The notes: generated by a model not told the origin, from the sequence alone. Positions 1 through 64,000 are shown, counted from the first letter of the stretch. The stretch is 64,000 nt of DNA from Rhodospirillaceae bacterium (GCA_002728255.1 PBWV01000044.1:17927-81926); one strand, 5' to 3'. Numbers and translations: made by a program.

Positions 1-208
1 CGTTGGTATTAAGTGGTGTTTCAGACATACCTATATTCCTTTGCCATCAATCTTACCAGAAAAACTATTGCCGAGGTCTAGTGCGACCCCAGTCTCCACG
101 TTCTAGCACCCATAATAAAGCCGAACTCTTGCTATACAATAGCTTAACAGACAATAAATCCAACAAAGGCATCCAAAAGGACCAATGAGTTGGGGAGTGC
201 GGCAGCTT

Positions 209-1702
209 CTATGAAGGAAGTGCCAATCGACTATCTAATGTTTTTCCTTCCGGGTCGGCCAAAGCAGCTTCTACGGCTCCTTTAATTGCTCGACCCCCAA
301 TCCTGGGTTCGCCAGAACCATCGAGCGCCTTGGTTAATAATTCTTCCCTAATTCTCTTATAATTTTGTACACCCCGGTGATGGGTCTCACCATAGCCCTT
401 AATCAAGCGTGCCAACTCGACCACTGACCTAGCCAAATCCACATCTATTCTGATCGCTATCCGAACATCCTCAACCCATTCATCAATTCTTTCTTGTTCT
501 TCCTCCCATCGAGATCCAATGGGCCTAAGAAATTTTAACCGGGACAAGAGCCATAACACCAAAAAACCCCAAATAGTAGAAGTCCGGAGTGAAATACCGA
601 TATTTAGCCCCCTCGCGAACCCATGTTTTTTACAACTCCTCAAAATAGGCGTAGCAATGAACTTAGGCAAAAGGGAACAAAGCTCTTCAATCCCAGGTTT
701 TAGAAATTCAGTTATTTGTACAGGAATCCCGGATGGAACCTTCAACTCAGATCTGATGTTTCGCATCCGCCCAGAAGAACTTTTTATTTGGGCTACTCTT
801 ATAACATCTTCATATGACATCCAAAGGGCCAACTCCCGCGCGAATTCAGTGGTTACAATTTTGTCCTGGGAACAATCCACTTCCAATATGCTTTCCATAC
901 GGGTAAGATATTTTTTGCAGTATTTTCTACCCTGATATTCCATTAATCTCTGTACCCCTAATGTCACGATTCCCCGCAAATCTGAGTATTCTTGGGGAAT
1001 ACTTTCCAGCCATGGCTGTATTTCTAAGGCATTCTCCTCAGAAGATTTAGTGGTCAAAATTATTGGTTCCTCACGCCTCTTGCTCAAAGCTATTCCTGCT
1101 TCAAAACCAGATAAATTGGCACTAACCGCCTTACCACCCTGTTCGATAGCCATCACAAAATTTTTCTTTTGGATCGGTAGAACTCCGGAAGCAAATAAGG
1201 CACCCAAAAGTACTGCGTTTATAGGACAACCATTGCTCTCAGCCACAGCCAGAAAATCATGTAACACGCATAGTTTAGACATTTTTTTCAAGGCGTTGCG
1301 CAATTCGACCGGATCCAAACGTCCATCACCCATGGCTGCCCTCTCACCAATTGTGAACACCCTATGGGTTGACGCTATCAAAGTTGTGCGATCAGGACTA
1401 ACGTAACCATTACGTGCCGCTCTCGCTGCTTCTAATAACTCGGTGGCAATCATCAAATCGACGTCACCAGCCCCAGGATAAAGTGAAAAAACCGGCTTCC
1501 GTCCTTCTAGATCAGCCCCAGCTATGGGACATATTTCAATATAATAGGTAGTTGCCCCAGTCCGTTGTGCTACCCCAGGAATAGAAGTGCTTTGCACCAG
1601 CAAGCCGGCGCGCTCGGTAGCTTTTACAATCCAATCAGCAAAAACGCCACCACCCTCTCCTCCCATGGCGGCGATTAGTAATGTAATAGGGCGCTCCGAC
1701 AC
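209..1702 (-). CDS. iorB: Indolepyruvate:ferredoxin oxidoreductase beta subunit (IorB). The longest ORF runs to 1870 and would overlap iorA; the likely start is the GTG at 1700-1702, just past the iorA stop.
   Basis: Translation contains LLIAAMGGEGGGVFADWIVKA and the conserved IorB/pyruvate-oxidoreductase gamma-type domain; it lies immediately downstream of iorA on the same strand. Confidence 0.8.
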   Translation of the reverse strand: MSERPITLLIAAMGGEGGGVFADWIVKATERAGLLVQSTSIPGVAQRTGATTYYIEICPIAGADLEGRKPVFSLYPGAGDVDLMIATELLEAARAARNGYVSPDRTTLIASTHRVFTIGERAAMGDGRLDPVELRNALKKMSKLCVLHDFLAVAESNGCPINAVLLGALFASGVLPIQKKNFVMAIEQGGKAVSANLSGFEAGIALSKRREEPIILTTKSSEENALEIQPWLESIPQEYSDLRGIVTLGVQRLMEYQGRKYCKKYLTRMESILEVDCSQDKIVTTEFARELALWMSYEDVIRVAQIKSSSGRMRNIRSELKVPSGIPVQITEFLKPGIEELCSLLPKFIATPILRSCKKHGFARGLNIGISLRTSTIWGFLVLWLLSRLKFLRPIGSRWEEEQERIDEWVEDVRIAIRIDVDLARSVVELARLIKGYGETHHRGVQNYKRIREELLTKALDGSGEPRIGGRAIKGAVEAALADPEGKTLDSRLALPS

Positions 1703-1707
1703 TAGGG

Positions 1708-3840
1708 CTAAACTCGCACTAAGCCTTGGAGCACTCCAATCACGAATACCCTCCAGCGATTCAACCAAAGGTCGAATTTGGTTGGATTTCGAATGGTTTC
1801 GGCTTTGTAAAAGGAGGGACATAACACAGCTGCATGCGCTACCTCTCCGCATAATCCACAGCCCAGACAACCATTATTCACGTGAGCCACGGGATCCTTT
1901 CGAAGGGGGCTAGGATTAGGCTTAATCGTGAGAGACGGGCAACCCGACATCCTTATGCATGAATGGTCTCCTGTACAAAGCTCATCGTCAATTCCATATT
2001 TAGCAGTGACAACGCGCTTGCCAGCATCCAGTTGTCTCTCGATTTCAGGTTTGATCCGCCGTTGCCGCGCTAACTGGCACTCCCCGTCCGCAATGATAAC
2101 CTTTAAGCCTTTCTTCGTTTCAGTTACCGCCCGTCGCAAGGTGCGGACCATACTAGCAACGTCATAGGTCCGAACCTTTTTCACCCACTCTATTCCTAAG
2201 CCCTTAAGCGCGCGTTGTATAGACATGCCCCTACCACGACCGAACCTACTAGTTTCGCTTGAAGGCAAAAATTGCCATCCTGTCGCCGAAGCATACCCGT
2301 TTTGCATAATAACAAGAACTGAGTCGTCTTCGTTAAAGTTCGCACTGGCCACGCCGGAGGACAGTCCATTATGCCAAAAGCCACCATCTCCCATTATACT
2401 GACAACTTTTTTACCAAAACTAGGTGCAACACCCGCTGAGCTTGCCAATCCCAACCCATAACCAACGACGGTATTTCCTATATTGAAAGGAGGCAACACA
2501 GCAAAGGTATGACAACCAATATCTGCGGCGACATGGGTGGGCCCCAATTCTTTTTCCAAAATTTTCATTGCACTGAAAACTGGCCGTTCGGGACAACCTG
2601 TACAGAAACTTGGTGGCCTTGGTGGAAGCGCCTCGCCTAATAAAGCGGTTGCTTGGTCAGTTAACTTATCGATCCTATGCGTAATCAACTCTCGTCTGGC
2701 ATCATGATCTGGGTCCGACCATGCCTCTGCCAAAAATTGCTCTATCCCGCGTTGCATAACATCAGCAGTATATTCACCACTCTTAGGCAAGATCTCTTTC
2801 CCCACAACCTTGGTACTTTGATTTGCTTGCCGGAGGGCAACATTGATAGCCTGCTCAATATACTCTGGAAAACCTTCCTCAACTACCAAGACACTTTTTT
2901 TATCCATACAAAAACTAGTTATTTCTCTGGGCACTGTAGGATAAGCCACATTCATGACATAAATAGGGACCTTTGTATTGCCATATATATCTGACAAACC
3001 GAGACGTTCTAATGAGCGCACCACACCATTATAATGACCTCCTAGGGTAATGATCCCAATATCACAGGAGTCCGGGCCAAAAGTTTCATTAAATTTGTTC
3101 TCAACTATGAATTTTTCTGCAGCAGGAAGCCGAGACTCAACCTTCTTCTTCTCTTGCAGGTAAGTGGAGGGTGGTAGACAAAATTTCTCAAAATCAAAGT
3201 TTGGTTCCTGCAATACCTGTTTTCGAGATACCAAGGGCTCCCGATTGTTCCTTGCCACAAAATTTCCTGTAACGTGGCACGCCCGTATTCTGAGCTGCAA
3301 CATAACGGGCATATTGCTAGCTTCAGATAAATCAAACCCTCTTTCCACAGACCGCACTATACTGTCCAGATCGGGGCGAGGATCCAGCAAACACATGGAC
3401 GACTTCATCGCATAGGCATGGCTCCGTTCCTGAATAATACTAGCGCCTTCGCCATAATCCTCGCCTATAACAATTAATGCCCCTCCCACAACCCCAGCTG
3501 AAGCAATGTTGGACAGCGCATCAGAGGCAACATTGGTACCCACAACAGATTTCCAGGTTACCGCACCTCGCATAGGATAATTAATTGAAGCCGCTAACAT
3601 TGCAGCGGCAGCAGCTTCCCCAGTTGGGGTTTCCAAATGCACTCCGAGCTCATCCAACAAATCACTAGCATCAACCATTACGTCCAGAAGCTGGGATATC
3701 GGTGAACCTTGATACCCACCAATATAACTGACTCCCGATTGAAGGAGAGCCTTGGTAACTGCTAGGATGCCTTCACCAGAGAAAGTCTCTCCAGCACCTA
3801 AGCGAAGCTGCTCTACTTCTTTTTTGAATGATCGTTCCAT
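1708..3840 (-). CDS. iorA: Indolepyruvate:ferredoxin oxidoreductase alpha subunit (TPP-dependent, two 4Fe-4S clusters).
   Basis: 710 aa with TPP-binding GDGGFWHNG and a ferredoxin-type CTGCGLCGEVAHAAVLCP motif. Confidence 0.85.
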   Translation of the reverse strand: MERSFKKEVEQLRLGAGETFSGEGILAVTKALLQSGVSYIGGYQGSPISQLLDVMVDASDLLDELGVHLETPTGEAAAAAMLAASINYPMRGAVTWKSVVGTNVASDALSNIASAGVVGGALIVIGEDYGEGASIIQERSHAYAMKSSMCLLDPRPDLDSIVRSVERGFDLSEASNMPVMLQLRIRACHVTGNFVARNNREPLVSRKQVLQEPNFDFEKFCLPPSTYLQEKKKVESRLPAAEKFIVENKFNETFGPDSCDIGIITLGGHYNGVVRSLERLGLSDIYGNTKVPIYVMNVAYPTVPREITSFCMDKKSVLVVEEGFPEYIEQAINVALRQANQSTKVVGKEILPKSGEYTADVMQRGIEQFLAEAWSDPDHDARRELITHRIDKLTDQATALLGEALPPRPPSFCTGCPERPVFSAMKILEKELGPTHVAADIGCHTFAVLPPFNIGNTVVGYGLGLASSAGVAPSFGKKVVSIMGDGGFWHNGLSSGVASANFNEDDSVLVIMQNGYASATGWQFLPSSETSRFGRGRGMSIQRALKGLGIEWVKKVRTYDVASMVRTLRRAVTETKKGLKVIIADGECQLARQRRIKPEIERQLDAGKRVVTAKYGIDDELCTGDHSCIRMSGCPSLTIKPNPSPLRKDPVAHVNNGCLGCGLCGEVAHAAVLCPSFYKAETIRNPTKFDLWLNRWRVFVIGVLQGLVRV

Positions 3841-3861
3841 ATGTCACCTAGCGAAATGGAG

Positions 3862-4311
3862 TTAATCCGGCTTTTGTATAAATTCAATAGTTATGCCGTC
3901 AGGATCCCGGGTATATACAGCTTTACCCCCTTTATTAGGGCCAGCATTCACTACTACGGGTTCACTTAGCGGCTCCGCAACCTGACGCACAGACGCCACC
4001 ACGGAGTCTATATCATCCACATCAAAGGCTACATGGGCAAAACCAGAGTCACAAGGCCTCGCATCCAACTTTCGCCTATCTTCCGGAGAATGGTACTGTA
4101 TCAGTTCCAGTTTGTGATTAGGAGCTTGTATATAGGCCACTTCAATTTCAGCCCCTGGAATACCCACCACCTTTTCTGTAAAACCAGGGTCTCTGAAAGA
4201 CCTGTTGAGAAGCGGAAATCCTAGGGTTTGGGTATAAAATGCTATCGAAGTATCCAGATTAGAAACCGTGAAACTTGTATGATTTGTGCCAATAATATTA
4301 AACTTCGCCAT
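3862..4311 (-). CDS. VOC (glyoxalase/bleomycin-resistance/dioxygenase) family protein.
   Basis: MAKFNIIGTNHTSFTVSNLDTSIAFYTQTLGF is a typical VOC N-terminal beta-alpha-beta-beta-beta module. Start set at the internal Met preceding this motif. Confidence 0.6.
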   Translation of the reverse strand: MAKFNIIGTNHTSFTVSNLDTSIAFYTQTLGFPLLNRSFRDPGFTEKVVGIPGAEIEVAYIQAPNHKLELIQYHSPEDRRKLDARPCDSGFAHVAFDVDDIDSVVASVRQVAEPLSEPVVVNAGPNKGGKAVYTRDPDGITIEFIQKPD

Positions 4312-4447
4312 TCTTTCCCCGTATCCTTCAACAACAGAGCTAGCCCGCACGATTTATGGTATACGACCAAACTGCTAAACACCAGTTTCTTGATCCCACC
4401 ATCATTTTTCTGGCACAATACACTAAATTTAACCAGCAAGGTGCCTC

Positions 4448-5329
4448 ATGACTATAGAGATAAAGCGCTTACATCCTCATTTTTTTGCCGAAGTTTCGGG
4501 GGTCGATTTAACAAAAAAATTAAGCGCTCAAATACTTGCAAGGATCCAAGAGGCCTTTGCTCAGCATGCTGTCCTCCTTTTCCGAAATCAGGCGTTCGAC
4601 GATTTATCACAAATTTCTTTTACGTCGCAGATAGGACCATTGGAACGAAATATAGGTGGGAAATTTGGAAATGGACATCCCGAAATATCCAAACTTTCTA
4701 ATGTTGGTTCGGATGGGAAGACGTTTGAGAAAGGAAGTGATGGGGCAGAATTTCTGAATGGAAACAGCACCTGGCATACCGATAGCTCATTTAAGGTTGT
4801 TCCAGCGCTGGGTTCAGCTTTATCCGCGAGGGCGGTACCTCCAAAGGGCGGCGAAACACAATATTGCGACATGAGAGCGGCCTACGACGTACTAGACGAA
4901 GAAACGAAAACTCTTATAGAAAAATCAACTGCGGTACACAGCTACCTGTATTCAAGCGGGAAGATAAGTGCTAACATTCTAACCGACCAAGAAAAAGAAG
5001 AACTTCCCCCCGTACAACACCCCATGGTACGGGTACATCCACAAACAACACGGAGAGCTATTTATGCCGGAAGGCACGCATCACACATCCTTGGTATGCC
5101 GGAGGAAGAAGGGCGATCTCTAATCGCTAAACTTAATGACTTCGCCACGCAGCCTGAATTTGTTCATACTCATAAATGGCAGGTGAATGACTTGGTAATG
5201 TGGGATAATCGTATGGTCATGCATAGGGGGCGCCCGTATGAAGCAAGGTATAAACGTGTAATGCACAGGACAACGATTGCTGGCGACTCCCCTGGTAACC
5301 CCTGGGTTGTGCAGGATAAAGTCGCCTAA
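4448..5329 (+). CDS. TauD/TfdA family Fe(II)/2-oxoglutarate-dependent dioxygenase (taurine/sulfonate dioxygenase-like).
   Basis: 293 aa with a WHTDSSF iron-binding motif and overall TauD-like length and layout. Confidence 0.7.
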   Translation: MTIEIKRLHPHFFAEVSGVDLTKKLSAQILARIQEAFAQHAVLLFRNQAFDDLSQISFTSQIGPLERNIGGKFGNGHPEISKLSNVGSDGKTFEKGSDGAEFLNGNSTWHTDSSFKVVPALGSALSARAVPPKGGETQYCDMRAAYDVLDEETKTLIEKSTAVHSYLYSSGKISANILTDQEKEELPPVQHPMVRVHPQTTRRAIYAGRHASHILGMPEEEGRSLIAKLNDFATQPEFVHTHKWQVNDLVMWDNRMVMHRGRPYEARYKRVMHRTTIAGDSPGNPWVVQDKVA

Positions 5330-5441
5330 ATACGAAAGCCAGAGTGGAGAAGGAACATTCCAACACTCTACTTACACTGGAGGCATACATAAAGGCTGGA
5401 CTATTTAATAAGATATTTTAATAACTGAACATGGTGCCATA

Positions 5442-6497
5442 ATGAACAACCCACAAGGCCATACTTCCCTAGCGCCTGCAGAGACCCGGCAAGCCTATAG
5501 AACTATCTCTCGGCGTCGAGCCATAACCCTATTTGGATGTGCAGCAGGCCTACCGACCCTGGGGTTAGGCACGGCTTTTGCTGGCTCTAAAGACATATCT
5601 CTGTACAAGTGGGAAGGTTCTGCGTTGGGCGCACAGGCACAACTGACCCTAGCTCATCACAACCCCGAAGAAGCCAAGAACATAATATCTTCCGTAATCC
5701 AGGAAATCGAACGCCTCGAACAAATTTTCAGCCTACATCGACCCGAGAGCGAACTAACACTCTTGAACAGCCAGGGGTATATTTCAAATCCATCTGCTGA
5801 TCTCACAAAACTCTGTAAAACTTCCATTGGATTTGGATACGACACAGATGGCGCTTTTGATATTACGGTTCAACCTCTTTGGAAGGTCTTTACAAAGCAC
5901 TTCCAAGAAAATTCTGCAGCTTCTGAAGGTCCCCCGAGCCAGGAAATACTTAAGGCTCTAAATTACGTTGACTATCGTGCCGTAGATGTTTCAAGCCAAA
6001 AGATAAATTTTGGTCGCCCGGGGATGGAAGTAACGTTAAATGGTATAGCACAAGGATACATTACCGACACCGTTACCGAATTACTGCAGCAGAGCGGGAT
6101 CACTCAAGTATTGGTCGAACTAGGAGAGACAAGGACATTGGGAGAACACCCGGAAGGACGCCCCTGGAGAATTGGCCTAGCTGACCCCAAAGACCGCACT
6201 AAGACTACTGAAACCGTCGAATTGGAAAATAAAGCCGTCGCGACATCATCTGGCTTCGGAACAAAATTTAACCGTGATGGAAGCTTTCATCATCTATTTG
6301 ATCCCCGCACAGGCCTGCCTAGGAATCACAATATCTCTGTTTCAGTGGTTTCTGATAGCGCAGCGGTAGCTGACGCCATGTCGACGGCGCTCTTTATAGC
6401 CACACCTGATAATGCTCGCCCAATAGTTGAACGGGTGGGAGGCATGACGGCTGTAATTAGCGCAACGGATGGCACTAAACGAAGAATAGTCAGTTAA
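5442..6497 (+). CDS. apbE: FAD:protein FMN transferase (ApbE family), Tat-exported.
   Basis: Twin-arginine signal (SRRRAITLFGCAAGLPTLG) followed by the ApbE signature region LNGIAQGYITD. Confidence 0.8.
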   Translation: MNNPQGHTSLAPAETRQAYRTISRRRAITLFGCAAGLPTLGLGTAFAGSKDISLYKWEGSALGAQAQLTLAHHNPEEAKNIISSVIQEIERLEQIFSLHRPESELTLLNSQGYISNPSADLTKLCKTSIGFGYDTDGAFDITVQPLWKVFTKHFQENSAASEGPPSQEILKALNYVDYRAVDVSSQKINFGRPGMEVTLNGIAQGYITDTVTELLQQSGITQVLVELGETRTLGEHPEGRPWRIGLADPKDRTKTTETVELENKAVATSSGFGTKFNRDGSFHHLFDPRTGLPRNHNISVSVVSDSAAVADAMSTALFIATPDNARPIVERVGGMTAVISATDGTKRRIVS

Positions 6498-6616
6498 ACT
6501 AAGAAAACCTATTAGCTACTGGTAGGTAGTTTAGCGAGGGAAGAGACCACTGTGGGTTCCACGAAAATCTTGCCCATGGCACTCTCTAACATCTCGCCTT
6601 GCTCTAAATAAACTAG

Positions 6617-7984
6617 CTAGGACCTTCGCACCAGACCATAGCGCCTGTTTGTAGGGCCTTCCCCAAATTCCCGATGATTACGTACTAGTTCAGACATTTT
6701 ATCTACTTCGAAATCTTTCTGGATCATTGTTACATCGACATCGTAGATACGTGCCGCGTTAATACCGAAGATAGCCTGCTTCGTATTACTATTTGGCCCC
6801 CCCAATTCTGGAAGACTATATTTCTCTCGCATGTCCTCGGGTATCTCAAGACGCCTCATGGCCTCAATTTGCCACTGGGGTGACCCGTACCAAACCGAAT
6901 CCGTCCCCCACAACACATGGTCCGGCCCCAATCCGGCTACTAAAGTGCCGATAAATGCAGCAGAAAATTTAGGGTGCGCAATGGCTGAGTTAGCAAAGGA
7001 AGTACCAAGCTCGCCGTAAACATTGCCTGTTCCGGCGGCCTCTGCCGCTTCGCACAGATCCGTGACCCATTTTATACGACCAGTCCGTTCAAACTCTGAC
7101 CACGCTTGATCTGGTAGTTCAAGAAACGGACGCAACGCCGAATGATAGAAAATAAAGTTCATATCTGGCCAATCCCGCGCCGCCTTCTCCACATCCCAAG
7201 CTGTTGCGTACCGCCATAGACCGCGGAATGATTGTTCATAGTCTGGTGGCATTAAGCCTTTATGAACACATATCGTGTTTATTCCAGCCGCTAGAGATTT
7301 CTCGTAAAACGGGTACATAAGTTTCTCGTCATCCAAACGCCAGGGCCATTTCGAGGGACCAGAAGGATCCCCTATGGTATAGGTTTTCCACGACACTAAA
7401 TCTGGGTTGCCATGGCTTATAGCTTCATCCACGGTATCCAGCCAGCCTGGCTGGCCTGGGGTAATAACCGCATGTCCACGTAGCCGGACACTACCAGACA
7501 AGTTATTCACCATGCTGCACGCATCCATTATCTGTTCATTAGAGAGTAAATACCACTCCGGATCATCAAAAGGCGCCCCAGACAGCAATGCCATCTTAGT
7601 GTCACTGTTAAACCATAGTTCACGAACATAATTATCGAATTTGTAATCTTTGAGCTTAACGGGATCCTGTTTTGGGTTTAGACTCCAATGTTGCGAAGAA
7701 TAATTCCCTAAGCGAGTGATCTCTTCATGTGGAAAATCATCTCTCACAAAGTGGGTTTGTGCGTCAAAAATAAATTGACTCGCCAACTTGTCAGCGCGAT
7801 CTTTCGTTAATCTTGGATCTCTCGCCTCAGTAGCATCGACCTGAAATATCTCCGCCCCGTAAACCTCGTTCATGGCAAGGAAAGCAGCCGCTAAACCGCA
7901 ATTGGTCAATAAATATTGCCTTCGAGTTAAGCCTAAGCTTTTACTATTTAGGTCCGCCAACTCGGCGACCCGTCCCTCAACCAT
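6617..7984 (-). CDS. Amidohydrolase-2 family metal-dependent hydrolase with a Tat signal. The longest ORF extends to 8119.
   Basis: TRRQYLLTNCGLAAAFLAM Tat motif; C-terminal WGTDSVWYG resembles the amidohydrolase-2 aspartate strand. Confidence 0.55.
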   Translation of the reverse strand: MVEGRVAELADLNSKSLGLTRRQYLLTNCGLAAAFLAMNEVYGAEIFQVDATEARDPRLTKDRADKLASQFIFDAQTHFVRDDFPHEEITRLGNYSSQHWSLNPKQDPVKLKDYKFDNYVRELWFNSDTKMALLSGAPFDDPEWYLLSNEQIMDACSMVNNLSGSVRLRGHAVITPGQPGWLDTVDEAISHGNPDLVSWKTYTIGDPSGPSKWPWRLDDEKLMYPFYEKSLAAGINTICVHKGLMPPDYEQSFRGLWRYATAWDVEKAARDWPDMNFIFYHSALRPFLELPDQAWSEFERTGRIKWVTDLCEAAEAAGTGNVYGELGTSFANSAIAHPKFSAAFIGTLVAGLGPDHVLWGTDSVWYGSPQWQIEAMRRLEIPEDMREKYSLPELGGPNSNTKQAIFGINAARIYDVDVTMIQKDFEVDKMSELVRNHREFGEGPTNRRYGLVRRS

Positions 7985-8441
7985 CTTTTGTTTGGGACTC
8001 TGCGCAGGAGGCAAATACTCCCCATTAGATACAATCTGGGTAGGCAGGGGATACGGAGAGTCTGATACTTCCGCACCTTCTACTAATCGTTCCTCGCGCT
8101 CGCTAAGCCACCTTGGCATGTTAACAACCCCTAGTGCATTATCAGAAAAAGTACTGTCCTAAATCATTGCTAGAAGGTTGAGAACCCAATAAATTTTTAC
8201 ACCTTGCATTATCACCAATTCTCAGTCACCTGTTATCGACTTTACGATTCTAGCGTTTCTCTATTCGCAAAATAAAAATCACTAAAATAGTCTTCTCAAA
8301 TTCATATAGTTACCTTGACTGCCTTTTGATAAGCTAGGATGTTGGCGTGAAAGTTTGGCATGGGGGCAATTATTAAGTATGAGTCCGCCTTGATAGCCTA
8401 GATAGCCCGTTCTGTAATCAAGAAAAATGGATTAGTAAATA

Positions 8442-9359
8442 ATGGGAATTAAAAAACTGCTTTCGATATTTTTATTTTTTATGGCTTTTGCTAGCCACGT
8501 TCATCCTGCAGAAAATTATTCTCTTGTAGATGTTCAATGGCTGAAGCCATTAGTCTGTGAGCCCAACGTGACAATTCTCGATGTACGAAGGTCAGCAGAA
8601 GACTATAAAGCCGGCCACATCCCCTGTGCAGTTCACACCAATTATTACAAGGATGGATGGAGAACACGAAAAGACGGGGTGCCACACATGATGCCCACAG
8701 TACCGCATCTCGAGGCTCTCATGGGAAAATTGGGGATCACCAATGACAGTCACGTGGTCATTTATGGATCAGGAACGGGTGAATTTGATATCGCCGAGAC
8801 TACTAGTATTTACCTAACTCTAAAATATCTAGGCCATGATAACGTTTCAATCCTCGATGGCGGTTTACCAGTTTGGATGGATGAATGGTCAACTGACTTT
8901 GATGTAGGGGTAACTGAAATCAGCCCCTCCGAATATACAGCCAAACCAAATTCCCATCTGCTGATATCCTCGGAGCAAGTCCAGAATTCCATAGATGGGA
9001 AAACTCCCCTTGTTGATATCCGTAGCAACGATATGTTTCTCGGAATTAATAAGGCATGGATGTTAAAAAGGCCAGGAACCATACCAGGTGCCTTAAACCT
9101 TCCCATGAGCTGGTTCACCATTAATTCCAGCCTATTGTTCCGCGACACCAAAAAATTAAAAAAATTGTTTTCTGCAGCCAATGTGCCGTTAACTGGCAAA
9201 ACTATCTTCTTCTGCAATGCTGGCCTCGAAAGTTCCGTAGGTTGGTTTGTAGCACATGAGCTTCTCAATAACACAGAGGCAGTGTTGTATGATGGTTCAC
9301 TCGCTGAATGGACTAAAAACCATGAACTTCCCATGACTAGGCATATTCAGCTTGACTGA
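8442..9359 (+). CDS. Periplasmic tandem-rhodanese sulfurtransferase (thiosulfate / 3-mercaptopyruvate sulfurtransferase-like).
   Basis: N-terminal signal peptide; two rhodanese modules; catalytic CNAGLES loop. Confidence 0.7.
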   Translation: MGIKKLLSIFLFFMAFASHVHPAENYSLVDVQWLKPLVCEPNVTILDVRRSAEDYKAGHIPCAVHTNYYKDGWRTRKDGVPHMMPTVPHLEALMGKLGITNDSHVVIYGSGTGEFDIAETTSIYLTLKYLGHDNVSILDGGLPVWMDEWSTDFDVGVTEISPSEYTAKPNSHLLISSEQVQNSIDGKTPLVDIRSNDMFLGINKAWMLKRPGTIPGALNLPMSWFTINSSLLFRDTKKLKKLFSAANVPLTGKTIFFCNAGLESSVGWFVAHELLNNTEAVLYDGSLAEWTKNHELPMTRHIQLD

Positions 9360-9511
9360 ACCTGTCGTTCCGCCATCAATTTACAGCTGGCACGTAAATT
9401 TTTTGATCAACGATTGTTAACCATTTGAAGAGAGGTGTTTTGTTTGGACCTAAACAAAGGAATCTCATACTCCTTCCAAGGCACCTGCAACCAAAAATAT
9501 TTCCTTCCACT

Positions 9512-9539
9512 CCTTGATTGCAAAAGAAAAGTCCCCATA
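9512..9539 (+). promoter_or_regulatory. Sigma-32 (RpoH) heat-shock promoter: CTTGAT, a 14-nt spacer, then CCCCATAT.
   Basis: Match to the alphaproteobacterial/E. coli RpoH consensus TTGAAA-N13-15-CCCCATNT, located about 100 nt upstream of hsp20. Confidence 0.6.
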
Positions 9540-9545
9540 TCATCT

Positions 9546-9642
9546 AATGTAGGTAATGCCGCGACAGGGTTCCTACAAGAAACCGGCCGCGCTTTGCGGG
9601 CCATACCTTAAATCGTGTTGCTCAATGGAGGATATGATAATG
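9546..9642 (+). ncRNA. ROSE-like RNA-thermometer 5'UTR of hsp20.
   Basis: A UUGCU motif positioned to pair against the GGAGGA Shine-Dalgarno sequence (UUGCUCAAUGGAGGA, with a possible G-G opposition) directly 5' of the hsp20 start codon. It lies downstream of the sigma-32 promoter. Confidence 0.45.
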
Positions 9643-10089
9643 CACACTTTCGATCTCTCACCACTTTTCAGAACATCCGTTGGATTTGATCGCCTAAACC
9701 ACCTTTTCGATGCTGCACTTCGTGTTGACGAGGACGCGTCCTTCCCACCATATAATATAGAGAAATTGGATGAAGAAAGTTACCGAATCTCAATCGCCAT
9801 AGCTGGATATGGCGAGGATGACGTCGAAGTACTTGTGAAGGAAAATTCTCTCTCTGTAAGCGGTAAAATAGGGAAAGAGAAACAGGGACCCTCCTACCTT
9901 TACAGGGGCATTGCGGGACGATCGTTTGTTCGTCGTTTCCAGTTAGCTGATCACATAAAAGTGACCAATGCGGACTTAAACAACGGCCTCTTGAATATTG
10001 ATCTGGTCAGGGAGTTACCAGAAGAAATGAGGCCAAAGCGCATCGCGATAAACACTAGCAAGACCCTAGGCTCAAGAAAGGCTGCTTAG
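9640..10089 (+). CDS. Hsp20/alpha-crystallin small heat-shock protein (IbpA-like).
   Basis: MHTFDLSPLFRTSVGFDRL... N-terminus typical of IbpA. Start chosen 7 nt downstream of GGAGGA. Confidence 0.85.
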   Translation: MHTFDLSPLFRTSVGFDRLNHLFDAALRVDEDASFPPYNIEKLDEESYRISIAIAGYGEDDVEVLVKENSLSVSGKIGKEKQGPSYLYRGIAGRSFVRRFQLADHIKVTNADLNNGLLNIDLVRELPEEMRPKRIAINTSKTLGSRKAA

Positions 10090-10109
10090 CAACTCAAAAT
10101 CATGATGAA

Positions 10110-10153
10110 GGTAGCGGACATTTTCCTCTACTAGAGGGAGATGGTTCGCTACC
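10110..10153. terminator. Possible bidirectional hairpin between convergent hsp20 and the DUF1330 gene.
   Basis: GGTAGCG ... CGCTACC inverted repeat with a nested CCTCTA/TAGAGG palindrome. No clear U-tract. Confidence 0.25.
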
Positions 10154-10439
10154 CGACCCCCTCCACAATAACCACCTCTCCTTCAGACGCTTTCTGACGC
10201 AACTCTATCAGAGGTGCATATTCGGCCGAGGTATACCAACGTCTTGCAGCTTCTTGGGAATCAAACTCGATCACAACTAAACGAGTTCGGGCAAGGGCTC
10301 CTTCCAGATTATCCATTGACCCACCACGAACAATGTAGCGGCCACCATAACGCTTAACTACAGCCGCAACTTGTTCTCCATATTTCTTAAAAAGATCAGG
10401 ATCAGTTATGTCAATCTGGGCTATAACATATGCTGACAT
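10149..10439 (-). CDS. DUF1330 domain protein.
   Basis: MSAYVIAQIDITDPDLFKKYGEQVAAVVKRYGGRY and the VVIEFDSQEAARRWYTSAEY pattern characteristic of DUF1330. Confidence 0.55.
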   Translation of the reverse strand: MSAYVIAQIDITDPDLFKKYGEQVAAVVKRYGGRYIVRGGSMDNLEGALARTRLVVIEFDSQEAARRWYTSAEYAPLIELRQKASEGEVVIVEGVG

Positions 10440-10518
10440 TAGCCTTCTTCCTTTCTTACTAAACCCCTTAAAAACAGCTTTATCACTCCCTAGGATGAAC
10501 ATCCTCTCCAAATAACCA

Positions 10519-12273
10519 TTAGCTCAGAGCACTAGAGCTCAAACACTCAAAAACATCGCCACCATCAGGGGAGAGATTCAAAACATGCTTCCGGTGCCAA
10601 AGTGCAAAGAAAAGCAATATCCAGGCCGCCTGCCCTGCCCTTTTCCCGGGATTCTTAAATAATGGCACTATGGTTCCTGGCCTACATATCTCTTTCACTC
10701 CTGGCTGAGCCGCTACCAATTCGCCAAGATTATTACCACCGGCCGCCATCCATTCCCTAACGGGTACAGTGAACCCCTTCTTCTTCGAAAACGCCCCAGC
10801 CCGAGGTAAGCGCCTAGATAGCCACTTCCGTAAAAGCCATTTCCCTAGGCCCCGTTGAAGTTTGGCCTCATCAGGAAGCCTAAAGGCAAAATCGGCCAGC
10901 ACCGGATCTAGGAATGGCGTTCTTCCCTCCAAACCGTGCGCCATCAGACACCGGTCTAATTTCAACAAAAGGTCATTGGGCAACCAATTTGCAAAATCTC
11001 GAGCCTGAATTCTCTGGAGATTTGTGGAGAAAGGGCCCTCATTGAACTCCTCGGAGAATGAAAAATCTACCCCTTCTATAAGTACACCTAGCCTATTGAA
11101 GAATGATTTAGGGGACCCACGTCCCCCCAACCAACGGGGTCTTAATTCTCGTCTATACCGACCATAGCCACCAAATAATTCATCTCCACCCTCCCCCGAT
11201 AACACAACCTTGACATCTTTCGCAGCATGACGCGCCAGAATATATGTAGGAACAATCGCATAATCCGCACACGGATCGTCCAAAGCGGCCGCAATGTTTG
11301 GTAATTCTCTCCAAAAATCATCACACGTTATTCTAACTTCCGAATAGGAAGCACCCACCGATTCAGAAATATTTCGGGCATGTTTGGTCTCATCAGTCAC
11401 CGAACTAGCATCAAATCCAGCCGTGTAAGTGATGACCGGATGGTCCTTTCGCCGCACCATCTCAGCTAAAATGCAGGCACTGTCTATACCTCCTGAAAAA
11501 AATAACCCATACGGCACATCGGATCGCTGATGGAATTCAATGCTCTCTGCAAGCTCTCGGTCAAGATCCCGCTCTAACTCGCTCAACGAAGAAACTAAAA
11601 TCGGAGAAGTTGGCAGAGCATGGTTTTGGCGACGCTCGACAATCTTCCCTTTTTCGACCACTATGATTTCTCCTGGAGACACCCTTTTAACTTTTGGAAA
11701 TATGGTTTCCACCCCAGGCACAAATTGTTTATTCAAGAGCCTAGAAACCAGAACTTTGGATATCCTTCTTTCCGCACATCCAGCCTTTAGCAATGCCTGC
11801 AGTTCAGAGGCGAAAAAGAACCCTTCGCTATCTTCCACAAAGTACAAAGGCTTTATACCAAAAGGATCCCTCGCTAAGACCAATCTCGCCCTTTGCTTAT
11901 CGTAAATCGCAAAAGCATACATCCCTCGCAAACGATTAACAAAGTCGAGACCATATCGTGCATAGAGATGCAAGGGAGGCTCGCAATCAGACTTAGACTT
12001 TAACTTCACGTTATTCATCTCAGAGATTATCTCACGATAATTGTATATTTCGGCGTTACCAATTAAGTAGTTCTCTCCATTATCACACATCGGTTGCTGT
12101 CCAGTTTCTAGGTCAATTATGGAAAGACGCCTATGGGCTAGCCCTACATTATCGAACAAAACTTTTCCCTCGGAATCGGGCCCCCTGTGCTCAAGAGCCG
12201 AAGACATGATTTCCAACTGAATTACAGATGGCTTGAGACCTTCCCTCATCATCATTCCAGCTATTCCACACAT
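10519..12273 (-). CDS. Asparagine synthase (glutamine-hydrolysing) family amidotransferase, the last gene of a glycosyltransferase operon.
   Basis: N-terminal MCGIAG (Cys nucleophile of class-II glutamine amidotransferases) plus an AsnB synthetase domain with SGGIDS PP-loop. Confidence 0.8.
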   Translation of the reverse strand: MCGIAGMMMREGLKPSVIQLEIMSSALEHRGPDSEGKVLFDNVGLAHRRLSIIDLETGQQPMCDNGENYLIGNAEIYNYREIISEMNNVKLKSKSDCEPPLHLYARYGLDFVNRLRGMYAFAIYDKQRARLVLARDPFGIKPLYFVEDSEGFFFASELQALLKAGCAERRISKVLVSRLLNKQFVPGVETIFPKVKRVSPGEIIVVEKGKIVERRQNHALPTSPILVSSLSELERDLDRELAESIEFHQRSDVPYGLFFSGGIDSACILAEMVRRKDHPVITYTAGFDASSVTDETKHARNISESVGASYSEVRITCDDFWRELPNIAAALDDPCADYAIVPTYILARHAAKDVKVVLSGEGGDELFGGYGRYRRELRPRWLGGRGSPKSFFNRLGVLIEGVDFSFSEEFNEGPFSTNLQRIQARDFANWLPNDLLLKLDRCLMAHGLEGRTPFLDPVLADFAFRLPDEAKLQRGLGKWLLRKWLSRRLPRAGAFSKKKGFTVPVREWMAAGGNNLGELVAAQPGVKEICRPGTIVPLFKNPGKRAGQAAWILLFFALWHRKHVLNLSPDGGDVFECLSSSALS

Positions 12274-13301
12274 CACCGTCTCACCGACTCAAAAAACCGA
12301 AGATATTTTTTGACAACAACCTCCTCAGAAAAATTTTCTTGGTAGTTTCGCAACCCTTGTACCGAAAGCCTTGCACCCATATCACCATCAACCCTAGTTA
12401 CAGCATCGGCTATAGCTACGGGATTATTGACCTCACATAATAAACCATCCTTTTCATGTGAAATAAGTTCTCTTGGACCAGCTGATGCAGCCGCCACAAC
12501 TGGTACCTCATGGGCCCAGGATTCTATAATAACGTTCCCTAAGGGTTCCTTTCTGGATGGGCAAACCAAGACGTCTGCAGATGCTAGAAGAGAAGCAACA
12601 TCTCGTCTCCATCCCAAAAACCGAATCCGCTTTTCTATTCCAAGCTCTTTCGCCCGGACACGTAGAGACCTCTCCTCTGGCCCTGCTCCGGCTATCCAAA
12701 GCCAATGTTTTGGCAACATTTCCATGGATTCCAATAACACATCAAATGCTTTGTTAGCATGAAGCCGACCGAGACCTAAAACTAAGGGAACATCCTGCGG
12801 AGTGGCCAAGGTAGCTCTGTCTACCTCCTTAGATTTTTCTGGAGATACAAAATTTGGGAGATAATGCGTAGCGCTTTCTGGCCAACCTAGCTTACCAATA
12901 TACCCAACCATTCCCATAGTGTTACCAATGAGGTGATCACATTTTTCAAAATATTTAAGCTTATAATAGCCCCCCAACCGCGCCACATGAACTGGACCAC
13001 TTTCTGTCAAAGACCTAGAGCAGACCTCTGCCGCACGGCCCATCCAGCTCAACACCACATCCGGCTGCCATTCTCTAATTATTCTTCTCAAGGTGAACGG
13101 GGTCCGAAAATCCAGCCTTCGTCCAAAAGGAAGCAATTCCATATCCACTCCCTTTGCTTTCAATTCATTAACTCTATCGGGGTAAGCCCTGATAACTACT
13201 TTTTGACATATAGGCGTTTTTACAAATGCGGTGGCAAGCCTAACAAAAAACTCTTCTGCCCCACCCGTTTCGGCCCCACACATTACTTGCAAAACCTTCA
13301 C
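12273..13301 (-). CDS. Glycosyltransferase family 4 (group 1).
   Basis: GT-B fold; C-terminal EPLGNVIIESWAHEVPVV motif (EX7E-type). Confidence 0.7.
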   Translation of the reverse strand: MKVLQVMCGAETGGAEEFFVRLATAFVKTPICQKVVIRAYPDRVNELKAKGVDMELLPFGRRLDFRTPFTLRRIIREWQPDVVLSWMGRAAEVCSRSLTESGPVHVARLGGYYKLKYFEKCDHLIGNTMGMVGYIGKLGWPESATHYLPNFVSPEKSKEVDRATLATPQDVPLVLGLGRLHANKAFDVLLESMEMLPKHWLWIAGAGPEERSLRVRAKELGIEKRIRFLGWRRDVASLLASADVLVCPSRKEPLGNVIIESWAHEVPVVAAASAGPRELISHEKDGLLCEVNNPVAIADAVTRVDGDMGARLSVQGLRNYQENFSEEVVVKKYLRFFESVRR

Positions 13302-14101
13302 TGAAGACCACCCCGACGCCTCAAATCGACCTTAAGATGCGAAATTAGCGGATAAAGGGCCGACATTAGGGCAACTGCAAATCCCCAACGTCCTTCCCGA
13401 TAGCCCCGCCTTAAGAAATAACATTTGATAAACCTTCCCAACGATCGTCGAAGTGTCCAAATCATTGGAGGATTTTGCGCCTCCGAGGCCAACAAATCGG
13501 CCGCGCGCGCGTCGGTATAACGCTTGAGCCTCTCCAGCATATCGTTGAAGTCCTTGTCAACATAATGGCTGATCGGATTTTTTAACCAACGTTTTTCCCC
13601 CAACAAACTCAAAGACGGGTGAATACGCTGGCGTCCCCAACGCTTTGCGCCTCGACTAGAAAGACGCGGCGCTGCCATCACACCCCAAGATCCTCCCCAT
13701 CCATATTTCACTAGCTTATCCCCTATGTAATTATCAAAAGGGACTAGAAAATAACCCGGGTCCGCTCCATCGATCACTTCTCTGATTTCTAGTAATAATT
13801 CATCTGATACTCGCTCATCTGCATCAACCTCTAATACCCACTCACCGCGACAAGAGTCCAAACCCAAGTTACGTCTCTCTCCCTCGATATCCCAGGATCC
13901 CTCAATTAAAAAGTCTGTGTAACGATTAGCAATCTCTCTAGACTTATCAGTGCAGCCATCCAGAACTACTACCAATTCATCCGCTGCCACTAAACGAGAA
14001 AGGCAGTCAGCCAACTGCCTCTCCTCATTATGAACAACCACCAGTACGGACAAACTAATTTCACTCTTCATTTCTCGACAGCCCGCCTGTGCTGCCCCCA
14101 C
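13298..14101 (-). CDS. Glycosyltransferase family 2.
   Basis: LSVLVVVHNEERQLADCL ... VVVLDGCTDKS, a GT-A DXD-type N-terminus. Confidence 0.7.
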   Translation of the reverse strand: MGAAQAGCREMKSEISLSVLVVVHNEERQLADCLSRLVAADELVVVLDGCTDKSREIANRYTDFLIEGSWDIEGERRNLGLDSCRGEWVLEVDADERVSDELLLEIREVIDGADPGYFLVPFDNYIGDKLVKYGWGGSWGVMAAPRLSSRGAKRWGRQRIHPSLSLLGEKRWLKNPISHYVDKDFNDMLERLKRYTDARAADLLASEAQNPPMIWTLRRSLGRFIKCYFLRRGYREGRWGFAVALMSALYPLISHLKVDLRRRGGLQ

Positions 14102-15036
14102 AGAGTAATCGCAGCCTCTTCAACCTGATCCACACTCAAAGAAGACATCAAACTTCCGGTGTTACGATGATCGTAACCCGGTTCTCCTACTAATTCATCA
14201 TATGTTTTTGGAGTCCTGATCCAAGCGGATTTGGAGCCCCAAGGACCATAATGCGCTTCCTTACTGGGCCCAAATAATCCCAGGGTGGGGATACCAGAAG
14301 CTGCCGCCATATGCATCAACCCGGAATCGTTTCCGACAAACAACGAACTTCGTCTAAGTACCGCATAAGCCGTAAGAAGATCAATTTTTCCAACCAAATT
14401 TACACGTTTTTCCGCTGGAATTTTCTCTAGCACTATTTTGGAACGAGGCAGCTCTGCTTTGCTTCCCAAAATGACCACAGAGGCACCGGCAAGAATACCT
14501 CCGGGTTGGGTCAATCGAAAAGCCAACTCAGAAAATCTTTCAAGCTTCCATTCCTTTCCCTTCCAGTTGGCCATGGCCCCCAAGGCCAACACTTTTTGTT
14601 TCGGCTCAATAATTTTTTGGGCTGCCTCCTCTTGGCGATCAGAAGTCCACAGGAATGGAGATGGTGGCGATGACCGCATCCCCATCACGTCACCCAACTG
14701 CTGAACTCTGTGTATTGATGGATCAACCCGCCTCATAACGTACCGGCGCCGGGCAAACAACATTCTACTCACGGGAGAATTTCGTAGGTCCACTATAATA
14801 TCCCACTTAATACCTATACATATCTTCCACAGATCAAACCAATGAAGAGAGCAAACTTTCTTCTCCATGGCGACCAACTTTTTTAGACGAGGCATTTCCG
14901 AAAAAATTGGAGCAGCCGCTGGCCCACAGGCAATAGTGATATCTATGTTAGGATGTGATTGAATTAATTCCTTCAAAATACCAGTGGACAAAACTGCATC
15001 CCCTATCCGGGTAGAAGTGATGAAAAGTACCTTCAT
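14068..15036 (-). CDS. Glycosyltransferase family 9 (ADP-heptose:LPS heptosyltransferase-like).
   Basis: MKVLFITSTRIGDAVLSTGILKEL N-terminus and overall RfaF/WaaC-like architecture. Confidence 0.7.
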   Translation of the reverse strand: MKVLFITSTRIGDAVLSTGILKELIQSHPNIDITIACGPAAAPIFSEMPRLKKLVAMEKKVCSLHWFDLWKICIGIKWDIIVDLRNSPVSRMLFARRRYVMRRVDPSIHRVQQLGDVMGMRSSPPSPFLWTSDRQEEAAQKIIEPKQKVLALGAMANWKGKEWKLERFSELAFRLTQPGGILAGASVVILGSKAELPRSKIVLEKIPAEKRVNLVGKIDLLTAYAVLRRSSLFVGNDSGLMHMAAASGIPTLGLFGPSKEAHYGPWGSKSAWIRTPKTYDELVGEPGYDHRNTGSLMSSLSVDQVEEAAITLWGQHRRAVEK

Positions 15037-16118
15037 GAGAAAATCCGCTCTAGGTCGCTAGCCACATCATCCCAACTGCGCTTGGATTGCTCTTTCTTTG
15101 CAATCCTGCTCGCCTCCATAAAGAATTCATCATCATTTATTAGCCGGACAACCCGTTCCTTAAACACATCATCATCCACTGCGAGAAACCCTGTTTTATC
15201 ATTCAAAAGACGTTCCCCAACGCCCCCTAGATCACGACTTACCGCAGGAAGGCCTGAAGACTGACTATCACCTAGTGTAGGGCACACAAGATCCCGAGGA
15301 TCGCCTGGATACAAATGAGCCCTTGCAGCCCTGTAGACTTCTACCATCCGGATATCCGGAATCGGTTCAAAAATTTTGACACTAGAGTTGTGATTTTGCC
15401 CGGCCAACTGCAAAATTTCAGTTACCACCGGGTCCGGGACCTGGGTTCTTAACCCTCTAGACAACAGCGAGGAATAAACATGAAGTTCGGCATCAGGCAC
15501 CTGATTAGATATTTGCTCAAACCAAAGTCGCACCAACCAGCTCATTCCATTTCTGGGATGGGTTGTTACAACCACGCGTTTAGGAGAACTTGATGCCATT
15601 CCTCTTGATAATCTATAGCAGTCAAGGGTCGCAGGTGGAAGCATCTCAGCAGATCTTAACTGCAAAGAGTGCGGCACGGTGGAACTCTGACAAAGTGTCT
15701 GCAATAATAATATTGGCTGCCTGCTGTTCATCGCCTTCAAAGGATCTGGTTTTGCCAGATATCCTGCATGACCACCCACCCAAAGTGCTGCTTTTTCCGC
15801 TCTGGGCACATAAGACAAGAGAGTCGGCTTCCGATGTGCTATCAACCAGTCAGAGTATGTTGCTTTGCATGTTTCAATCGGCTGCCAACTCACTCCCTCA
15901 ACAACCACCCCTGACAAACATCGATTGAAAACTCGAACCGTGTGGCCACGTCTGGATAAGGCGGTGCTCAACGCCACCAATGCCTTCTCCCCGCCCCCAA
16001 TTGCCCGTTTGGAAGGACTTTGGCCATCAAAAGGCACCGAATCATCTAGGAAAGTAATCAACATCAAGTCACTTATACGATGTTCCTTGCGGTTCTGCCA
16101 AGCAAAGGCTGAAGGCAT
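15033..16118 (-). CDS. Glycosyltransferase family 4-like protein. The true start may be internal, around 16064.
   Basis: GGGEKALVALSTALSRRGHTVRVFN, an N-terminal GT-B glycine-rich motif. Overlaps the stop of the next gene by 4 nt. Confidence 0.55.
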   Translation of the reverse strand: MPSAFAWQNRKEHRISDLMLITFLDDSVPFDGQSPSKRAIGGGEKALVALSTALSRRGHTVRVFNRCLSGVVVEGVSWQPIETCKATYSDWLIAHRKPTLLSYVPRAEKAALWVGGHAGYLAKPDPLKAMNSRQPILLLQTLCQSSTVPHSLQLRSAEMLPPATLDCYRLSRGMASSSPKRVVVTTHPRNGMSWLVRLWFEQISNQVPDAELHVYSSLLSRGLRTQVPDPVVTEILQLAGQNHNSSVKIFEPIPDIRMVEVYRAARAHLYPGDPRDLVCPTLGDSQSSGLPAVSRDLGGVGERLLNDKTGFLAVDDDVFKERVVRLINDDEFFMEASRIAKKEQSKRSWDDVASDLERIFS

Positions 16119-16176
16119 AATTAGGAAGCCAAAGAAGAAGGTGTTATAATAACTTAGTGGCTTAAGGGCAGTTAAT

Positions 16177-17079
16177 ATGATTTTTTATGAGGTTTTATAC
16201 GATCGAGGGGTGGTAGCGGTTGAAGGTCCGGACGCACGAACTTTCCTTCAAGCTATGATCTCTAATGACGTTAATAATATTTCCCCTAGTACTTCAATTT
16301 ATGCCGCCATGTTGACGCCCCAAGGAAAATACCTTCACGATTTTGTGATTAGTCAAGTAGACCATAGGTTTCTTCTCGACACTGAACAAGGCCGCATATC
16401 GGACTTGGTTAACCGCCTTACCCTTTTTCGCCTTGGAGCAAAGGTTACAATCACGGCTATAAAGGAGGATACCCTGATAGCAGCCTTCTGGCGAAAAGCC
16501 AGCCCTCTCATTTTAGCCAGCGATCACAAACCCGGTCATACAACCACAATATCAGGTTGCTCCGTAGTATTAGATCCACGCCTTGCCGCGTTAGGATACA
16601 GAGTTATAGGAAGCAAACTTAATATAGAAAAATTTATCAGTCGCGAATTACCTGATTCTGCCACTAAGTCGAATTTTGATTCACACCGGTTGGAAAATGG
16701 AGTGCCAGACGGAAGTCGCGATATACAGGTAAACAAATCATTTCTTTTAGAGAGTAACTTTGAAGAGCTTAACGGAGTTGCTTTTGATAAGGGATGCTAT
16801 GTAGGGCAGGAAAATACCGCACGCCAAAAACACCGAGGCACAATCCGCCGAAGATTAGTAAAGGTAAATATTTCTGGTCCCGCTCCAGTAAATAATGAAA
16901 GAATTTTATGGAAGAACACGGAAATCGGCAAAATGAGATCTGTGAGAGATAACGTAGGAATGGCAACTATTCGCCTAGATCGTTGGACAGAAGCCAAAGC
17001 TCAAAATGCTGAATTCCGTGCAGGCTCCGCAATAGTGGTCCCCGTCCTCCCTAAGTGGATGGGCCTTGAAAATATGTAA
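16177..17079 (+). CDS. ygfZ: YgfZ/CAF17 family folate-binding protein (Fe-S cluster repair / tRNA modification).
   Basis: GcvT-like fold; VVAVEGPDARTFLQAMISNDV N-terminal motif. Confidence 0.65.
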   Translation: MIFYEVLYDRGVVAVEGPDARTFLQAMISNDVNNISPSTSIYAAMLTPQGKYLHDFVISQVDHRFLLDTEQGRISDLVNRLTLFRLGAKVTITAIKEDTLIAAFWRKASPLILASDHKPGHTTTISGCSVVLDPRLAALGYRVIGSKLNIEKFISRELPDSATKSNFDSHRLENGVPDGSRDIQVNKSFLLESNFEELNGVAFDKGCYVGQENTARQKHRGTIRRRLVKVNISGPAPVNNERILWKNTEIGKMRSVRDNVGMATIRLDRWTEAKAQNAEFRAGSAIVVPVLPKWMGLENM

Positions 17080-17114
17080 GCCATTGCCCTCAAGAACGGC
17101 AACATCGTTTTTCC

Positions 17115-19790
17115 CTAATCACCTTTAATAATTTCGCCGATCGACGTCTGGGCTGCAGCTAGTCTCGCGATAGGCACGCGGTACGCTGAACACGAAACGT
17201 AGTCCAAACCAATTTTATGACAAAAAGAAATAGAGCTAGGATCTCCCCCATGCTCGCCACATATACCTAGTTTGATATCCGGACGAGTTGTTCGACCGCG
17301 ATCCGTAGCTATTCGGATTAGCTCGCCAACTCCGTCCTCATCAATAGAAACAAATGGATCCTGCTCTACAATATTAGTCTCATGATATGTTGGAAGGAAA
17401 TGCCCTGAATCATCTCGGCTTATACCAAAGGTAGTCTGGGTTAAATCATTGGTGCCAAAACTAAAAAATTCTGCCTCCTTTGCCAGGGATCCTGCAAAAA
17501 GGCAAGCCCTCGGCAATTCCACCATTGTTCCAACTAAATAAGACAATTTCGTTTGAAGAGAATTCTCTATTTCCTTGGCTACAAGGTCAATCCGCGACCT
17601 AATAATCTTCAATTCAGCCTTGGTAGCAACCAGTGGGATCATTATTTCAAGATGGACTGGGTTCCCGCGCCTTTGCTTAACCTCCACCGCTGCCTCAAAA
17701 ATCGCCCGCGCCTGCATTTCATATATTTCCGGATGCGTTATTCCTAATCGGCAACCACGGTGACCTAACATAGGATTCAACTCGTGAAGTTGGGTAGCCC
17801 TGTTTCTTACAGCGACTTCCGTGCTGTCCGTTGACCTAGCAAACTCTGCGAATTCCGAATCAGTCTTAGGCAAGAATTCATGCAGCGGAGGATCTAACAA
17901 CCTTATAGTTACAGGCAATCCTTCCATAATCTCAAACAACTCTACAAAATCATTGCGCTGCATCGGTTGCACCTTTGCAAGTGCGCCTGACCTATCATGA
18001 CTATTCTTTGCCATTATCATTTCTCGCATGGCCGAAATTCTGGACGCATCGAAGAACATATGCTCCGTGCGACACAAACCTATCCCTTCTGCACCAAACT
18101 TTCGTGCAATAGCTGCATCTTCGGGTGTCTCAGCATTGGCCCTCACCTTAAGAGTCCGACACTCATCCACCCAAGCCATGAAAGTATCAAAATCTCCGCC
18201 CAGTTCGGGCTGGACTGTCGCAACTCGACCCTCCATGATCTCCCCAGTAGAACCATCTATAGTCATAGTTTCCCCAGATTTGATCGTTTTTCCTGCGACT
18301 ACTAGGGTCTTCGCAGAGTAATCTATTTGCACCTCACTGGCGCCACTTACGCAAGGACGCCCCATACCTCGAGCGACCACCGCCGCATGACTTGTCATAC
18401 CACCGCGAGCCGTTAAAATACCAACAGCCGCATGCATCCCGTGAATATCCTCTGGACTCGTTTCCACTCTGGCTAACAAGACTTTTTCACCAGCATGGGA
18501 CAGCCTCTCCGCCTCATCTGCCTCAAATACAAGCTTTCCAGTTGCCGCCCCTGGGGAGGCAGCCAAACCACGCGCGAGAACAACTCGTGAGGCGTCCGGG
18601 TCCAAAGTAGGATGCAATAATTGTTCCAGAGAAGAAGGTTCGATCCGCATCACTGCTTCCCGAGGCTCTATGAGCCCTTCTTTAGCCATAGCCACTGAAA
18701 CCTTAAGAGCTGCCTGTGCTGTTCTCTTTGCATTACGGGTCTGCAACATCCAAAGAAAACCCTTTTGAACAGTGAACTCAATATCTTGCATATCACGATA
18801 ATGGGCCTCTAGACTCGCACATACATTTTGCAGTTCCTGGTAAATCTCCGGCATGGCTTCCTCCATAGCCAAGCTTTCGACACCACCTCTCGACTTTTCC
18901 TTGAGGGTCAATGGCTGTGGTGTTCGTATACCAGCGACGACATCTTCCCCTTGGGCATTCACAAGGTATTCTCCATAAATTTCGTTATTGCCCGTGGAAG
19001 GGTCCCGCGTAAAGGCAACCCCAGTTGCACAGTCGTTCCCCATATTTCCGAAAACCATAGCTTGGACATTGACAGCCGTTCCCCAACTCTCTGGAATATT
19101 GTGCAACTTGCGATACGTTTTAGCTCGTTGGTTCATCCAACTACCAAACACAGCGCCAATGGCACCCCACAATTGCGCAAGCGGGTCTTGAGGAAATGGT
19201 TTTCCACATTGCCGTTCAATCTCAGCGGCATAGCTGGCTATTATTGCCTGCCAGTCTTCTGCCAGCATCTCAGTATCAAGGGATAAATTTCTCTGCTCTT
19301 TATAATCTTCTAATATATCCTCAAAATGATGATGGGCTACGCCTAACACAACGCTCCCGTACATTTGAATGAAGCGCCTGTAGCTGTCATAAGCAAACCG
19401 CCTATCCTTACTTTGCTCAGCCAAACCTTCGACTGTTTTATCATTTAGACCAAGGTTTAGTACGGTATCCATCATACCCGGCATAGAAGCTCTGCCGCCC
19501 GATCGTACAGATACTAAAAGTGGGTTTTCCGAGCTTCCAAATCTGGCCGAGACAGCATTTTCCACTTCTGAAAGAGCCGCTACTACCTGAGATTCAAGCC
19601 CTTCCGGATACTGCTCATTATTTTTATAAAAATTCGTGCATACTTCGGTGGTGATCGTAAAGCCGGGTGGAACAGGTAACCCTAAACTGCCCATTTCCGC
19701 TAGATTTGCACCTTTCCCGCCAAGAAGGTCGCGCATGCTCGCACTACCTTCTGCTGACCCCGAACTAAATGCATAGACCCACTTAATCAT
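17115..19790 (-). CDS. ppdK: Pyruvate, phosphate dikinase. The ORF extends to 19877; the start is probably the MIKWVY Met.
   Basis: GGKGANLAEM ATP-grasp motif, TARGGMTSHAAVVARG phosphohistidine region, and a PEP-utilising C-terminal domain. Confidence 0.9.
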   Translation of the reverse strand: MIKWVYAFSSGSAEGSASMRDLLGGKGANLAEMGSLGLPVPPGFTITTEVCTNFYKNNEQYPEGLESQVVAALSEVENAVSARFGSSENPLLVSVRSGGRASMPGMMDTVLNLGLNDKTVEGLAEQSKDRRFAYDSYRRFIQMYGSVVLGVAHHHFEDILEDYKEQRNLSLDTEMLAEDWQAIIASYAAEIERQCGKPFPQDPLAQLWGAIGAVFGSWMNQRAKTYRKLHNIPESWGTAVNVQAMVFGNMGNDCATGVAFTRDPSTGNNEIYGEYLVNAQGEDVVAGIRTPQPLTLKEKSRGGVESLAMEEAMPEIYQELQNVCASLEAHYRDMQDIEFTVQKGFLWMLQTRNAKRTAQAALKVSVAMAKEGLIEPREAVMRIEPSSLEQLLHPTLDPDASRVVLARGLAASPGAATGKLVFEADEAERLSHAGEKVLLARVETSPEDIHGMHAAVGILTARGGMTSHAAVVARGMGRPCVSGASEVQIDYSAKTLVVAGKTIKSGETMTIDGSTGEIMEGRVATVQPELGGDFDTFMAWVDECRTLKVRANAETPEDAAIARKFGAEGIGLCRTEHMFFDASRISAMREMIMAKNSHDRSGALAKVQPMQRNDFVELFEIMEGLPVTIRLLDPPLHEFLPKTDSEFAEFARSTDSTEVAVRNRATQLHELNPMLGHRGCRLGITHPEIYEMQARAIFEAAVEVKQRRGNPVHLEIMIPLVATKAELKIIRSRIDLVAKEIENSLQTKLSYLVGTMVELPRACLFAGSLAKEAEFFSFGTNDLTQTTFGISRDDSGHFLPTYHETNIVEQDPFVSIDEDGVGELIRIATDRGRTTRPDIKLGICGEHGGDPSSISFCHKIGLDYVSCSAYRVPIARLAAAQTSIGEIIKGD

Positions 19791-19810
19791 AGATTGCCCC
19801 ATACCCGAGC

Positions 19811-21922
19811 TCACCCTTCTATAACCGAAAAATCTGCAACTGATCCCAGGAGGGCGCCAACCCTTCCCAGCAAACAAAGTCTATTTACACGAATTTCATC
19901 ATTTTCAACATTAACCTTGACCTGTTCAAAGAAGTTAGCGACAGCCGCCCCTAACTGAACCACACTCTTCATTGCACCAACAAAATCCTCGTCTACCAAA
20001 GCCTTCTGTATTTGCACATCCATAGATTCAAGCCTATCAAGAAGTGTTTTTTCCGCCGGTTCGGATAAAAGTTCGGGAACCACTTTTCCCCTAAAACTCA
20101 CCTTTTTCCTTCTCTCTTCTATTTGCACAATACTCATTGCCCTACTATAAACTCCTAACATCTGAAGCCCATCAGCAGAAGATAAAAAGTCATGTAATGC
20201 CTCAATCCGAAGCTGAAGCCGTACTAGATCAGCATTGTCAGGAACAGAGAACGCAGCCTCCACAATATCATGCCGAAATCCCATCTCACGAAGATAAACC
20301 TTCAGACGATCCAGGATAAACAGCAAAACTACCTCTCCAATTTTATCCCCACATGCAATATCTTGACCTATATAAGTTTCTCTGCTCCACGCAATCATTG
20401 CAGACAACGACACCCGCACCTTATTCTCAAGTATTATCCGCACAATGCCCAAAGCAGCTCTGCGCAAAGCAAATGGGTCTTTGGAACCCGTTGGGCGTTC
20501 GCCCGCAGTGAACATCCCAACCAGCGTATCAATTTTATCGGCGAGAGCCAAACAAATGCAGTTTGGTTCAGTGGGACAAGACATAGTTGGCCCAAGAGGG
20601 GCATAGTGACCCCCAATTGCTTCGGCAACAGGCCCCGGCTCGCCCTGGGCCAGGGCATAGTATTTCCCCATCACACCCTGGAGTTCAGCAAACTCGCCTA
20701 CCATTTCCGTGACAAGATCAGCCTTACAAAGTGCAGCTGCCCGCTGTAACGACTCTGAATCAGTGCCTGGTACAAACCTCCCTATTTTTGGAGCTAAAAC
20801 CGACAGCCGGACAACCTTATCAGCAACTGATCCGAGTTTTGTATGGAAAGTAATGTGCGAAAGACCCTTTCCATGATCAGAAAGTGAAATCGCCTTGTCC
20901 GTTTCCCAGAAGAATTTCGCATCGTGTAATCGTGCCCTCAGAACACGTTCATTCCCATCTACTATCCCATTGGTTTTAGAAAGACTCTCTATGTTAGACA
21001 CCATTATAAACCACGGCGCCAATGCTCCCTCTTTGGTGTGCAACGGAAAATACTTCTGATGGCTTTTCATGGAGGTAATCAGAACCTCATCGGGTAATGT
21101 CAAAAACTCTTGCTCTATCGCCCCCATAAATACCACCGGCCATTCCACAAGGCCCGCATTCTCATTTACGATGTCACCATCCAAATTTGTAGACAAGCCC
21201 TTTGCCGTAGCTAGGGCCAAAGCATTTTCCTCAATAGTTCTTTTCCGCGCTTCCCTATCAATCTGAACATATGTTGACTTTAATTGATCCTTGTACTCGT
21301 CAAAATTAGCGGGAGCGAACGTATCACAAGCCAAGAATTTATGCCCCCGCGTTTCGCTTCCAAAACAAAGTGTTTCTCCCGACCCCTTCCCGCGGACTAC
21401 ACCTAAATCAATACCCCCATTTACAACCTTCCCATCAAAAATACATAAAATAGACTCAATTGGACGCACCCATCTAAAGCTTCCCGCACCCCACCGCATG
21501 GACTTAGGCCAGCGCATCTCGCTCAAAATCTCTTTCACCAATTGAGACAAAATATCTCTGGTTTTACGACCTCCGACACGAAGGCGTGCTACATAAAATT
21601 CATTATTTTTGATTTTTTTTATCTCTATATCGGGATGATCTACCGAATCATAGCCCACTGATTCTAAAAAACCACCGACCGCCTTAGGGTTTGCACCTAC
21701 CTTTGGTCCTTTTCGCTCCTCTATAATTTCTTTCTGTTCCTTTGGAAGTCCATCCACTAATAAAATCAGCCGTTGCGGCGTGGAATACGATTTTAGCAGC
21801 TTAAACTCCATCCGATGCTCTCTTAATTTAAGGCGAAACGCATCCGCCAAACCTGATATTCCCTTATCCTGCATCCGTGCAGGCATCTCTTCTGATAATA
21901 TCTCGAGTAGAAATTCCGACAT
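19811..21922 (-). CDS. glyS: Glycine--tRNA ligase beta subunit.
   Basis: 703 aa directly downstream of glyQ, with the conserved GlyS layout. Confidence 0.85.
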   Translation of the reverse strand: MSEFLLEILSEEMPARMQDKGISGLADAFRLKLREHRMEFKLLKSYSTPQRLILLVDGLPKEQKEIIEERKGPKVGANPKAVGGFLESVGYDSVDHPDIEIKKIKNNEFYVARLRVGGRKTRDILSQLVKEILSEMRWPKSMRWGAGSFRWVRPIESILCIFDGKVVNGGIDLGVVRGKGSGETLCFGSETRGHKFLACDTFAPANFDEYKDQLKSTYVQIDREARKRTIEENALALATAKGLSTNLDGDIVNENAGLVEWPVVFMGAIEQEFLTLPDEVLITSMKSHQKYFPLHTKEGALAPWFIMVSNIESLSKTNGIVDGNERVLRARLHDAKFFWETDKAISLSDHGKGLSHITFHTKLGSVADKVVRLSVLAPKIGRFVPGTDSESLQRAAALCKADLVTEMVGEFAELQGVMGKYYALAQGEPGPVAEAIGGHYAPLGPTMSCPTEPNCICLALADKIDTLVGMFTAGERPTGSKDPFALRRAALGIVRIILENKVRVSLSAMIAWSRETYIGQDIACGDKIGEVVLLFILDRLKVYLREMGFRHDIVEAAFSVPDNADLVRLQLRIEALHDFLSSADGLQMLGVYSRAMSIVQIEERRKKVSFRGKVVPELLSEPAEKTLLDRLESMDVQIQKALVDEDFVGAMKSVVQLGAAVANFFEQVKVNVENDEIRVNRLCLLGRVGALLGSVADFSVIEG

Positions 21923-21923
21923 A

Positions 21924-22814
21924 TTAGCCCGGGGTCTTTTGGCGATTCGAAGCCAACCAAGATTCGCAGCAGTTTCTTGCTAGAGCACGCACGCGGCTTA
22001 TATATGCCTGGCGCTCAGTAACACTAATGACCCCGCGAGCATCAAGTAAATTAAATAGATGACTTGCCGCAATGCACTGATCATACGCGGGTAAGGTTAA
22101 ACCATTCTCTAAAAGGTCCGCACATGAGACTTCTGCATCATCAAAATTTCGCCTTAAGATTGTTACATTGGCTTTCTCAAAATTATAAGCGGAATATTGT
22201 CGTTCAGATTCGAGAAATACGTCCCCATAAGTTACCCCGGCACCATTCCAATCTAGTTCATATATATTTTCTACTCCTTGAACATACATCGCCAATCTTT
22301 CCAAGCCGTAGGTCAATTCCCCTGAAACGACCTCACAATCAATTCCCCCCACCTGCTGAAAATACGTGAACTGAGACACCTCCATCCCATCACACCATAC
22401 CTCCCAGCCTAAACCCCAAGCTCCAAGCGTTGGACTCTCCCAATCGTCCTCTACAAAACGCACATCGTGCTTTCTATAATCTATTCCTAAGGCCAACAAA
22501 CTATCCAGATAGAGCCGCTGTATCTCCTTCGGAGACGGTTTCAAAAGCACCTGGAACTGGTAGTAATGCTGCAGTCTATTTGGATTTACCCCATAGCGGC
22601 CATCTGCCGGCCGTCTGCAGGGTTGAACATATGCTACGCGCCAGGGATCCGGCCCTAAACTCCTCAAAAGAGTAGCAGGATGAAATGTCCCAGCACCAAC
22701 ACTCAAATCGTAAGGCTGCATCAGCACACACCCTTCCGAAGACCAATAGCCCTGCAATGTCAAAATCAACTGCTGGAAAGACGTTGCGGTCCCCGTATTT
22801 GTCTGGCTCAACAC
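21924..22814 (-). CDS. glyQ: Glycine--tRNA ligase alpha subunit.
   Basis: [25 protein letters not shown] ... highly conserved GlyQ sequence. Confidence 0.9.
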
Positions 22815-22956
22815 TGTTCAATCACCAGACAGATAACGATATTTTGGATGACACTTAGATTCGATCATTACCAACTCTCAACATCACGGAAGTAAACCCG
22901 CCACAATCATGCTCGTATCATCACTTGCCACAATCCTGGGCATCCTAATCCCTATT

Positions 22957-23211
22957 TTACCCAGGATATGGACAATCAGGTTGGCCGCAGGATTTAGCCC
23001 CCTTAGTCGCCGAATAGTATGTGCCGCAATGAGCGCACTGAACCATATCCTCAGCCTCCAGCACCGAAGAAGGCTTCGGGCTGCGTTTTTTGGCATTTCT
23101 AACCTGCGCCCGTCGCTTTTTGTCAATACGCCCAATTAGCTTAAAGCCGTACCATACAATCACAATTATAGCGATGGTGAAGAGCAGCTTTTGTATACTA
23201 AACCCGAACAT
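22957..23211 (-). CDS. Small membrane-anchored protein with a C-terminal CxxC...C...C zinc-ribbon-like motif (hypothetical).
   Basis: One N-terminal TM helix (LLFTIAIIVIVWYGF), a basic linker, then CAHCGTYYSATKGAKSCGQPDCPY. Confidence 0.4.
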   Translation of the reverse strand: MFGFSIQKLLFTIAIIVIVWYGFKLIGRIDKKRRAQVRNAKKRSPKPSSVLEAEDMVQCAHCGTYYSATKGAKSCGQPDCPYPG

Positions 23212-23310
23212 ACCCCTATTTGAACAGTCCAGACCCGAAGGTCAAGCGTTTCCAGCGTATTAACCCAAAATCCAGCTTTTAACTCAGAAACTCCTACTCC
23301 AAAATAAGCC

Positions 23311-24156
23311 CTAAAGCCCATACCTTGACCAGAGGGCTTGCGCTTCCACCTGACACCATAGCTTATCTACAAACTCGGCCGGGAAGTGCCCATCAAAAAA
23401 GTTATTTTGGCCTACTCCCATTCTCCTCCGGAACCAATTTTTTGGCGCCTCCACAAATTTAATCCGGACATCCTCTCCAAAACGTTGGCGGGTGATTGAA
23501 TAGAGGTCTCCCAATCCGTCAACTAGGCCCAGCTCTAGCGCACGTTTGCCAGTCCAGACATCCCCATTAAAAAGAATTTCCGCGTCTCCATTGAGTCGTT
23601 TCCCACGGCGTTGCTGAACATACTCTATAAAGCCCTCATAAATCTCTTTCTGTATACCCTTCAGCATGGCAATCCCATCGGGATCCTCTGCCTTAAAGGG
23701 ATCCAACATCGCCTTGTGTTTGCCCTCAGAGTAAACTCGCCTCTCTACACCCATACGATGGATTGCCTCCTGAAAACCAAAGCCTGAAGAAATAACCCCA
23801 ATGGAGCCAACAATTGAATTTGAATCAGCAAAGATCTCATCAGCTGCACAGGCGAGCCAATATCCCCCCGACGCTGCAACATCCTCCAAAAATGCAAAAA
23901 TTGGGAGACTTTTCTCAGATGCCAAAGCTCTAATACGACGACTGATCAACGCGGATTGCACAGGGGAACCACCAGGCGAATTAATGGATAAAGCAATAGC
24001 TTTAACCCCCCTCATGGAAAATGCCCGCCGAATAGATTGGTCCAAAGAGGCTATACTCAACCCTCCGGAAACAGGCCTCCCAGAAGCGGCAATAACGCCC
24101 GACAACCTCAAAACCGCCACCTTAGGAACGGGCCTGGAAAACGGCCAAACTCTCAT
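23311..24156 (-). CDS. sppA: Signal peptide peptidase SppA (36K type, S49 family).
   Basis: INSPGGSPVQSALI ... AASGGYWLACAADEIFADSNSIVGSIGV, the S49 catalytic Ser region. Confidence 0.8.
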   Translation of the reverse strand: MRVWPFSRPVPKVAVLRLSGVIAASGRPVSGGLSIASLDQSIRRAFSMRGVKAIALSINSPGGSPVQSALISRRIRALASEKSLPIFAFLEDVAASGGYWLACAADEIFADSNSIVGSIGVISSGFGFQEAIHRMGVERRVYSEGKHKAMLDPFKAEDPDGIAMLKGIQKEIYEGFIEYVQQRRGKRLNGDAEILFNGDVWTGKRALELGLVDGLGDLYSITRQRFGEDVRIKFVEAPKNWFRRRMGVGQNNFFDGHFPAEFVDKLWCQVEAQALWSRYGL

Positions 24157-24212
24157 TACCCTAACCTTTCATAACTAAATATGCGGCCCTTCTAAGACCC
24201 ATATCAAGGACT

Positions 24213-24983
24213 TTAGAACTCCAAAGCGCCACCCGAATATAAAATCTGCGTCGCCGATATGGTGTACTGACCTTCACCATCATGCAAGACTAGACCCGCA
24301 CAAAATTTGACTGGGCCTCGACGACCCTTTCGCCCCCTTACTATCACCCGCTTGGCTTCTTTTCCAAAGCTTGGCCAAATCGGGAATACACTTATATCCC
24401 CCGCAACCTCTCGCACCCTGGACAATAACTCATCTACGCGATCGGCACGATGAATAAAAGTGAGTGTGCCGGCATCTCTGGCAAGTGATGCAGCGGCATA
24501 GACCCATTCTCGAAGACCTATTCCAACTTCAATCCTAGAGCGATCCAGGGCAGATGTGGTTTGTGCCCTTGACGCCGGCAAATAAGGAGGATTGATCATG
24601 ACATGATCAAACCTTGGCTTCCATAATTTCTCAACCTCGGAGACATCTCCCAAAATAAATTTTATTCGTTTTTCAAAGCCGTTGAGAGATATATTCTGGA
24701 TTCCCAGAGAAAGCAAAGGTTCTTGCACTTCGATTCCTTCTATGTGGCATTCTTTTACTCTATAAGCCAAACACAAGGACGCCGACCCTACTCCTGAGCC
24801 AAGATCCATAACGCTATCACCATCGGCCGCCGGAACAGCTGAAGCGAGAAGGACTGAGTCAAGGGCCGCCCTATAACCCTTTCTAGGTTGAAACAACAAA
24901 ATCCGGCCGCCCAACAGTTTATCTTTGGTCGTCTCACCCCCATCCTCTTCAATATTTTCTACCACCTTCACAACTGGCCTCAC
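24213..24983 (-). CDS. tRNA1(Val) adenine37-N6-methyltransferase-like (TrmN6/YfiC family) SAM-dependent MTase.
   Basis: DLGSGVGSASL SAM motif and MINPPY catalytic motif; collinear similarity to YfiC. Confidence 0.65.
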   Translation of the reverse strand: MRPVVKVVENIEEDGGETTKDKLLGGRILLFQPRKGYRAALDSVLLASAVPAADGDSVMDLGSGVGSASLCLAYRVKECHIEGIEVQEPLLSLGIQNISLNGFEKRIKFILGDVSEVEKLWKPRFDHVMINPPYLPASRAQTTSALDRSRIEVGIGLREWVYAAASLARDAGTLTFIHRADRVDELLSRVREVAGDISVFPIWPSFGKEAKRVIVRGRKGRRGPVKFCAGLVLHDGEGQYTISATQILYSGGALEF

Positions 24984-25021
24984 TCAACACGTACTTTAAG
25001 AAACATTCAATCTTCAATGAT

Positions 25022-25657
25022 CTAAGGGATATCCGCAAACTTATGAACTTGCAAACTGAGTAGCCAATTCGGGTTAACATAACAATACTCAGCCGCTGCG
25101 GCCATATTCGCCGCCAATCGACTTCCTGACATGGGCTGTAGCAAGAAATTGCTGAAGTCAAGATCTTGAAAAAAACCTGGCTCGAGCCCCATCTGAGGAA
25201 AAACTAACTTCAATTCGTCACCACGAGTGCACTTCAAAGGGGCGCCAGCTTTTGGACTTACACATATCCAATCCACTCCCTCAGGCGGCAACATAGTCCC
25301 ATTCGTTTCTACGGCGACCAAAAAACCGAGTCTATGAAGACAATCAACCAATTCGTGGTCAAGCTGAAGAAGGGGCTCCCCACCTGTCAAAACCACTAAC
25401 TTAGGGCCCGAAAAATTCTTTTGCCACAAGGCGCCTATAGAATAGGCTAGTGATTCCGCCGAGGTATAACGCCCGCCCATCACACCATCCATGCCAACAA
25501 AATCCGTATCACAAAATTTGCAAATCGCTCTCTCGCGGCTAGGTTCGAGACCGTTCCACAAGTTACACCCGGAGAATCGGCAAAAAACTGCAGGGGTTCC
25601 TGCGTTTACCCCCTCTCCTTGCAGGGTAAAGTACATTTCCTTTACGGTATATGCCAT
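25022..25657 (-). CDS. queE: 7-carboxy-7-deazaguanine synthase (radical SAM).
   Basis: MAYTVKEMYFTLQGEGVNAGTPAVFCRFSGCNLWNG. Confidence 0.85.
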   Translation of the reverse strand: MAYTVKEMYFTLQGEGVNAGTPAVFCRFSGCNLWNGLEPSRERAICKFCDTDFVGMDGVMGGRYTSAESLAYSIGALWQKNFSGPKLVVLTGGEPLLQLDHELVDCLHRLGFLVAVETNGTMLPPEGVDWICVSPKAGAPLKCTRGDELKLVFPQMGLEPGFFQDLDFSNFLLQPMSGSRLAANMAAAAEYCYVNPNWLLSLQVHKFADIP

Positions 25658-25747
25658 TAACGGACCTCCAGGCGTCTAGCGAAGCAAACTTACTTGTCGA
25701 ACACCAACCACTTGTGGCCTCTTGCTAGTCTCCTAAAGAGCTAGTTT

Positions 25748-26458
25748 TTAGAGGCACCCATTCATAAATCTCTTATAACCCTGCATACGTAACACACATG
25801 CCGGGCACTCGCCACATCCGTAGCCCCAGGAGTACCGGCTAGACCTCTCCCCCAAATAACACGTGTGAGTCTCCTCAAGAATCAATTGTATCAGAGGGTC
25901 TCCGCCTAGTTCACAGGCCAATCCCCAGGTCTCAGCCTTGTCAAGCCACATCAACGGGGTCTCTATTACTAACCTCGCATCCATTCCCAGATTTAAGGCA
26001 ACCTGCATAGCCTTAACACTATCGTCACGGCAATCCGGGTAACCCGCGAAATCCGTTTCACACATTCCACCAATGACATATCTAGTCTCCCTCTGATACG
26101 CAATTGCAGCTGCTAGACTAAGAAAAATAATATTCCGTCCCGGAACAAAAGTAGTTGGCAAACCATCCGGGCTAATGGTGATCTCCTGATCTCCCGTTAG
26201 AGCCGATGAGCTAATTTGAGACAAAGCAGGAATCTCTATAAGATGGTTTTTGTTAAGACGTTCGCCCCACAATGGGAATTGTGTTCGGATTAACTCAAGA
26301 ATTCTCGTCCGACATTCAAGTTCGACAACGTGACGTTGCCCATAGTCAAAAGATATCGTTTCAACTTGCTCGTACTTGCTCAGGGCCCAAGCAAGACAAA
26401 CTGCGCTGTCTTGACCTCCGGAAAACAGAACGAGGGCTTTTTTGTTATTTAAAGTCAT
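25748..26458 (-). CDS. queC: 7-cyano-7-deazaguanine synthase.
   Basis: [21 protein letters not shown]-loop and C-terminal zinc Cys cluster [10 protein letters not shown]. The longest ORF extends to 26527. Confidence 0.85.
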
Positions 26459-26562
26459 TGGATCATTCTCTTGATTAAACAAGCTCATGGAAAATATCAC
26501 AGGATAATGTTTTGATGTTACCCCCAAATACCTGATATCGAGTCACCGGATAGGACCATATT

Positions 26563-27372
26563 TCATCTCTCATGCCATTGATCAACAACCTCATTAAGAT
26601 GATTAAGTTCCGCTGGGCTAAGCAGTGACATCACCCGCGACCGACCTTTAACTGCCTCAGGATCGCCATTGGCGGAAGCAAGAGCGTACCAAAAATAGGC
26701 TCTCGCCATATCGGATTCTACCACCACCCCTTGTTCGTATAGCGACCCGACTATTTTTTGAGACCTTGGATGCCCCGCCTTTGCTCCAATCCGAAACCAC
26801 TTGACCGCTTCAAGTTCATTACTATCAACGCCAATCCCATCACGGTAAATCTGCGCCATTTCATAGACCGCCTCCCGGACACCTTGGTTCGCCGCACCAA
26901 GAAGCAAGTCTCTCGCTAAAACGAGATCAGCCACTACCCCTAAACCTTTAAGGTATTGCATACCTAGATAATATTTTCCAAAAGGGTTCCCTCGGTCAGC
27001 AGCCAATTGAAACCAAGATAATGCCGTAGACGGGTTGCCGGCTAACCCCAAACCACTCAAATAAAGCCTACCCAAGTTGACCTGTGATAACACATGCCCC
27101 TGGCTAGCAGCCCTCCGATACCACTCCATTGCAGTGATAGCGCTAGATTCAATGCCCTGACCAAAACGGTAAAGGGTAGCCAAGTTATATTGCGCTGTAG
27201 GGTTTCCGGTAAGCGCCAAAGGCAGCCAAATTGAATACGCCAATTCGTAATCCCCACTATCATAGGCTAACTCAGCTTCATTTAGGTCAGCGACCGCTCT
27301 AGAGGGAATTAACTGCAATCCAACCAAAATTCCGACCAAACAAGCCATATTATGGAAAACTTTGAATATCAT
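26563..27372 (-). CDS. Sel1-repeat (TPR-like) secreted protein.
   Basis: Signal peptide plus repeated AxxWYxxAAxQGxxxAQxxLGxxY units. Confidence 0.75.
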   Translation of the reverse strand: MIFKVFHNMACLVGILVGLQLIPSRAVADLNEAELAYDSGDYELAYSIWLPLALTGNPTAQYNLATLYRFGQGIESSAITAMEWYRRAASQGHVLSQVNLGRLYLSGLGLAGNPSTALSWFQLAADRGNPFGKYYLGMQYLKGLGVVADLVLARDLLLGAANQGVREAVYEMAQIYRDGIGVDSNELEAVKWFRIGAKAGHPRSQKIVGSLYEQGVVVESDMARAYFWYALASANGDPEAVKGRSRVMSLLSPAELNHLNEVVDQWHER

Positions 27373-27521
27373 CTCACTTGACCTACGGTATTTAGATAAA
27401 CAAGTTCAAACCTAACATACTTGCAAACATCTCTTGTCGATATATACAGGAATGATAAAGATATTATGAACTTGGTTAAAAATTGGCCAAATCATTGAAA
27501 TAAGGTTCTGCACCAATATAA

Positions 27522-28976
27522 ATGGGGTATCACCAACCAAAAATTGCGGATTTTGTTATACGCTCAGCCTTTATTGTGGATGGTAGCGGCGGCCCCGGCT
27601 TTATTGGGGATGTAGCCGTTACTGATGACAGGATAGTTGGCATTGGCGATTTGAGTGAAACTACGTCGGGCATGGAAAGAAATGGAAAGAATCTTGTACT
27701 CTCTCCCGGATTCATCGATGTCCACACCCATGACGATCGGGCTCTCTTATCCACTCCTACACTAGACTTTAAAGTGAGCCAGGGTGTCACCACTGTAGTC
27801 ACTGGCAACTGCGGGATCAGCTTAGCACCATTAAGCGGGCAAGAAATACCCCCTCCACTTGATCTAATAGCAACCGAACCCAGCCAGTTATTCGCAAAAT
27901 TTTCTCACTATCTAGAAGCCCTAGATCTTGAGCCACCGGCCGTAAACACTGCAGCCCTGGTTGGACACTCGACCCTTCGGATCGACTCTATGCAAGACCT
28001 TCAACGCCCAGCTTCTAATAATGAAACCAATATGATGAAGCAAAAGTTGGAAAAATCTCTTGACGCGGGAGCTATAGGCTTTAGCACGGGCCTTGCCTAT
28101 CAGCCCGCCTCGCATGCCTCCACAGAGGAAGTGATTAGCCTTGCGAAAAGCCTTCGCTCAGTGAAAAGCGTTCACACAACCCATATGCGGAACGAGGGGA
28201 ATTTTATCAAAGATTCTTTAGAAGAAACATTCCAAATAGGACTCGAGGCAGAAGTTCCTATTGTCATTTCCCATCATAAAGTAGGAGGGAAGGCAAACTT
28301 CGGAAGATCAAAAGAAACCCTTGCCATGATTGATAGCGCACGGAAACGTCAACCCTTAACTTTCGACGTCTACCCTTATGTGGCAAGCTCAACCATACTA
28401 GGTGTAAAAGGGCTAGACTCTGCCTCTAAGATAATAGTGACCTGGTCTAAGAAAAGGCCTGACCTCGCGGGTCGTGATTTATCAGCCATAGCTAAAATTC
28501 TTGACTGCCCACCGAAAGAGGCGATTAAGGCCTTATCGCCTGCTGGTGCTATATATTTTATGATGGACGAAGATGACGTACGCCGAATAATCTCGCATCC
28601 AGCTGCAATGATTGGGTCAGATGGATTGCCACATGATGCCCACCCACATCCTCGCTTGTGGGGAACTTTTCCGCGAGTTCTTGGGCACTACTCTCGAAAT
28701 ACTCAATTGCTGACACTCGAAGAATCTGTAAGACGAATGACGTCCTTGCCAGCAACAGAGTTTGGTTTGTCGGGACGTGGACAAATTGCCGTAGGCAATT
28801 ATGCAGACCTAGTACTTTTTAATTCAAATACAATTATAGATCAGGCTACTTTTGAAAAACCAACGGAAAAAGCCGATGGCATTGAACTAGTCATGGTTAA
28901 TGGCCGCACTACCTGGGAGAACAAGAAATCTACGGGCTCTCGACCTGGCAAAGTCGTTCGACGAGGTGATTCCTAA
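27522..28976 (+). CDS. N-acyl-D-amino-acid deacylase (D-aminoacylase) family amidohydrolase.
   Basis: GFIDVHTHDD metal-binding motif; 484 aa, D-aminoacylase-like length and C-terminal domain. Confidence 0.7.
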   Translation: MGYHQPKIADFVIRSAFIVDGSGGPGFIGDVAVTDDRIVGIGDLSETTSGMERNGKNLVLSPGFIDVHTHDDRALLSTPTLDFKVSQGVTTVVTGNCGISLAPLSGQEIPPPLDLIATEPSQLFAKFSHYLEALDLEPPAVNTAALVGHSTLRIDSMQDLQRPASNNETNMMKQKLEKSLDAGAIGFSTGLAYQPASHASTEEVISLAKSLRSVKSVHTTHMRNEGNFIKDSLEETFQIGLEAEVPIVISHHKVGGKANFGRSKETLAMIDSARKRQPLTFDVYPYVASSTILGVKGLDSASKIIVTWSKKRPDLAGRDLSAIAKILDCPPKEAIKALSPAGAIYFMMDEDDVRRIISHPAAMIGSDGLPHDAHPHPRLWGTFPRVLGHYSRNTQLLTLEESVRRMTSLPATEFGLSGRGQIAVGNYADLVLFNSNTIIDQATFEKPTEKADGIELVMVNGRTTWENKKSTGSRPGKVVRRGDS

Positions 28977-29040
28977 AATAGTATTTACCCATTACTACGC
29001 TCGACACATCAACCTCCCGCGCCTCAGGAAACTTCACCCC

Positions 29041-30621
29041 TCATTCACGTCCGACCTTTTTTACTAGCGGCAAAAATATGAGACTCAAGGCTAAGCAAAT
29101 AGCCACTACGGTTGTTATTTCATTGAATGCCAATATCATAGCTTCTCTTTCACCTAAAAGTGCATACCGTTGGATAGATGCAATTGTCGCCGATGGGGAC
29201 TCCCCTAAAATCGCAGATCCTGCAGACTCGAGGACCCCTAAGGTCTCCTGCGTTGTAGGATCACCCGCAACTATCGACTCACGCATCACCTGGTAGTGAT
29301 GCCTGGTGCGAACGAACAAATAATTGTTAGCTATAGCCACGCATATCGCCCCACCTAGCCGCATGCTCAATTGAAACAAGGCCGTACCCGCCTTTACCTG
29401 CCGCTCCGGTAACGAACCAACAGCCAGTCCGACCATAGATAAAAAGCACATTTGCGTAGCGATTCCTCTCAGGACCTGGGGCCACAAGAGTTCAAAAAAT
29501 CCAGTATCAAAGTTAAGTTGCGCCTGATACCAAGTCCCAAGAGCCATCAAACTGAATCCAACTATCGCCACGTTTCGCAAGCTAAAGGTGCGCATTATCC
29601 ACGGCATAAAAAATGTACACACCATCATTGTTAGCCCCAACACAACCAGCATTGAACCAATTTGCCAGGTATTTAGACCGAGAATTCTAGATAGAAATAA
29701 TGGCAACAAATACAAGGGAACAAACATTCCTGCCCCAAACACAGCTAAATAAAAAGATCCAAAAGAAAAATTAATATTCCCAAATACTCGCAAATCAATC
29801 AGTGGGTTTTTGCAGGCAAGCTCTCGCCACACAAATAAAATTCCGGCTATCAATGACATTATGGAAAGCAAAATAACCATCTCGGAACGAAACCAATCCT
29901 GCCTTCTACCTTCCTCCAAAACTACAAGGAGAGAAATAAAACAAGTAGCCATGAGGGCGATACCCAGCAAATCTACATCTTTAAAAATTGACCAATTTGG
30001 TTCATCTAGATCCACACAGAAAAAAACTAAGGCAGCGGAAATAAGAGCGAATGGCACACTAAAATAAAAGAGCCACGGCCAAGAAGCTTCTTCACTTATC
30101 CATCCACCCAAACTTGGGCCCAAAGCCATGGCACTTGTGCCAAGCAAGGAGACAATTGCGAGGAGGTAGTTCTGATAGTGCTTGGGATAAGAGGCATAGA
30201 TCGCTGCAAAAATCATAGGTGCTAACCCCCCTCCCATTAGGCCTTGTAACGACCGGAACACTATCATTTCCTCAATACTAGTTGCCTGAGCGCATCCAAT
30301 GCTCGCAGCACCAAAAGCTAGGGTGCAGATTGTGAACAACCATCGTGTCGACATCAACCTAGATAGCCATCCCGCCATTGGAATCATTATAACTTCTGCT
30401 ATGAGAGCCGATGTCAGCACCCAACTTACCTCTTCAGGGCCCGCCGCCAAACCACCTTTTATCTCGTCAAAAGAACTTCCCACAATTTGAATGTTAAGAA
30501 CAGCGAGAAACATGCCCATTGCCATTCCTACAAAAGCAACCAACCGTTTGAGTTCCACGCGGTCCGCGGCATCTCCTTTCTTCTCGTCTATCAAAACAGG
30601 GTATCCTTTAGAAACGACCAT
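29041..30621 (-). CDS. MFS transporter, DHA2 (14-TMS EmrB/QacA-like) drug:H+ antiporter family.
   Basis: 526 aa, multiple TM segments, MFS signature motifs. Confidence 0.7.
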   Translation of the reverse strand: MVVSKGYPVLIDEKKGDAADRVELKRLVAFVGMAMGMFLAVLNIQIVGSSFDEIKGGLAAGPEEVSWVLTSALIAEVIMIPMAGWLSRLMSTRWLFTICTLAFGAASIGCAQATSIEEMIVFRSLQGLMGGGLAPMIFAAIYASYPKHYQNYLLAIVSLLGTSAMALGPSLGGWISEEASWPWLFYFSVPFALISAALVFFCVDLDEPNWSIFKDVDLLGIALMATCFISLLVVLEEGRRQDWFRSEMVILLSIMSLIAGILFVWRELACKNPLIDLRVFGNINFSFGSFYLAVFGAGMFVPLYLLPLFLSRILGLNTWQIGSMLVVLGLTMMVCTFFMPWIMRTFSLRNVAIVGFSLMALGTWYQAQLNFDTGFFELLWPQVLRGIATQMCFLSMVGLAVGSLPERQVKAGTALFQLSMRLGGAICVAIANNYLFVRTRHHYQVMRESIVAGDPTTQETLGVLESAGSAILGESPSATIASIQRYALLGEREAMILAFNEITTVVAICLALSLIFLPLVKKVGRE

Positions 30622-30827
30622 ACAGATCGCGCCATAAGAGGCAGTATCAACATTTGGAATTCACGAAACTTTATGAACGAAGACCCTCGATGACTTCATG
30701 TACCTCACCACACCAAGGCCTCCCAACATATTGCGGGAAAGAACCATAGACCATGCAAACTGCACTATCCCAAGCAATGCAGGCCTCCAGGATAGGACAA
30801 ACTGCCGTAAATAAGTAACCCCGTCAA

Positions 30828-31454
30828 TCATGATACAGGGGATATCGACTGACGTCTCTCCTTCGACAGAGAATTGTTGAAAGTCACTTTGCACTCGATC
30901 GTACAAAATTGCTTTGTACTTCTGCTTTGAGCCCGTCGCCTCCCTTTGCCACCCCCCTTGAAAAACAACACATTACACTGCTTGCATCGACCTACTTTCC
31001 TATCTCGTAGAGTTTGGCCCACCTGAAGCCATAGCCACGATGAAAAGTCTCTTGGCACACATCTAAATTCGAGTCCAGACTTATACGCGTTTGGCGAATA
31101 AGATGCCTCCACTCCCGATTGACGCGACCAACCTTCGGCATACTTTGTGGTAGCATGCTCAGCATCCCCTGAAGCGGAAATCGACAAAACAGCTCGGATG
31201 GAGGTCACTTCTTGCTCCCAGGTAGCGATAGATTCCGCCTGGTCCGACGGATCTTTGAGTAGTCCGAACCGCCCTGCAAACTCCAACACCTGTTCAGGCG
31301 TACAATCAAGATTCGCGAACTCTAAGCAAATCGACTCCGCAAATTCTTCCCGTAAACAGGCCAGAGCCTGGGCTTTGGTAGCACTATTCGCGTATAGCAC
31401 TCCATCCACACATCTATAACCAGAACCTGAAATCTGCCAAGTAAACCAGATCAT
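30828..31454 (-). CDS. Hypothetical protein with a C-terminal basic zinc-ribbon (CKQC...CTIEC).
   Basis: ORF only; no family recognised. Cys4 ribbon flanked by Lys/Arg. Confidence 0.4.
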   Translation of the reverse strand: MIWFTWQISGSGYRCVDGVLYANSATKAQALACLREEFAESICLEFANLDCTPEQVLEFAGRFGLLKDPSDQAESIATWEQEVTSIRAVLSISASGDAEHATTKYAEGWSRQSGVEASYSPNAYKSGLEFRCVPRDFSSWLWLQVGQTLRDRKVGRCKQCNVLFFKGGGKGRRRAQSRSTKQFCTIECKVTFNNSLSKERRQSISPVS

Positions 31455-31579
31455 TAGGGTCCACTCTATCTCCCTTTTACCGCACTCCCTTCTAGCATAC
31501 CTAAATCATACCCGTTAAACTACGTAAGCAAAGCTCCAATTATTTAGTGGGAGTACCATCAGCAATTAGGGAACCTATA

Positions 31580-32512
31580 ATGGCCCCATTTCAGACAATA
31601 TGCGAAGACCTCAAATTTCCAGAGGGCCCTATCGCCATGCCGGATGGGTCGATAATTTTAGTTGAAATAGCCCGGGGTACACTTACTCGCGTTCTTGCCA
31701 GTGGGGAAACAGAAGTCATTTGCGAAACCGGAGGAGGCCCCAATGGAGCCGCGATAGGCCCCGACGGCGCTTGTTATATCTGCAACAATGGAGGTTTCGA
31801 CTGGGACAACGACCCGAAAACTGGAACATTGAGACCCTTAAGCCAATCTAAAGACTACGTTACGGGCCGTATAGAGCGGGTTGACCTGGCGACTGGCAAA
31901 ATAGAACGTTTGTACGAAAAGTGTGGTGACCACAAACTCAACGGCCCGAATGATCTAGTCTTTGATAGAAAAGGGAACATGTGGTTCACAGATCTTGGCA
32001 AAACCAGGTTACGGGATAGGGATCATGGAGCAGTGTATTGGGCCCGCCCAGACGGATCTGAGATCAGGGAGGTTATCCAGCCCATCACCACACCAAATGG
32101 CATTGGCCTCTCACCAGACGAAAAAACCTTATTCGTCGCGGAAACAGAGGGGGCGAGATTGTATGGATTCCCCATAATAACAGACGGCAAAGTTGAAAAA
32201 TTGCCTTTTCCTGGATCATTAAATGGAGGAAAACTAATAACTTGTGATGGAGGACTGAGACGATTTGATTCCCTGGCACTCGAAGCTAACGGAAACATAT
32301 GTGTGGCTACTCTTGTTACAGGCGGAATAACGGTAGCAAACTCCAACGGAGGGACAGAGGAATTCGTCCCAACCAATGACCCATTTACCACCAATATCTG
32401 CTTTGGTGGACCTAAATTAGAGACGGCCTTCATAACACTTTCATGGCACGGACTATTAGCCAAGGTTAATTGGCCACGCGCAGGCCTTCCTTTAAATTTC
32501 TTAAATACTTGA
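31580..32512 (+). CDS. SMP-30/gluconolactonase/LRE family beta-propeller protein.
   Basis: Repeated GPNDLVFD/GNMWFTD blade motifs. The ORF begins at 31547; an internal Met is used here. Confidence 0.65.
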   Translation: MAPFQTICEDLKFPEGPIAMPDGSIILVEIARGTLTRVLASGETEVICETGGGPNGAAIGPDGACYICNNGGFDWDNDPKTGTLRPLSQSKDYVTGRIERVDLATGKIERLYEKCGDHKLNGPNDLVFDRKGNMWFTDLGKTRLRDRDHGAVYWARPDGSEIREVIQPITTPNGIGLSPDEKTLFVAETEGARLYGFPIITDGKVEKLPFPGSLNGGKLITCDGGLRRFDSLALEANGNICVATLVTGGITVANSNGGTEEFVPTNDPFTTNICFGGPKLETAFITLSWHGLLAKVNWPRAGLPLNFLNT

Positions 32513-32632
32513 GCCCGTCGGCCCCATTTTATTCGGGTTGAAGCGTCTATTCATTGACCCCTGAAACTCACAACTTGCACTTTTTGAAGGCGCTTGTTGT
32601 TATTTGACTGGCGCTCACCGGAACCTCGTTTT

Positions 32633-33469
32633 TTAATTCTCGAAAACAGCTACCAACCTAGTCTCGATACTTCTACGAGGAAGTGGTCCTCCCACGTTTT
32701 CTGGGTAGTCAAAGGAGGTATGCGGACAATACACTGATCGGTCTGGTCGCGAATCGAGCTGCTTCATAATCAACACCTCATCAGTTGACATATTAGCAAA
32801 ATAACAAAACTGGTGAGAAGCACTATATACTGGCGCAGCCACCAAACTCCCTTCTTCACTCCTTCCAGTGTAATAATAATCAATGACGTCTTCCTCGGGT
32901 AAAGACTCCCAGTCTATAAATGCCAATGGATTATTTTCGACAAGATTATCAAACGGCTGCCAGGTGTTAAAAAAAGCAAACTTCCAATTTTTCTGTATCT
33001 CCACTCCATACCGACCGAGCACATCCGCTGCTAATTTACCAAGCGTTCTTACATTGTAGTCACAGTGCACAAACCGAGCGTACCCATCATTAAAATCTAC
33101 AGGAGTTTCAGTCCGCACTAAATGATTCAGTACATACGCAGACTGTGCACCAGTCACACGACAAATGAGATTCTTCATCTCGTCATGGTAAACCCTAGAG
33201 ACTTCTTCATTATCCCTAAAGTTCTTTACCATACTTACATTGCCATCCATCGTGAAACCCGATTTATCCAAATTAGCCCCACCTGAGGCCACACGATTTC
33301 TCACATCAGTAATCTCAACATCATGAAAGGAGGTAGCGGCCCTGCGGCTCTCTCGAGATCCTATCCGAGGAGCCTCTCCCCGCTCTTTCCATACTGGGTC
33401 AACGTACCGTACTTTAGCTACGATCCTATCTCTTCCGCGAGAACCCATTCTCTCTGACATTCCGCTCAC
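32633..33469 (-). CDS. Hypothetical protein, possibly a CmcJ/NvfI-like non-heme Fe(II)/2OG oxygenase.
   Basis: A candidate HxD...H facial triad (FVHCDYN ... YCPHTSF) in a ~280-aa protein. Family assignment is tentative. Confidence 0.4.
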   Translation of the reverse strand: MSGMSERMGSRGRDRIVAKVRYVDPVWKERGEAPRIGSRESRRAATSFHDVEITDVRNRVASGGANLDKSGFTMDGNVSMVKNFRDNEEVSRVYHDEMKNLICRVTGAQSAYVLNHLVRTETPVDFNDGYARFVHCDYNVRTLGKLAADVLGRYGVEIQKNWKFAFFNTWQPFDNLVENNPLAFIDWESLPEEDVIDYYYTGRSEEGSLVAAPVYSASHQFCYFANMSTDEVLIMKQLDSRPDRSVYCPHTSFDYPENVGGPLPRRSIETRLVAVFEN

Positions 33470-33979
33470 ACCTACTAAACCCCCGCTTCCTGTTCAGATT
33501 CTTGTAATTCCTTGAGGAGCTTTTTCCAAGAACGTGGAGGTAACAAACAAATGTTATCATCTCTAACAAAGGCGCACTTTTTCCTCGTAGAATTGTTACG
33601 ACAGGTGTTAGGATTGGAGTGCCGGCAACCCAGCGTTTGCTCCTCGGTATCATGTTCGGTTAGCGGTCTTCTTTGATCAACTTTCACTATTTATCTTCCA
33701 CTTTTTACACTGCTCAGTGAGTATAGCAGAAAATCAATGTTACTGTAATTCAATCGTAGCATGATTAACTCCTGTTTCCTCACCTCAATTGCCGATTTTC
33801 CGAGTTGGAATATGCCAGCCAAACTGGCCACCTTCAACAAAAGCTATGGCAATATATAGCTCTATTTGTACGGGTTGTAACCACCCTTTTCCGCCACTTA
33901 GAAACTAATAGCCGTTTCCGAACCTATATGTTTTGAACAATTTCCCCGGAAGAAGGGTTCCTGACTACTTCTTCCACTA

Positions 33980-34507
33980 CTACTGACCTAGCTGTTTCCT
34001 AATATCTTGAACTCTCCGATCCGCTTCCATGTGGCTCAACGCTTCACAACGTAGCTTTGGTCCTGAGTTAACCCATGACACCCCGTCCGCCGCTCGCAAC
34101 GCATAAGTGCTCGTCCAAGCAAACCTATTAAGGGTGTGCCGCCGTATTGTAGCTGGGGACTCCGCTACTCCAGTCCGCTCCTCGATTGGCACATAGGCAT
34201 TCTCAAGCCATATATAATGCCGTCCTGTTTCTTTGTACTCCGGTAACACGCTAGATTGTTTGAAACCTCCGGGCCCACCGATGTAAACCTCGAGGGCCTC
34301 ATCATGGAACTTGAACAACACCCCCCGAACTGCTTGGCCCGAAGAAACCGCCGGAATATTATCGAGGTTCTCCTCCCCATCGACGCATACAATTGCCTTG
34401 CCCCTTAACGCAAAACGCTCCTGCGCCTCCGCCCCAAGGCCTCCCAATAACAAGAGTAGGGCAAGCGCAGTGAGAATTCCCTTGTTTATCATTTGCCACC
34501 TTTTCAA
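33980..34507 (-). CDS. Secreted hypothetical protein.
   Basis: Signal peptide (ILTALALLLLLGGLGAEA); no recognisable domain. Confidence 0.45.
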   Translation of the reverse strand: MKRWQMINKGILTALALLLLLGGLGAEAQERFALRGKAIVCVDGEENLDNIPAVSSGQAVRGVLFKFHDEALEVYIGGPGGFKQSSVLPEYKETGRHYIWLENAYVPIEERTGVAESPATIRRHTLNRFAWTSTYALRAADGVSWVNSGPKLRCEALSHMEADRRVQDIRKQLGQ

Positions 34508-34953
34508 AACTGCAAACAGAGGCTATGCCTCAGGAAACAATCCTCAAGCAACTTCTCCCAACTTAATCTATGGATCCAAGAAATGTCCAGAAGAGAAATT
34601 AGCAACCCCAAGATTCTCACAAAATAAATTCCCAAATGAAGGGGTTTCCAGTTCTGTTGTTGGCCCCTCTCAGGTTCCATAAACATCTAATGCCATCTAA
34701 ACCCCGAATCCCAGCCAAGGAAAAATGTTCAGACCTCTTTGGGAAAAGAAATTCAACCCGAACTATTGGGCAGGTGGCCGATTTGCTCTACAACCCGAGT
34801 ATCCACCTCCAGGCCCAACCCATTATCCCTATCAAGAAACAAATTAGTGCAAACCACAAATAAGTGTTTCCAAAAAACTTCGCCATATACAACCCTTCAG
34901 GATCGTCTTGCCCGTTCTGCGATTCACAAGTTGGAAAGCACAAAACGGGACTA

Positions 34954-34991
34954 AAAGTGTCAAACTTTTCTATAAAAAGTGTCAAACTTTT
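34954..34991. repeat. Tandem 16-bp direct repeat AAAGTGTCAAACTTTT, two copies with a 22-bp period. Each copy is internally palindromic and carries TTGACA on the minus strand.
   Basis: Read directly: ...ctAAAGTGTCAAACTTTTctataaAAAGTGTCAAACTTTTaccc, lying 50 bp downstream of the tRNA-Phe 3' end. Confidence 0.7.
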
Positions 34992-35040
34992 ACCCTGCCC
35001 CATTTGGACATCTCGTAAGTAACTGTTATTTATCGGAAAA

Positions 35041-35116
<76 letters not shown>

Positions 35117-35177
35117 CAACTCCGATCAAGCCTTATAATCAATGGTTAAAGCGCTGTCTAGGTAGACATAACCAACA

Positions 35178-35987
35178 CTACCCAATTTGGGCGGTTAAAC
35201 CGCCATCAATAACCAACTGAATTCCATTAATATATTTAGCTTCGTCAGACGCTAAAAATAGCGCCCCATACGCCACATCCCATGCATCACCCATACGCCC
35301 ACTCGGACACATCTGATGCCGTTTTTCTAACATTTTTTGGGAATCACCATAATGGCTTGGTAAATCCGCCCTGATCATGGGAGTATCCATAAGACCCGGT
35401 AGTATCGCATTGCATCGTATCCCCTGCCTCGCGTGCTCTACTGCTATGCTCTGGGTCAGTTGCACAATAGCCGCCTTACTAGCGCCATACGCGACATACG
35501 GGATACCAGTGTATCGAATGGCGGCTATACTTGAGACATTTATTATTGCACCCCTGCCCAAACCAATCATTACCGGCAATACCTCCTTGGTCGTGAGATA
35601 CATACTCTTGGTATTTACTGCAAAGACATGATCCCAGTCCTTTTCCTCCAGTTCAGTGGGACCGCCAAGCCTACCAATGATTCCCACATTATTATGAAGG
35701 ACATCGATACGACCATACTTTTGAACCGCAGTCTCTACTAGGTTCTGCACCGCCTTCCCAACCGTTACATCCACCTTAAGGGCAATGCACTCACCACCCT
35801 CTTTCACAATTAGATCCCGGGTCTCCTCAGCCGCCTCCTTACGAATATCGGATGCGATAACTTTAGCACCCTCCCTAGCAAATAATACAGCAGCAGCTTT
35901 GCCGTTGCCCCATCCAGGCCCAATCGAACCCGCCCCAGTAACTACCACAACTCTTCCTTCCAATCTGCCCGGCAAATGAACCTCCAA
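35178..35987 (-). CDS. SDR family oxidoreductase (classical short-chain dehydrogenase).
   Basis: VVVVTGAGSIGPGWG NAD(P)-binding motif; YGASK catalytic motif. Confidence 0.8.
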   Translation of the reverse strand: MEVHLPGRLEGRVVVVTGAGSIGPGWGNGKAAAVLFAREGAKVIASDIRKEAAEETRDLIVKEGGECIALKVDVTVGKAVQNLVETAVQKYGRIDVLHNNVGIIGRLGGPTELEEKDWDHVFAVNTKSMYLTTKEVLPVMIGLGRGAIINVSSIAAIRYTGIPYVAYGASKAAIVQLTQSIAVEHARQGIRCNAILPGLMDTPMIRADLPSHYGDSQKMLEKRHQMCPSGRMGDAWDVAYGALFLASDEAKYINGIQLVIDGGLTAQIG

Positions 35988-36057
35988 TTATCACAAACTC
36001 TTGAGCTTCCCGTTACTTAAACATAACATGGACGATCAATTATGGAGAAACAAGAAA

Positions 36058-36858
36058 ATGGAATGGAGTCCAACTCAGATAAAGAGTTTTGAACAGGATG
36101 GATATTTGTTCATTCCCGATCTTTTTACTGAAGACGAAATCGAAACATTACGGTCCGATTTGCCTCGGATCTTCTCCCTTGATAGAGATGAAATCGAACG
36201 GGATGCTGATACCAATGAAGCTAGGTTAGCTCTCGCCATACACAAATACAGTGAGATTTTTGCCACCATGTTACGGCACCCACGTCTACTCAACCCTGCA
36301 CAGAAAATTCTTGGAGGAGAAGTTTACTGTCACCAATACAAAATAGTAACGAAAGAACCTTTTGGCCAACTAACCTTTCCGTGGCATCAAGATTTTGCAT
36401 CTTGGAGCGCCCATGATGGAATGCCTAAGCCACTAGCTATGAATTTTGCAGTATTTCTTGACGACGTAACGGAGTTTAATGGTCCAATCACGTTCATTCC
36501 CGGCTCCCATCGCCAGGGGAAACTGAGCTCACAAGCAGAGGCCCTTCCGGGAATTACCCCTCTATATACGATGGGAAGCGACTTAGTCTCCCAGCTTATA
36601 TCAGAAAACGGGATTGTTGCACCAAAAGGCAAGGCCGGCTCAGCCTTATTTTTCCATTCTTGTCTCGCGCACACTTCGTCTCCGAATATTTCACCTTGGC
36701 CAAGAAATATAGTTTACCTAACATGTAATCGGACAGATAATTTTATACGGAAACCTACTCGTCCATATTATTATGCGGACACTGATTTCTCACCACTCTC
36801 AGCTCTATCGGACGATTGCTTAAGCACTATAACAAACTCAACAAAAACCTATGCATAA
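36058..36858 (+). CDS. Phytanoyl-CoA dioxygenase (PhyH) family Fe(II)/2OG oxygenase with an EctD-like signature.
   Basis: FPWHQDFASWSAHDGMP resembles the EctD/PhyH F-x-WHxDF-x-x-W-x-x-DG-M/L-P signature. The ORF extends upstream to 36001. Confidence 0.65.
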   Translation: MEWSPTQIKSFEQDGYLFIPDLFTEDEIETLRSDLPRIFSLDRDEIERDADTNEARLALAIHKYSEIFATMLRHPRLLNPAQKILGGEVYCHQYKIVTKEPFGQLTFPWHQDFASWSAHDGMPKPLAMNFAVFLDDVTEFNGPITFIPGSHRQGKLSSQAEALPGITPLYTMGSDLVSQLISENGIVAPKGKAGSALFFHSCLAHTSSPNISPWPRNIVYLTCNRTDNFIRKPTRPYYYADTDFSPLSALSDDCLSTITNSTKTYA

Positions 36859-36899
36859 AATTAACCCCTAGATATTTAGTAATTTCGTGGACCTTAAAT

Positions 36900-37454
36900 A
36901 TGGAACGACTATCACCACTCACTGATGACCAAATGAACGAGCGACAGCAGGCCATTTTGGAGGATATTCGCTCGGGCCCGCGGGGACCTTCTGCCCATGG
37001 CCCGTTTCTGGCCTGGCTACAAAGCCCAGACCTTGCAGACCGCGCCCAAAAACTTGGTGAATATTTACGTTTTGAAGCTAAAATGGAAAAACGCCTAGCG
37101 GAATTAGCAATTCTCACGGTAGCACGAAAATGGACTGCCCAATTTGAATGGTATGCCCATAAAAAATTTGCAATAGCGGCAGGGCTATCTGAGGACGTGA
37201 TAGATTCTATAGAACAACGAGAGCCGCCACACTTTGTTAATGAGGACGAAAAAGCCATATACAACTTTTCCATAGAACTGCAAGAGAGCCACTCAGTTGA
37301 TGATGTAACTTTTGATGAAGCGATTCGCCATATTGGCCGTACTGGAGTTACTGACCTAGTAGGCCTATTGGGCTATTACACCCTTGTATCCATGACCTTG
37401 AATGTGTACCAAATTCCATTACCAAATTCCGAGCCCCCTCCGCTTGACCCGTAA
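36900..37454 (+). CDS. Carboxymuconolactone decarboxylase (AhpD-like) family protein.
   Basis: CMD-fold helical repeats (LAILTVARKWTAQFEWYAHKK...). Start taken at MERLSP. Confidence 0.55.
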   Translation: MERLSPLTDDQMNERQQAILEDIRSGPRGPSAHGPFLAWLQSPDLADRAQKLGEYLRFEAKMEKRLAELAILTVARKWTAQFEWYAHKKFAIAAGLSEDVIDSIEQREPPHFVNEDEKAIYNFSIELQESHSVDDVTFDEAIRHIGRTGVTDLVGLLGYYTLVSMTLNVYQIPLPNSEPPPLDP

Positions 37455-37508
37455 GTCACTAGTACAAAAGCAGATATTTGAGAAACCCCACTTATACAGG
37501 AGCATAGT

Positions 37509-38504
37509 ATGAACATTGACAGCCTGAACGATATAGCTTCGGCAATAGTCTCTCCGGGAAAGGGCATTCTAGCTGCAGATGAGAGTAGCCCTACTATAAA
37601 AAAACGCTTCGATAGCATTGGGGTTGAGTCAACAGAGGAGAATCGGAAAAATTACAGAAATATGCTTTTCACTACTGAAGGCGTGAATAAGTATATCAGT
37701 GGCGTAATCCTATTTGATGAAACTATCCGCCAACAATCGCCAAACGGTGTACCGATGGTGGAAGTATTAAACGAAGCGGGAATGATCCCTGGAATCAAAG
37801 TGGATAAGGGGGCCAAGGCTCTCGCAAATACTTCTTCGGAAACAGTCACGGAAGGACTGGACGGACTAAGAGAACGCTGCCAAGAGTATGTGTCATTGGG
37901 TGCTAAGTTTGCTAAGTGGCGAGCCGTGATAAAAATTGGATCCAACACTCCTTCTGATTTATGTTTAGCAACAAATGTCCACGCTTTAGCTCGTTACGCG
38001 GCGTTGTGTCAGGAGACAGGTTTAGTACCAATCGTTGAACCAGAGGTTTTAATGGATGGAACACATGATATCGATCAATGTGAATCAATAACGGAAAATA
38101 CTCTCAAAGCTTTATACCATGAGCTTCACCGACAACGTGTTGTTTTAGAAGGAACTCTACTAAAGCCTAACATGGTAATCTCGGGCTCCGAATGCCCACA
38201 GCAAGCCAACGTAGAGGAAGTTGCACAGAGAACGGTGGCCTGCCTAAAACGTTCTGTTCCAGCCGCTGTACCAGGAATCGTCTTCTTATCAGGGGGACAA
38301 TCGGACGACGTAGCAACGTTGCACCTCAATTCGATGAATGCAAATACCAATGACCTCCCCTGGAAGTTATCATTTTCTTATGGCCGCGCTCTCCAAGCGG
38401 CTCCACTAAAGGCATGGGCAGGAAGCAATATTGACAAAGGAAAAGAGGCTTTCATGATGCGCGCAAAGGCTAACGGGGAAGCATGTCTCGGCAAGTTTAA
38501 GTGA
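37509..38504 (+). CDS. fba: Fructose-bisphosphate aldolase, class I.
   Basis: GKGILAADESSPTIKKRF and the Schiff-base lysine region; 331 aa. Confidence 0.85.
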   Translation: MNIDSLNDIASAIVSPGKGILAADESSPTIKKRFDSIGVESTEENRKNYRNMLFTTEGVNKYISGVILFDETIRQQSPNGVPMVEVLNEAGMIPGIKVDKGAKALANTSSETVTEGLDGLRERCQEYVSLGAKFAKWRAVIKIGSNTPSDLCLATNVHALARYAALCQETGLVPIVEPEVLMDGTHDIDQCESITENTLKALYHELHRQRVVLEGTLLKPNMVISGSECPQQANVEEVAQRTVACLKRSVPAAVPGIVFLSGGQSDDVATLHLNSMNANTNDLPWKLSFSYGRALQAAPLKAWAGSNIDKGKEAFMMRAKANGEACLGKFK

Positions 38505-38509
38505 ACTGC

Positions 38510-39301
38510 TTAAAACTGATATAATAAAGAGATTATAATCTTTTGATCAAAATCTCTATCCCTAGTAATAGGTGCACTCATCCCAATTCCCACCTCCAAA
38601 GGAACTCCTTTTATTGGTGAACCAATGAACCCCCAAGAGGCGTTGATCACACTTTCGTTATCATCGCCAATGACAACCAGCTCACCATCTAACTCAAAAA
38701 TACCCCTCAATCGAGGTTGAAGCCAATAAGCCATTGCAAGGTTATATTCCAAACCAAGATCCTTTTCCGCCTCTGTTAGGGCATCTTCATTGAAGGGAAA
38801 CTCTAATCCGAAAAACCCAATGTATTCGAAGGGCCCATCGATAAAGCCACCATCTAAAAATGGTTTTACAATTATTTCATTGTTACTACCTATATCCTTC
38901 CCATCATCCCCAGTCGGCAACTCCAACTCTAGCCCTCCACCTAACAACGAAGTAGTACTTACCCCTCTAGCGAGCTTCAAAGCAATTTCGGCTACGTCCA
39001 GGTTATCTTGAGAACCACTTCCATCTGATGGATCACGGAACTTGTAAGGTATGTCAACTTCAATGCTAACCCCAGGCATGATAGCAAACTCGCCCTCTGG
39101 ATTAATTTCCAGCTCATCAGCACTGCTTGTCTCTGTTACTATGTATTCGAACCGAAACTCGGTATCTGGTGTCGGCGACTCGGCAACTAGTGGATGCGCA
39201 AGATCCGGGATGCCATCATCATCTGCCCAGCCAACCTTACTAGCTAAAGCGCACATAGCCACTACACATAGCAATAGAACCGGGATAACTCTATCTGCCA
39301 T
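38510..39301 (-). CDS. Putative outer-membrane beta-barrel protein (hypothetical), the last gene of the sorAB operon.
   Basis: Signal peptide, alternating amphipathic strands, C-terminal ...LLYQF (terminal Phe). Confidence 0.45.
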   Translation of the reverse strand: MADRVIPVLLLCVVAMCALASKVGWADDDGIPDLAHPLVAESPTPDTEFRFEYIVTETSSADELEINPEGEFAIMPGVSIEVDIPYKFRDPSDGSGSQDNLDVAEIALKLARGVSTTSLLGGGLELELPTGDDGKDIGSNNEIIVKPFLDGGFIDGPFEYIGFFGLEFPFNEDALTEAEKDLGLEYNLAMAYWLQPRLRGIFELDGELVVIGDDNESVINASWGFIGSPIKGVPLEVGIGMSAPITRDRDFDQKIIISLLYQF

Positions 39302-39403
39302 GCTTTTACTACCGCTTATGTTCTTAAATATTGTACCGATACTGTCCAACATGCCCTTCTCCCTCAATACACTTTAACCACGCACTTGGTAGCTCCCACA
39401 ACA

Positions 39404-39958
39404 TCACTTCCGGTCTTCTTCTGGCCAAAACATCACAAAGCCGTCACGGTTCGGCATTCTTACCATAGGCAAAGTAACAGCATTCATTACATCTACCTCG
39501 CCAATAATACCATTCTGAGCCAAAATATAAGCTGTAACCGCATATACCTCCGAATTACTCAGAGAAGCCGGTGCGTCATAGGGCATAGCTCTCCGTATAT
39601 AGTCAAAAATAGTCGTCGCGTAAGGCCAGTAACTCCCCACAGTTTTCAACGGCTCATCGGTGGCAAGAGATCCAATTCCTCCAACAAGAGGGTCAGCCAA
39701 TCCCAAACCCCCAGCCCCTCTTTGCCCATGGCAGTGCAGGCATCGATCCGTGAAAACTGTGAACCCCAACCGAGAATCGCCTTCACCATTGGGTAAACCG
39801 CTCCCCTCTGGACCAATGCTTATATCCCAGCCAGAAAGCGCCCCAGGTTCAACTGAAACCCCCAGTTTGGGCCCCTGTAATTCTCCCCCTAATGCAAAAC
39901 CTGAGAATGCAAACCCTGCAAAGAATACAAGCACCCGAAACGTCTTATATAAAAACAT
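39404..39958 (-). CDS. sorB: Mono-heme c-type cytochrome, the SorB-like subunit of sulfite:cytochrome c oxidoreductase.
   Basis: Signal peptide; single CLHCHG heme-binding site. Overlaps the 3' end of sorA by 14 nt. Confidence 0.7.
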   Translation of the reverse strand: MFLYKTFRVLVFFAGFAFSGFALGGELQGPKLGVSVEPGALSGWDISIGPEGSGLPNGEGDSRLGFTVFTDRCLHCHGQRGAGGLGLADPLVGGIGSLATDEPLKTVGSYWPYATTIFDYIRRAMPYDAPASLSNSEVYAVTAYILAQNGIIGEVDVMNAVTLPMVRMPNRDGFVMFWPEEDRK

Positions 39959-41324
39959 TAGTTACCTCTCCGTTTCGAGCAATGCTCCAGGTTTGAATAG
40001 CATTACAATGATAAAGCTGGCCTTCCGCATACTGTGCAGACCATACATCTCTTCGAAGTTGCGTATTACCTGCCTCATCAGTAGCACGGCTTTGCAATAA
40101 TGTTGGCAAGCCATCCCACTTCCATGGAAGGCGAAAACGCGTCAGCGCCATTGATAAAGGCTCCCCATCCAGGGCCGCAACAGCCCAAGTTGCCCCTCCA
40201 TCCGCAGAAACTTCAACTTTTACTATTTTACCGCTTCCAGACCATGCTAAGCCGGATATCTCGTAAAACCCTGGACCATCCATTACTAGACCACCCGCTG
40301 GCCTAGTAATGGTAGACTTAACGCCCATCGTGTAAGTGAACTGACGAGCCACACCATCAGGCATTAAATCAGAATATTTAGATGTCTCATCCTTAGTGTA
40401 GGTGGGGCCGCTGGTCACCTTGATTCGCCTTAGCCATTTGACCGACATATTTCCCTCAAAACCAGGAAGCAACAACCTCATTGGATAGCCCTGTTCAGGC
40501 CTCAACATTTCTCCATTTTGGTAAATCGCTATTATGGCATCATCCATTGCCTTTCGCAGAGGAATGCTGCGGCTCATCCCAGCTGAATCTGCTCCCTCCG
40601 CCAATATCCATTTCCCCTCTGGAAGTAGTCCCGCCTCATCCAATAAAAGGTTTAAGGGAATGCCAGTCCACTCAGCACCCGACACGAGTCCGTGAATCAT
40701 ACCTACCGAAACTTGGGTGGCCTCGGGAAACAAATTACTGTTAAAGAAACTATTTCCCGCGCACTCTATAAAATAGTTTCTTGAAATCATTGGATAGCGA
40801 CTAAGGCTAGCCATCGAAAACTTGAGCGAACGCTGAACCAGCCCGTGAATAAGAAATTCGTGCTCATCTGGGTTAATCGTGGGGCGCCCATTATGGCTAC
40901 GCTCAAAATGTAACCCATTGGGGGTAATAGTACCTTCTAGTGACTGCAACGGTGTCATAGCCACCCCGGCACCTGGCGCAAGGTCTCCGTAGGGCTGCAA
41001 GATTTTTCGCTGGACAGAACTTTCAGCCCCTGCCGGCTTCCCATAGCCCCTGAAACTCGCGCCGGGGATCTTCATAGAATCCGGTAAAAAGGCTCCGATA
41101 GATTGGGCGCCCGATTGTGAATCAAATACGGGAGCCTCATAATTTATAGCCTCCTCCGTCGAAGTATCATCCGCCCTTCCCGCCTTCGCAAAAACAGCAA
41201 TTGATCCTGCTAACAACCCACCTTGCACAAATAAACGACGATCCAACAAGCCATTCTTAGCTGCCAAATCAGCCTCTAACTCAGTTCTCATCAGATCTTT
41301 GCCTGCCTTACCTTTACTCTTCAT
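39945..41324 (-). CDS. sorA: Sulfite dehydrogenase molybdopterin subunit (sulfite oxidase family), Tat-exported.
   Basis: Tat motif RRLFVQGGLLAG; Mo-ligand cysteine in YFIECAGNS; C-terminal dimerisation domain. Confidence 0.8.
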   Translation of the reverse strand: MKSKGKAGKDLMRTELEADLAAKNGLLDRRLFVQGGLLAGSIAVFAKAGRADDTSTEEAINYEAPVFDSQSGAQSIGAFLPDSMKIPGASFRGYGKPAGAESSVQRKILQPYGDLAPGAGVAMTPLQSLEGTITPNGLHFERSHNGRPTINPDEHEFLIHGLVQRSLKFSMASLSRYPMISRNYFIECAGNSFFNSNLFPEATQVSVGMIHGLVSGAEWTGIPLNLLLDEAGLLPEGKWILAEGADSAGMSRSIPLRKAMDDAIIAIYQNGEMLRPEQGYPMRLLLPGFEGNMSVKWLRRIKVTSGPTYTKDETSKYSDLMPDGVARQFTYTMGVKSTITRPAGGLVMDGPGFYEISGLAWSGSGKIVKVEVSADGGATWAVAALDGEPLSMALTRFRLPWKWDGLPTLLQSRATDEAGNTQLRRDVWSAQYAEGQLYHCNAIQTWSIARNGEVTNVFI

Positions 41325-41381
41325 TCAGAGCCCCCTATGACTAATATATGCAATAACCCGTAATACACTCTTGTTCGACGC

Positions 41382-43472
41382 CTACGATACCACCAGCTTC
41401 TCCCGCCTTTCACGCCTCTGTATTAATGGTGGACAGACCATGTCATCGTAATAAGCAGTTTGGCACTTTAGACATTGATAACACTCGCTTATATTTATCT
41501 CTCCATCTAGCTGAATAGCCTGAACAGGACATAAGTCTCTACAAATATTGCAACTACTTCCACATTCAGGGCGCCGTTTTAACCATTCCAGCACCCGAAT
41601 CCTTCCGGCTATTGCCAACCCTGCTCCCAGCGGGCAGAGATACCTACAAAACGGCCTCTCGACAAATAAGCTAATGCCCAGGAGCAATAGGGCAAACAAG
41701 GTGTACGGCCAAGAGCGGATAAAGTGGGTCATTATGACCGTATTGAACGGCTCCACCTCTATGGCTTTCGACAGGTAAACCGGACTAAAAAATGTCAAAG
41801 ACACTAGGCCTATAAGTACAAAATATTTCAGTGCCCATAGTCGCCTATTTACCACAGAAGAAATATTCAACTGCTTGATACTTAACCAACGCGACAATTG
41901 ACTCACGACATCTTGCAGAGCACCAAAAGGGCACAACCAACCACAAAAAACACCTCTGCCAAGGAGCAACGTAACTATCAGAGTAAAGCCCATAATTATC
42001 ACAATTAGCGGGTCAAGGAGCAGAGATTCTAGGGACCACTGCAGTTTCGGAGCTCGCATTAATGATAGAAGATGCATTACCGACAACTGAGCCCCTGTAT
42101 ACCACCCCACCCAAATTAGAGTGAAAACCATGAACCCATTTTTAATAATTCTTAACGTTTTTGGTGTTCGTACTATTGTCCCCTGGAGCACCAGAATTGT
42201 GCATAGAATTAAGAAAGCGAGGAACATAATTGCAAGTGCAGAACTCGCCTCAAGCCAAACACTTACCCAAAGAGGCGTTACTTTTTCTCTCTTTCTTTGT
42301 TCCACAGCAACCTGATGTGGAATAGGTTCTATTACTATTTCCTGTGGCGGAGAATAAGGTAGGCTCCACGTATTACCATAACTCTCATCACCAATAGACT
42401 TTATTTGAATTGCCCAAGGGCGCGTCGGATCAAACTTTTCCTGGGATCCAATGGTCAACAACCAAGCACGCGATAAACCCAGGAATGGAACGTTTTCGAC
42501 TTCCCTCGTAGGCACCCCATTTAGGCTCTTAACCCAACCATTTTGCCTGAGACTAAGCTCAAATAACGCCTGAGTATCATCCTTAAGCGAGAGAGCTACC
42601 TCCTCGGGAAACAACGAGCCGCCTGCCCCAAGCCAAATTAGAGCTCCACTAGATTCGGGTTCTTCTATATCCAACCCTAAACTGAGATCATTTGCCAGAA
42701 GATTTTCCCTGATTAGCCTCGGTGAGGCGAGGGCAAGAAAAATTTGTTCTTTTGCAGTTGCAAATAATCCATTCACGCCATCAGAACCAACGTCCAGAGC
42801 GGTTGAAGAAAAAACAAAAGAGTCATCCAGAATCGCACTTCGTACCGCACCAATTGATAAAAGATCTTTCCAACTCAATTCCCTCTGACTGTGTAAATCA
42901 AGGCGACGACCTTCCCTTTCACCAGGACCATATAACTCCCTAGATACAGCCACAGCTCTCCCCGCCTCATAAACTGCCTCCAACATAATCAAGCTACTTC
43001 TCTTCGCTCCTTCAGCGTATACGGCAAGGTCTATGGGATTCGAATCTAAAACATCAAGCCCAGATAAAGCACTAACCATTTCCTCTAATGGAAGTCGTGA
43101 AGCTACACTGCCCACTAAAGGCTCTTGATGAGCAATGAGCGCCGCTCCAGTTATAATACCATTCATATCGACAGCGGAGATAATTTCGAAGGACTCACCG
43201 GCATAGCCTTCTGTCCCTAGCAAATCCCCAACAGAAAACGCGTACCCAACTATGGACAGGAAACCACTATTATTGACTTCCCCATAAACAGGCGCCGCAA
43301 CAATTCGACCAGACGGCCGGCCGGCAGTCTCGGCACCGGGGAATATACTCTGTAACAAGCTAATAGGAATACTCTCTATAAAATGCTTTGGCCCCATGTC
43401 TGCCCTCAAACGATTACCACAATCCACTAACGCAATGAGTATGGAAATCAGGAGAATCTTAACCATATTCAT
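41382..43472 (-). CDS. NosR/NirI-family membrane-bound flavo-iron-sulfur protein.
   Basis: Signal peptide, a periplasmic FMN-bind-like region, about 6 TM helices, CGWLCPFGALQD and FCRYLCPLGAG CX3CP motifs, and C-terminal ferredoxin-like Cys clusters. Confidence 0.7.
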   Translation of the reverse strand: MNMVKILLISILIALVDCGNRLRADMGPKHFIESIPISLLQSIFPGAETAGRPSGRIVAAPVYGEVNNSGFLSIVGYAFSVGDLLGTEGYAGESFEIISAVDMNGIITGAALIAHQEPLVGSVASRLPLEEMVSALSGLDVLDSNPIDLAVYAEGAKRSSLIMLEAVYEAGRAVAVSRELYGPGEREGRRLDLHSQRELSWKDLLSIGAVRSAILDDSFVFSSTALDVGSDGVNGLFATAKEQIFLALASPRLIRENLLANDLSLGLDIEEPESSGALIWLGAGGSLFPEEVALSLKDDTQALFELSLRQNGWVKSLNGVPTREVENVPFLGLSRAWLLTIGSQEKFDPTRPWAIQIKSIGDESYGNTWSLPYSPPQEIVIEPIPHQVAVEQRKREKVTPLWVSVWLEASSALAIMFLAFLILCTILVLQGTIVRTPKTLRIIKNGFMVFTLIWVGWYTGAQLSVMHLLSLMRAPKLQWSLESLLLDPLIVIIMGFTLIVTLLLGRGVFCGWLCPFGALQDVVSQLSRWLSIKQLNISSVVNRRLWALKYFVLIGLVSLTFFSPVYLSKAIEVEPFNTVIMTHFIRSWPYTLFALLLLGISLFVERPFCRYLCPLGAGLAIAGRIRVLEWLKRRPECGSSCNICRDLCPVQAIQLDGEINISECYQCLKCQTAYYDDMVCPPLIQRRERREKLVVS

Positions 43473-43512
43473 ATTGGGGACCTACCTGAAGTGCTTATAC
43501 AGTTTTGTAATT

Positions 43513-44574
43513 TTAAGGTATTATCTTGGCGGCACGGTATTGTTGAAAATAGTCTAACAACATAGCGCGTGTATCAACAACCTCAACGAATCCCGCTGCT
43601 GTCAATTTTGTGGTACTCGTTAACAAATCCCAATCCTGACCAAAAATAAAGTCCCCGAAAGACCACTGCGCCAATGTGTCAATACTGTTCGGCTTCAAGT
43701 TCTGGCTTTCCACAATATTTTTCCATATCAGTGCTTTATCATTCATCACTTTTGTTAGTGTTAAGCCTCTTGGAATACCCAACGGCAACTGAAAAAAATT
43801 AGCAATTTCTGGCCACAAATTAGCCCATCGAAAACAGTCCCCATTAGTTACATTAAACGCTTGGTTAGCACATTGGCCGTTTGTAGCTATCCAGATAATA
43901 GCTTTAGCTAAATGGGATGCGGAAACAGCCTCCGCAATAACATTATAGTTCTTATCAGAGCCAGGAAACTCTAGAGGGATACCCAATGCACGGCTTAGTT
44001 CTGCATAAACCGCAATCAAAGATACCGGGTTTCTAGACTGCTGAGGCGCAAAATCATAGACAAGACAAGGCCGTGATACTGACCATCGCCACTCTCCACT
44101 TCTGGATGCCAAGTAATCTTGCTGGTCATAATAAAAATTTGGCCCCATATGTCGTGGGTCTTCCTCCCGGGCTGGCGTTCTGTAAGGTCCCAGATGGCAT
44201 CCGTAATATTTAGCTCCATGAACAGCATGAATATGCTCAAGGGTCGGGCAAGATTTTTCAACTAGCCCCACAAGATTCTTGAGCATAGTAAGATTTTCTT
44301 CCACGGGTTCCACCATTCCTTCCCCGTGGTTAGCCCGTGCTGCGTAAAAGACATGAGTTATATCAGAGAGCCTAGACAAGACTAGTTTGCTAGATTCATA
44401 ATCTAACAAATCTGTCTCTATATAATGGACGTTCCGAGAAACTCTCGTTGCTCTTCGGCAGAGGCCAGTCACCTTAAAATCAGCCTGCCCAAGTTGTTCG
44501 ACTAGACGAAACCCCACCGTCCCCGTCGCCCCAGCCACTAATGCATGCCTCCTCACAATACTCTGCCTTTCCAT
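43513..44574 (-). CDS. NAD-dependent epimerase/dehydratase (extended SDR) family protein.
   Basis: LVAGATGTVGFRLVEQL Rossmann motif. The ORF runs to 44598 and overlaps the upstream gene. Confidence 0.6.
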   Translation of the reverse strand: MERQSIVRRHALVAGATGTVGFRLVEQLGQADFKVTGLCRRATRVSRNVHYIETDLLDYESSKLVLSRLSDITHVFYAARANHGEGMVEPVEENLTMLKNLVGLVEKSCPTLEHIHAVHGAKYYGCHLGPYRTPAREEDPRHMGPNFYYDQQDYLASRSGEWRWSVSRPCLVYDFAPQQSRNPVSLIAVYAELSRALGIPLEFPGSDKNYNVIAEAVSASHLAKAIIWIATNGQCANQAFNVTNGDCFRWANLWPEIANFFQLPLGIPRGLTLTKVMNDKALIWKNIVESQNLKPNSIDTLAQWSFGDFIFGQDWDLLTSTTKLTAAGFVEVVDTRAMLLDYFQQYRAAKIIP

Positions 44575-45386
44575 CCAAGATTGGCAAGCTTCTTCCAACT
44601 CTCAACAAGATCATGGTCCGGATTTGTTGATATGATCTCCATAACAGACAACCCCTCAAAAGAAATCTTCCCAAGAGCCTCGTGAACGGAAGCAAAATCT
44701 ACCTCGCCGGCTCCAACAGGGTCATGACGCCATTCGTGGCGGCCCGTATCAGATAGATGAATGAGGTCTACCGCACCCTCCAATTGCAGTAATTCTTTTG
44801 CTGGATTTTGTCCTGCATAATACCCATTAGCAACGTCATAAACTATTCCTACGTTTGGATGATTAATCTGACCTACTATATTTAACAGGTCCTTAGCTAA
44901 CGGCACCGTCGTAATAGGCACATTTTCAATCAGCACCTTTGTCCCAGATTTCTTTGCGTGCTCTGCAAGAATCAAAACCCCCTCGAGAAGCCATTCTAGC
45001 ATTAGTTTTTTTGGAGCAGGAAAGAGGGGGGACACCTTGCCTGGCACTAACACCACATATGGAACCGACCACAAACCTGCCAACTCAATCAACTCCTTAA
45101 AGCGCTGCTGCGTAAAATTCCTAGTGTCTGGGTTAGGGCTGGTGATATTATGGTCCATGATGGGCAAATTAAATGAGGTGACTCTTAGTTTCTCATCAGA
45201 GATTATGGCCGGCCTCCTATCACGCGACTCCCTGGGAATCTCTGATACCCAAATATGCGGAGAATTAAAAAGAAACTCAAAATTCTCAAATCCAATTTTT
45301 CTTAAATGTCTAGCGGCCTCAAATGCATGGTGACTATAAATATACGAATATGTATTTACAGAGATTGTTAGCGAAGGAGAACTCAT
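44553..45386 (-). CDS. Sugar phosphate isomerase/epimerase (xylose-isomerase-like TIM barrel).
   Basis: ISVNTYSY...FEAARHLRKIGFENFEF typical N-terminus of the AP-endonuclease-2/TIM family. Confidence 0.65.
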   Translation of the reverse strand: MSSPSLTISVNTYSYIYSHHAFEAARHLRKIGFENFEFLFNSPHIWVSEIPRESRDRRPAIISDEKLRVTSFNLPIMDHNITSPNPDTRNFTQQRFKELIELAGLWSVPYVVLVPGKVSPLFPAPKKLMLEWLLEGVLILAEHAKKSGTKVLIENVPITTVPLAKDLLNIVGQINHPNVGIVYDVANGYYAGQNPAKELLQLEGAVDLIHLSDTGRHEWRHDPVGAGEVDFASVHEALGKISFEGLSVMEIISTNPDHDLVESWKKLANLGWKGRVL

Positions 45387-45524
45387 TGTTTACTATTTTC
45401 TATGCATAACTGGTTGAAAATCATAAAATCAGTTGGCTTTCTAAAAGCTAACCACTACTACATATAGCATATGTAATAGATTGCTACTCAATACTATCCC
45501 TCTATTTGTACCCAGGAAAATGAT

Positions 45525-46715
45525 ATGTCCCCCAAATCAGCTAGCTTACTATCCGGAATCCGGGTGCTTGATTTTACGGCCTTTGTTGCTGGACCCTATT
45601 GCACAAGGCTCATGGCTGACCTAGGGGCAGATGTCGTAAAGGTGGAGCCTCCCCATGGCGACCTGCTCCGCCAAGTTGCACCCGTGCGGAACGGACATAG
45701 TACCTACTTTGGACAGTTAAATAGTGGGAAACGAAGCCTTTCTATAAATATTAAAAAGCCTACTGGAATCGCTGCAGTAATTCAGCTGGCTAATAAAGCC
45801 GATGTGATTGTCGAAAACTTTAAACCCGGAATAGTAAAGAAATTTGGGCTCGATTATGAAAAGCTCGCCACAAAGAAACCCAGCCTAGTATATTGCTCCA
45901 TATCAGGTTATGGACAAACGGGACCTGGGGCCCAAAGACCGGCTTTTGCACCCATTGTGCATGCATCCAGCGGGTTCGATATGGCCCAGGCCGAATACCA
46001 AAATGGTATGACTACCCCTGCTAGAGGACGCCCCGTGGCTGCAGACGTATTAGCTGCCGTGCACTCATTAGCGGCTATTAATGCCGCGCTGTTCAGGCGC
46101 GAGCGAACAGGGGAAGGTGAGTATATCGATGTGGCCCTGATGGACTGCATCCACAGCATCCTTCCCTATGAATTTCAAAAGGCCTATTTCCCTGAATCTG
46201 CTGAAAAAGTGCCTGTCTACGCGCCCATTGAGACTCTAGATGGTTATATTCTTATTGCCCCCGTAACGAACAAGAATTTCACCGGTCTAGCGAAGGCTAT
46301 AAACAAAGAAGAATGGTTGACTGACCCTAAATTTTCCGACTCTAAACAAAGATATTCAAATCTAGAGATTATATACGATTCGGTTGGAGAATGGGCGAAC
46401 AAACGAACATCAGCCCAATGTGAAGAGACCCTCAACCTTAGCGGCTGTCCATTTGGAATATACAAGACTATTGGTGAAGCTCTAAAGGACCCTCAATACA
46501 TTACCCGTAACAGTATTGCTGAGGTAGAAGATGCTGCTGGAAAATTCAAAGTCCCAAATTCACCTCTCCATCTTACGGTCGCAAAAGCTTCTCTTGGCAC
46601 AAGAGTGCCATACCTCGGAGAACACAATAAGGACGTATTATCTGACTGGCTTGATTTTGAACAAGATACCATCCAGGATTTGCAAAATGACGGAACTCTC
46701 CAATCAGCACCCTAA
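45525..46715 (+). CDS. Family III CoA-transferase (CaiB/BaiF).
   Basis: LSGIRVLDFTAFVAGPYCTRLMADLGADVVKVEPP. Confidence 0.85.
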   Translation: MSPKSASLLSGIRVLDFTAFVAGPYCTRLMADLGADVVKVEPPHGDLLRQVAPVRNGHSTYFGQLNSGKRSLSINIKKPTGIAAVIQLANKADVIVENFKPGIVKKFGLDYEKLATKKPSLVYCSISGYGQTGPGAQRPAFAPIVHASSGFDMAQAEYQNGMTTPARGRPVAADVLAAVHSLAAINAALFRRERTGEGEYIDVALMDCIHSILPYEFQKAYFPESAEKVPVYAPIETLDGYILIAPVTNKNFTGLAKAINKEEWLTDPKFSDSKQRYSNLEIIYDSVGEWANKRTSAQCEETLNLSGCPFGIYKTIGEALKDPQYITRNSIAEVEDAAGKFKVPNSPLHLTVAKASLGTRVPYLGEHNKDVLSDWLDFEQDTIQDLQNDGTLQSAP

Positions 46716-47935
46716 TGAGGATGAGCCTCAGAGTAATCACCAGGCGGGAAAATTTCTTCCTCAGATTCAATGCAGTCTTCAGCCAACGCCATATTCATTC
46801 CTGGTTGGTCTGTCAGGGAAAAGACCCCACTCTGCGGAACAAGTTTATTCTTTAGGAAATGCTGGTTGATTTGGTTCCACTTCAGTAAAAACTCTTGGTA
46901 CGGAGTATGAATTGGGGACTGTGCAAACGAGAACGGAAGAGTGACATGCGTTGATCCACCGTGTGGGATTACCATTAGATCATGAACAGAGGCATATGCA
47001 GCTATCTTTAGTGTCTCAGACAACCCTCCACACCAATAAATATCCGGTTGAATTATATCCAAGGCCTCCGCATCAATAAAACGCTTAAACCCCCACCTGG
47101 TGTATTCATGCTCGGCTCCCGATAAGGGAATAGAAATTTTATCCTTTATTCTTCGGTAACTTGAAATTCGATCAGGCATAACACATTCCTCAAGCCAAAA
47201 CGGACGATACTCAGCAATACGTTCCGCTAATGATAAAATATAGGGAACATCCATACTTTGCCAACAATCGAGCATAATCGCATCATGATCCCCTAGAGTT
47301 TCTCTGAGGGTCTTCACTAAAGTCACATTTTTATCTAATCCTTCGGGGCCACTCATAGGGCCATGGCGGAAAAACCATTTTTGCGCTGTGTACCCCGCCT
47401 GTTGGGTCTCTTTCGCTCTTTGCCTCACCAAGCCTTGATCTTCAACGTCGTAGCCTAACATACTGGCATATGCCGGCACCTCCTTCCTAGTGGGCCCGCC
47501 TATGAGCTTATGAACGGGCGCTCCAAAAAACAGACCCTTAAGATCCCAGAGAGCACAGTCAACCACACTTACCGCCCACATCGCCTCACCTTGTCTGCCA
47601 TGGACAAGGCTTCGGTGCATCTGATCCCAGAGTAACTCGCTTGCCAAAGGATCCTTGCCCAATAACAGCTCCCTCAATTGGGTCGCAATGATGTAGGCCA
47701 CCGCATCAGAAGTCGGACCAAAAACCCCGTTCAATCCCTCATCCGTCCCAATCTCCAAAAATACATTCGACAAGCGAAATTTCCCTGCTGAATCCTGGGT
47801 GCCTCCCCAGAACGGCATCGCATTTCGGTATTCAGGGTAAATATCAATTGGTCGGGCCAAGCGCGATTCCCAAAATGTTCCATCCCAATCAAAAGATCCT
47901 CGCACCTTTCTTAAGGTTACTCTATCAATTTTCAT
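46712..47935 (-). CDS. Enolase-superfamily dehydratase, L-rhamnonate dehydratase-like.
   Basis: MLDCWQSMDV ... WLEECVMP ... IQPDIYWCGGLSE ... IPHGGS blocks collinear with RhamD/YfaW. Confidence 0.7.
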   Translation of the reverse strand: MKIDRVTLRKVRGSFDWDGTFWESRLARPIDIYPEYRNAMPFWGGTQDSAGKFRLSNVFLEIGTDEGLNGVFGPTSDAVAYIIATQLRELLLGKDPLASELLWDQMHRSLVHGRQGEAMWAVSVVDCALWDLKGLFFGAPVHKLIGGPTRKEVPAYASMLGYDVEDQGLVRQRAKETQQAGYTAQKWFFRHGPMSGPEGLDKNVTLVKTLRETLGDHDAIMLDCWQSMDVPYILSLAERIAEYRPFWLEECVMPDRISSYRRIKDKISIPLSGAEHEYTRWGFKRFIDAEALDIIQPDIYWCGGLSETLKIAAYASVHDLMVIPHGGSTHVTLPFSFAQSPIHTPYQEFLLKWNQINQHFLKNKLVPQSGVFSLTDQPGMNMALAEDCIESEEEIFPPGDYSEAHPH

Positions 47936-47992
47936 CTCTCTATCCTCGATGTTCGCCGGAAAGCAAAAGACCCCTCATCAGAATTCTAACTT

Positions 47993-49375
47993 TCAGAGCA
48001 TAATTAATTTGGCAAGGCTAAGAAAAGCAAAAAATCCAACGACATCAGTAACTGTTGTCAAGAGGATACCAGCACTAATCGCCGGATCCAAACCAACTCT
48101 CCACATTCCTACTGGAATCACAATGCCTGAAACACCCGCTACTAGTAAGTTCACTATCATTGCCATCGCAATCACACTTGCCAATAATCCATCGGCGAAC
48201 CAGAAATACGATAATGCGCCAGCCAAAAGTGCAAAAAAACATCCATTGTATCCACCGACAATCGTTTCCTTCCAAAAAATCCTCCAGGCATTCGTTGCCG
48301 TAAGCTCTCTGGTCGCCAGGGCCCTTACCGCAACTGTAAGGGTTTGAGTGCCGGCATTTCCACCCATCGACGCGACTATTGGCATAAGTATAGCTAGGGC
48401 AACGATTTGCTGTATGGTATCAGCGAACATAGCTATGGTTATTGAAGCTATTACAGCTGTGAAGAGATTCACAATCAACCAACTTGATCGCCTTCGGGCA
48501 GTTTGCACCGGACTAAAAAACAAATCACCTTCCGCAATCACACCGCCGAGACGATGTAAATCTTCTTCATGTTCTTCCTCAATAACATCAACCACATCAT
48601 CTATAGTAATTTGCCCAATTAGGCGGCCTGTTGGATCCACTACCGCCGCCGACGTCAAATTATATTGCTCAAACTGGAAGGCTATCTCCTCTTGGTCCAT
48701 GTTAACCGGGAACAGCTTTTGCTGATTTTCCATTATATCAGCCACAGCAACTGGCCTTTTAGTGCGCATAGCCCGACTTAAAGGGACCGCACCAATCGGC
48801 CTATGGCTCGCATCTACTACAAACAGTTCATAAAAGTCTTCTGGAAGATCGTCGCTGTCTCTCAGCCAATCGATGACCTGACCCACATTCCAAAGATGAG
48901 GTACCGCTACATAGTCTCGCTGCATTAGCCGACCAGCACTACTCTCCGGGTAGGCCAACGCTTCCGCAACAAGCTGGCGATCCGAGGCAGGCAATGCATC
49001 TAAGACCCGTTGCTGCTCCTCTTCACCCAAGTCCTCGAGGACTTCCGCCGCATCATCAGTTTCTAGCTCAGCAACATGGCCAGCGAGAATCCCTGGGTCC
49101 AGGTGATCCAATACTTCATCCCGAACCTGCTCATCTAATTCAGCCAACATCTCTGGATTAAGATCCTGACCGAGAGCAGTCACGAACAGATCTCTAAGCT
49201 CAGATGGCAGAGCCTCAGTCAAGTCAGCAATATCGGCGGCATGAAGGTTGCTGGCCAGTGCAGTTGCCACCTCACCTTTTTCCTCACGAAGAGCGGCCTC
49301 CACATCACGAACCAAATCCAGTGAGACGACCTGTATACCCCCCGATTTTTGATCCACCATAAATACACCATTCAC
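47993..49375 (-). CDS. mgtE: Magnesium transporter MgtE.
   Basis: MgtE N-domain, tandem CBS, C-terminal TM domain with the conserved ILLTTVTDVVGF. Confidence 0.85.
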   Translation of the reverse strand: MNGVFMVDQKSGGIQVVSLDLVRDVEAALREEKGEVATALASNLHAADIADLTEALPSELRDLFVTALGQDLNPEMLAELDEQVRDEVLDHLDPGILAGHVAELETDDAAEVLEDLGEEEQQRVLDALPASDRQLVAEALAYPESSAGRLMQRDYVAVPHLWNVGQVIDWLRDSDDLPEDFYELFVVDASHRPIGAVPLSRAMRTKRPVAVADIMENQQKLFPVNMDQEEIAFQFEQYNLTSAAVVDPTGRLIGQITIDDVVDVIEEEHEEDLHRLGGVIAEGDLFFSPVQTARRRSSWLIVNLFTAVIASITIAMFADTIQQIVALAILMPIVASMGGNAGTQTLTVAVRALATRELTATNAWRIFWKETIVGGYNGCFFALLAGALSYFWFADGLLASVIAMAMIVNLLVAGVSGIVIPVGMWRVGLDPAISAGILLTTVTDVVGFFAFLSLAKLIML

Positions 49376-49472
49376 TCGTCGGCTAGGCGCCCTCGCCCAC
49401 CACTAGAGACCCAGTTCAGAACGTCAGCCAGTTTCTGCTTAGTTTACGTCTACAACCAAAAATAGGAAGGCT

Positions 49473-49558
49473 GGTGCGGTCGAGAAGACTCGAACTTCCA
49501 CGGGATCTCTCCCACAGCGACCTCAACGCTGCGCGTCTACCAGTTCCGCCACGACCGC
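49473..49558 (-). tRNA. tRNA-Leu (anticodon GAG), long variable arm, CCA encoded.
   Basis: Reverse complement: GCGGTCGTGGCGGAACTGGTAGACGCGCAGCGTTGAGGTCGCTG...CGACCGCACCA. Anticodon loop UUGAGGU. Confidence 0.85.
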
Positions 49559-49643
49559 TTTCGCCTATTTCCTATGAGGCATGGCTGTACCGAGCCAGAT
49601 AGCAAATCTACTATAACTGCGCAACATATGATAAACTATTAGC

Positions 49644-50297
49644 ATGGCCACAATCCATTGGACAGCCTCAAATACCGTAGTCGATTACTTGGAATCTTTA
49701 GATTTTATGGCCAAAATCGTAGATTCCATTATAGCTGGAACAGGCCCAGAGGTAGTCTGGCTCCTTGAGCATCCTGAACTATACACTAGAGGCACCAGCG
49801 CACAACCGGATGAGCTCAAATACCAGCCTAATGCGCCAATTTACACCGCTGGAAGGGGCGGACGCTATACTTACCATGGTCCCGGACAAAGGGTCATTTA
49901 CTTGATGATGGACCTTCGCAACCGCGGGCACGATATTAGAAAATATATATATGACCTAGAAACCTGGCTAATAAACTCCGTGGCGGAGTTTGGCATTGAA
50001 GGTCAACGAAGAGCGGGTCGGATTGGTGTATGGGTTGATCAGGGCAACAATGTTGAGGTAAAAATAGCAGCCATAGGAATTCGTATACGGAAATGGGTCA
50101 CATTTCACGGGATCTCTCTAAATATCTCACCAGATCTCACTATGTACGAGCCTATAATCCCCTGTGGCATAAGAGAACATGGGATCTCCTCGCTACACCA
50201 ACTCGGGATCCCCGCACTAATGAAAGATGTTGATGAAGCTCTTCTACGTAACTTTCAAAAAGTTTTTGGAAAAATTAGCGTAAATTCGGCTTTGTAA
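49644..50297 (+). CDS. lipB: Lipoyl(octanoyl) transferase.
   Basis: VWLLEHPELYTRGT ... KIAAIGIRIRKWVTFHGISLN ... PCGI conserved LipB blocks. Confidence 0.85.
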   Translation: MATIHWTASNTVVDYLESLDFMAKIVDSIIAGTGPEVVWLLEHPELYTRGTSAQPDELKYQPNAPIYTAGRGGRYTYHGPGQRVIYLMMDLRNRGHDIRKYIYDLETWLINSVAEFGIEGQRRAGRIGVWVDQGNNVEVKIAAIGIRIRKWVTFHGISLNISPDLTMYEPIIPCGIREHGISSLHQLGIPALMKDVDEALLRNFQKVFGKISVNSAL

Positions 50298-50313
50298 AGC
50301 ATTTTTAGTAACG

Positions 50314-52332
50314 CTATAGATCAGCCTCATTATCTCCGGTCGACGCTATCTCCAGTATTATTTGATCCACAGATAAGCTATCGCCAGGAGCAACGTGAAT
50401 AGATTCAACAATACCCTCGCTTTCAGCACACAAAAGATTTTCCATCTTCATAGCGTCAATTATGACTAAGCTATCCCCAATTCTCACCTTCTGGCCTTTT
50501 TCTACAAACAGCGAAATCACCTTGCCAGGCATAGGCGAAACTAAGCGGCCTCCATAGTTATCGCTCTCCTTTATTGGCATACGTCCCAGGAGTTCCGCAG
50601 CACGAATTGTATGAACCGAAGCATTTACCATTAGCCCTTGTCCCCACAACCTGTAGCCGTCTCTGCTCTTCTCGACCTGAAGGACTATTTCTCCTTCCGA
50701 CAACTCCCCCAAAAATACGTCCTGGCCAGGGCTCCAATCGGTCACTACCCTATCTGTTAGGCCATCGTCCCACTTAATCTCCACGCCACCCTCACTTAAG
50801 GTGGCCTCCAATGCCACTTCTTCTGAATCTATGATCACAACCCATTTCACTGACGGTATATATCTACCCCCATCTGTCCGCCCAGAAATCTTTGCTCGAC
50901 GGGTTAGTTCCAGCACCTCCATAGAAACAGCTGCAGAACAAAAACTTTTCTTCTCCTTGTCTTTTAAGGGACCGCCCTGAAATCCATTTGGATACACCCG
51001 TGATATTAAACTTGTACTGATATTTCCCGAACAAAACTCGTCGTGTTTCAAAATAGCACTGAGGAATGTGAGATTGTTGGCAACGCCTCGTATGCAAAAA
51101 TGATCGAGTGACTTGGATAGTATATCAATAGCTGCTCGGCGGTTGGAACCATGGCCTATGACCTTAGCAATCATTGGATCATAAAATATTGGCACCTCAT
51201 CACCCTCAACCACTCCTCCATCCACTCGACAGCCGGGAATTGATGGCTCCCTATACTTCTCCAAAATTCCGGTGGCAGGCAAAAAACCCTTGGTGGGGTC
51301 TTCCGCATATAAGCGAGCCTCCACCGCCCAACCTGAAATCAAAACATCTTTCTGGCCTATGGTAAGACTCTCACCTGCGGCGGAACGCAGCATTTGCTCC
51401 ACCAAATCTAATCCAGATACCATTTCAGTCACCGGATGTTCTACCTGGAGGCGCGTATTCATTTCAAGAAAGTAAAATTCCTTCTTTGGGCTCACCACAA
51501 ATTCAACTGTACCAACTGAATCATACTTAACCGCTCGAGCCAAGCTAATGGCTTGTTGGCCCATTGACGCTCGCATCTGAGTGTCCACAAACGAACTTGG
51601 GCACTCCTCAATAACCTTCTGATGACGCCGTTGGATGGAACACTCACGTTCATTTAAGTGCACAATATTCCCATGCTTGTCCGCCAGAATTTGGACTTCT
51701 ATATGCCGTGGTTCCTCAATGAACTTCTCTATTAGAATTCGATCATCGCCAAAGCTTGTCCGCGCCTCGCTTTGCGCCAGGGGGAGAGCTGTTTTAACGC
51801 TTTCCACGTCGGAGGCAACCCGCATACCCTTGCCTCCACCCCCTCGACTCGCCTTAATCATAACTGGGAACCCTATCTTTCTTGCAATGCTAACAGCATG
51901 ATCCAAATCACTTATCTCGCCCAAATAACCTGGGATAACGTTAACGCCCGCCTCCTTAGCCAGTTTCTTGGACCCAATTTTATCGCCCATCGCCATAATT
52001 GAATCAGGAGAAGGCCCTACAAAAACTAGTCCGGCATCACAAACCCGTTGCGCAAAGATACTATTCTCCGATAAGAACCCGTATCCGGGATGAACAGCAT
52101 CTGCTCCCGTTTTCTCTGCTGCTTCCAATATTTTTTCTATCAGCAAATAACTTTCTGACGACGGACCTCGACCCACACATAGACTTTCATCCGCCATATT
52201 GACGTGTTTCGAATCAACATCTACCTCAGAATATATCGCAACTGTTTTTATTCCTAACCGCTGAGCGGTTTTCATAATCCGACAGGCAATTTCACCTCTA
52301 TTTGCAACTAGAATTTTATCAAACAATGTCAT
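50314..52332 (-). CDS. pccA: Propionyl-CoA carboxylase alpha subunit (biotin carboxylase plus BCCP).
   Basis: N-terminal biotin carboxylase (ILVANRGEIACR) and C-terminal biotinyl domain (IDAMKMEN). Confidence 0.85.
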   Translation of the reverse strand: MTLFDKILVANRGEIACRIMKTAQRLGIKTVAIYSEVDVDSKHVNMADESLCVGRGPSSESYLLIEKILEAAEKTGADAVHPGYGFLSENSIFAQRVCDAGLVFVGPSPDSIMAMGDKIGSKKLAKEAGVNVIPGYLGEISDLDHAVSIARKIGFPVMIKASRGGGGKGMRVASDVESVKTALPLAQSEARTSFGDDRILIEKFIEEPRHIEVQILADKHGNIVHLNERECSIQRRHQKVIEECPSSFVDTQMRASMGQQAISLARAVKYDSVGTVEFVVSPKKEFYFLEMNTRLQVEHPVTEMVSGLDLVEQMLRSAAGESLTIGQKDVLISGWAVEARLYAEDPTKGFLPATGILEKYREPSIPGCRVDGGVVEGDEVPIFYDPMIAKVIGHGSNRRAAIDILSKSLDHFCIRGVANNLTFLSAILKHDEFCSGNISTSLISRVYPNGFQGGPLKDKEKKSFCSAAVSMEVLELTRRAKISGRTDGGRYIPSVKWVVIIDSEEVALEATLSEGGVEIKWDDGLTDRVVTDWSPGQDVFLGELSEGEIVLQVEKSRDGYRLWGQGLMVNASVHTIRAAELLGRMPIKESDNYGGRLVSPMPGKVISLFVEKGQKVRIGDSLVIIDAMKMENLLCAESEGIVESIHVAPGDSLSVDQIILEIASTGDNEADL

Positions 52333-52426
52333 CCCCTAGAGAAAAGTCATACGACCCTGAACCACGCCAATGATTAAATTATGAATAGGATTTTCTTCAG
52401 ACCGCCAGTTCTTGTAACTTCATTTA

Positions 52427-53959
52427 CTATAAAGGGATGTTGTCATGTTTTTTCCATGGATTCTCAAGATGTTTGGTTCTCAGCAACCTCAAGGACTTGC
52501 AAATTCTCGCACGCGTTTCCCTTGGCTGGATTATATCATCGACATAACCACGCTGCGCCGCCACGAAAGGATTCGTAAACTGCTCTCTGTACTCCTCCTC
52601 TTTCTTCGCGACATCCTCCTTACTTCCCAAAGAGCCCCGGAATATAATCTCAACAGCCCCCTTCGAACCCATGACCGCGATCTCGCCCATTGGCCATGAA
52701 TAATTAACATCACCTCTCAAATGTTTGGAGCTCATTACATCATAAGCCCCCCCGTAGGCCTTGCGGGTTATGACAGTCACCTTTGGAACAGTAGCCTCGG
52801 CAAACGCAAATAATAGCTTTGCACCATGTTTAATTATCCCACCAAACTCCTGGGATGTGCCAGGAAGAAAGCCTGGGACGTCAACAAAGGTAAGTATCGG
52901 GATATTGAAACAATCACAAAAACGAACAAACCGCGCTGCCTTCCTGGAACTGTCAATATCCAAACACCCAGCCAAAACCATTGGTTGATTGGCAACCACT
53001 CCCACTGTGTGCCCCTCAAAACGGCCAAAACCAATTACAATGTTAGCAGCATAATCAGGCTGCAACTCCAGAAAATCTCCTTCGTCCACCGTCTTACGAA
53101 TAAGCATTTTCATATCATATGGTTGGTTAGCATTTTCAGGAATTAATTTATCAAGTGAACACTCCAGCCGATCAACAGGATCATTGGTTGGCCAAGTTGG
53201 GACTCCTGAACGGTTTGATAGGGGTAGAAAGTCGAAAAACCTGCGAGACTCCAGGAGGGCCTCAACATCATTTGTGAAATGTTCATCCGCTACACCAGAT
53301 TTTCCAGTATGGGTTTGGGATCCCCCAAGTTCTTCATGAGTAACTTCCTCGTGGGTAACGGTTTTTACAACATCCGGGCCCGTCACAAACATGTAAGATG
53401 AGTCCTTAACCATAAATATAAAGTCCGTCATTGCAGGCGAATAAACTGCCCCGCCTGCACATGGTCCCATCACCAAGGAGATTTGTGGTATAACTCCTGA
53501 AGCAAGAACATTTCTCTGAAAAACCTCAGCATAACCTCCCAAAGATGCGACACCCTCCTGTATTCGGGCTCCACCGGAATCGTTAATACCCAGGATAGGA
53601 ATACCAACTTTCATTGCCTGATCCATAACCTTGCAAATTTTTTCGGCGTGAGCCTCACTGAGACTACCCCCAAATACAGTAAAATCTTGGCTAAATACAA
53701 ATAATGGTCTGCCATTGATAGTCCCATGGCCTGTAATAACACCGTCTCCTGGAATCTTACTTGATTCCATCCCAAACTCAGTCGCCCTATGCTCCACAAA
53801 GGCGTCATACTCCTCAAAAGAACCCGGATCCAATAAAACCTCTAATCTTTCACGAGCGGTAAGTTTTCCCTTTGCATGTTGAGCATCGACCCGAGCTGGA
53901 CCACCGCCTGCATGAGCAGCATGCCTCCTTCTTTCTAATTCTTTTGTAATTTCCTTCAT
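52427..53959 (-). CDS. pccB: Propionyl-CoA carboxylase beta subunit (carboxyltransferase).
   Basis: 510-aa carboxyltransferase with conserved AccD/PccB blocks, directly upstream of pccA. Confidence 0.85.
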
Positions 53960-54131
53960 TTCAGGATTTCCTACAAAATTCCTTTACCACGCCAAATTAC
54001 AATAGGTCGCTAACTTGATAAAATACAGATAACTTCAAAACCTAGACAACAAAAGATGGAGAATATAAAGTCACAGCGGATCTTGGTCATATCATTTCTC
54101 TCATGCAAATGGAGCCCCTTACCATAAGTCC

Positions 54132-55082
54132 TCAATTTGGCCCGGCAAACCCTAATCCCTTCAAACACATTTTCATGTGGCTAGGAAGCGGGGCCTCTAT
54201 ATGGAGTTCTCTCCCGCTATCTCTATGCAGCACTAATTTTCTTGCATGAAGTTGAAGATGTCCAGCCCATTTCATGTTAGCATATCTAGCACTAGAGTTG
54301 TACTTCCTATCTCCTATGATGGGAGCACCCAGATCAACACAATGGACCCTTAGTTGGTGCATGCGACCCGTCAAAGGATAAAGACCAAGAAGCGCCGCCT
54401 TAGCCGAACTCCTATCCAGAATCTCATACCTGGTCTTAGCCCAACGGCCTTCGTTTGGTCCCACAACCACACGCTCTACACCGCCTACATGTGTTTTCCC
54501 CAATAAGTTCTCTACCTGACCACTCGTATGTTGGGGAACCCCTTCCACAATTGCCCAATAAGTCTTCTCAACACGACTACTTTGAAACGCGGAAGTTAAC
54601 TCCCGTGCTGCAATTAGCGATTTTGCTAATAATAATACACCACTAGTATCTTTATCCAACCGGTGCACCAAACGGGGACGAGGACCTTCCCCTCTCACTA
54701 GGCTATGCGAAAGATTATCAACGTGGTAACCCTGTTTGGTTCCACCCTGTACGGCCAAACCTGCAGGCTTATTTAGCGCAATCATCGCGTCATCCTCAAA
54801 TAAGATCCTCGAACGTAAACCACGGGCTTTTTCTTCTAATTTTCTATCGTAAGAACCTTCTGATTTTGAGTGCTGGAATGTCAGTGGAGGAATCCTGATT
54901 AACTGTCCAGCCTCCAGTCGCAGACCACCCTTTGCCCGGGCCCCATCCACACGAACTTGTCCAGTTCGGAGTAATTTATGCACCAACCCATGGGTCAGTG
55001 TTGGAAAGCGCCTACACAACCATTTATCCAAGCGGGATTCACGTTCCTCTTCAGACACCTTGAGCATCAAAATTTTGGTCAT
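54132..55082 (-). CDS. RluA-family 23S rRNA pseudouridine synthase (RluC/RluD-like).
   Basis: S4 domain (RLDKWL...LVHKLLRTGQVRVDG) and HRLDKDTSGVLLLAK catalytic motif. Start set to avoid a long overlap with crcB. Confidence 0.75.
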   Translation of the reverse strand: MTKILMLKVSEEERESRLDKWLCRRFPTLTHGLVHKLLRTGQVRVDGARAKGGLRLEAGQLIRIPPLTFQHSKSEGSYDRKLEEKARGLRSRILFEDDAMIALNKPAGLAVQGGTKQGYHVDNLSHSLVRGEGPRPRLVHRLDKDTSGVLLLAKSLIAARELTSAFQSSRVEKTYWAIVEGVPQHTSGQVENLLGKTHVGGVERVVVGPNEGRWAKTRYEILDRSSAKAALLGLYPLTGRMHQLRVHCVDLGAPIIGDRKYNSSARYANMKWAGHLQLHARKLVLHRDSGRELHIEAPLPSHMKMCLKGLGFAGPN

Positions 55083-55459
55083 GCCACTATGGCCTTCACA
55101 ACCATAACCCCTCCGATCAATCCAAAAACTGAAATCAAGACCGATGCGCATATATAGAGGAGCGCGAAGGACCACTGCCCACGCTCGCATAACTCCACTA
55201 TATCAAGAGAAAAAGCAGAAAATGTGGTAAAAGCGCCCAGGAATCCGACTGTCATGAGTGTTTTAATTTCAGGTGTAACAAGAACGCTTTGGGCCGCTAA
55301 CTCAGTAATTGCGCCCAGAAAAAACGAACCAAGTACGTTTACCATCAGAATGGCCCAAGGAAACCCGCCACCTACTAATGGACCTAAGTAACTGGTCAAT
55401 AGATAGCGCCCTAAAGCACCCGCAGCCCCACCAATAGCAACAATTATAGCTACCTTCAT
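55079..55459 (-). CDS. crcB: Fluoride channel CrcB/Fluc.
   Basis: 126 aa, four TM segments, MKVAIIVAIGGAAGALGRY N-terminus. Confidence 0.8.
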   Translation of the reverse strand: MKVAIIVAIGGAAGALGRYLLTSYLGPLVGGGFPWAILMVNVLGSFFLGAITELAAQSVLVTPEIKTLMTVGFLGAFTTFSAFSLDIVELCERGQWSFALLYICASVLISVFGLIGGVMVVKAIVA

Positions 55460-55583
55460 CTACTCACCACTACAAACACGACATTCATCTCTTGCGGTCC
55501 AAAAAAGAGCAAAAATATATTGGCAAAGCACTTAATGTGTCTAAAAATTGCTATCGGAACACCAAACTTACCACGAAGATAAC

Positions 55584-56888
55584 TCAAGAACTCGAAGAAT
55601 CTCTTAAAGCCTCCCACTGTCGCAGTCTTTCTCCTATCTCACGTTCATAACCGTGAATGTTCGGACGATAAAATTGCTTCCTTTGCATCCCAGTGGGAAA
55701 ATAGCTCTGCCCAGAAAACGCTGATTCCGTGTTATGGTCATAAATGTAACCACGCGAGTAGCCTTGGTCTCGCATTAATTGCGTCGGAGCATTCAAAATA
55801 TGTTTTGGTGGGCGGAGAGAGCCACTATCCCTAGCAACCGTTTGCGCCTCACCAAAAGATACGTACACAGAATTTGACTTAGGCGCAGTGGCCAAAAAAA
55901 TAACACCCTGAGCCAAGGCTAACTCCCCTTCCGGAGAGCCAATAAATTCATACGCTTGTTTCGCCGCCAACGCCTGCAACAGGGCGTTTGGATCAGCGAG
56001 GCCAATATCCTCAGTAGCAAACCGAACTAATCTGCGAGCAATATATATCGGATCTTCGCCACCTTGCAGCATCCGAGCCAACCAATACAACGCCGCATCC
56101 ACGTCAGAACCCCGCAAGCTCTTGTGAAGAGCACTGATCAACCCATAATGCTCCTCCTGCGCTTTATCATAGAGCGGGGCTCTCTGAGAGAAAAGTGTTG
56201 CTATCTGCTCTCTATCAAAAATAGAACCATCGGCGCAATCAAAAACAATCTCTGCTAAATTGAGCAGAAACCGCCCATCCCCATCGGCCATAGCCTTCAA
56301 AGTATTACGGGCATCCACAGTAACAGGAAGCGCAGAACCCAAAGTTTGTTCACAAGAATCCAGTAATGCCTCTAGAGCATCACTATCCAGAGGATGAAGA
56401 ACCAGAACTTGGCACCGAGACAAAAGAGCAGGTATAAGTTCAAATGATGGATTTTGGGTAGTTGCTCCAATCAGCGTAATTGTTCCATCCTCAATATATG
56501 GGAGAAAGGCATCCTGCTGCGCTCTATTAAACCTATGAATTTCGTCAACAAACATCAACGTCTTCAATCCATCTCTTTGTCGCACCTTTGCATTCTCAAA
56601 AACCTTTCGGAGCTCCGCAACCCCAGAAAACACTGCTGATGTCGCACAGAATTCATAATTGGTGTGTCGAGCTAGTAAACGGGCCAAACTGGTCTTTCCA
56701 CATCCAGGCGGCCCCCATAACACCATGGAGACTAGCTTCCCAGAAGCCAGCATCCGACTAATTGGGCCTTCAACCCCCAGCAAATGATCCTGCCCTACCA
56801 CCCGGTTGATGGCCGCAGGTCGCATTTTGTCCGCAAGAGGACGGTCCAGTCCATCACCTGAGTCTAAGTTAAAAAGATCCTCTGTCAC
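55584..56888 (-). CDS. rarA: Replication-associated recombination protein A (AAA+ ATPase RarA/MgsA).
   Basis: Walker A GPPGCGKTSLA, Walker B, and a MgsA C-terminal domain. Confidence 0.85.
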   Translation of the reverse strand: MTEDLFNLDSGDGLDRPLADKMRPAAINRVVGQDHLLGVEGPISRMLASGKLVSMVLWGPPGCGKTSLARLLARHTNYEFCATSAVFSGVAELRKVFENAKVRQRDGLKTLMFVDEIHRFNRAQQDAFLPYIEDGTITLIGATTQNPSFELIPALLSRCQVLVLHPLDSDALEALLDSCEQTLGSALPVTVDARNTLKAMADGDGRFLLNLAEIVFDCADGSIFDREQIATLFSQRAPLYDKAQEEHYGLISALHKSLRGSDVDAALYWLARMLQGGEDPIYIARRLVRFATEDIGLADPNALLQALAAKQAYEFIGSPEGELALAQGVIFLATAPKSNSVYVSFGEAQTVARDSGSLRPPKHILNAPTQLMRDQGYSRGYIYDHNTESAFSGQSYFPTGMQRKQFYRPNIHGYEREIGERLRQWEALRDSSSS

Positions 56889-58393
56889 AATCTAACTACT
56901 ACGCTCATTAACTTACCACCTCGATCTATCTTAATTTCCCACTCTACAGGCTCTTGGTTCAATATTTTTAATAGTTGCTTGGTGGAAGTTATTTTCTCCC
57001 CTGCAAGCTCCAAAACAATATCTCCCACCCGAAGTCCAAGGCGAGCTGCATACCCAGATTCAACTCGCAGCACTACTACTCCAATTCGCGTCCACTCTAG
57101 CCCAAGTTCTTGCGCAAATCCTGGCGAAAGATTGCCAACAGTTGCCCCTGATAAAGGATTAGAGCCCTCCAGTACCATGACGTCTCGCGGTGGATCCTCC
57201 GGCGGCATAACTACCTGCATTGTTGTTTCGAAAATTTTCCCCTCCCTAAAAAATATGATCGGAATGTTGACACCTAAAGCGCTGGTAACCATCCGATAAC
57301 GTAGACCTTGGGGATTATCAATATCATGACCATCGATAGATAAAATCACATCACCAATCTTGAGTCCTGCCTCCCAGGCAGGGCTCAAGGCGTGCATAGC
57401 CTTTATAATCATTCCCCTTGGAGTAGGGAGACCTAAGGCTCTCCCGATTTCATAATCTACCGACTGGCCTAATATACCCGACCATGGACGGACCGCCTTG
57501 CCTCCCGCCACCAAACTATCAACAATTACCCTCACGAGATTGGCAGGGATAGCAAACCCGATACCAATAGAACCCCCGCTTCGAGAAAAAATGGCGGTAT
57601 TGACACCAATTAATTCGCTACTCAAATTAACCAAAGCACCGCCAGAGTTGCCAGGATTAATCGCTGCATCGGTCTGAATAAAGGACCGCCAATCAGATAG
57701 GCCCACAGCGCTTCGACCTAAGGCAGAAACTATGCCGCTCGTAACCGTCTGACCAACACCAAACGGATTCCCAATCGCTAAAACTATATCTCCGACCTCC
57801 AGACCATCCGAGTCTCCAAACTCAAGAAACGGCAGAGGCTCACCATCCGGGTCGATCAAAAGGACAGCTAGGTCAATTTTATCATCTGAGCCAACAATTT
57901 TAGCTTCAAACTCTCTCCGATCCGAAAGGACGACAATTATTTCATCACTGCCAGCAATAACGTGTTGGTTAGTAATTATGAGACCTTCCGACCCGATAAC
58001 CACACCTGATCCTAAAGAGCTCTCGATTCTTTCACGGGGAACTCCAAACGGCATCCCTTCGAAAAATCGTTCGAAAAATGGATCACTGAATAGTGATCTG
58101 CTGCTAGTTGAAACCCGCCGTCGCGTGTAAATATTAACGACGGCAGGGGCAACCTTTCCTACAACTGGAGCGTAAGATAGTTGTACGGCATGTCTATCGG
58201 AAGGTATGGAAGGTTCGGCCATCGTCGGCCAAGAAGCCCAAGTAACCCCTAGAATGAGGCATCCTAGAACCAACCATCTTCGGTGTGAGAACTCACAAAT
58301 GCCAGTATAGACTGAAAAAATTGAGAGCGCGGACTCTATCGAACCCGATAGATGCAGCCCAAATAAGAAACGCTTAGGCCGCCGCCTCAGCAT
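56885..58393 (-). CDS. DegP/HtrA-family periplasmic serine endoprotease with two PDZ domains.
   Basis: GNSGGALVN catalytic Ser motif and two PDZ modules. The 5' end is uncertain because the ORF runs into the rplQ 3' end. Confidence 0.8.
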
Positions 58394-58811
58394 CCTCGTC
58401 GGGCCCCGCATCTTCATCTACCGGACCCGAATCCTTCCCCTTTGCAGATTCGTCCCTATCCACAAACTCTATCACTGCCATGGGAGCATTATCGCCAAAT
58501 CGGTTGCCCGTTTTGACCACCCGCACATAGCCGCCAGACCTATCTTCATACCGGTCTTTCAAGGAGGTGAATAATTTTTCCACTAAAGCAGTATCTCCGC
58601 CGAGTCTGGATAACGCCTGACGTCTAGAATGTAACCCTCCCTTTTTACCCAGGGTCACCAAGCGTTCAACCACACCACGCAAATCCTTAGCCTTTGGAAG
58701 GGTAGTCTCGATCTGTTCGTGCTTAACTAACGCAGCAGCCAGATTAATAAACATGGCCTTCCTATGACTGTGGGTACGATTAAGTTTTCTCCCACTTAGT
58801 CTATGACGCAT
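58374..58811 (-). CDS. rplQ: 50S ribosomal protein L17.
   Basis: [28 protein letters not shown]. Confidence 0.9.
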
Positions 58812-58837
58812 CTCTGAAGCCCCCTTCCCACAGGCGC

Positions 58838-59854
58838 CTAAAAAGGCTCCTCCAAACGTTTTGCCATTTCTTCAATATTTTCTGGCGGCCACTCCTCAAT
58901 TTGCATCCCCAAATGGAGGTTCATGCCATTCAGAACTTCCTTAATTTCGTTCAACGATTTCCGCCCGAAATTTGGCGTTCGAAGCATATCAGTCTCTGAT
59001 TTCTGAACGAGATCCCCTATATAGACGATGTTATCATTCTTAAGACAATTTGCCGAACGCACCGACAACTCAAGCTCATCCACCTTACGAAGCAGATGGG
59101 CATTAAAACTAGGTTCATCTTTCGCCTCCTGATCATCAGTCTTCGTCGGTTCCTCAAAATTGATGAATAACTCCAACTGGTCGGTCAAAATACGGGCCGC
59201 AAGAGCCACCGCATCTTCTGGTGAAATAGTTCCATCAGTCTCTAACGTCAGAGAAAGCTTATCATAGTCAGTGGCTTGTCCAACTCGCGTATTTTCCACT
59301 TTATAACTAACCTGGCGAACCGGGCTGTACACTGCATCAATCGGAATAAGACCTATAGGCGCCTCCTCCGCCGCATTTTGAGCAGCAGCAACATAACCTT
59401 TGCCACTTTCAACAACCATTTCCAAGTTTAAGGAAGCACCTTTATCGAGATTGCATATTACAAGGTCTTGGTCGATGATTTCTACATCATGGCCAGTCTC
59501 TATAGCACCCGCCTTAACGGCCCCCGGCCCACTAGCTGTCAACGAAATCCTTTTCGACCCTTCACCATGCATCCGCAATGATATGGCCTTCAAATTCAGG
59601 ACAACCTCGGTCACATCCTCAATAACCCCTGGTATCGACGAAAACTCATGCAAGACACCATCAATCTTAAGGCCTGTTATAGCTGAACCGCGCAGACTGG
59701 AGAGCAAAATTCGTCGTAACGCATTCCCGAGAGTTAACCCAAACCCTCTTTCCAATGGCTCAGCTACTACAGTACCAGTTCGCCCCACTGAGCCATTGAC
59801 CTGCACATCTAGTCTTGCAGGCTTTATGAGTTCTTGCCAATTTTTCTGAATCAC
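58838..59854 (-). CDS. rpoA: DNA-directed RNA polymerase alpha subunit.
   Basis: 338 aa with N-terminal assembly domain and alpha-CTD ([10 protein letters not shown]). Confidence 0.9.
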
Positions 59855-59953
59855 CTAGTCCACCCCAATTATGTTTAAGGCAATGCACTTTCGCCCTAGT
59901 ATCCCTAAAAGCCCCAAAACAGGCTACCCTCAAAACACACCTTAAAGTTCTTC

Positions 59954-60346
59954 CTACACCCGCCTTCGTTTTGGCGGTCTACAGCCATTATGCGGGATCG
60001 GAGTAACATCTCTTATGGAAGTAATATTAAAACCCACCACTTGAAGAGCGCGCAGCGCCGATTCACGGCCAGAACCTGGCCCCTTCACTTCTACCTCCAA
60101 CGTCTTCATACCATGTTCAGCAGCCTTCTTTCCAGCGTCCTCCGCAGCCATCTGAGCGGCATATGGGGTCGACTTCCGAGATCCTTTGAACCCCAAAGAC
60201 CCCGCAGATGACCACGCTATCGCGTTCCCCTGCAAATCACTGATAGTGATAAGGGTGTTATTGAAAGTCGCGTTAACATGCGCCACCCCTGAAATAATGT
60301 TCTTTCTTTCTCGACGCTTCACGCGTCCACCTGCCTCATTTGCCAT
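59954..60346 (-). CDS. rpsK: 30S ribosomal protein S11.
   Basis: [30 protein letters not shown]. Confidence 0.9.
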
Positions 60347-60368
60347 ATAAAAACCTATTTATTACAAG

Positions 60369-60740
60369 CTATGCGCTCTTTTTCCCCGTCACCGGTCGGG
60401 CACGACCTTTTCGAGTTCTAGCGTTGGTGTGTGTTCTCTGGCCACGCACTGGCAACCCACGGCGATGTCGTAGCCCACGATAACAACCCAGATCCATTAG
60501 CCTCTTGATATTCATCGCAACATCGCGCCGAAGATCTCCTTCGACACGATACTCATTATCAATCACCTCTCGTATTCTGGTAACCTCAGCTTCCGCTAAT
60601 TCACTTACTCGATTACCCTCACCAACCCCCGCCTTCTGGCAGATTTCCTTGGCCTTGGTATCACCTAAGCCAAATATATAGGTCAGAGCGACAACCACTC
60701 TCTTATTCGTCGGTATGTTAACCCCGGCAATCCGCGCCAA
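60369..60740 (-). CDS. rpsM: 30S ribosomal protein S13, with a TTG start preceded by AGGAGG.
   Basis: (L)[25 protein letters not shown]. The ORF-track Met is 21 codons upstream of the canonical S13 N-terminus, whereas TTG at 60738-60740 is 7 nt downstream of AGGAGG. Confidence 0.85.
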
Positions 60741-60835
60741 TTTTCGGCCTCCTATGGGAAAGTTTTCACGCAACAGGGCCCAGCCGTTGGGCCGGGTCGC
60801 CAAGCCGGCGCATTATAAACAGATACAACGCCAGG

Positions 60836-61495
60836 TCAACGGCTTGCCTCTAGAGCCAAGACATCCCTTATCTGGCTCCTAACCTCTTGCATACCTAACT
60901 CGCCATTTACTGTGTCCAACAAATTCCGCTCCTTATAATAGGGCAACAGTGGTGCCGTTTGAGCGTGATAGTTGCTCAATCTATCCTGCACCGTTTCCAC
61001 ACTATCGTCTTTGCGTGTACTAAACTCTTTCCCCCCACAACTGTTGCACACACCCGCTATCAGAGGTGGCTTAAACTTCCGATGGTAACCCACCCCGCAT
61101 GCGGAACAAGAAAAACGGCCTGTTATCCGCTCTACCAGCAGCCCATCTGAAACCCTGATTTCGATAACACGCAAGCTATTGATTTTCTTCTCAGTTAAAA
61201 GTTCATCTAAGGCCGTGGCTTGTTTTAACGTTCTAGGAAACCCATCCAAAATAAACCCCACCGAACAATCATTCTCATCCAGGCGATCCGAAATAATTTG
61301 AATAACCACTTCATCAGGGACGAGAGCACCCGCATCCATAAGTTTCTTCGCCATCTCACCTGTTTTTGTTCTTGCTCGAACCGCGGCACGCAGCATGTCT
61401 CCAGTGGAAAGATGAGCCAATCCTAATTCCTCAACCAAAAATTCGGCCTGCGTACCTTTGCCGCTTCCAGGCGGTCCAAACAAAATTAAACTCAC
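60836..61495 (-). CDS. adk: Adenylate kinase (long form with a Cys4 zinc-binding lid).
   Basis: GPPGSGKGTQ P-loop; lid CSACG...CNSCGG. Confidence 0.9.
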   Translation of the reverse strand: MSLILFGPPGSGKGTQAEFLVEELGLAHLSTGDMLRAAVRARTKTGEMAKKLMDAGALVPDEVVIQIISDRLDENDCSVGFILDGFPRTLKQATALDELLTEKKINSLRVIEIRVSDGLLVERITGRFSCSACGVGYHRKFKPPLIAGVCNSCGGKEFSTRKDDSVETVQDRLSNYHAQTAPLLPYYKERNLLDTVNGELGMQEVRSQIRDVLALEASR

Positions 61496-62835
61496 CCTCT
61501 CCTACCCCTGAGCCGTGACTTCTTAATAAGACCCTCATATTGATGAGCCAACAAATGAGAATGAACCTGACCTACAAAATCCATATTAACGTTAACCACT
61601 ATCAATAGACTTGTACCTCCAAAATAGAACGGCACAGCATATTGGGAGATTAATATTTCGGGTAGCACACAAACTGCAGAAAGATAAATAGCGCCCACCG
61701 TTGTCAAACGCCGCAAGACGTAGTCGATATACTCAGCGGTATTTTTTCCCGGCCTGATACCAGGGATAAAACCATTATTTTTCTTCAAGTTATCCGCCGT
61801 ATCCTCGGGGTTAAATACTACCGAGGTATAAAAGAAGGCAAAAAATACGATCAATGAGATGTACAACAACAAATAGGCTGGAGAACCTCTAGAAAGGAGC
61901 GCCGCAAAATCGGACAACCACCCGGGCCCACTCGCCGCTGAAAAGCTCATCGCTGTTATGGGTAACAGTAGAAGAGAACTGGCAAAAATTGGCGGGATCA
62001 CACCCGCCGTGTTTAATTTTAAGGGAAGATGACTATTTTCCCCTCCAAACATCCTATTTCCAACTTGACGCTTCGGATACTGCACAATGAGGCGCCTCTG
62101 CGCCCTTTCAACAAATACGATAAACGCTATGACTGCGATCGCCATAACCATCAGAAGAATAATAAACAGGGCAGACAGGGCACCCGTGCGGCCTAATTCT
62201 AATGTGGTAGCCATTGCCGATGGGAGCTCTGCGACGATACCCGCCATAATTATCAGAGATATCCCATTACCTACCCCTCGAGCAGTTATTTGTTCGCCAA
62301 GCCACATAAGGAAAATTGTTCCACCTACCAAAGTAATAACCGTAATAGCACGAAAAGTAAGACCAGGATCCAAAACTGCAGAACCTTGGCTCCCCGTCAT
62401 TCCTTCCAGACCAACGGCAATGCCAAGACCTTGAAAAGTGGCTAAAATAACTGTTCCATACCGCGTGTATTGCGTGATTTTTCGGCGCCCGGAATCCCCT
62501 TCCTTTTTCAACTGCGCCAAGTGCGGCGATACCGTGGTCATCAACTGAATAATTATTGAGGCGGAAATATAGGGCATTATATTTAGAGCAAAAATAGTCA
62601 TTCGACCAAGCGCTCCACCCGAAAACATATTAAACATCCCTATTATTCCAGCCGCCTGCTGGCGAAAAACATCCTCCAAAATTATTGGGTCAATTCCAGG
62701 CAAAGGTATATAGGTCCCCAACCGATATACGATTAAAGCACCAAATGTGAACCACAACCTCTTCTTCAACTCCGTTGCTTTTGCTAGAGCTCCAAAGTTA
62801 ATATTTGCTGCGAGTTGTTCTGCTGCTGAGGGCAT
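61492..62835 (-). CDS. secY: Preprotein translocase subunit SecY.
   Basis: 447 aa, 10 TM helices, conserved SecY blocks. Confidence 0.9.
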   Translation of the reverse strand: MPSAAEQLAANINFGALAKATELKKRLWFTFGALIVYRLGTYIPLPGIDPIILEDVFRQQAAGIIGMFNMFSGGALGRMTIFALNIMPYISASIIIQLMTTVSPHLAQLKKEGDSGRRKITQYTRYGTVILATFQGLGIAVGLEGMTGSQGSAVLDPGLTFRAITVITLVGGTIFLMWLGEQITARGVGNGISLIIMAGIVAELPSAMATTLELGRTGALSALFIILLMVMAIAVIAFIVFVERAQRRLIVQYPKRQVGNRMFGGENSHLPLKLNTAGVIPPIFASSLLLLPITAMSFSAASGPGWLSDFAALLSRGSPAYLLLYISLIVFFAFFYTSVVFNPEDTADNLKKNNGFIPGIRPGKNTAEYIDYVLRRLTTVGAIYLSAVCVLPEILISQYAVPFYFGGTSLLIVVNVNMDFVGQVHSHLLAHQYEGLIKKSRLRGRRG

Positions 62836-62868
62836 TACCTACCTAGTACAAAAATAATTCCTGATCTC

Positions 62869-63390
62869 TTAATCACCGGTCGAAACAGAATCCGACCTAT
62901 CCCGTCTCTCAGGGGCAACCTTTCCCGTGCCCTGCAAGATCTTTATTTCACCACCTACCTTCTTAAAGGCTTTCATAGCCCCCGCGGTGGCACCGCTAAC
63001 CTCTATATTTATCTTAGCAGTTAAATCTCCATTCCCTAAAAGACGCACTCCATTAGGAGCCCCCGAGATCAACCCAGCCGTTTCAAGCGACTTTATATCC
63101 ATAAAGCCCTCGCCAACTGTTAACCTACCTCTATCTATCGCCGCCTGGATCTGGCCTACATTGACTTCAGCATATTTTTTTGAAAACTTATTGTTAAAAC
63201 CCCGCTTTGGTAAGCGTCTATAAAGAGGCATTTGCCCCCCTTCGAATCCTTTTATAGCAACTCCGGATCGCGATTTTTGCCCCTTATGACCACGGCCCGC
63301 AGTCTTCCCTGAACCCGACCCAATGCCGCGACCAACTCTCGAACGCTCGCGACTAGCTCCGGGGTTATCACGCAGTTCATTCAGCTTCAT
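62869..63390 (-). CDS. rplO: 50S ribosomal protein L15.
   Basis: [38 protein letters not shown]. The ORF-track start lies further upstream. Confidence 0.85.
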
Positions 63391-63427
63391 TCCCAACAAC
63401 CTCCCAACATCCCTCCAACCATTCTGC

Positions 63428-63628
63428 TCACTCAACGATCTCCACATGAACAAGATGCTGGACCTTAGTTATCATTCCTCGTATGGAGGGACTATTATCT
63501 AGCACCCGAGTACGATTTAATTTATTCAACCCCAACCCAACCAACGTGGCTTTTTGATCTTTGGGCCGACCTATTCCACTGCCTATCTGTGTGACCCGCA
63601 ATCGTCCGACTTCATTCTGCGCCATCGC
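63428..63628 (-). CDS. rpmD: 50S ribosomal protein L30.
   Basis: [33 protein letters not shown]. Confidence 0.8.
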
Positions 63629-64000
63629 GAACCCTTTCCCTGGCAACACCAGCTTTCCCACGATTAGCAAGGACCTCCCCAATCTTCTTATTTCGCTTTG
63701 CCGCCGTCGAGCGTGGCGATTCAATTTTAGCTAGTGCGTCAAACGTAGCACGCACCATATTATACGGATTAGCGCTCCCTATAGATTTGGTCACCACATC
63801 CTGCACACCCAGCGTTTCAAACACGGCCCTCATTGGCCCCCCGGCAATTATTCCTGTACCAGGAGGAGCCGCCCTCAGAACCACCCGCCCAGCTCCAAAC
63901 CGACCGTTAACGTCGTGGTGTAGTGTTCGGCCTTCCCGAAGTGGAACCCGCACTAGGCGGCCCTGAGCTGTCTGAGTTGCCTTTCTGATAGCCTCCGGCA
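63612..64000 (-). CDS. rpsE: 30S ribosomal protein S5, C-terminal part. The 5' end lies beyond the window edge.
   Basis: [58 protein letters not shown]. Confidence 0.8.

What the first reader, a model, noticed from the sequence alone, without database searches (positions are those of the whole stretch)
38510..43472. NosR/NirI-type membrane flavo-FeS protein heads a sorAB sulfite dehydrogenase operon, with no nosZ
Four same-strand genes run with gaps of 57 nt or less or with overlaps: a NosR/NirI-family protein (FMN-bind-like periplasmic domain, about 6 TM helices, CX3CP motifs, ferredoxin-like Cys clusters), then SorA (Tat-exported Mo-enzyme, ECAGN Mo-cysteine), then SorB (mono-heme cytochrome c, 14-nt overlap with sorA), then a putative outer-membrane barrel. 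NosR is classically tied to N2O reductase maturation and electron delivery. Here it is genomically coupled to periplasmic sulfite oxidation, which suggests a membrane electron-transfer or maturation module serving a different periplasmic redox enzyme. The predicted FMN-attachment motif reads TGAA rather than the usual [ST]GA[TS], so the acceptor Thr may be absent.
Basis: partly seen in the sequence, partly recalled or inferred. Interest (0 to 1): 0.7.

Follow-up and report, generated by a model that had tools for sequence, protein, structure and literature searches.

The report
NosR-type membrane partner for SoxCD
A marine alphaproteobacterium links a flavin-less relative of the N2O-reductase helper NosR to a SoxCD-type periplasmic sulfur/sulfite-oxidising molybdenum enzyme, and gene fusions in other bacteria suggest that the two exchange electrons directly.

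Summary
The four minus-strand genes are real and tightly packed, and the 64-kb window has no nosZ, nosDFYL or soxXAYZB.

1. The Mo-enzyme and cytochrome pair is SoxCD-type, not SorAB. It scores 513 bits on TIGR04555 (cutoff 420) but only 111 on SorA (cutoff 600). Its best solved relatives are 2XTS chains A and B.
2. It lies at residues 151-160 (`VYAEGAKRSS`), where Lys replaces the acceptor Thr.

The 696-aa protein belongs to a small clade I call NosR-B, found only in uncultured marine Alphaproteobacteria.
- SoxC and SoxD follow it in 16 of 16 loci that extend far enough.
- In 13 loci a second paralog, NosR-A, with an intact `D-x-x-S-G-A-T` site, sits just upstream. The window lineage has lost it.
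- The linked SoxC proteins form their own clade (bootstrap 100/100).
- In two unrelated organisms, soxC is followed by a gene that fuses a SoxD domain directly to a NosR transmembrane/FeS module.

Best reading: this is a dedicated membrane redox partner of SoxCD. The direction of electron flow is unresolved. I rate it a new variant of the known modular NapH-like/NosR electron-transfer systems.

The parts
41382..43472 (-). NosR-B: a 696-aa NosR/NirI-family membrane FeS protein. It has a signal or anchor, a periplasmic head with an FMN_bind fold, a beta-rich middle domain, a NapH-like TM module and a cytoplasmic di-[4Fe-4S] domain.
   Evidence: NCBIfam NosR model: 421 bits, full length, below the cutoff of 1000; NapH models also match. 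Pfam Fer4_5 x2. The database's precomputed Pfam hits include PF27538 NosR. The AF2 model has pLDDT 69 and its best structural match is RnfG.
42993..43022 (-). Degenerate flavinylation site, residues 151-160 (VYAEGAKRSS). Lys156 occupies the position of the FMN-acceptor Thr, and the upstream Asp of the motif is lost in an 8-9-residue deletion.
   Evidence: Alignments. Classical NosR/NirI proteins and all NosR-A paralogs read D-x-[VI]-[SAR]-G-A-T here. All 11 NosR-B paralogs lack it. The motif definition comes from PMC12052999.
43119..43154 (-). It is a conserved FMN_bind-fold segment, not the attachment site.
   Evidence: It aligns with VTGAKLVAHQEP or VVGAKLVDHHEP of classical NosR/NirI. E117 and P118 are invariant.
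42897..42944 (-). Clade-specific motif SRELyGPGEREGRRLd (residues 177-192), directly after the head domain.
   Evidence: It is invariant or nearly so in NosR-B proteins and absent from NosR-A and classical NosR. It was used as the clade-specific search pattern.
42303..42329 (-). Clade-specific motif EPIPHQVAV (residues 382-390), just before the PLWVSVW/TM1 boundary.
   Evidence: E, P, H and VAV are invariant in the 8-member clade alignment A2.
41631..41945 (-). NapH-like membrane module carrying the two CX3CP motifs (C510/C514 and C609/C613).
   Evidence: These are invariant across 30 family members.
41433..41564 (-). Cytoplasmic C-terminal ferredoxin-like domain with 8 invariant Cys (637, 641, 644, 648, 664, 667, 670, 680), enough for two [4Fe-4S] clusters.
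   Evidence: The AF2 confidence is low here, as expected when cofactors are not modelled.
39945..41324 (-). SoxC-type molybdopterin dehydrogenase, 459 aa. It has a Tat signal (DRRLFVQ, residues 28-34), the Mo-Cys C188 in ECAGN, and a Mo-co dimerisation domain.
   Evidence: TIGR04555: 513 bits, cutoff 420. SorA 111 of 600 and SorT 105 of 570. PDB 2xts_A: 340 bits. It belongs to the NosR-linked SoxC clade, bootstrap 100/100.
39404..39958 (-). SoxD-type mono-haem cytochrome c, 184 aa (CLHCH at residues 73-77). It overlaps soxC by 14 nt.
   Evidence: PDB 2xts_B: 122 bits, E 2e-34. Pfam Cytochrom_C. Motif.
38510..39352 (-). Outer-membrane 12-stranded beta-barrel channel, 280 aa from ATG 39352 (the ORF extends to TTG 39367). 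No Pfam family. C-terminus ...LLYQF.
   Evidence: AF2 model pLDDT 83. Foldseek matches FapF, the COG4313 channel 4rl8, NanC and KdgM with probability 1.0 and TM 0.6-0.75. It follows SoxD in the window, L001, L007 and L011. Distant members sit elsewhere.
43513..45386 (-). Upstream same-strand neighbours: an AP_endonuc_2 TIM-barrel protein (44553-45386) and a PRISE-like SDR (43513-44598), 40 nt from NosR-B. They may be co-transcribed.
   Evidence: Pfam. The same pair precedes NosR-B in L001 and L007 and precedes NosR-A in L008 and L009. This marks the exact place where NosR-A was lost.

Best explanation
The 696-aa protein is the flavin-less 'B' paralog of a NosR/NapH-type membrane iron-sulfur module. 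This module has been recruited to a SoxCD-type Mo-haem dehydrogenase that is exported to the periplasm by the Tat pathway, instead of to N2O reductase.

Shown:
- The architecture of the protein and the loss of its flavinylation site.
- The invariable order NosR-B, then SoxC, then SoxD.
- Co-divergence of SoxC with NosR-B.
- An ancestral partner paralog, NosR-A, that keeps the flavin site and has been deleted in this lineage.
- Natural fusions in which a SoxD haem domain takes the place of the periplasmic head of a NosR-B-like TM/FeS module.

Inferred:
- NosR-B docks SoxD through its cofactor-less head and exchanges electrons between the SoxD haem and the membrane module.
- The most likely direction takes electrons from periplasmic sulfite or sulfane oxidation into the quinone pool, or to the cytoplasmic [4Fe-4S] clusters. 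That would make the system a membrane-coupled SoxCD:quinone oxidoreductase, rather than one that depends on a soluble cytochrome c.
- The outer-membrane barrel supplies or removes a small solute.
- The likely physiological substrate is sulfite released from organosulfonates.
For: - Family and architecture.
- SoxCD identity.
- Linkage: NosR-B is followed by SoxC and SoxD in every locus that extends far enough. That is 16 of 16: the window, L001, L002, L003, L007-L014, L023, L024, L026 and L028.
- Contrast with the wider family: at about 37% identity the relatives sit beside nirS, nor, apbE and nosL.
- The clade is tiny and specific.
- The SoxC proteins of these loci form one clade, bootstrap 100/100. 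That clade excludes stand-alone SoxCD pairs, including a second pair in the same genome as L002.
- Fusions: P0192 in L020 reads SoxD domain, then NosR-B-like TM/FeS, then NosR-A-like with VDGVRGAT, directly after a soxC gene. P0313 in L021 reads SoxD domain, then NosR TM/FeS, also directly after soxC. Both junctions fall at the conserved pre-TM1 motif.
- All redox Cys residues are invariant in NosR-B. The protein is therefore not a decayed copy.
- Precedent: flavinylated NapH-like modules pair modularly with reductases and with the oxidase ExaA (PMC8238504).
- Possible sulfite source: TauD genes lie in the window and near SoxCD in L002 and L015.
Against: - There is no experimental data for any member, and all carriers are uncultured.
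- The direction of electron flow is not determined. Transfer from a c-type haem to FMN, FeS or quinone may be thermodynamically uphill. This point rests on my own knowledge of typical potentials and was not tested.
- Stand-alone SoxCD pairs evidently work without any NosR-like partner.
- How electrons would cross a NapH-type module that has no haem is unknown even for NosR itself (PMC5928378).
- In the window lineage no flavin carrier is encoded in the cluster, so the route used in A+B organisms cannot be identical here.
- The substrate is not established. It could be free sulfite or SoxY-bound sulfane sulfur. Paracoccus SoxCD acts on SoxY-bound sulfur (my own knowledge).
- The module1/module2 junction of P0192 could be a read-through artefact of a long-read assembly. 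The SoxD/TM junction cannot be.
- The AF2 model of NosR-B is only moderate (pLDDT 69).
Confidence: 0.5

Rival explanations
1. Electron flow runs the other way, as classical NosR is thought to work for NosZ. The NosR-type module draws electrons from quinol or from cytoplasmic donors and delivers them to SoxD and SoxC. This would either keep the Mo centre in an active redox state (reductive activation or repair) or allow this SoxC clade to act as a reductase, by analogy with MsrP-MsrQ.
For: [quoted passage not shown]
- NapH acts as a quinol dehydrogenase (PMC5928378).
- FMN or FeS to a c-type haem is the thermodynamically easy direction (my own knowledge).
- The fusions and the linkage fit this direction equally well.
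- The NosR-linked SoxC clade has a few specific substitutions, including R147 next to the conserved R142-x-H144 loop.
Against: - The catalytic core of SoxC is conserved with ordinary SoxC proteins. Only 6 positions are clade-specific, against about 110 that are near-invariant.
- The protein passes the SoxC equivalog model.
- No SoxC-family reductase is known (my own knowledge).
- The window lineage lacks the FMN that classical NosR needs for its donor role.
Confidence: 0.27
2. NosR-B is mainly a regulator or sensor. Like NosR for nosZ and NirI for nirS, it would be needed for transcription of the adjacent soxCD genes, sensing redox state through its FeS clusters, without carrying catalytic electron flux.
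For: - NosR affects nosZ transcription in Paracoccus, and the family is historically annotated as 'transcriptional regulator' (PMC7660919; the NCBIfam name).
- The loss of the flavin site could mean that catalytic electron transfer has been lost.
Against: - The protein has no DNA-binding domain.
- All FeS and CX3CP Cys residues are under strict conservation.
- Covalent fusion of the SoxD haem domain to the TM/FeS module in two lineages is hard to explain for a pure regulator.
Confidence: 0.1
3. One reading: a SorAB sulfite:cytochrome c oxidoreductase operon headed by a NosR protein whose flavin acceptor is missing at the TGAA motif.
For: The gene order, the Tat signal, the ECAGN motif, the mono-haem cytochrome and the absence of nosZ in the window are all correct.
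Against: - The SorA and SorT models fail (111 and 105 bits against cutoffs of 600 and 570), and the SoxC model passes.
- 2XTS SoxC and SoxD are by far the best solved relatives (340 against 74 bits for SorA; 122 bits for SoxD).
- The TGAA is not the flavinylation position.
Confidence: 0.03
4. The adjacency is fortuitous or a lineage-specific accident of synteny, with no functional link between the NosR-like gene and soxCD.
For: The closest loci (L001, L007) are broadly syntenic with the window, so they alone would not prove selection.
Against: - The linkage persists down to 42-47% NosR-B identity in different flanking contexts.
- SoxC co-diverges with NosR-B.
- Independent gene fusions exist.
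Confidence: 0.02

Closest known systems
NosR of Pseudomonas stutzeri and Paracoccus denitrificans (accessory protein of N2O reductase), and NirI of Paracoccus
   Same: It aligns over the full length (NCBIfam NosR positions 19-680 of 680). It has a periplasmic head with the FMN_bind (RnfG/NqrC) fold, a middle beta domain, a NapH-like TM module with two CX3CP motifs, and a cytoplasmic C-terminus with 8 Cys for two [4Fe-4S] clusters. It is encoded directly upstream of the periplasmic redox enzyme it presumably serves.
   Different: - Identity is only 29-37%, and the score is far below the equivalog cutoff.
- The flavinylation motif D-x-x-[ST]-G-A-[ST] is absent (Thr replaced by Lys, Asp deleted).
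- The partner is a SoxCD Mo-haem dehydrogenase, an oxidising enzyme, not the copper reductase NosZ or the cd1 nitrite reductase NirS.
- Ancestrally it works alongside a second, flavin-bearing paralog.
- It has clade-specific motifs (GPGEREGRRL, EPIPHxVAV).
'NapH-like' flavinylated extracytosolic electron-transfer systems (Meheust et al. 2021, eLife, PMC8238504), including the ExaA alcohol-oxidase-linked ones, and PceC/RdhC
   Same: It follows the same modular principle: a NapH-type membrane module with a periplasmic FMN_bind domain placed next to varying periplasmic oxidoreductases, among them an oxidase whose electrons would flow into the membrane.
   Different: - That paper's main text, and its supplements as held, do not mention SoxC, sulfite or Mo-enzyme partners.
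- The protein studied here would have escaped a flavinylation-centred survey because it has no flavin site.
- The pairing of a flavin-bearing and a flavin-less paralog, and the SoxD-haem fusions, are not described there.
SoxCD sulfane dehydrogenase of Paracoccus pantotrophus (PDB 2XTS)
   Same: Both subunits are clear homologues (340 and 122 bits). The Mo-Cys, Tat export, dimerisation domain and overlapping soxC-soxD genes are all shared. The protein passes TIGR04555.
   Different: - There is no soxXAYZB in the window or in any related locus.
- SoxD is the short mono-haem form.
- The SoxC belongs to a separate clade that is always linked to NosR-B.
- Whether it uses SoxY-bound sulfur or free sulfite is unknown.
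SorAB (Starkeya novella) and SorT sulfite dehydrogenases; SoeABC
   Same: SorAB and SorT share the SUOX fold, a periplasmic location and, probably, sulfite as substrate. SoeABC is the known way of coupling sulfite oxidation to the quinone pool through a membrane subunit.
   Different: The SorA and SorT equivalog models fail. SoeABC is a cytoplasm-facing enzyme of the DMSO-reductase family with an NrfD-type anchor, unrelated in sequence.
NapGH quinol dehydrogenase, and MsrPQ
   Same: NapH shares the TM/CX3CP/di-[4Fe-4S] module (65 bits on TIGR02163). MsrPQ is the precedent for a SUOX-fold periplasmic Mo-enzyme served by a dedicated membrane redox partner.
   Different: NapH has no periplasmic head and works with NapG. 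MsrQ is a haem-b protein unrelated to NosR, and MsrP is a reductase that lacks the dimerisation domain.

Membership tests
NosR (NCBIfam NF046105 equivalog; accessory protein of N2O reductase) | Score above the curated equivalog cutoff (1000 bits) | tested here: not met
   421.5 bits, although the alignment is full-length.
NosR (NCBIfam NF046105 equivalog; accessory protein of N2O reductase) | Covalently flavinylated Thr in a periplasmic D-x-x-[ST]-G-A-[ST] motif | tested here: not met
   The aligned site reads VYAEGAKRSS. Thr is replaced by Lys and the Asp is deleted. Motif definition from PMC12052999. No Pfam FMN_bind hit.
NosR (NCBIfam NF046105 equivalog; accessory protein of N2O reductase) | Genomic association with nosZ and nosDFYL | tested here: not met
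   None in the 64-kb window or in any of the related NosR-B loci. The rest of the genome could not be searched.
NosR/NirI/NapH-like superfamily (Pfam Fer4_5 PF12801 and PF27538 NosR) | Membrane module with two CX3CP motifs, plus a C-terminal domain of two [4Fe-4S] Cys motifs | tested here: met
   C510/C514 and C609/C613, plus 8 invariant Cys at 637-680. Fer4_5 68.8 bits with two stretches. Precomputed PF27538 hit on the identical protein P0001.
NosR/NirI/NapH-like superfamily (Pfam Fer4_5 PF12801 and PF27538 NosR) | Periplasmic N-terminal domain with the FMN_bind (RnfG/NqrC) fold | tested here: met
   The Foldseek top hits are RnfG chains (probability 1.0, E 3e-3, TM relative to target 0.46) on a model of moderate quality. 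This concerns the fold only, not the cofactor.
SoxC (TIGR04555 sulfite_DH_soxC equivalog) | Score above the curated cutoff; Oxidored_molyb and Mo-co_dimer domains; conserved Mo-Cys | tested here: met
   513.1 bits against 420. PF00174 and PF03404. C188 is conserved in at least 98% of 130 homologues. 2xts_A 340 bits.
SoxC (TIGR04555 sulfite_DH_soxC equivalog) | Partner SoxD cytochrome c encoded immediately downstream | tested here: met
   14-nt overlap. 2xts_B 122 bits, E 2e-34. Single CLHCH motif.
Complete Sox multienzyme system (SoxXA, SoxYZ, SoxB, SoxCD) | soxXAYZB in the same cluster, giving SoxCD its SoxY-bound substrate | tested here: not met
   Absent from the window and from every related locus examined. 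Presence elsewhere in the genome cannot be tested with these tools.
SorA/SorB sulfite:cytochrome c oxidoreductase (NF052245), and SorT (NF052247) | Score above the curated cutoffs (600 and 570 bits) | tested here: not met
   111 and 104.8 bits. SorA structures 2blf and 2c9x give only about 74 bits.
YedY/MsrP | Best match to MsrP models; no Mo-co dimerisation domain; MsrQ partner | tested here: not met
   No MsrP family among the NCBIfam hits at E<=0.01. The dimerisation domain is present (56 bits).
Outer-membrane beta-barrel channel (FapF / COG4313 / KdgM-NanC-like 12-stranded barrels) | Signal peptide, closed antiparallel barrel, C-terminal aromatic residue | tested here: met
   Model pLDDT 83 with 14 DSSP strand segments. 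Foldseek probability 1.0 and TM 0.6-0.75 to 5o68, 4rl8, 2wjq and 4pr7. Ends in ...YQF. There is no sequence-family membership, since Pfam and NCBIfam give no hit.

The most novel reading that the evidence does not exclude
NosR-A and NosR-B form an asymmetric heteromeric transmembrane conduit, with one flavin-bearing head and one SoxD-docking head. This conduit would capture the very low-potential electrons of periplasmic sulfite or sulfane oxidation and carry them across the membrane to the cytoplasmic [4Fe-4S] clusters, and from there to quinone, ferredoxin or NAD(P)+. That would be a new energy-conserving route for sulfur oxidation in pelagic heterotrophs, and the first NosR-type module shown to run 'inwards'. 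The window lineage would represent a streamlined version that works without the flavin subunit.
Probability: 0.15. Interest if true: 0.8.

Novelty: new variant of a known kind. Interest (0 to 1): 0.58.

Why it matters
NosR is one of the least understood components of denitrification. It is still unclear how a haem-less NapH-type module exchanges electrons with a periplasmic enzyme.

This clade offers a natural dissection of that problem. The periplasmic head has lost its flavin, a separate paralog keeps it, and in other organisms the head is simply replaced by the partner enzyme's own cytochrome domain. That gives testable constructs: the SoxD::NosR fusions, and A+B operons against B-only operons. 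These could show where electrons enter the membrane module.

There is also an ecological side. The system sits in abundant uncultured marine Alphaproteobacteria (Tara Oceans, MarineAlpha9) next to organosulfonate-type genes. It may therefore affect how much energy pelagic heterotrophs recover from the sulfite released by taurine or sulfonate degradation.

Finally, it is an annotation warning. 'NosR' hits in metagenomes are not evidence of N2O-reduction potential, and NCBI labels this protein only 'hypothetical protein'.

Tried and rejected
- A PDB sequence search with the 696-aa protein found nothing at E<=0.01, so no solved NosR relative was detectable by sequence.
- Literature searches for NosR with sulfite dehydrogenase or SoxC returned only genome reports that list the genes separately.
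- A search that included 'NirI' was swamped by near-infrared-imaging papers and was wasted.
- The eLife 2021 supplements, as held, contain no PF00174, PF03404, K17225 or K05301. The files may be truncated.
- The mSystems 2024 flavinylation paper does not discuss NapH-like, Mo-enzyme or sulfite systems.
- The soxCD/taurine literature search gave no statement on stand-alone SoxCD.
- The promoter and terminator scan found no more sites than shuffled controls, so it says nothing about operon boundaries.
- P0022 (Azospirillum) could not be located in the contig index.
- Wunsch and Zumft 2005 (PMC1064061) is not held. Its content is cited only second-hand, through PMC7660919 and PMC5928378.
- A crude regex count of flavinylation motifs across all family representatives was too strict to be meaningful, and I do not use it.
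- I considered and rejected SorAB, YedY/MsrP, chance adjacency, and the idea that NosR-B is a decaying pseudogene. Against the last: all redox Cys are invariant and the ORF is intact in every locus.

Full report
**Observation**

The region holds four minus-strand ORFs.
- 43472..41382 (696 aa).
- 41324..39945 (459 aa).
- 39958..39404 (184 aa).
- 39367..38510 (285 aa from a TTG start). An ATG at 39352 preceded by GAGGGAG is the more plausible start. It gives 280 aa, the length called in the public record.

The spacings are a 57-nt gap, a 14-nt overlap and a 36-51-nt gap. A consensus promoter and terminator scan found no more sites than shuffled sequence, so it does not define the transcript.

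The window comes from a marine 'Rhodospirillaceae bacterium' MAG. The 696-aa protein is identical to MBT07449.1, which is annotated 'hypothetical protein'.

**What the proteins are: the 696-aa protein**

- It matches the NCBIfam NosR model over its whole length (positions 19-680 of 680, E 6e-126), but at 421 bits against a cutoff of 1000. It also matches NapH models over residues 491-671.
- Pfam finds only Fer4_5 and no FMN_bind.
- It has an N-terminal hydrophobic segment, about 5-6 TM helices, CX3CP motifs at C510/C514 and C609/C613, and eight C-terminal Cys. All of these are invariant across 30 family members.
- An AlphaFold2 model of moderate quality (pLDDT 69) has RnfG, the FMN_bind subunit of Rnf, as its best structural match in the PDB.

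The architecture is therefore NosR-like, including the fold of the periplasmic head.

**What the proteins are: the Mo-enzyme, the cytochrome and the fourth protein**

The 459-aa protein passes the SoxC equivalog model (TIGR04555, 513 bits, cutoff 420). It fails SorA (111 of 600) and SorT (105 of 570). Its best solved relative is SoxC of the Paracoccus SoxCD sulfane dehydrogenase (2xts_A, 340 bits), whereas SorA structures reach about 74 bits. It has a Tat motif (DRRLFVQ) and the Mo-Cys C188.

The 184-aa protein has one CLHCH motif and matches SoxD (2xts_B, 122 bits, E 2e-34).

The pair is therefore SoxCD-type, not SorAB.

The fourth protein has no family hit. It gives a confident model (pLDDT 83) as a 12-stranded outer-membrane barrel, resembling FapF, the COG4313 channel, NanC and KdgM. 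Distant members of its family lie in other contexts, so it is an accessory gene rather than part of the core.

**The flavin site**

ApbE flavinylates the last residue of D-x-x-[S/T]-G-A-[S/T] (PMC12052999). In alignments, classical NosR/NirI proteins carry this motif as VD.VSGAT[VI][ST].

In the window protein the aligned position is residues 151-160, VYAEGAKRSS. Lys replaces the acceptor Thr, and an 8-9-residue deletion removes the Asp.

It is not the attachment site.

**Context in the window**

A Pfam survey of all ORFs of at least 150 aa found no nosZ, nosDFYL or soxXAYZB in the 64 kb. It did find a TauD-family dioxygenase directly followed by an ApbE flavin transferase (4448-6497) and a rhodanese (8442-9359).

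**Comparative evidence**

Relatives of the 696-aa protein at 41% identity or more form a very small clade, which I call NosR-B.
- In a library of 1.84 billion representatives, only two other clusters (P0013 and P0192) score above the generic NosR/NirI level.
- Scans with clade-specific N-terminal motifs returned 8 loci in 185,579 species genomes, all uncultured marine Alphaproteobacteria or Rhodospirillaceae. A further 8 came from metagenome contigs, and several of those duplicate loci already held.
- At about 37% identity the relatives are classical NirI proteins beside nirS, nor, apbE and nosL.

In all 16 loci that extend far enough, NosR-B is followed by SoxC and then SoxD.

In 13 loci a second paralog, NosR-A, lies immediately upstream. 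It is about 32% identical to the window protein and 34-39% to its neighbouring NosR-B. Every complete NosR-A has an intact D-x-[VI]-S-G-A-T, and every NosR-B lacks it.

Five loci have NosR-B alone: the window, L001, L007, L023 and L026.

In L008 and L009 the same upstream genes as in the window (AP_endonuc_2, then a PRISE-like SDR) precede NosR-A. NosR-A was therefore excised cleanly in the window lineage, where only 40 nt now separate the PRISE-like gene from NosR-B. L026, a distant high-GC member, also lacks NosR-A.

In a neighbour-joining tree of 130 SoxC proteins, all NosR-linked SoxC fall in one clade (bootstrap 100/100). The NosR-A-less group around the window (the window, L001 and L007, with their database relatives) is a derived subclade (100/100). 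L023 and L026 were not included in that tree.

Stand-alone SoxCD pairs fall outside the NosR-linked clade. One of them is a second pair in the same 4.79-Mb genome as L002.

Only six SoxC positions are specific to the clade (E130, R147, G216, L423, R424, V427), against roughly 110 that are near-invariant. The catalytic core is therefore unchanged.

**Fusions**

P0192 (1162 aa; L020, on a 3.4-Mb circular contig of 69% GC) is a single uninterrupted ORF lying directly after a soxC gene that is 64% identical to the window SoxC. It is built as follows.
- Residues 26-172 are a SoxD domain (CLSCH; 53% identity to the window SoxD).
- That domain is joined at ...GFVDVW-GPPWKRVW... to a NosR TM/FeS module, whose best match is NosR-B at 40-43%.
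- A complete NosR-A-like module follows (45% identity to the L002 NosR-A, flavin motif VDGVRGAT).

P0313 (591 aa; L021, from an AT-rich organism) is a SoxD domain fused to a NosR TM/FeS module, again directly after a SoxC C-terminus.

In both proteins the haem domain takes the place of the periplasmic head, at the conserved P[LP]W..[VE]W motif that precedes TM1. The SoxD/TM junction therefore cannot be a read-through of two adjacent full-length genes. The second junction in P0192 could in principle be an assembly artefact.

**Interpretation**

The conserved order, the co-divergence of SoxC and the two independent fusions show that a NosR-type membrane module is a dedicated partner of this SoxCD clade.

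The flavin-less head of NosR-B occupies the position that SoxD itself occupies in the fusions. Together with the invariance of all redox Cys, this leads me to infer that NosR-B docks SoxD and exchanges electrons between its haem and the membrane/FeS module. Where NosR-A is present, it would add a periplasmic flavin.

This extends the principle published for flavinylated 'NapH-like' systems. Those are paired modularly with NosZ, PceA, NirS and the oxidase ExaA, and most of their partners are unknown (PMC8238504). That paper does not mention sulfite, SoxC or Mo-enzymes, and my literature searches found no description of a NosR-SoxCD system.

**What remains inferred**

- *Direction of electron flow.* I favour flow from SoxCD into the membrane, which would make the system a SoxCD:quinone oxidoreductase. 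My reasons are that SoxC is a conserved dehydrogenase and that the ExaA case is a precedent for an oxidase partner. The reverse flow, NosR-like reductive activation or a reductase role, is a serious rival. NosR and NapH are thought to work in that direction, and it is thermodynamically easier for a c-type haem (my own knowledge).
- *Substrate.* 'Sulfite dehydrogenase' is only the name of the model. Paracoccus SoxCD acts on SoxY-bound sulfane sulfur (my own knowledge), and no soxYZ gene is nearby. TauD genes in the window and within about 5 kb of SoxCD in L002 and L015 hint at sulfite from organosulfonates.
- *The window's NosR-A-less state.* I cannot tell whether a flavin-bearing partner is encoded elsewhere in the genome.

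**Verdict**

The finding is a new variant of a known kind of system. It is of moderate to high interest, because it offers natural constructs for working out how NosR-type modules connect to periplasmic enzymes, and because NosR-like hits of this kind do not indicate N2O reduction.

Noticed in passing
window 4448-6497 (+): A TauD/TfdA-family dioxygenase (293 aa) is followed, after a 112-nt gap, by an ApbE flavin transferase (351 aa). This is an unusual pairing. TauD releases sulfite from sulfonates, and ApbE flavinylates periplasmic proteins, yet the NosR-like protein in this window has no flavinylation site.
   Followed up: partly
window 8442-9359 (+): A two-domain rhodanese (sulfurtransferase, 305 aa) lies about 30 kb from the SoxCD cluster. 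It is another sulfur-metabolism gene in the window.
   Followed up: no
window 43513-47935; L001, L007, L008, L009: A block of MR_MLE enolase-superfamily protein, family III CoA-transferase, AP_endonuc_2 TIM barrel and PRISE-like SDR stays syntenic upstream of the NosR/SoxCD genes, even in loci with only about 46% NosR-B identity. It may be a catabolic pathway, possibly for a sulfonated or acidic sugar, that is functionally tied to the cluster.
   Followed up: partly
L020 9666-12773: Directly downstream of the SoxD::NosR::NosR fusion lie a PQQ-dependent dehydrogenase (571 aa), an SBP_bac_3 protein and a 145-aa cytochrome c. This is an ExaA/ExaB-like set, the other oxidase type reported next to NapH-like modules.
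   Followed up: no
L002 and L015 (the same 4.79-Mb contig, Ga0315336_1000001): One genome carries two SoxCD pairs, one with NosR-A and NosR-B and one without. Each has a TauD-family gene about 5 kb downstream. This is a natural paralog pair for comparing NosR-dependent and NosR-independent SoxCD.
   Followed up: partly
L026 717-2957: A high-GC member of the NosR-B clade (46% identity) also has no NosR-A immediately upstream. The flavin-less-only arrangement may therefore have arisen more than once.
   Followed up: partly
window, whole length: GC skew is negative in every 2-kb bin (-0.04 to -0.26), and most large ORFs are on the minus strand. This fits a window that lies entirely on one replichore.
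   Followed up: no
window 35042-35117 (-) and 49472-49558 (-): tRNA-Phe(GAA) and tRNA-Leu(GAG) genes flank the wider region, roughly 3.4 kb and 6 kb from the ends of the four-gene cluster. I saw no integrase or other sign of a mobile element between them.
   Followed up: no
L017 (P0108 context): A stand-alone SoxCD pair sits among conjugation and transposition genes (TraU, a resolvase/recombinase, a DDE transposase). SoxCD pairs can evidently be mobile.
   Followed up: no
window 209-3840 (-): Two large overlapping-end ORFs carry TPP_enzyme_C, POR and DUF6537 domains. Together they look like an indolepyruvate or 2-oxoacid:ferredoxin oxidoreductase split across two ORFs, which is a possible frameshift or a genuine two-subunit form.
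   Followed up: no
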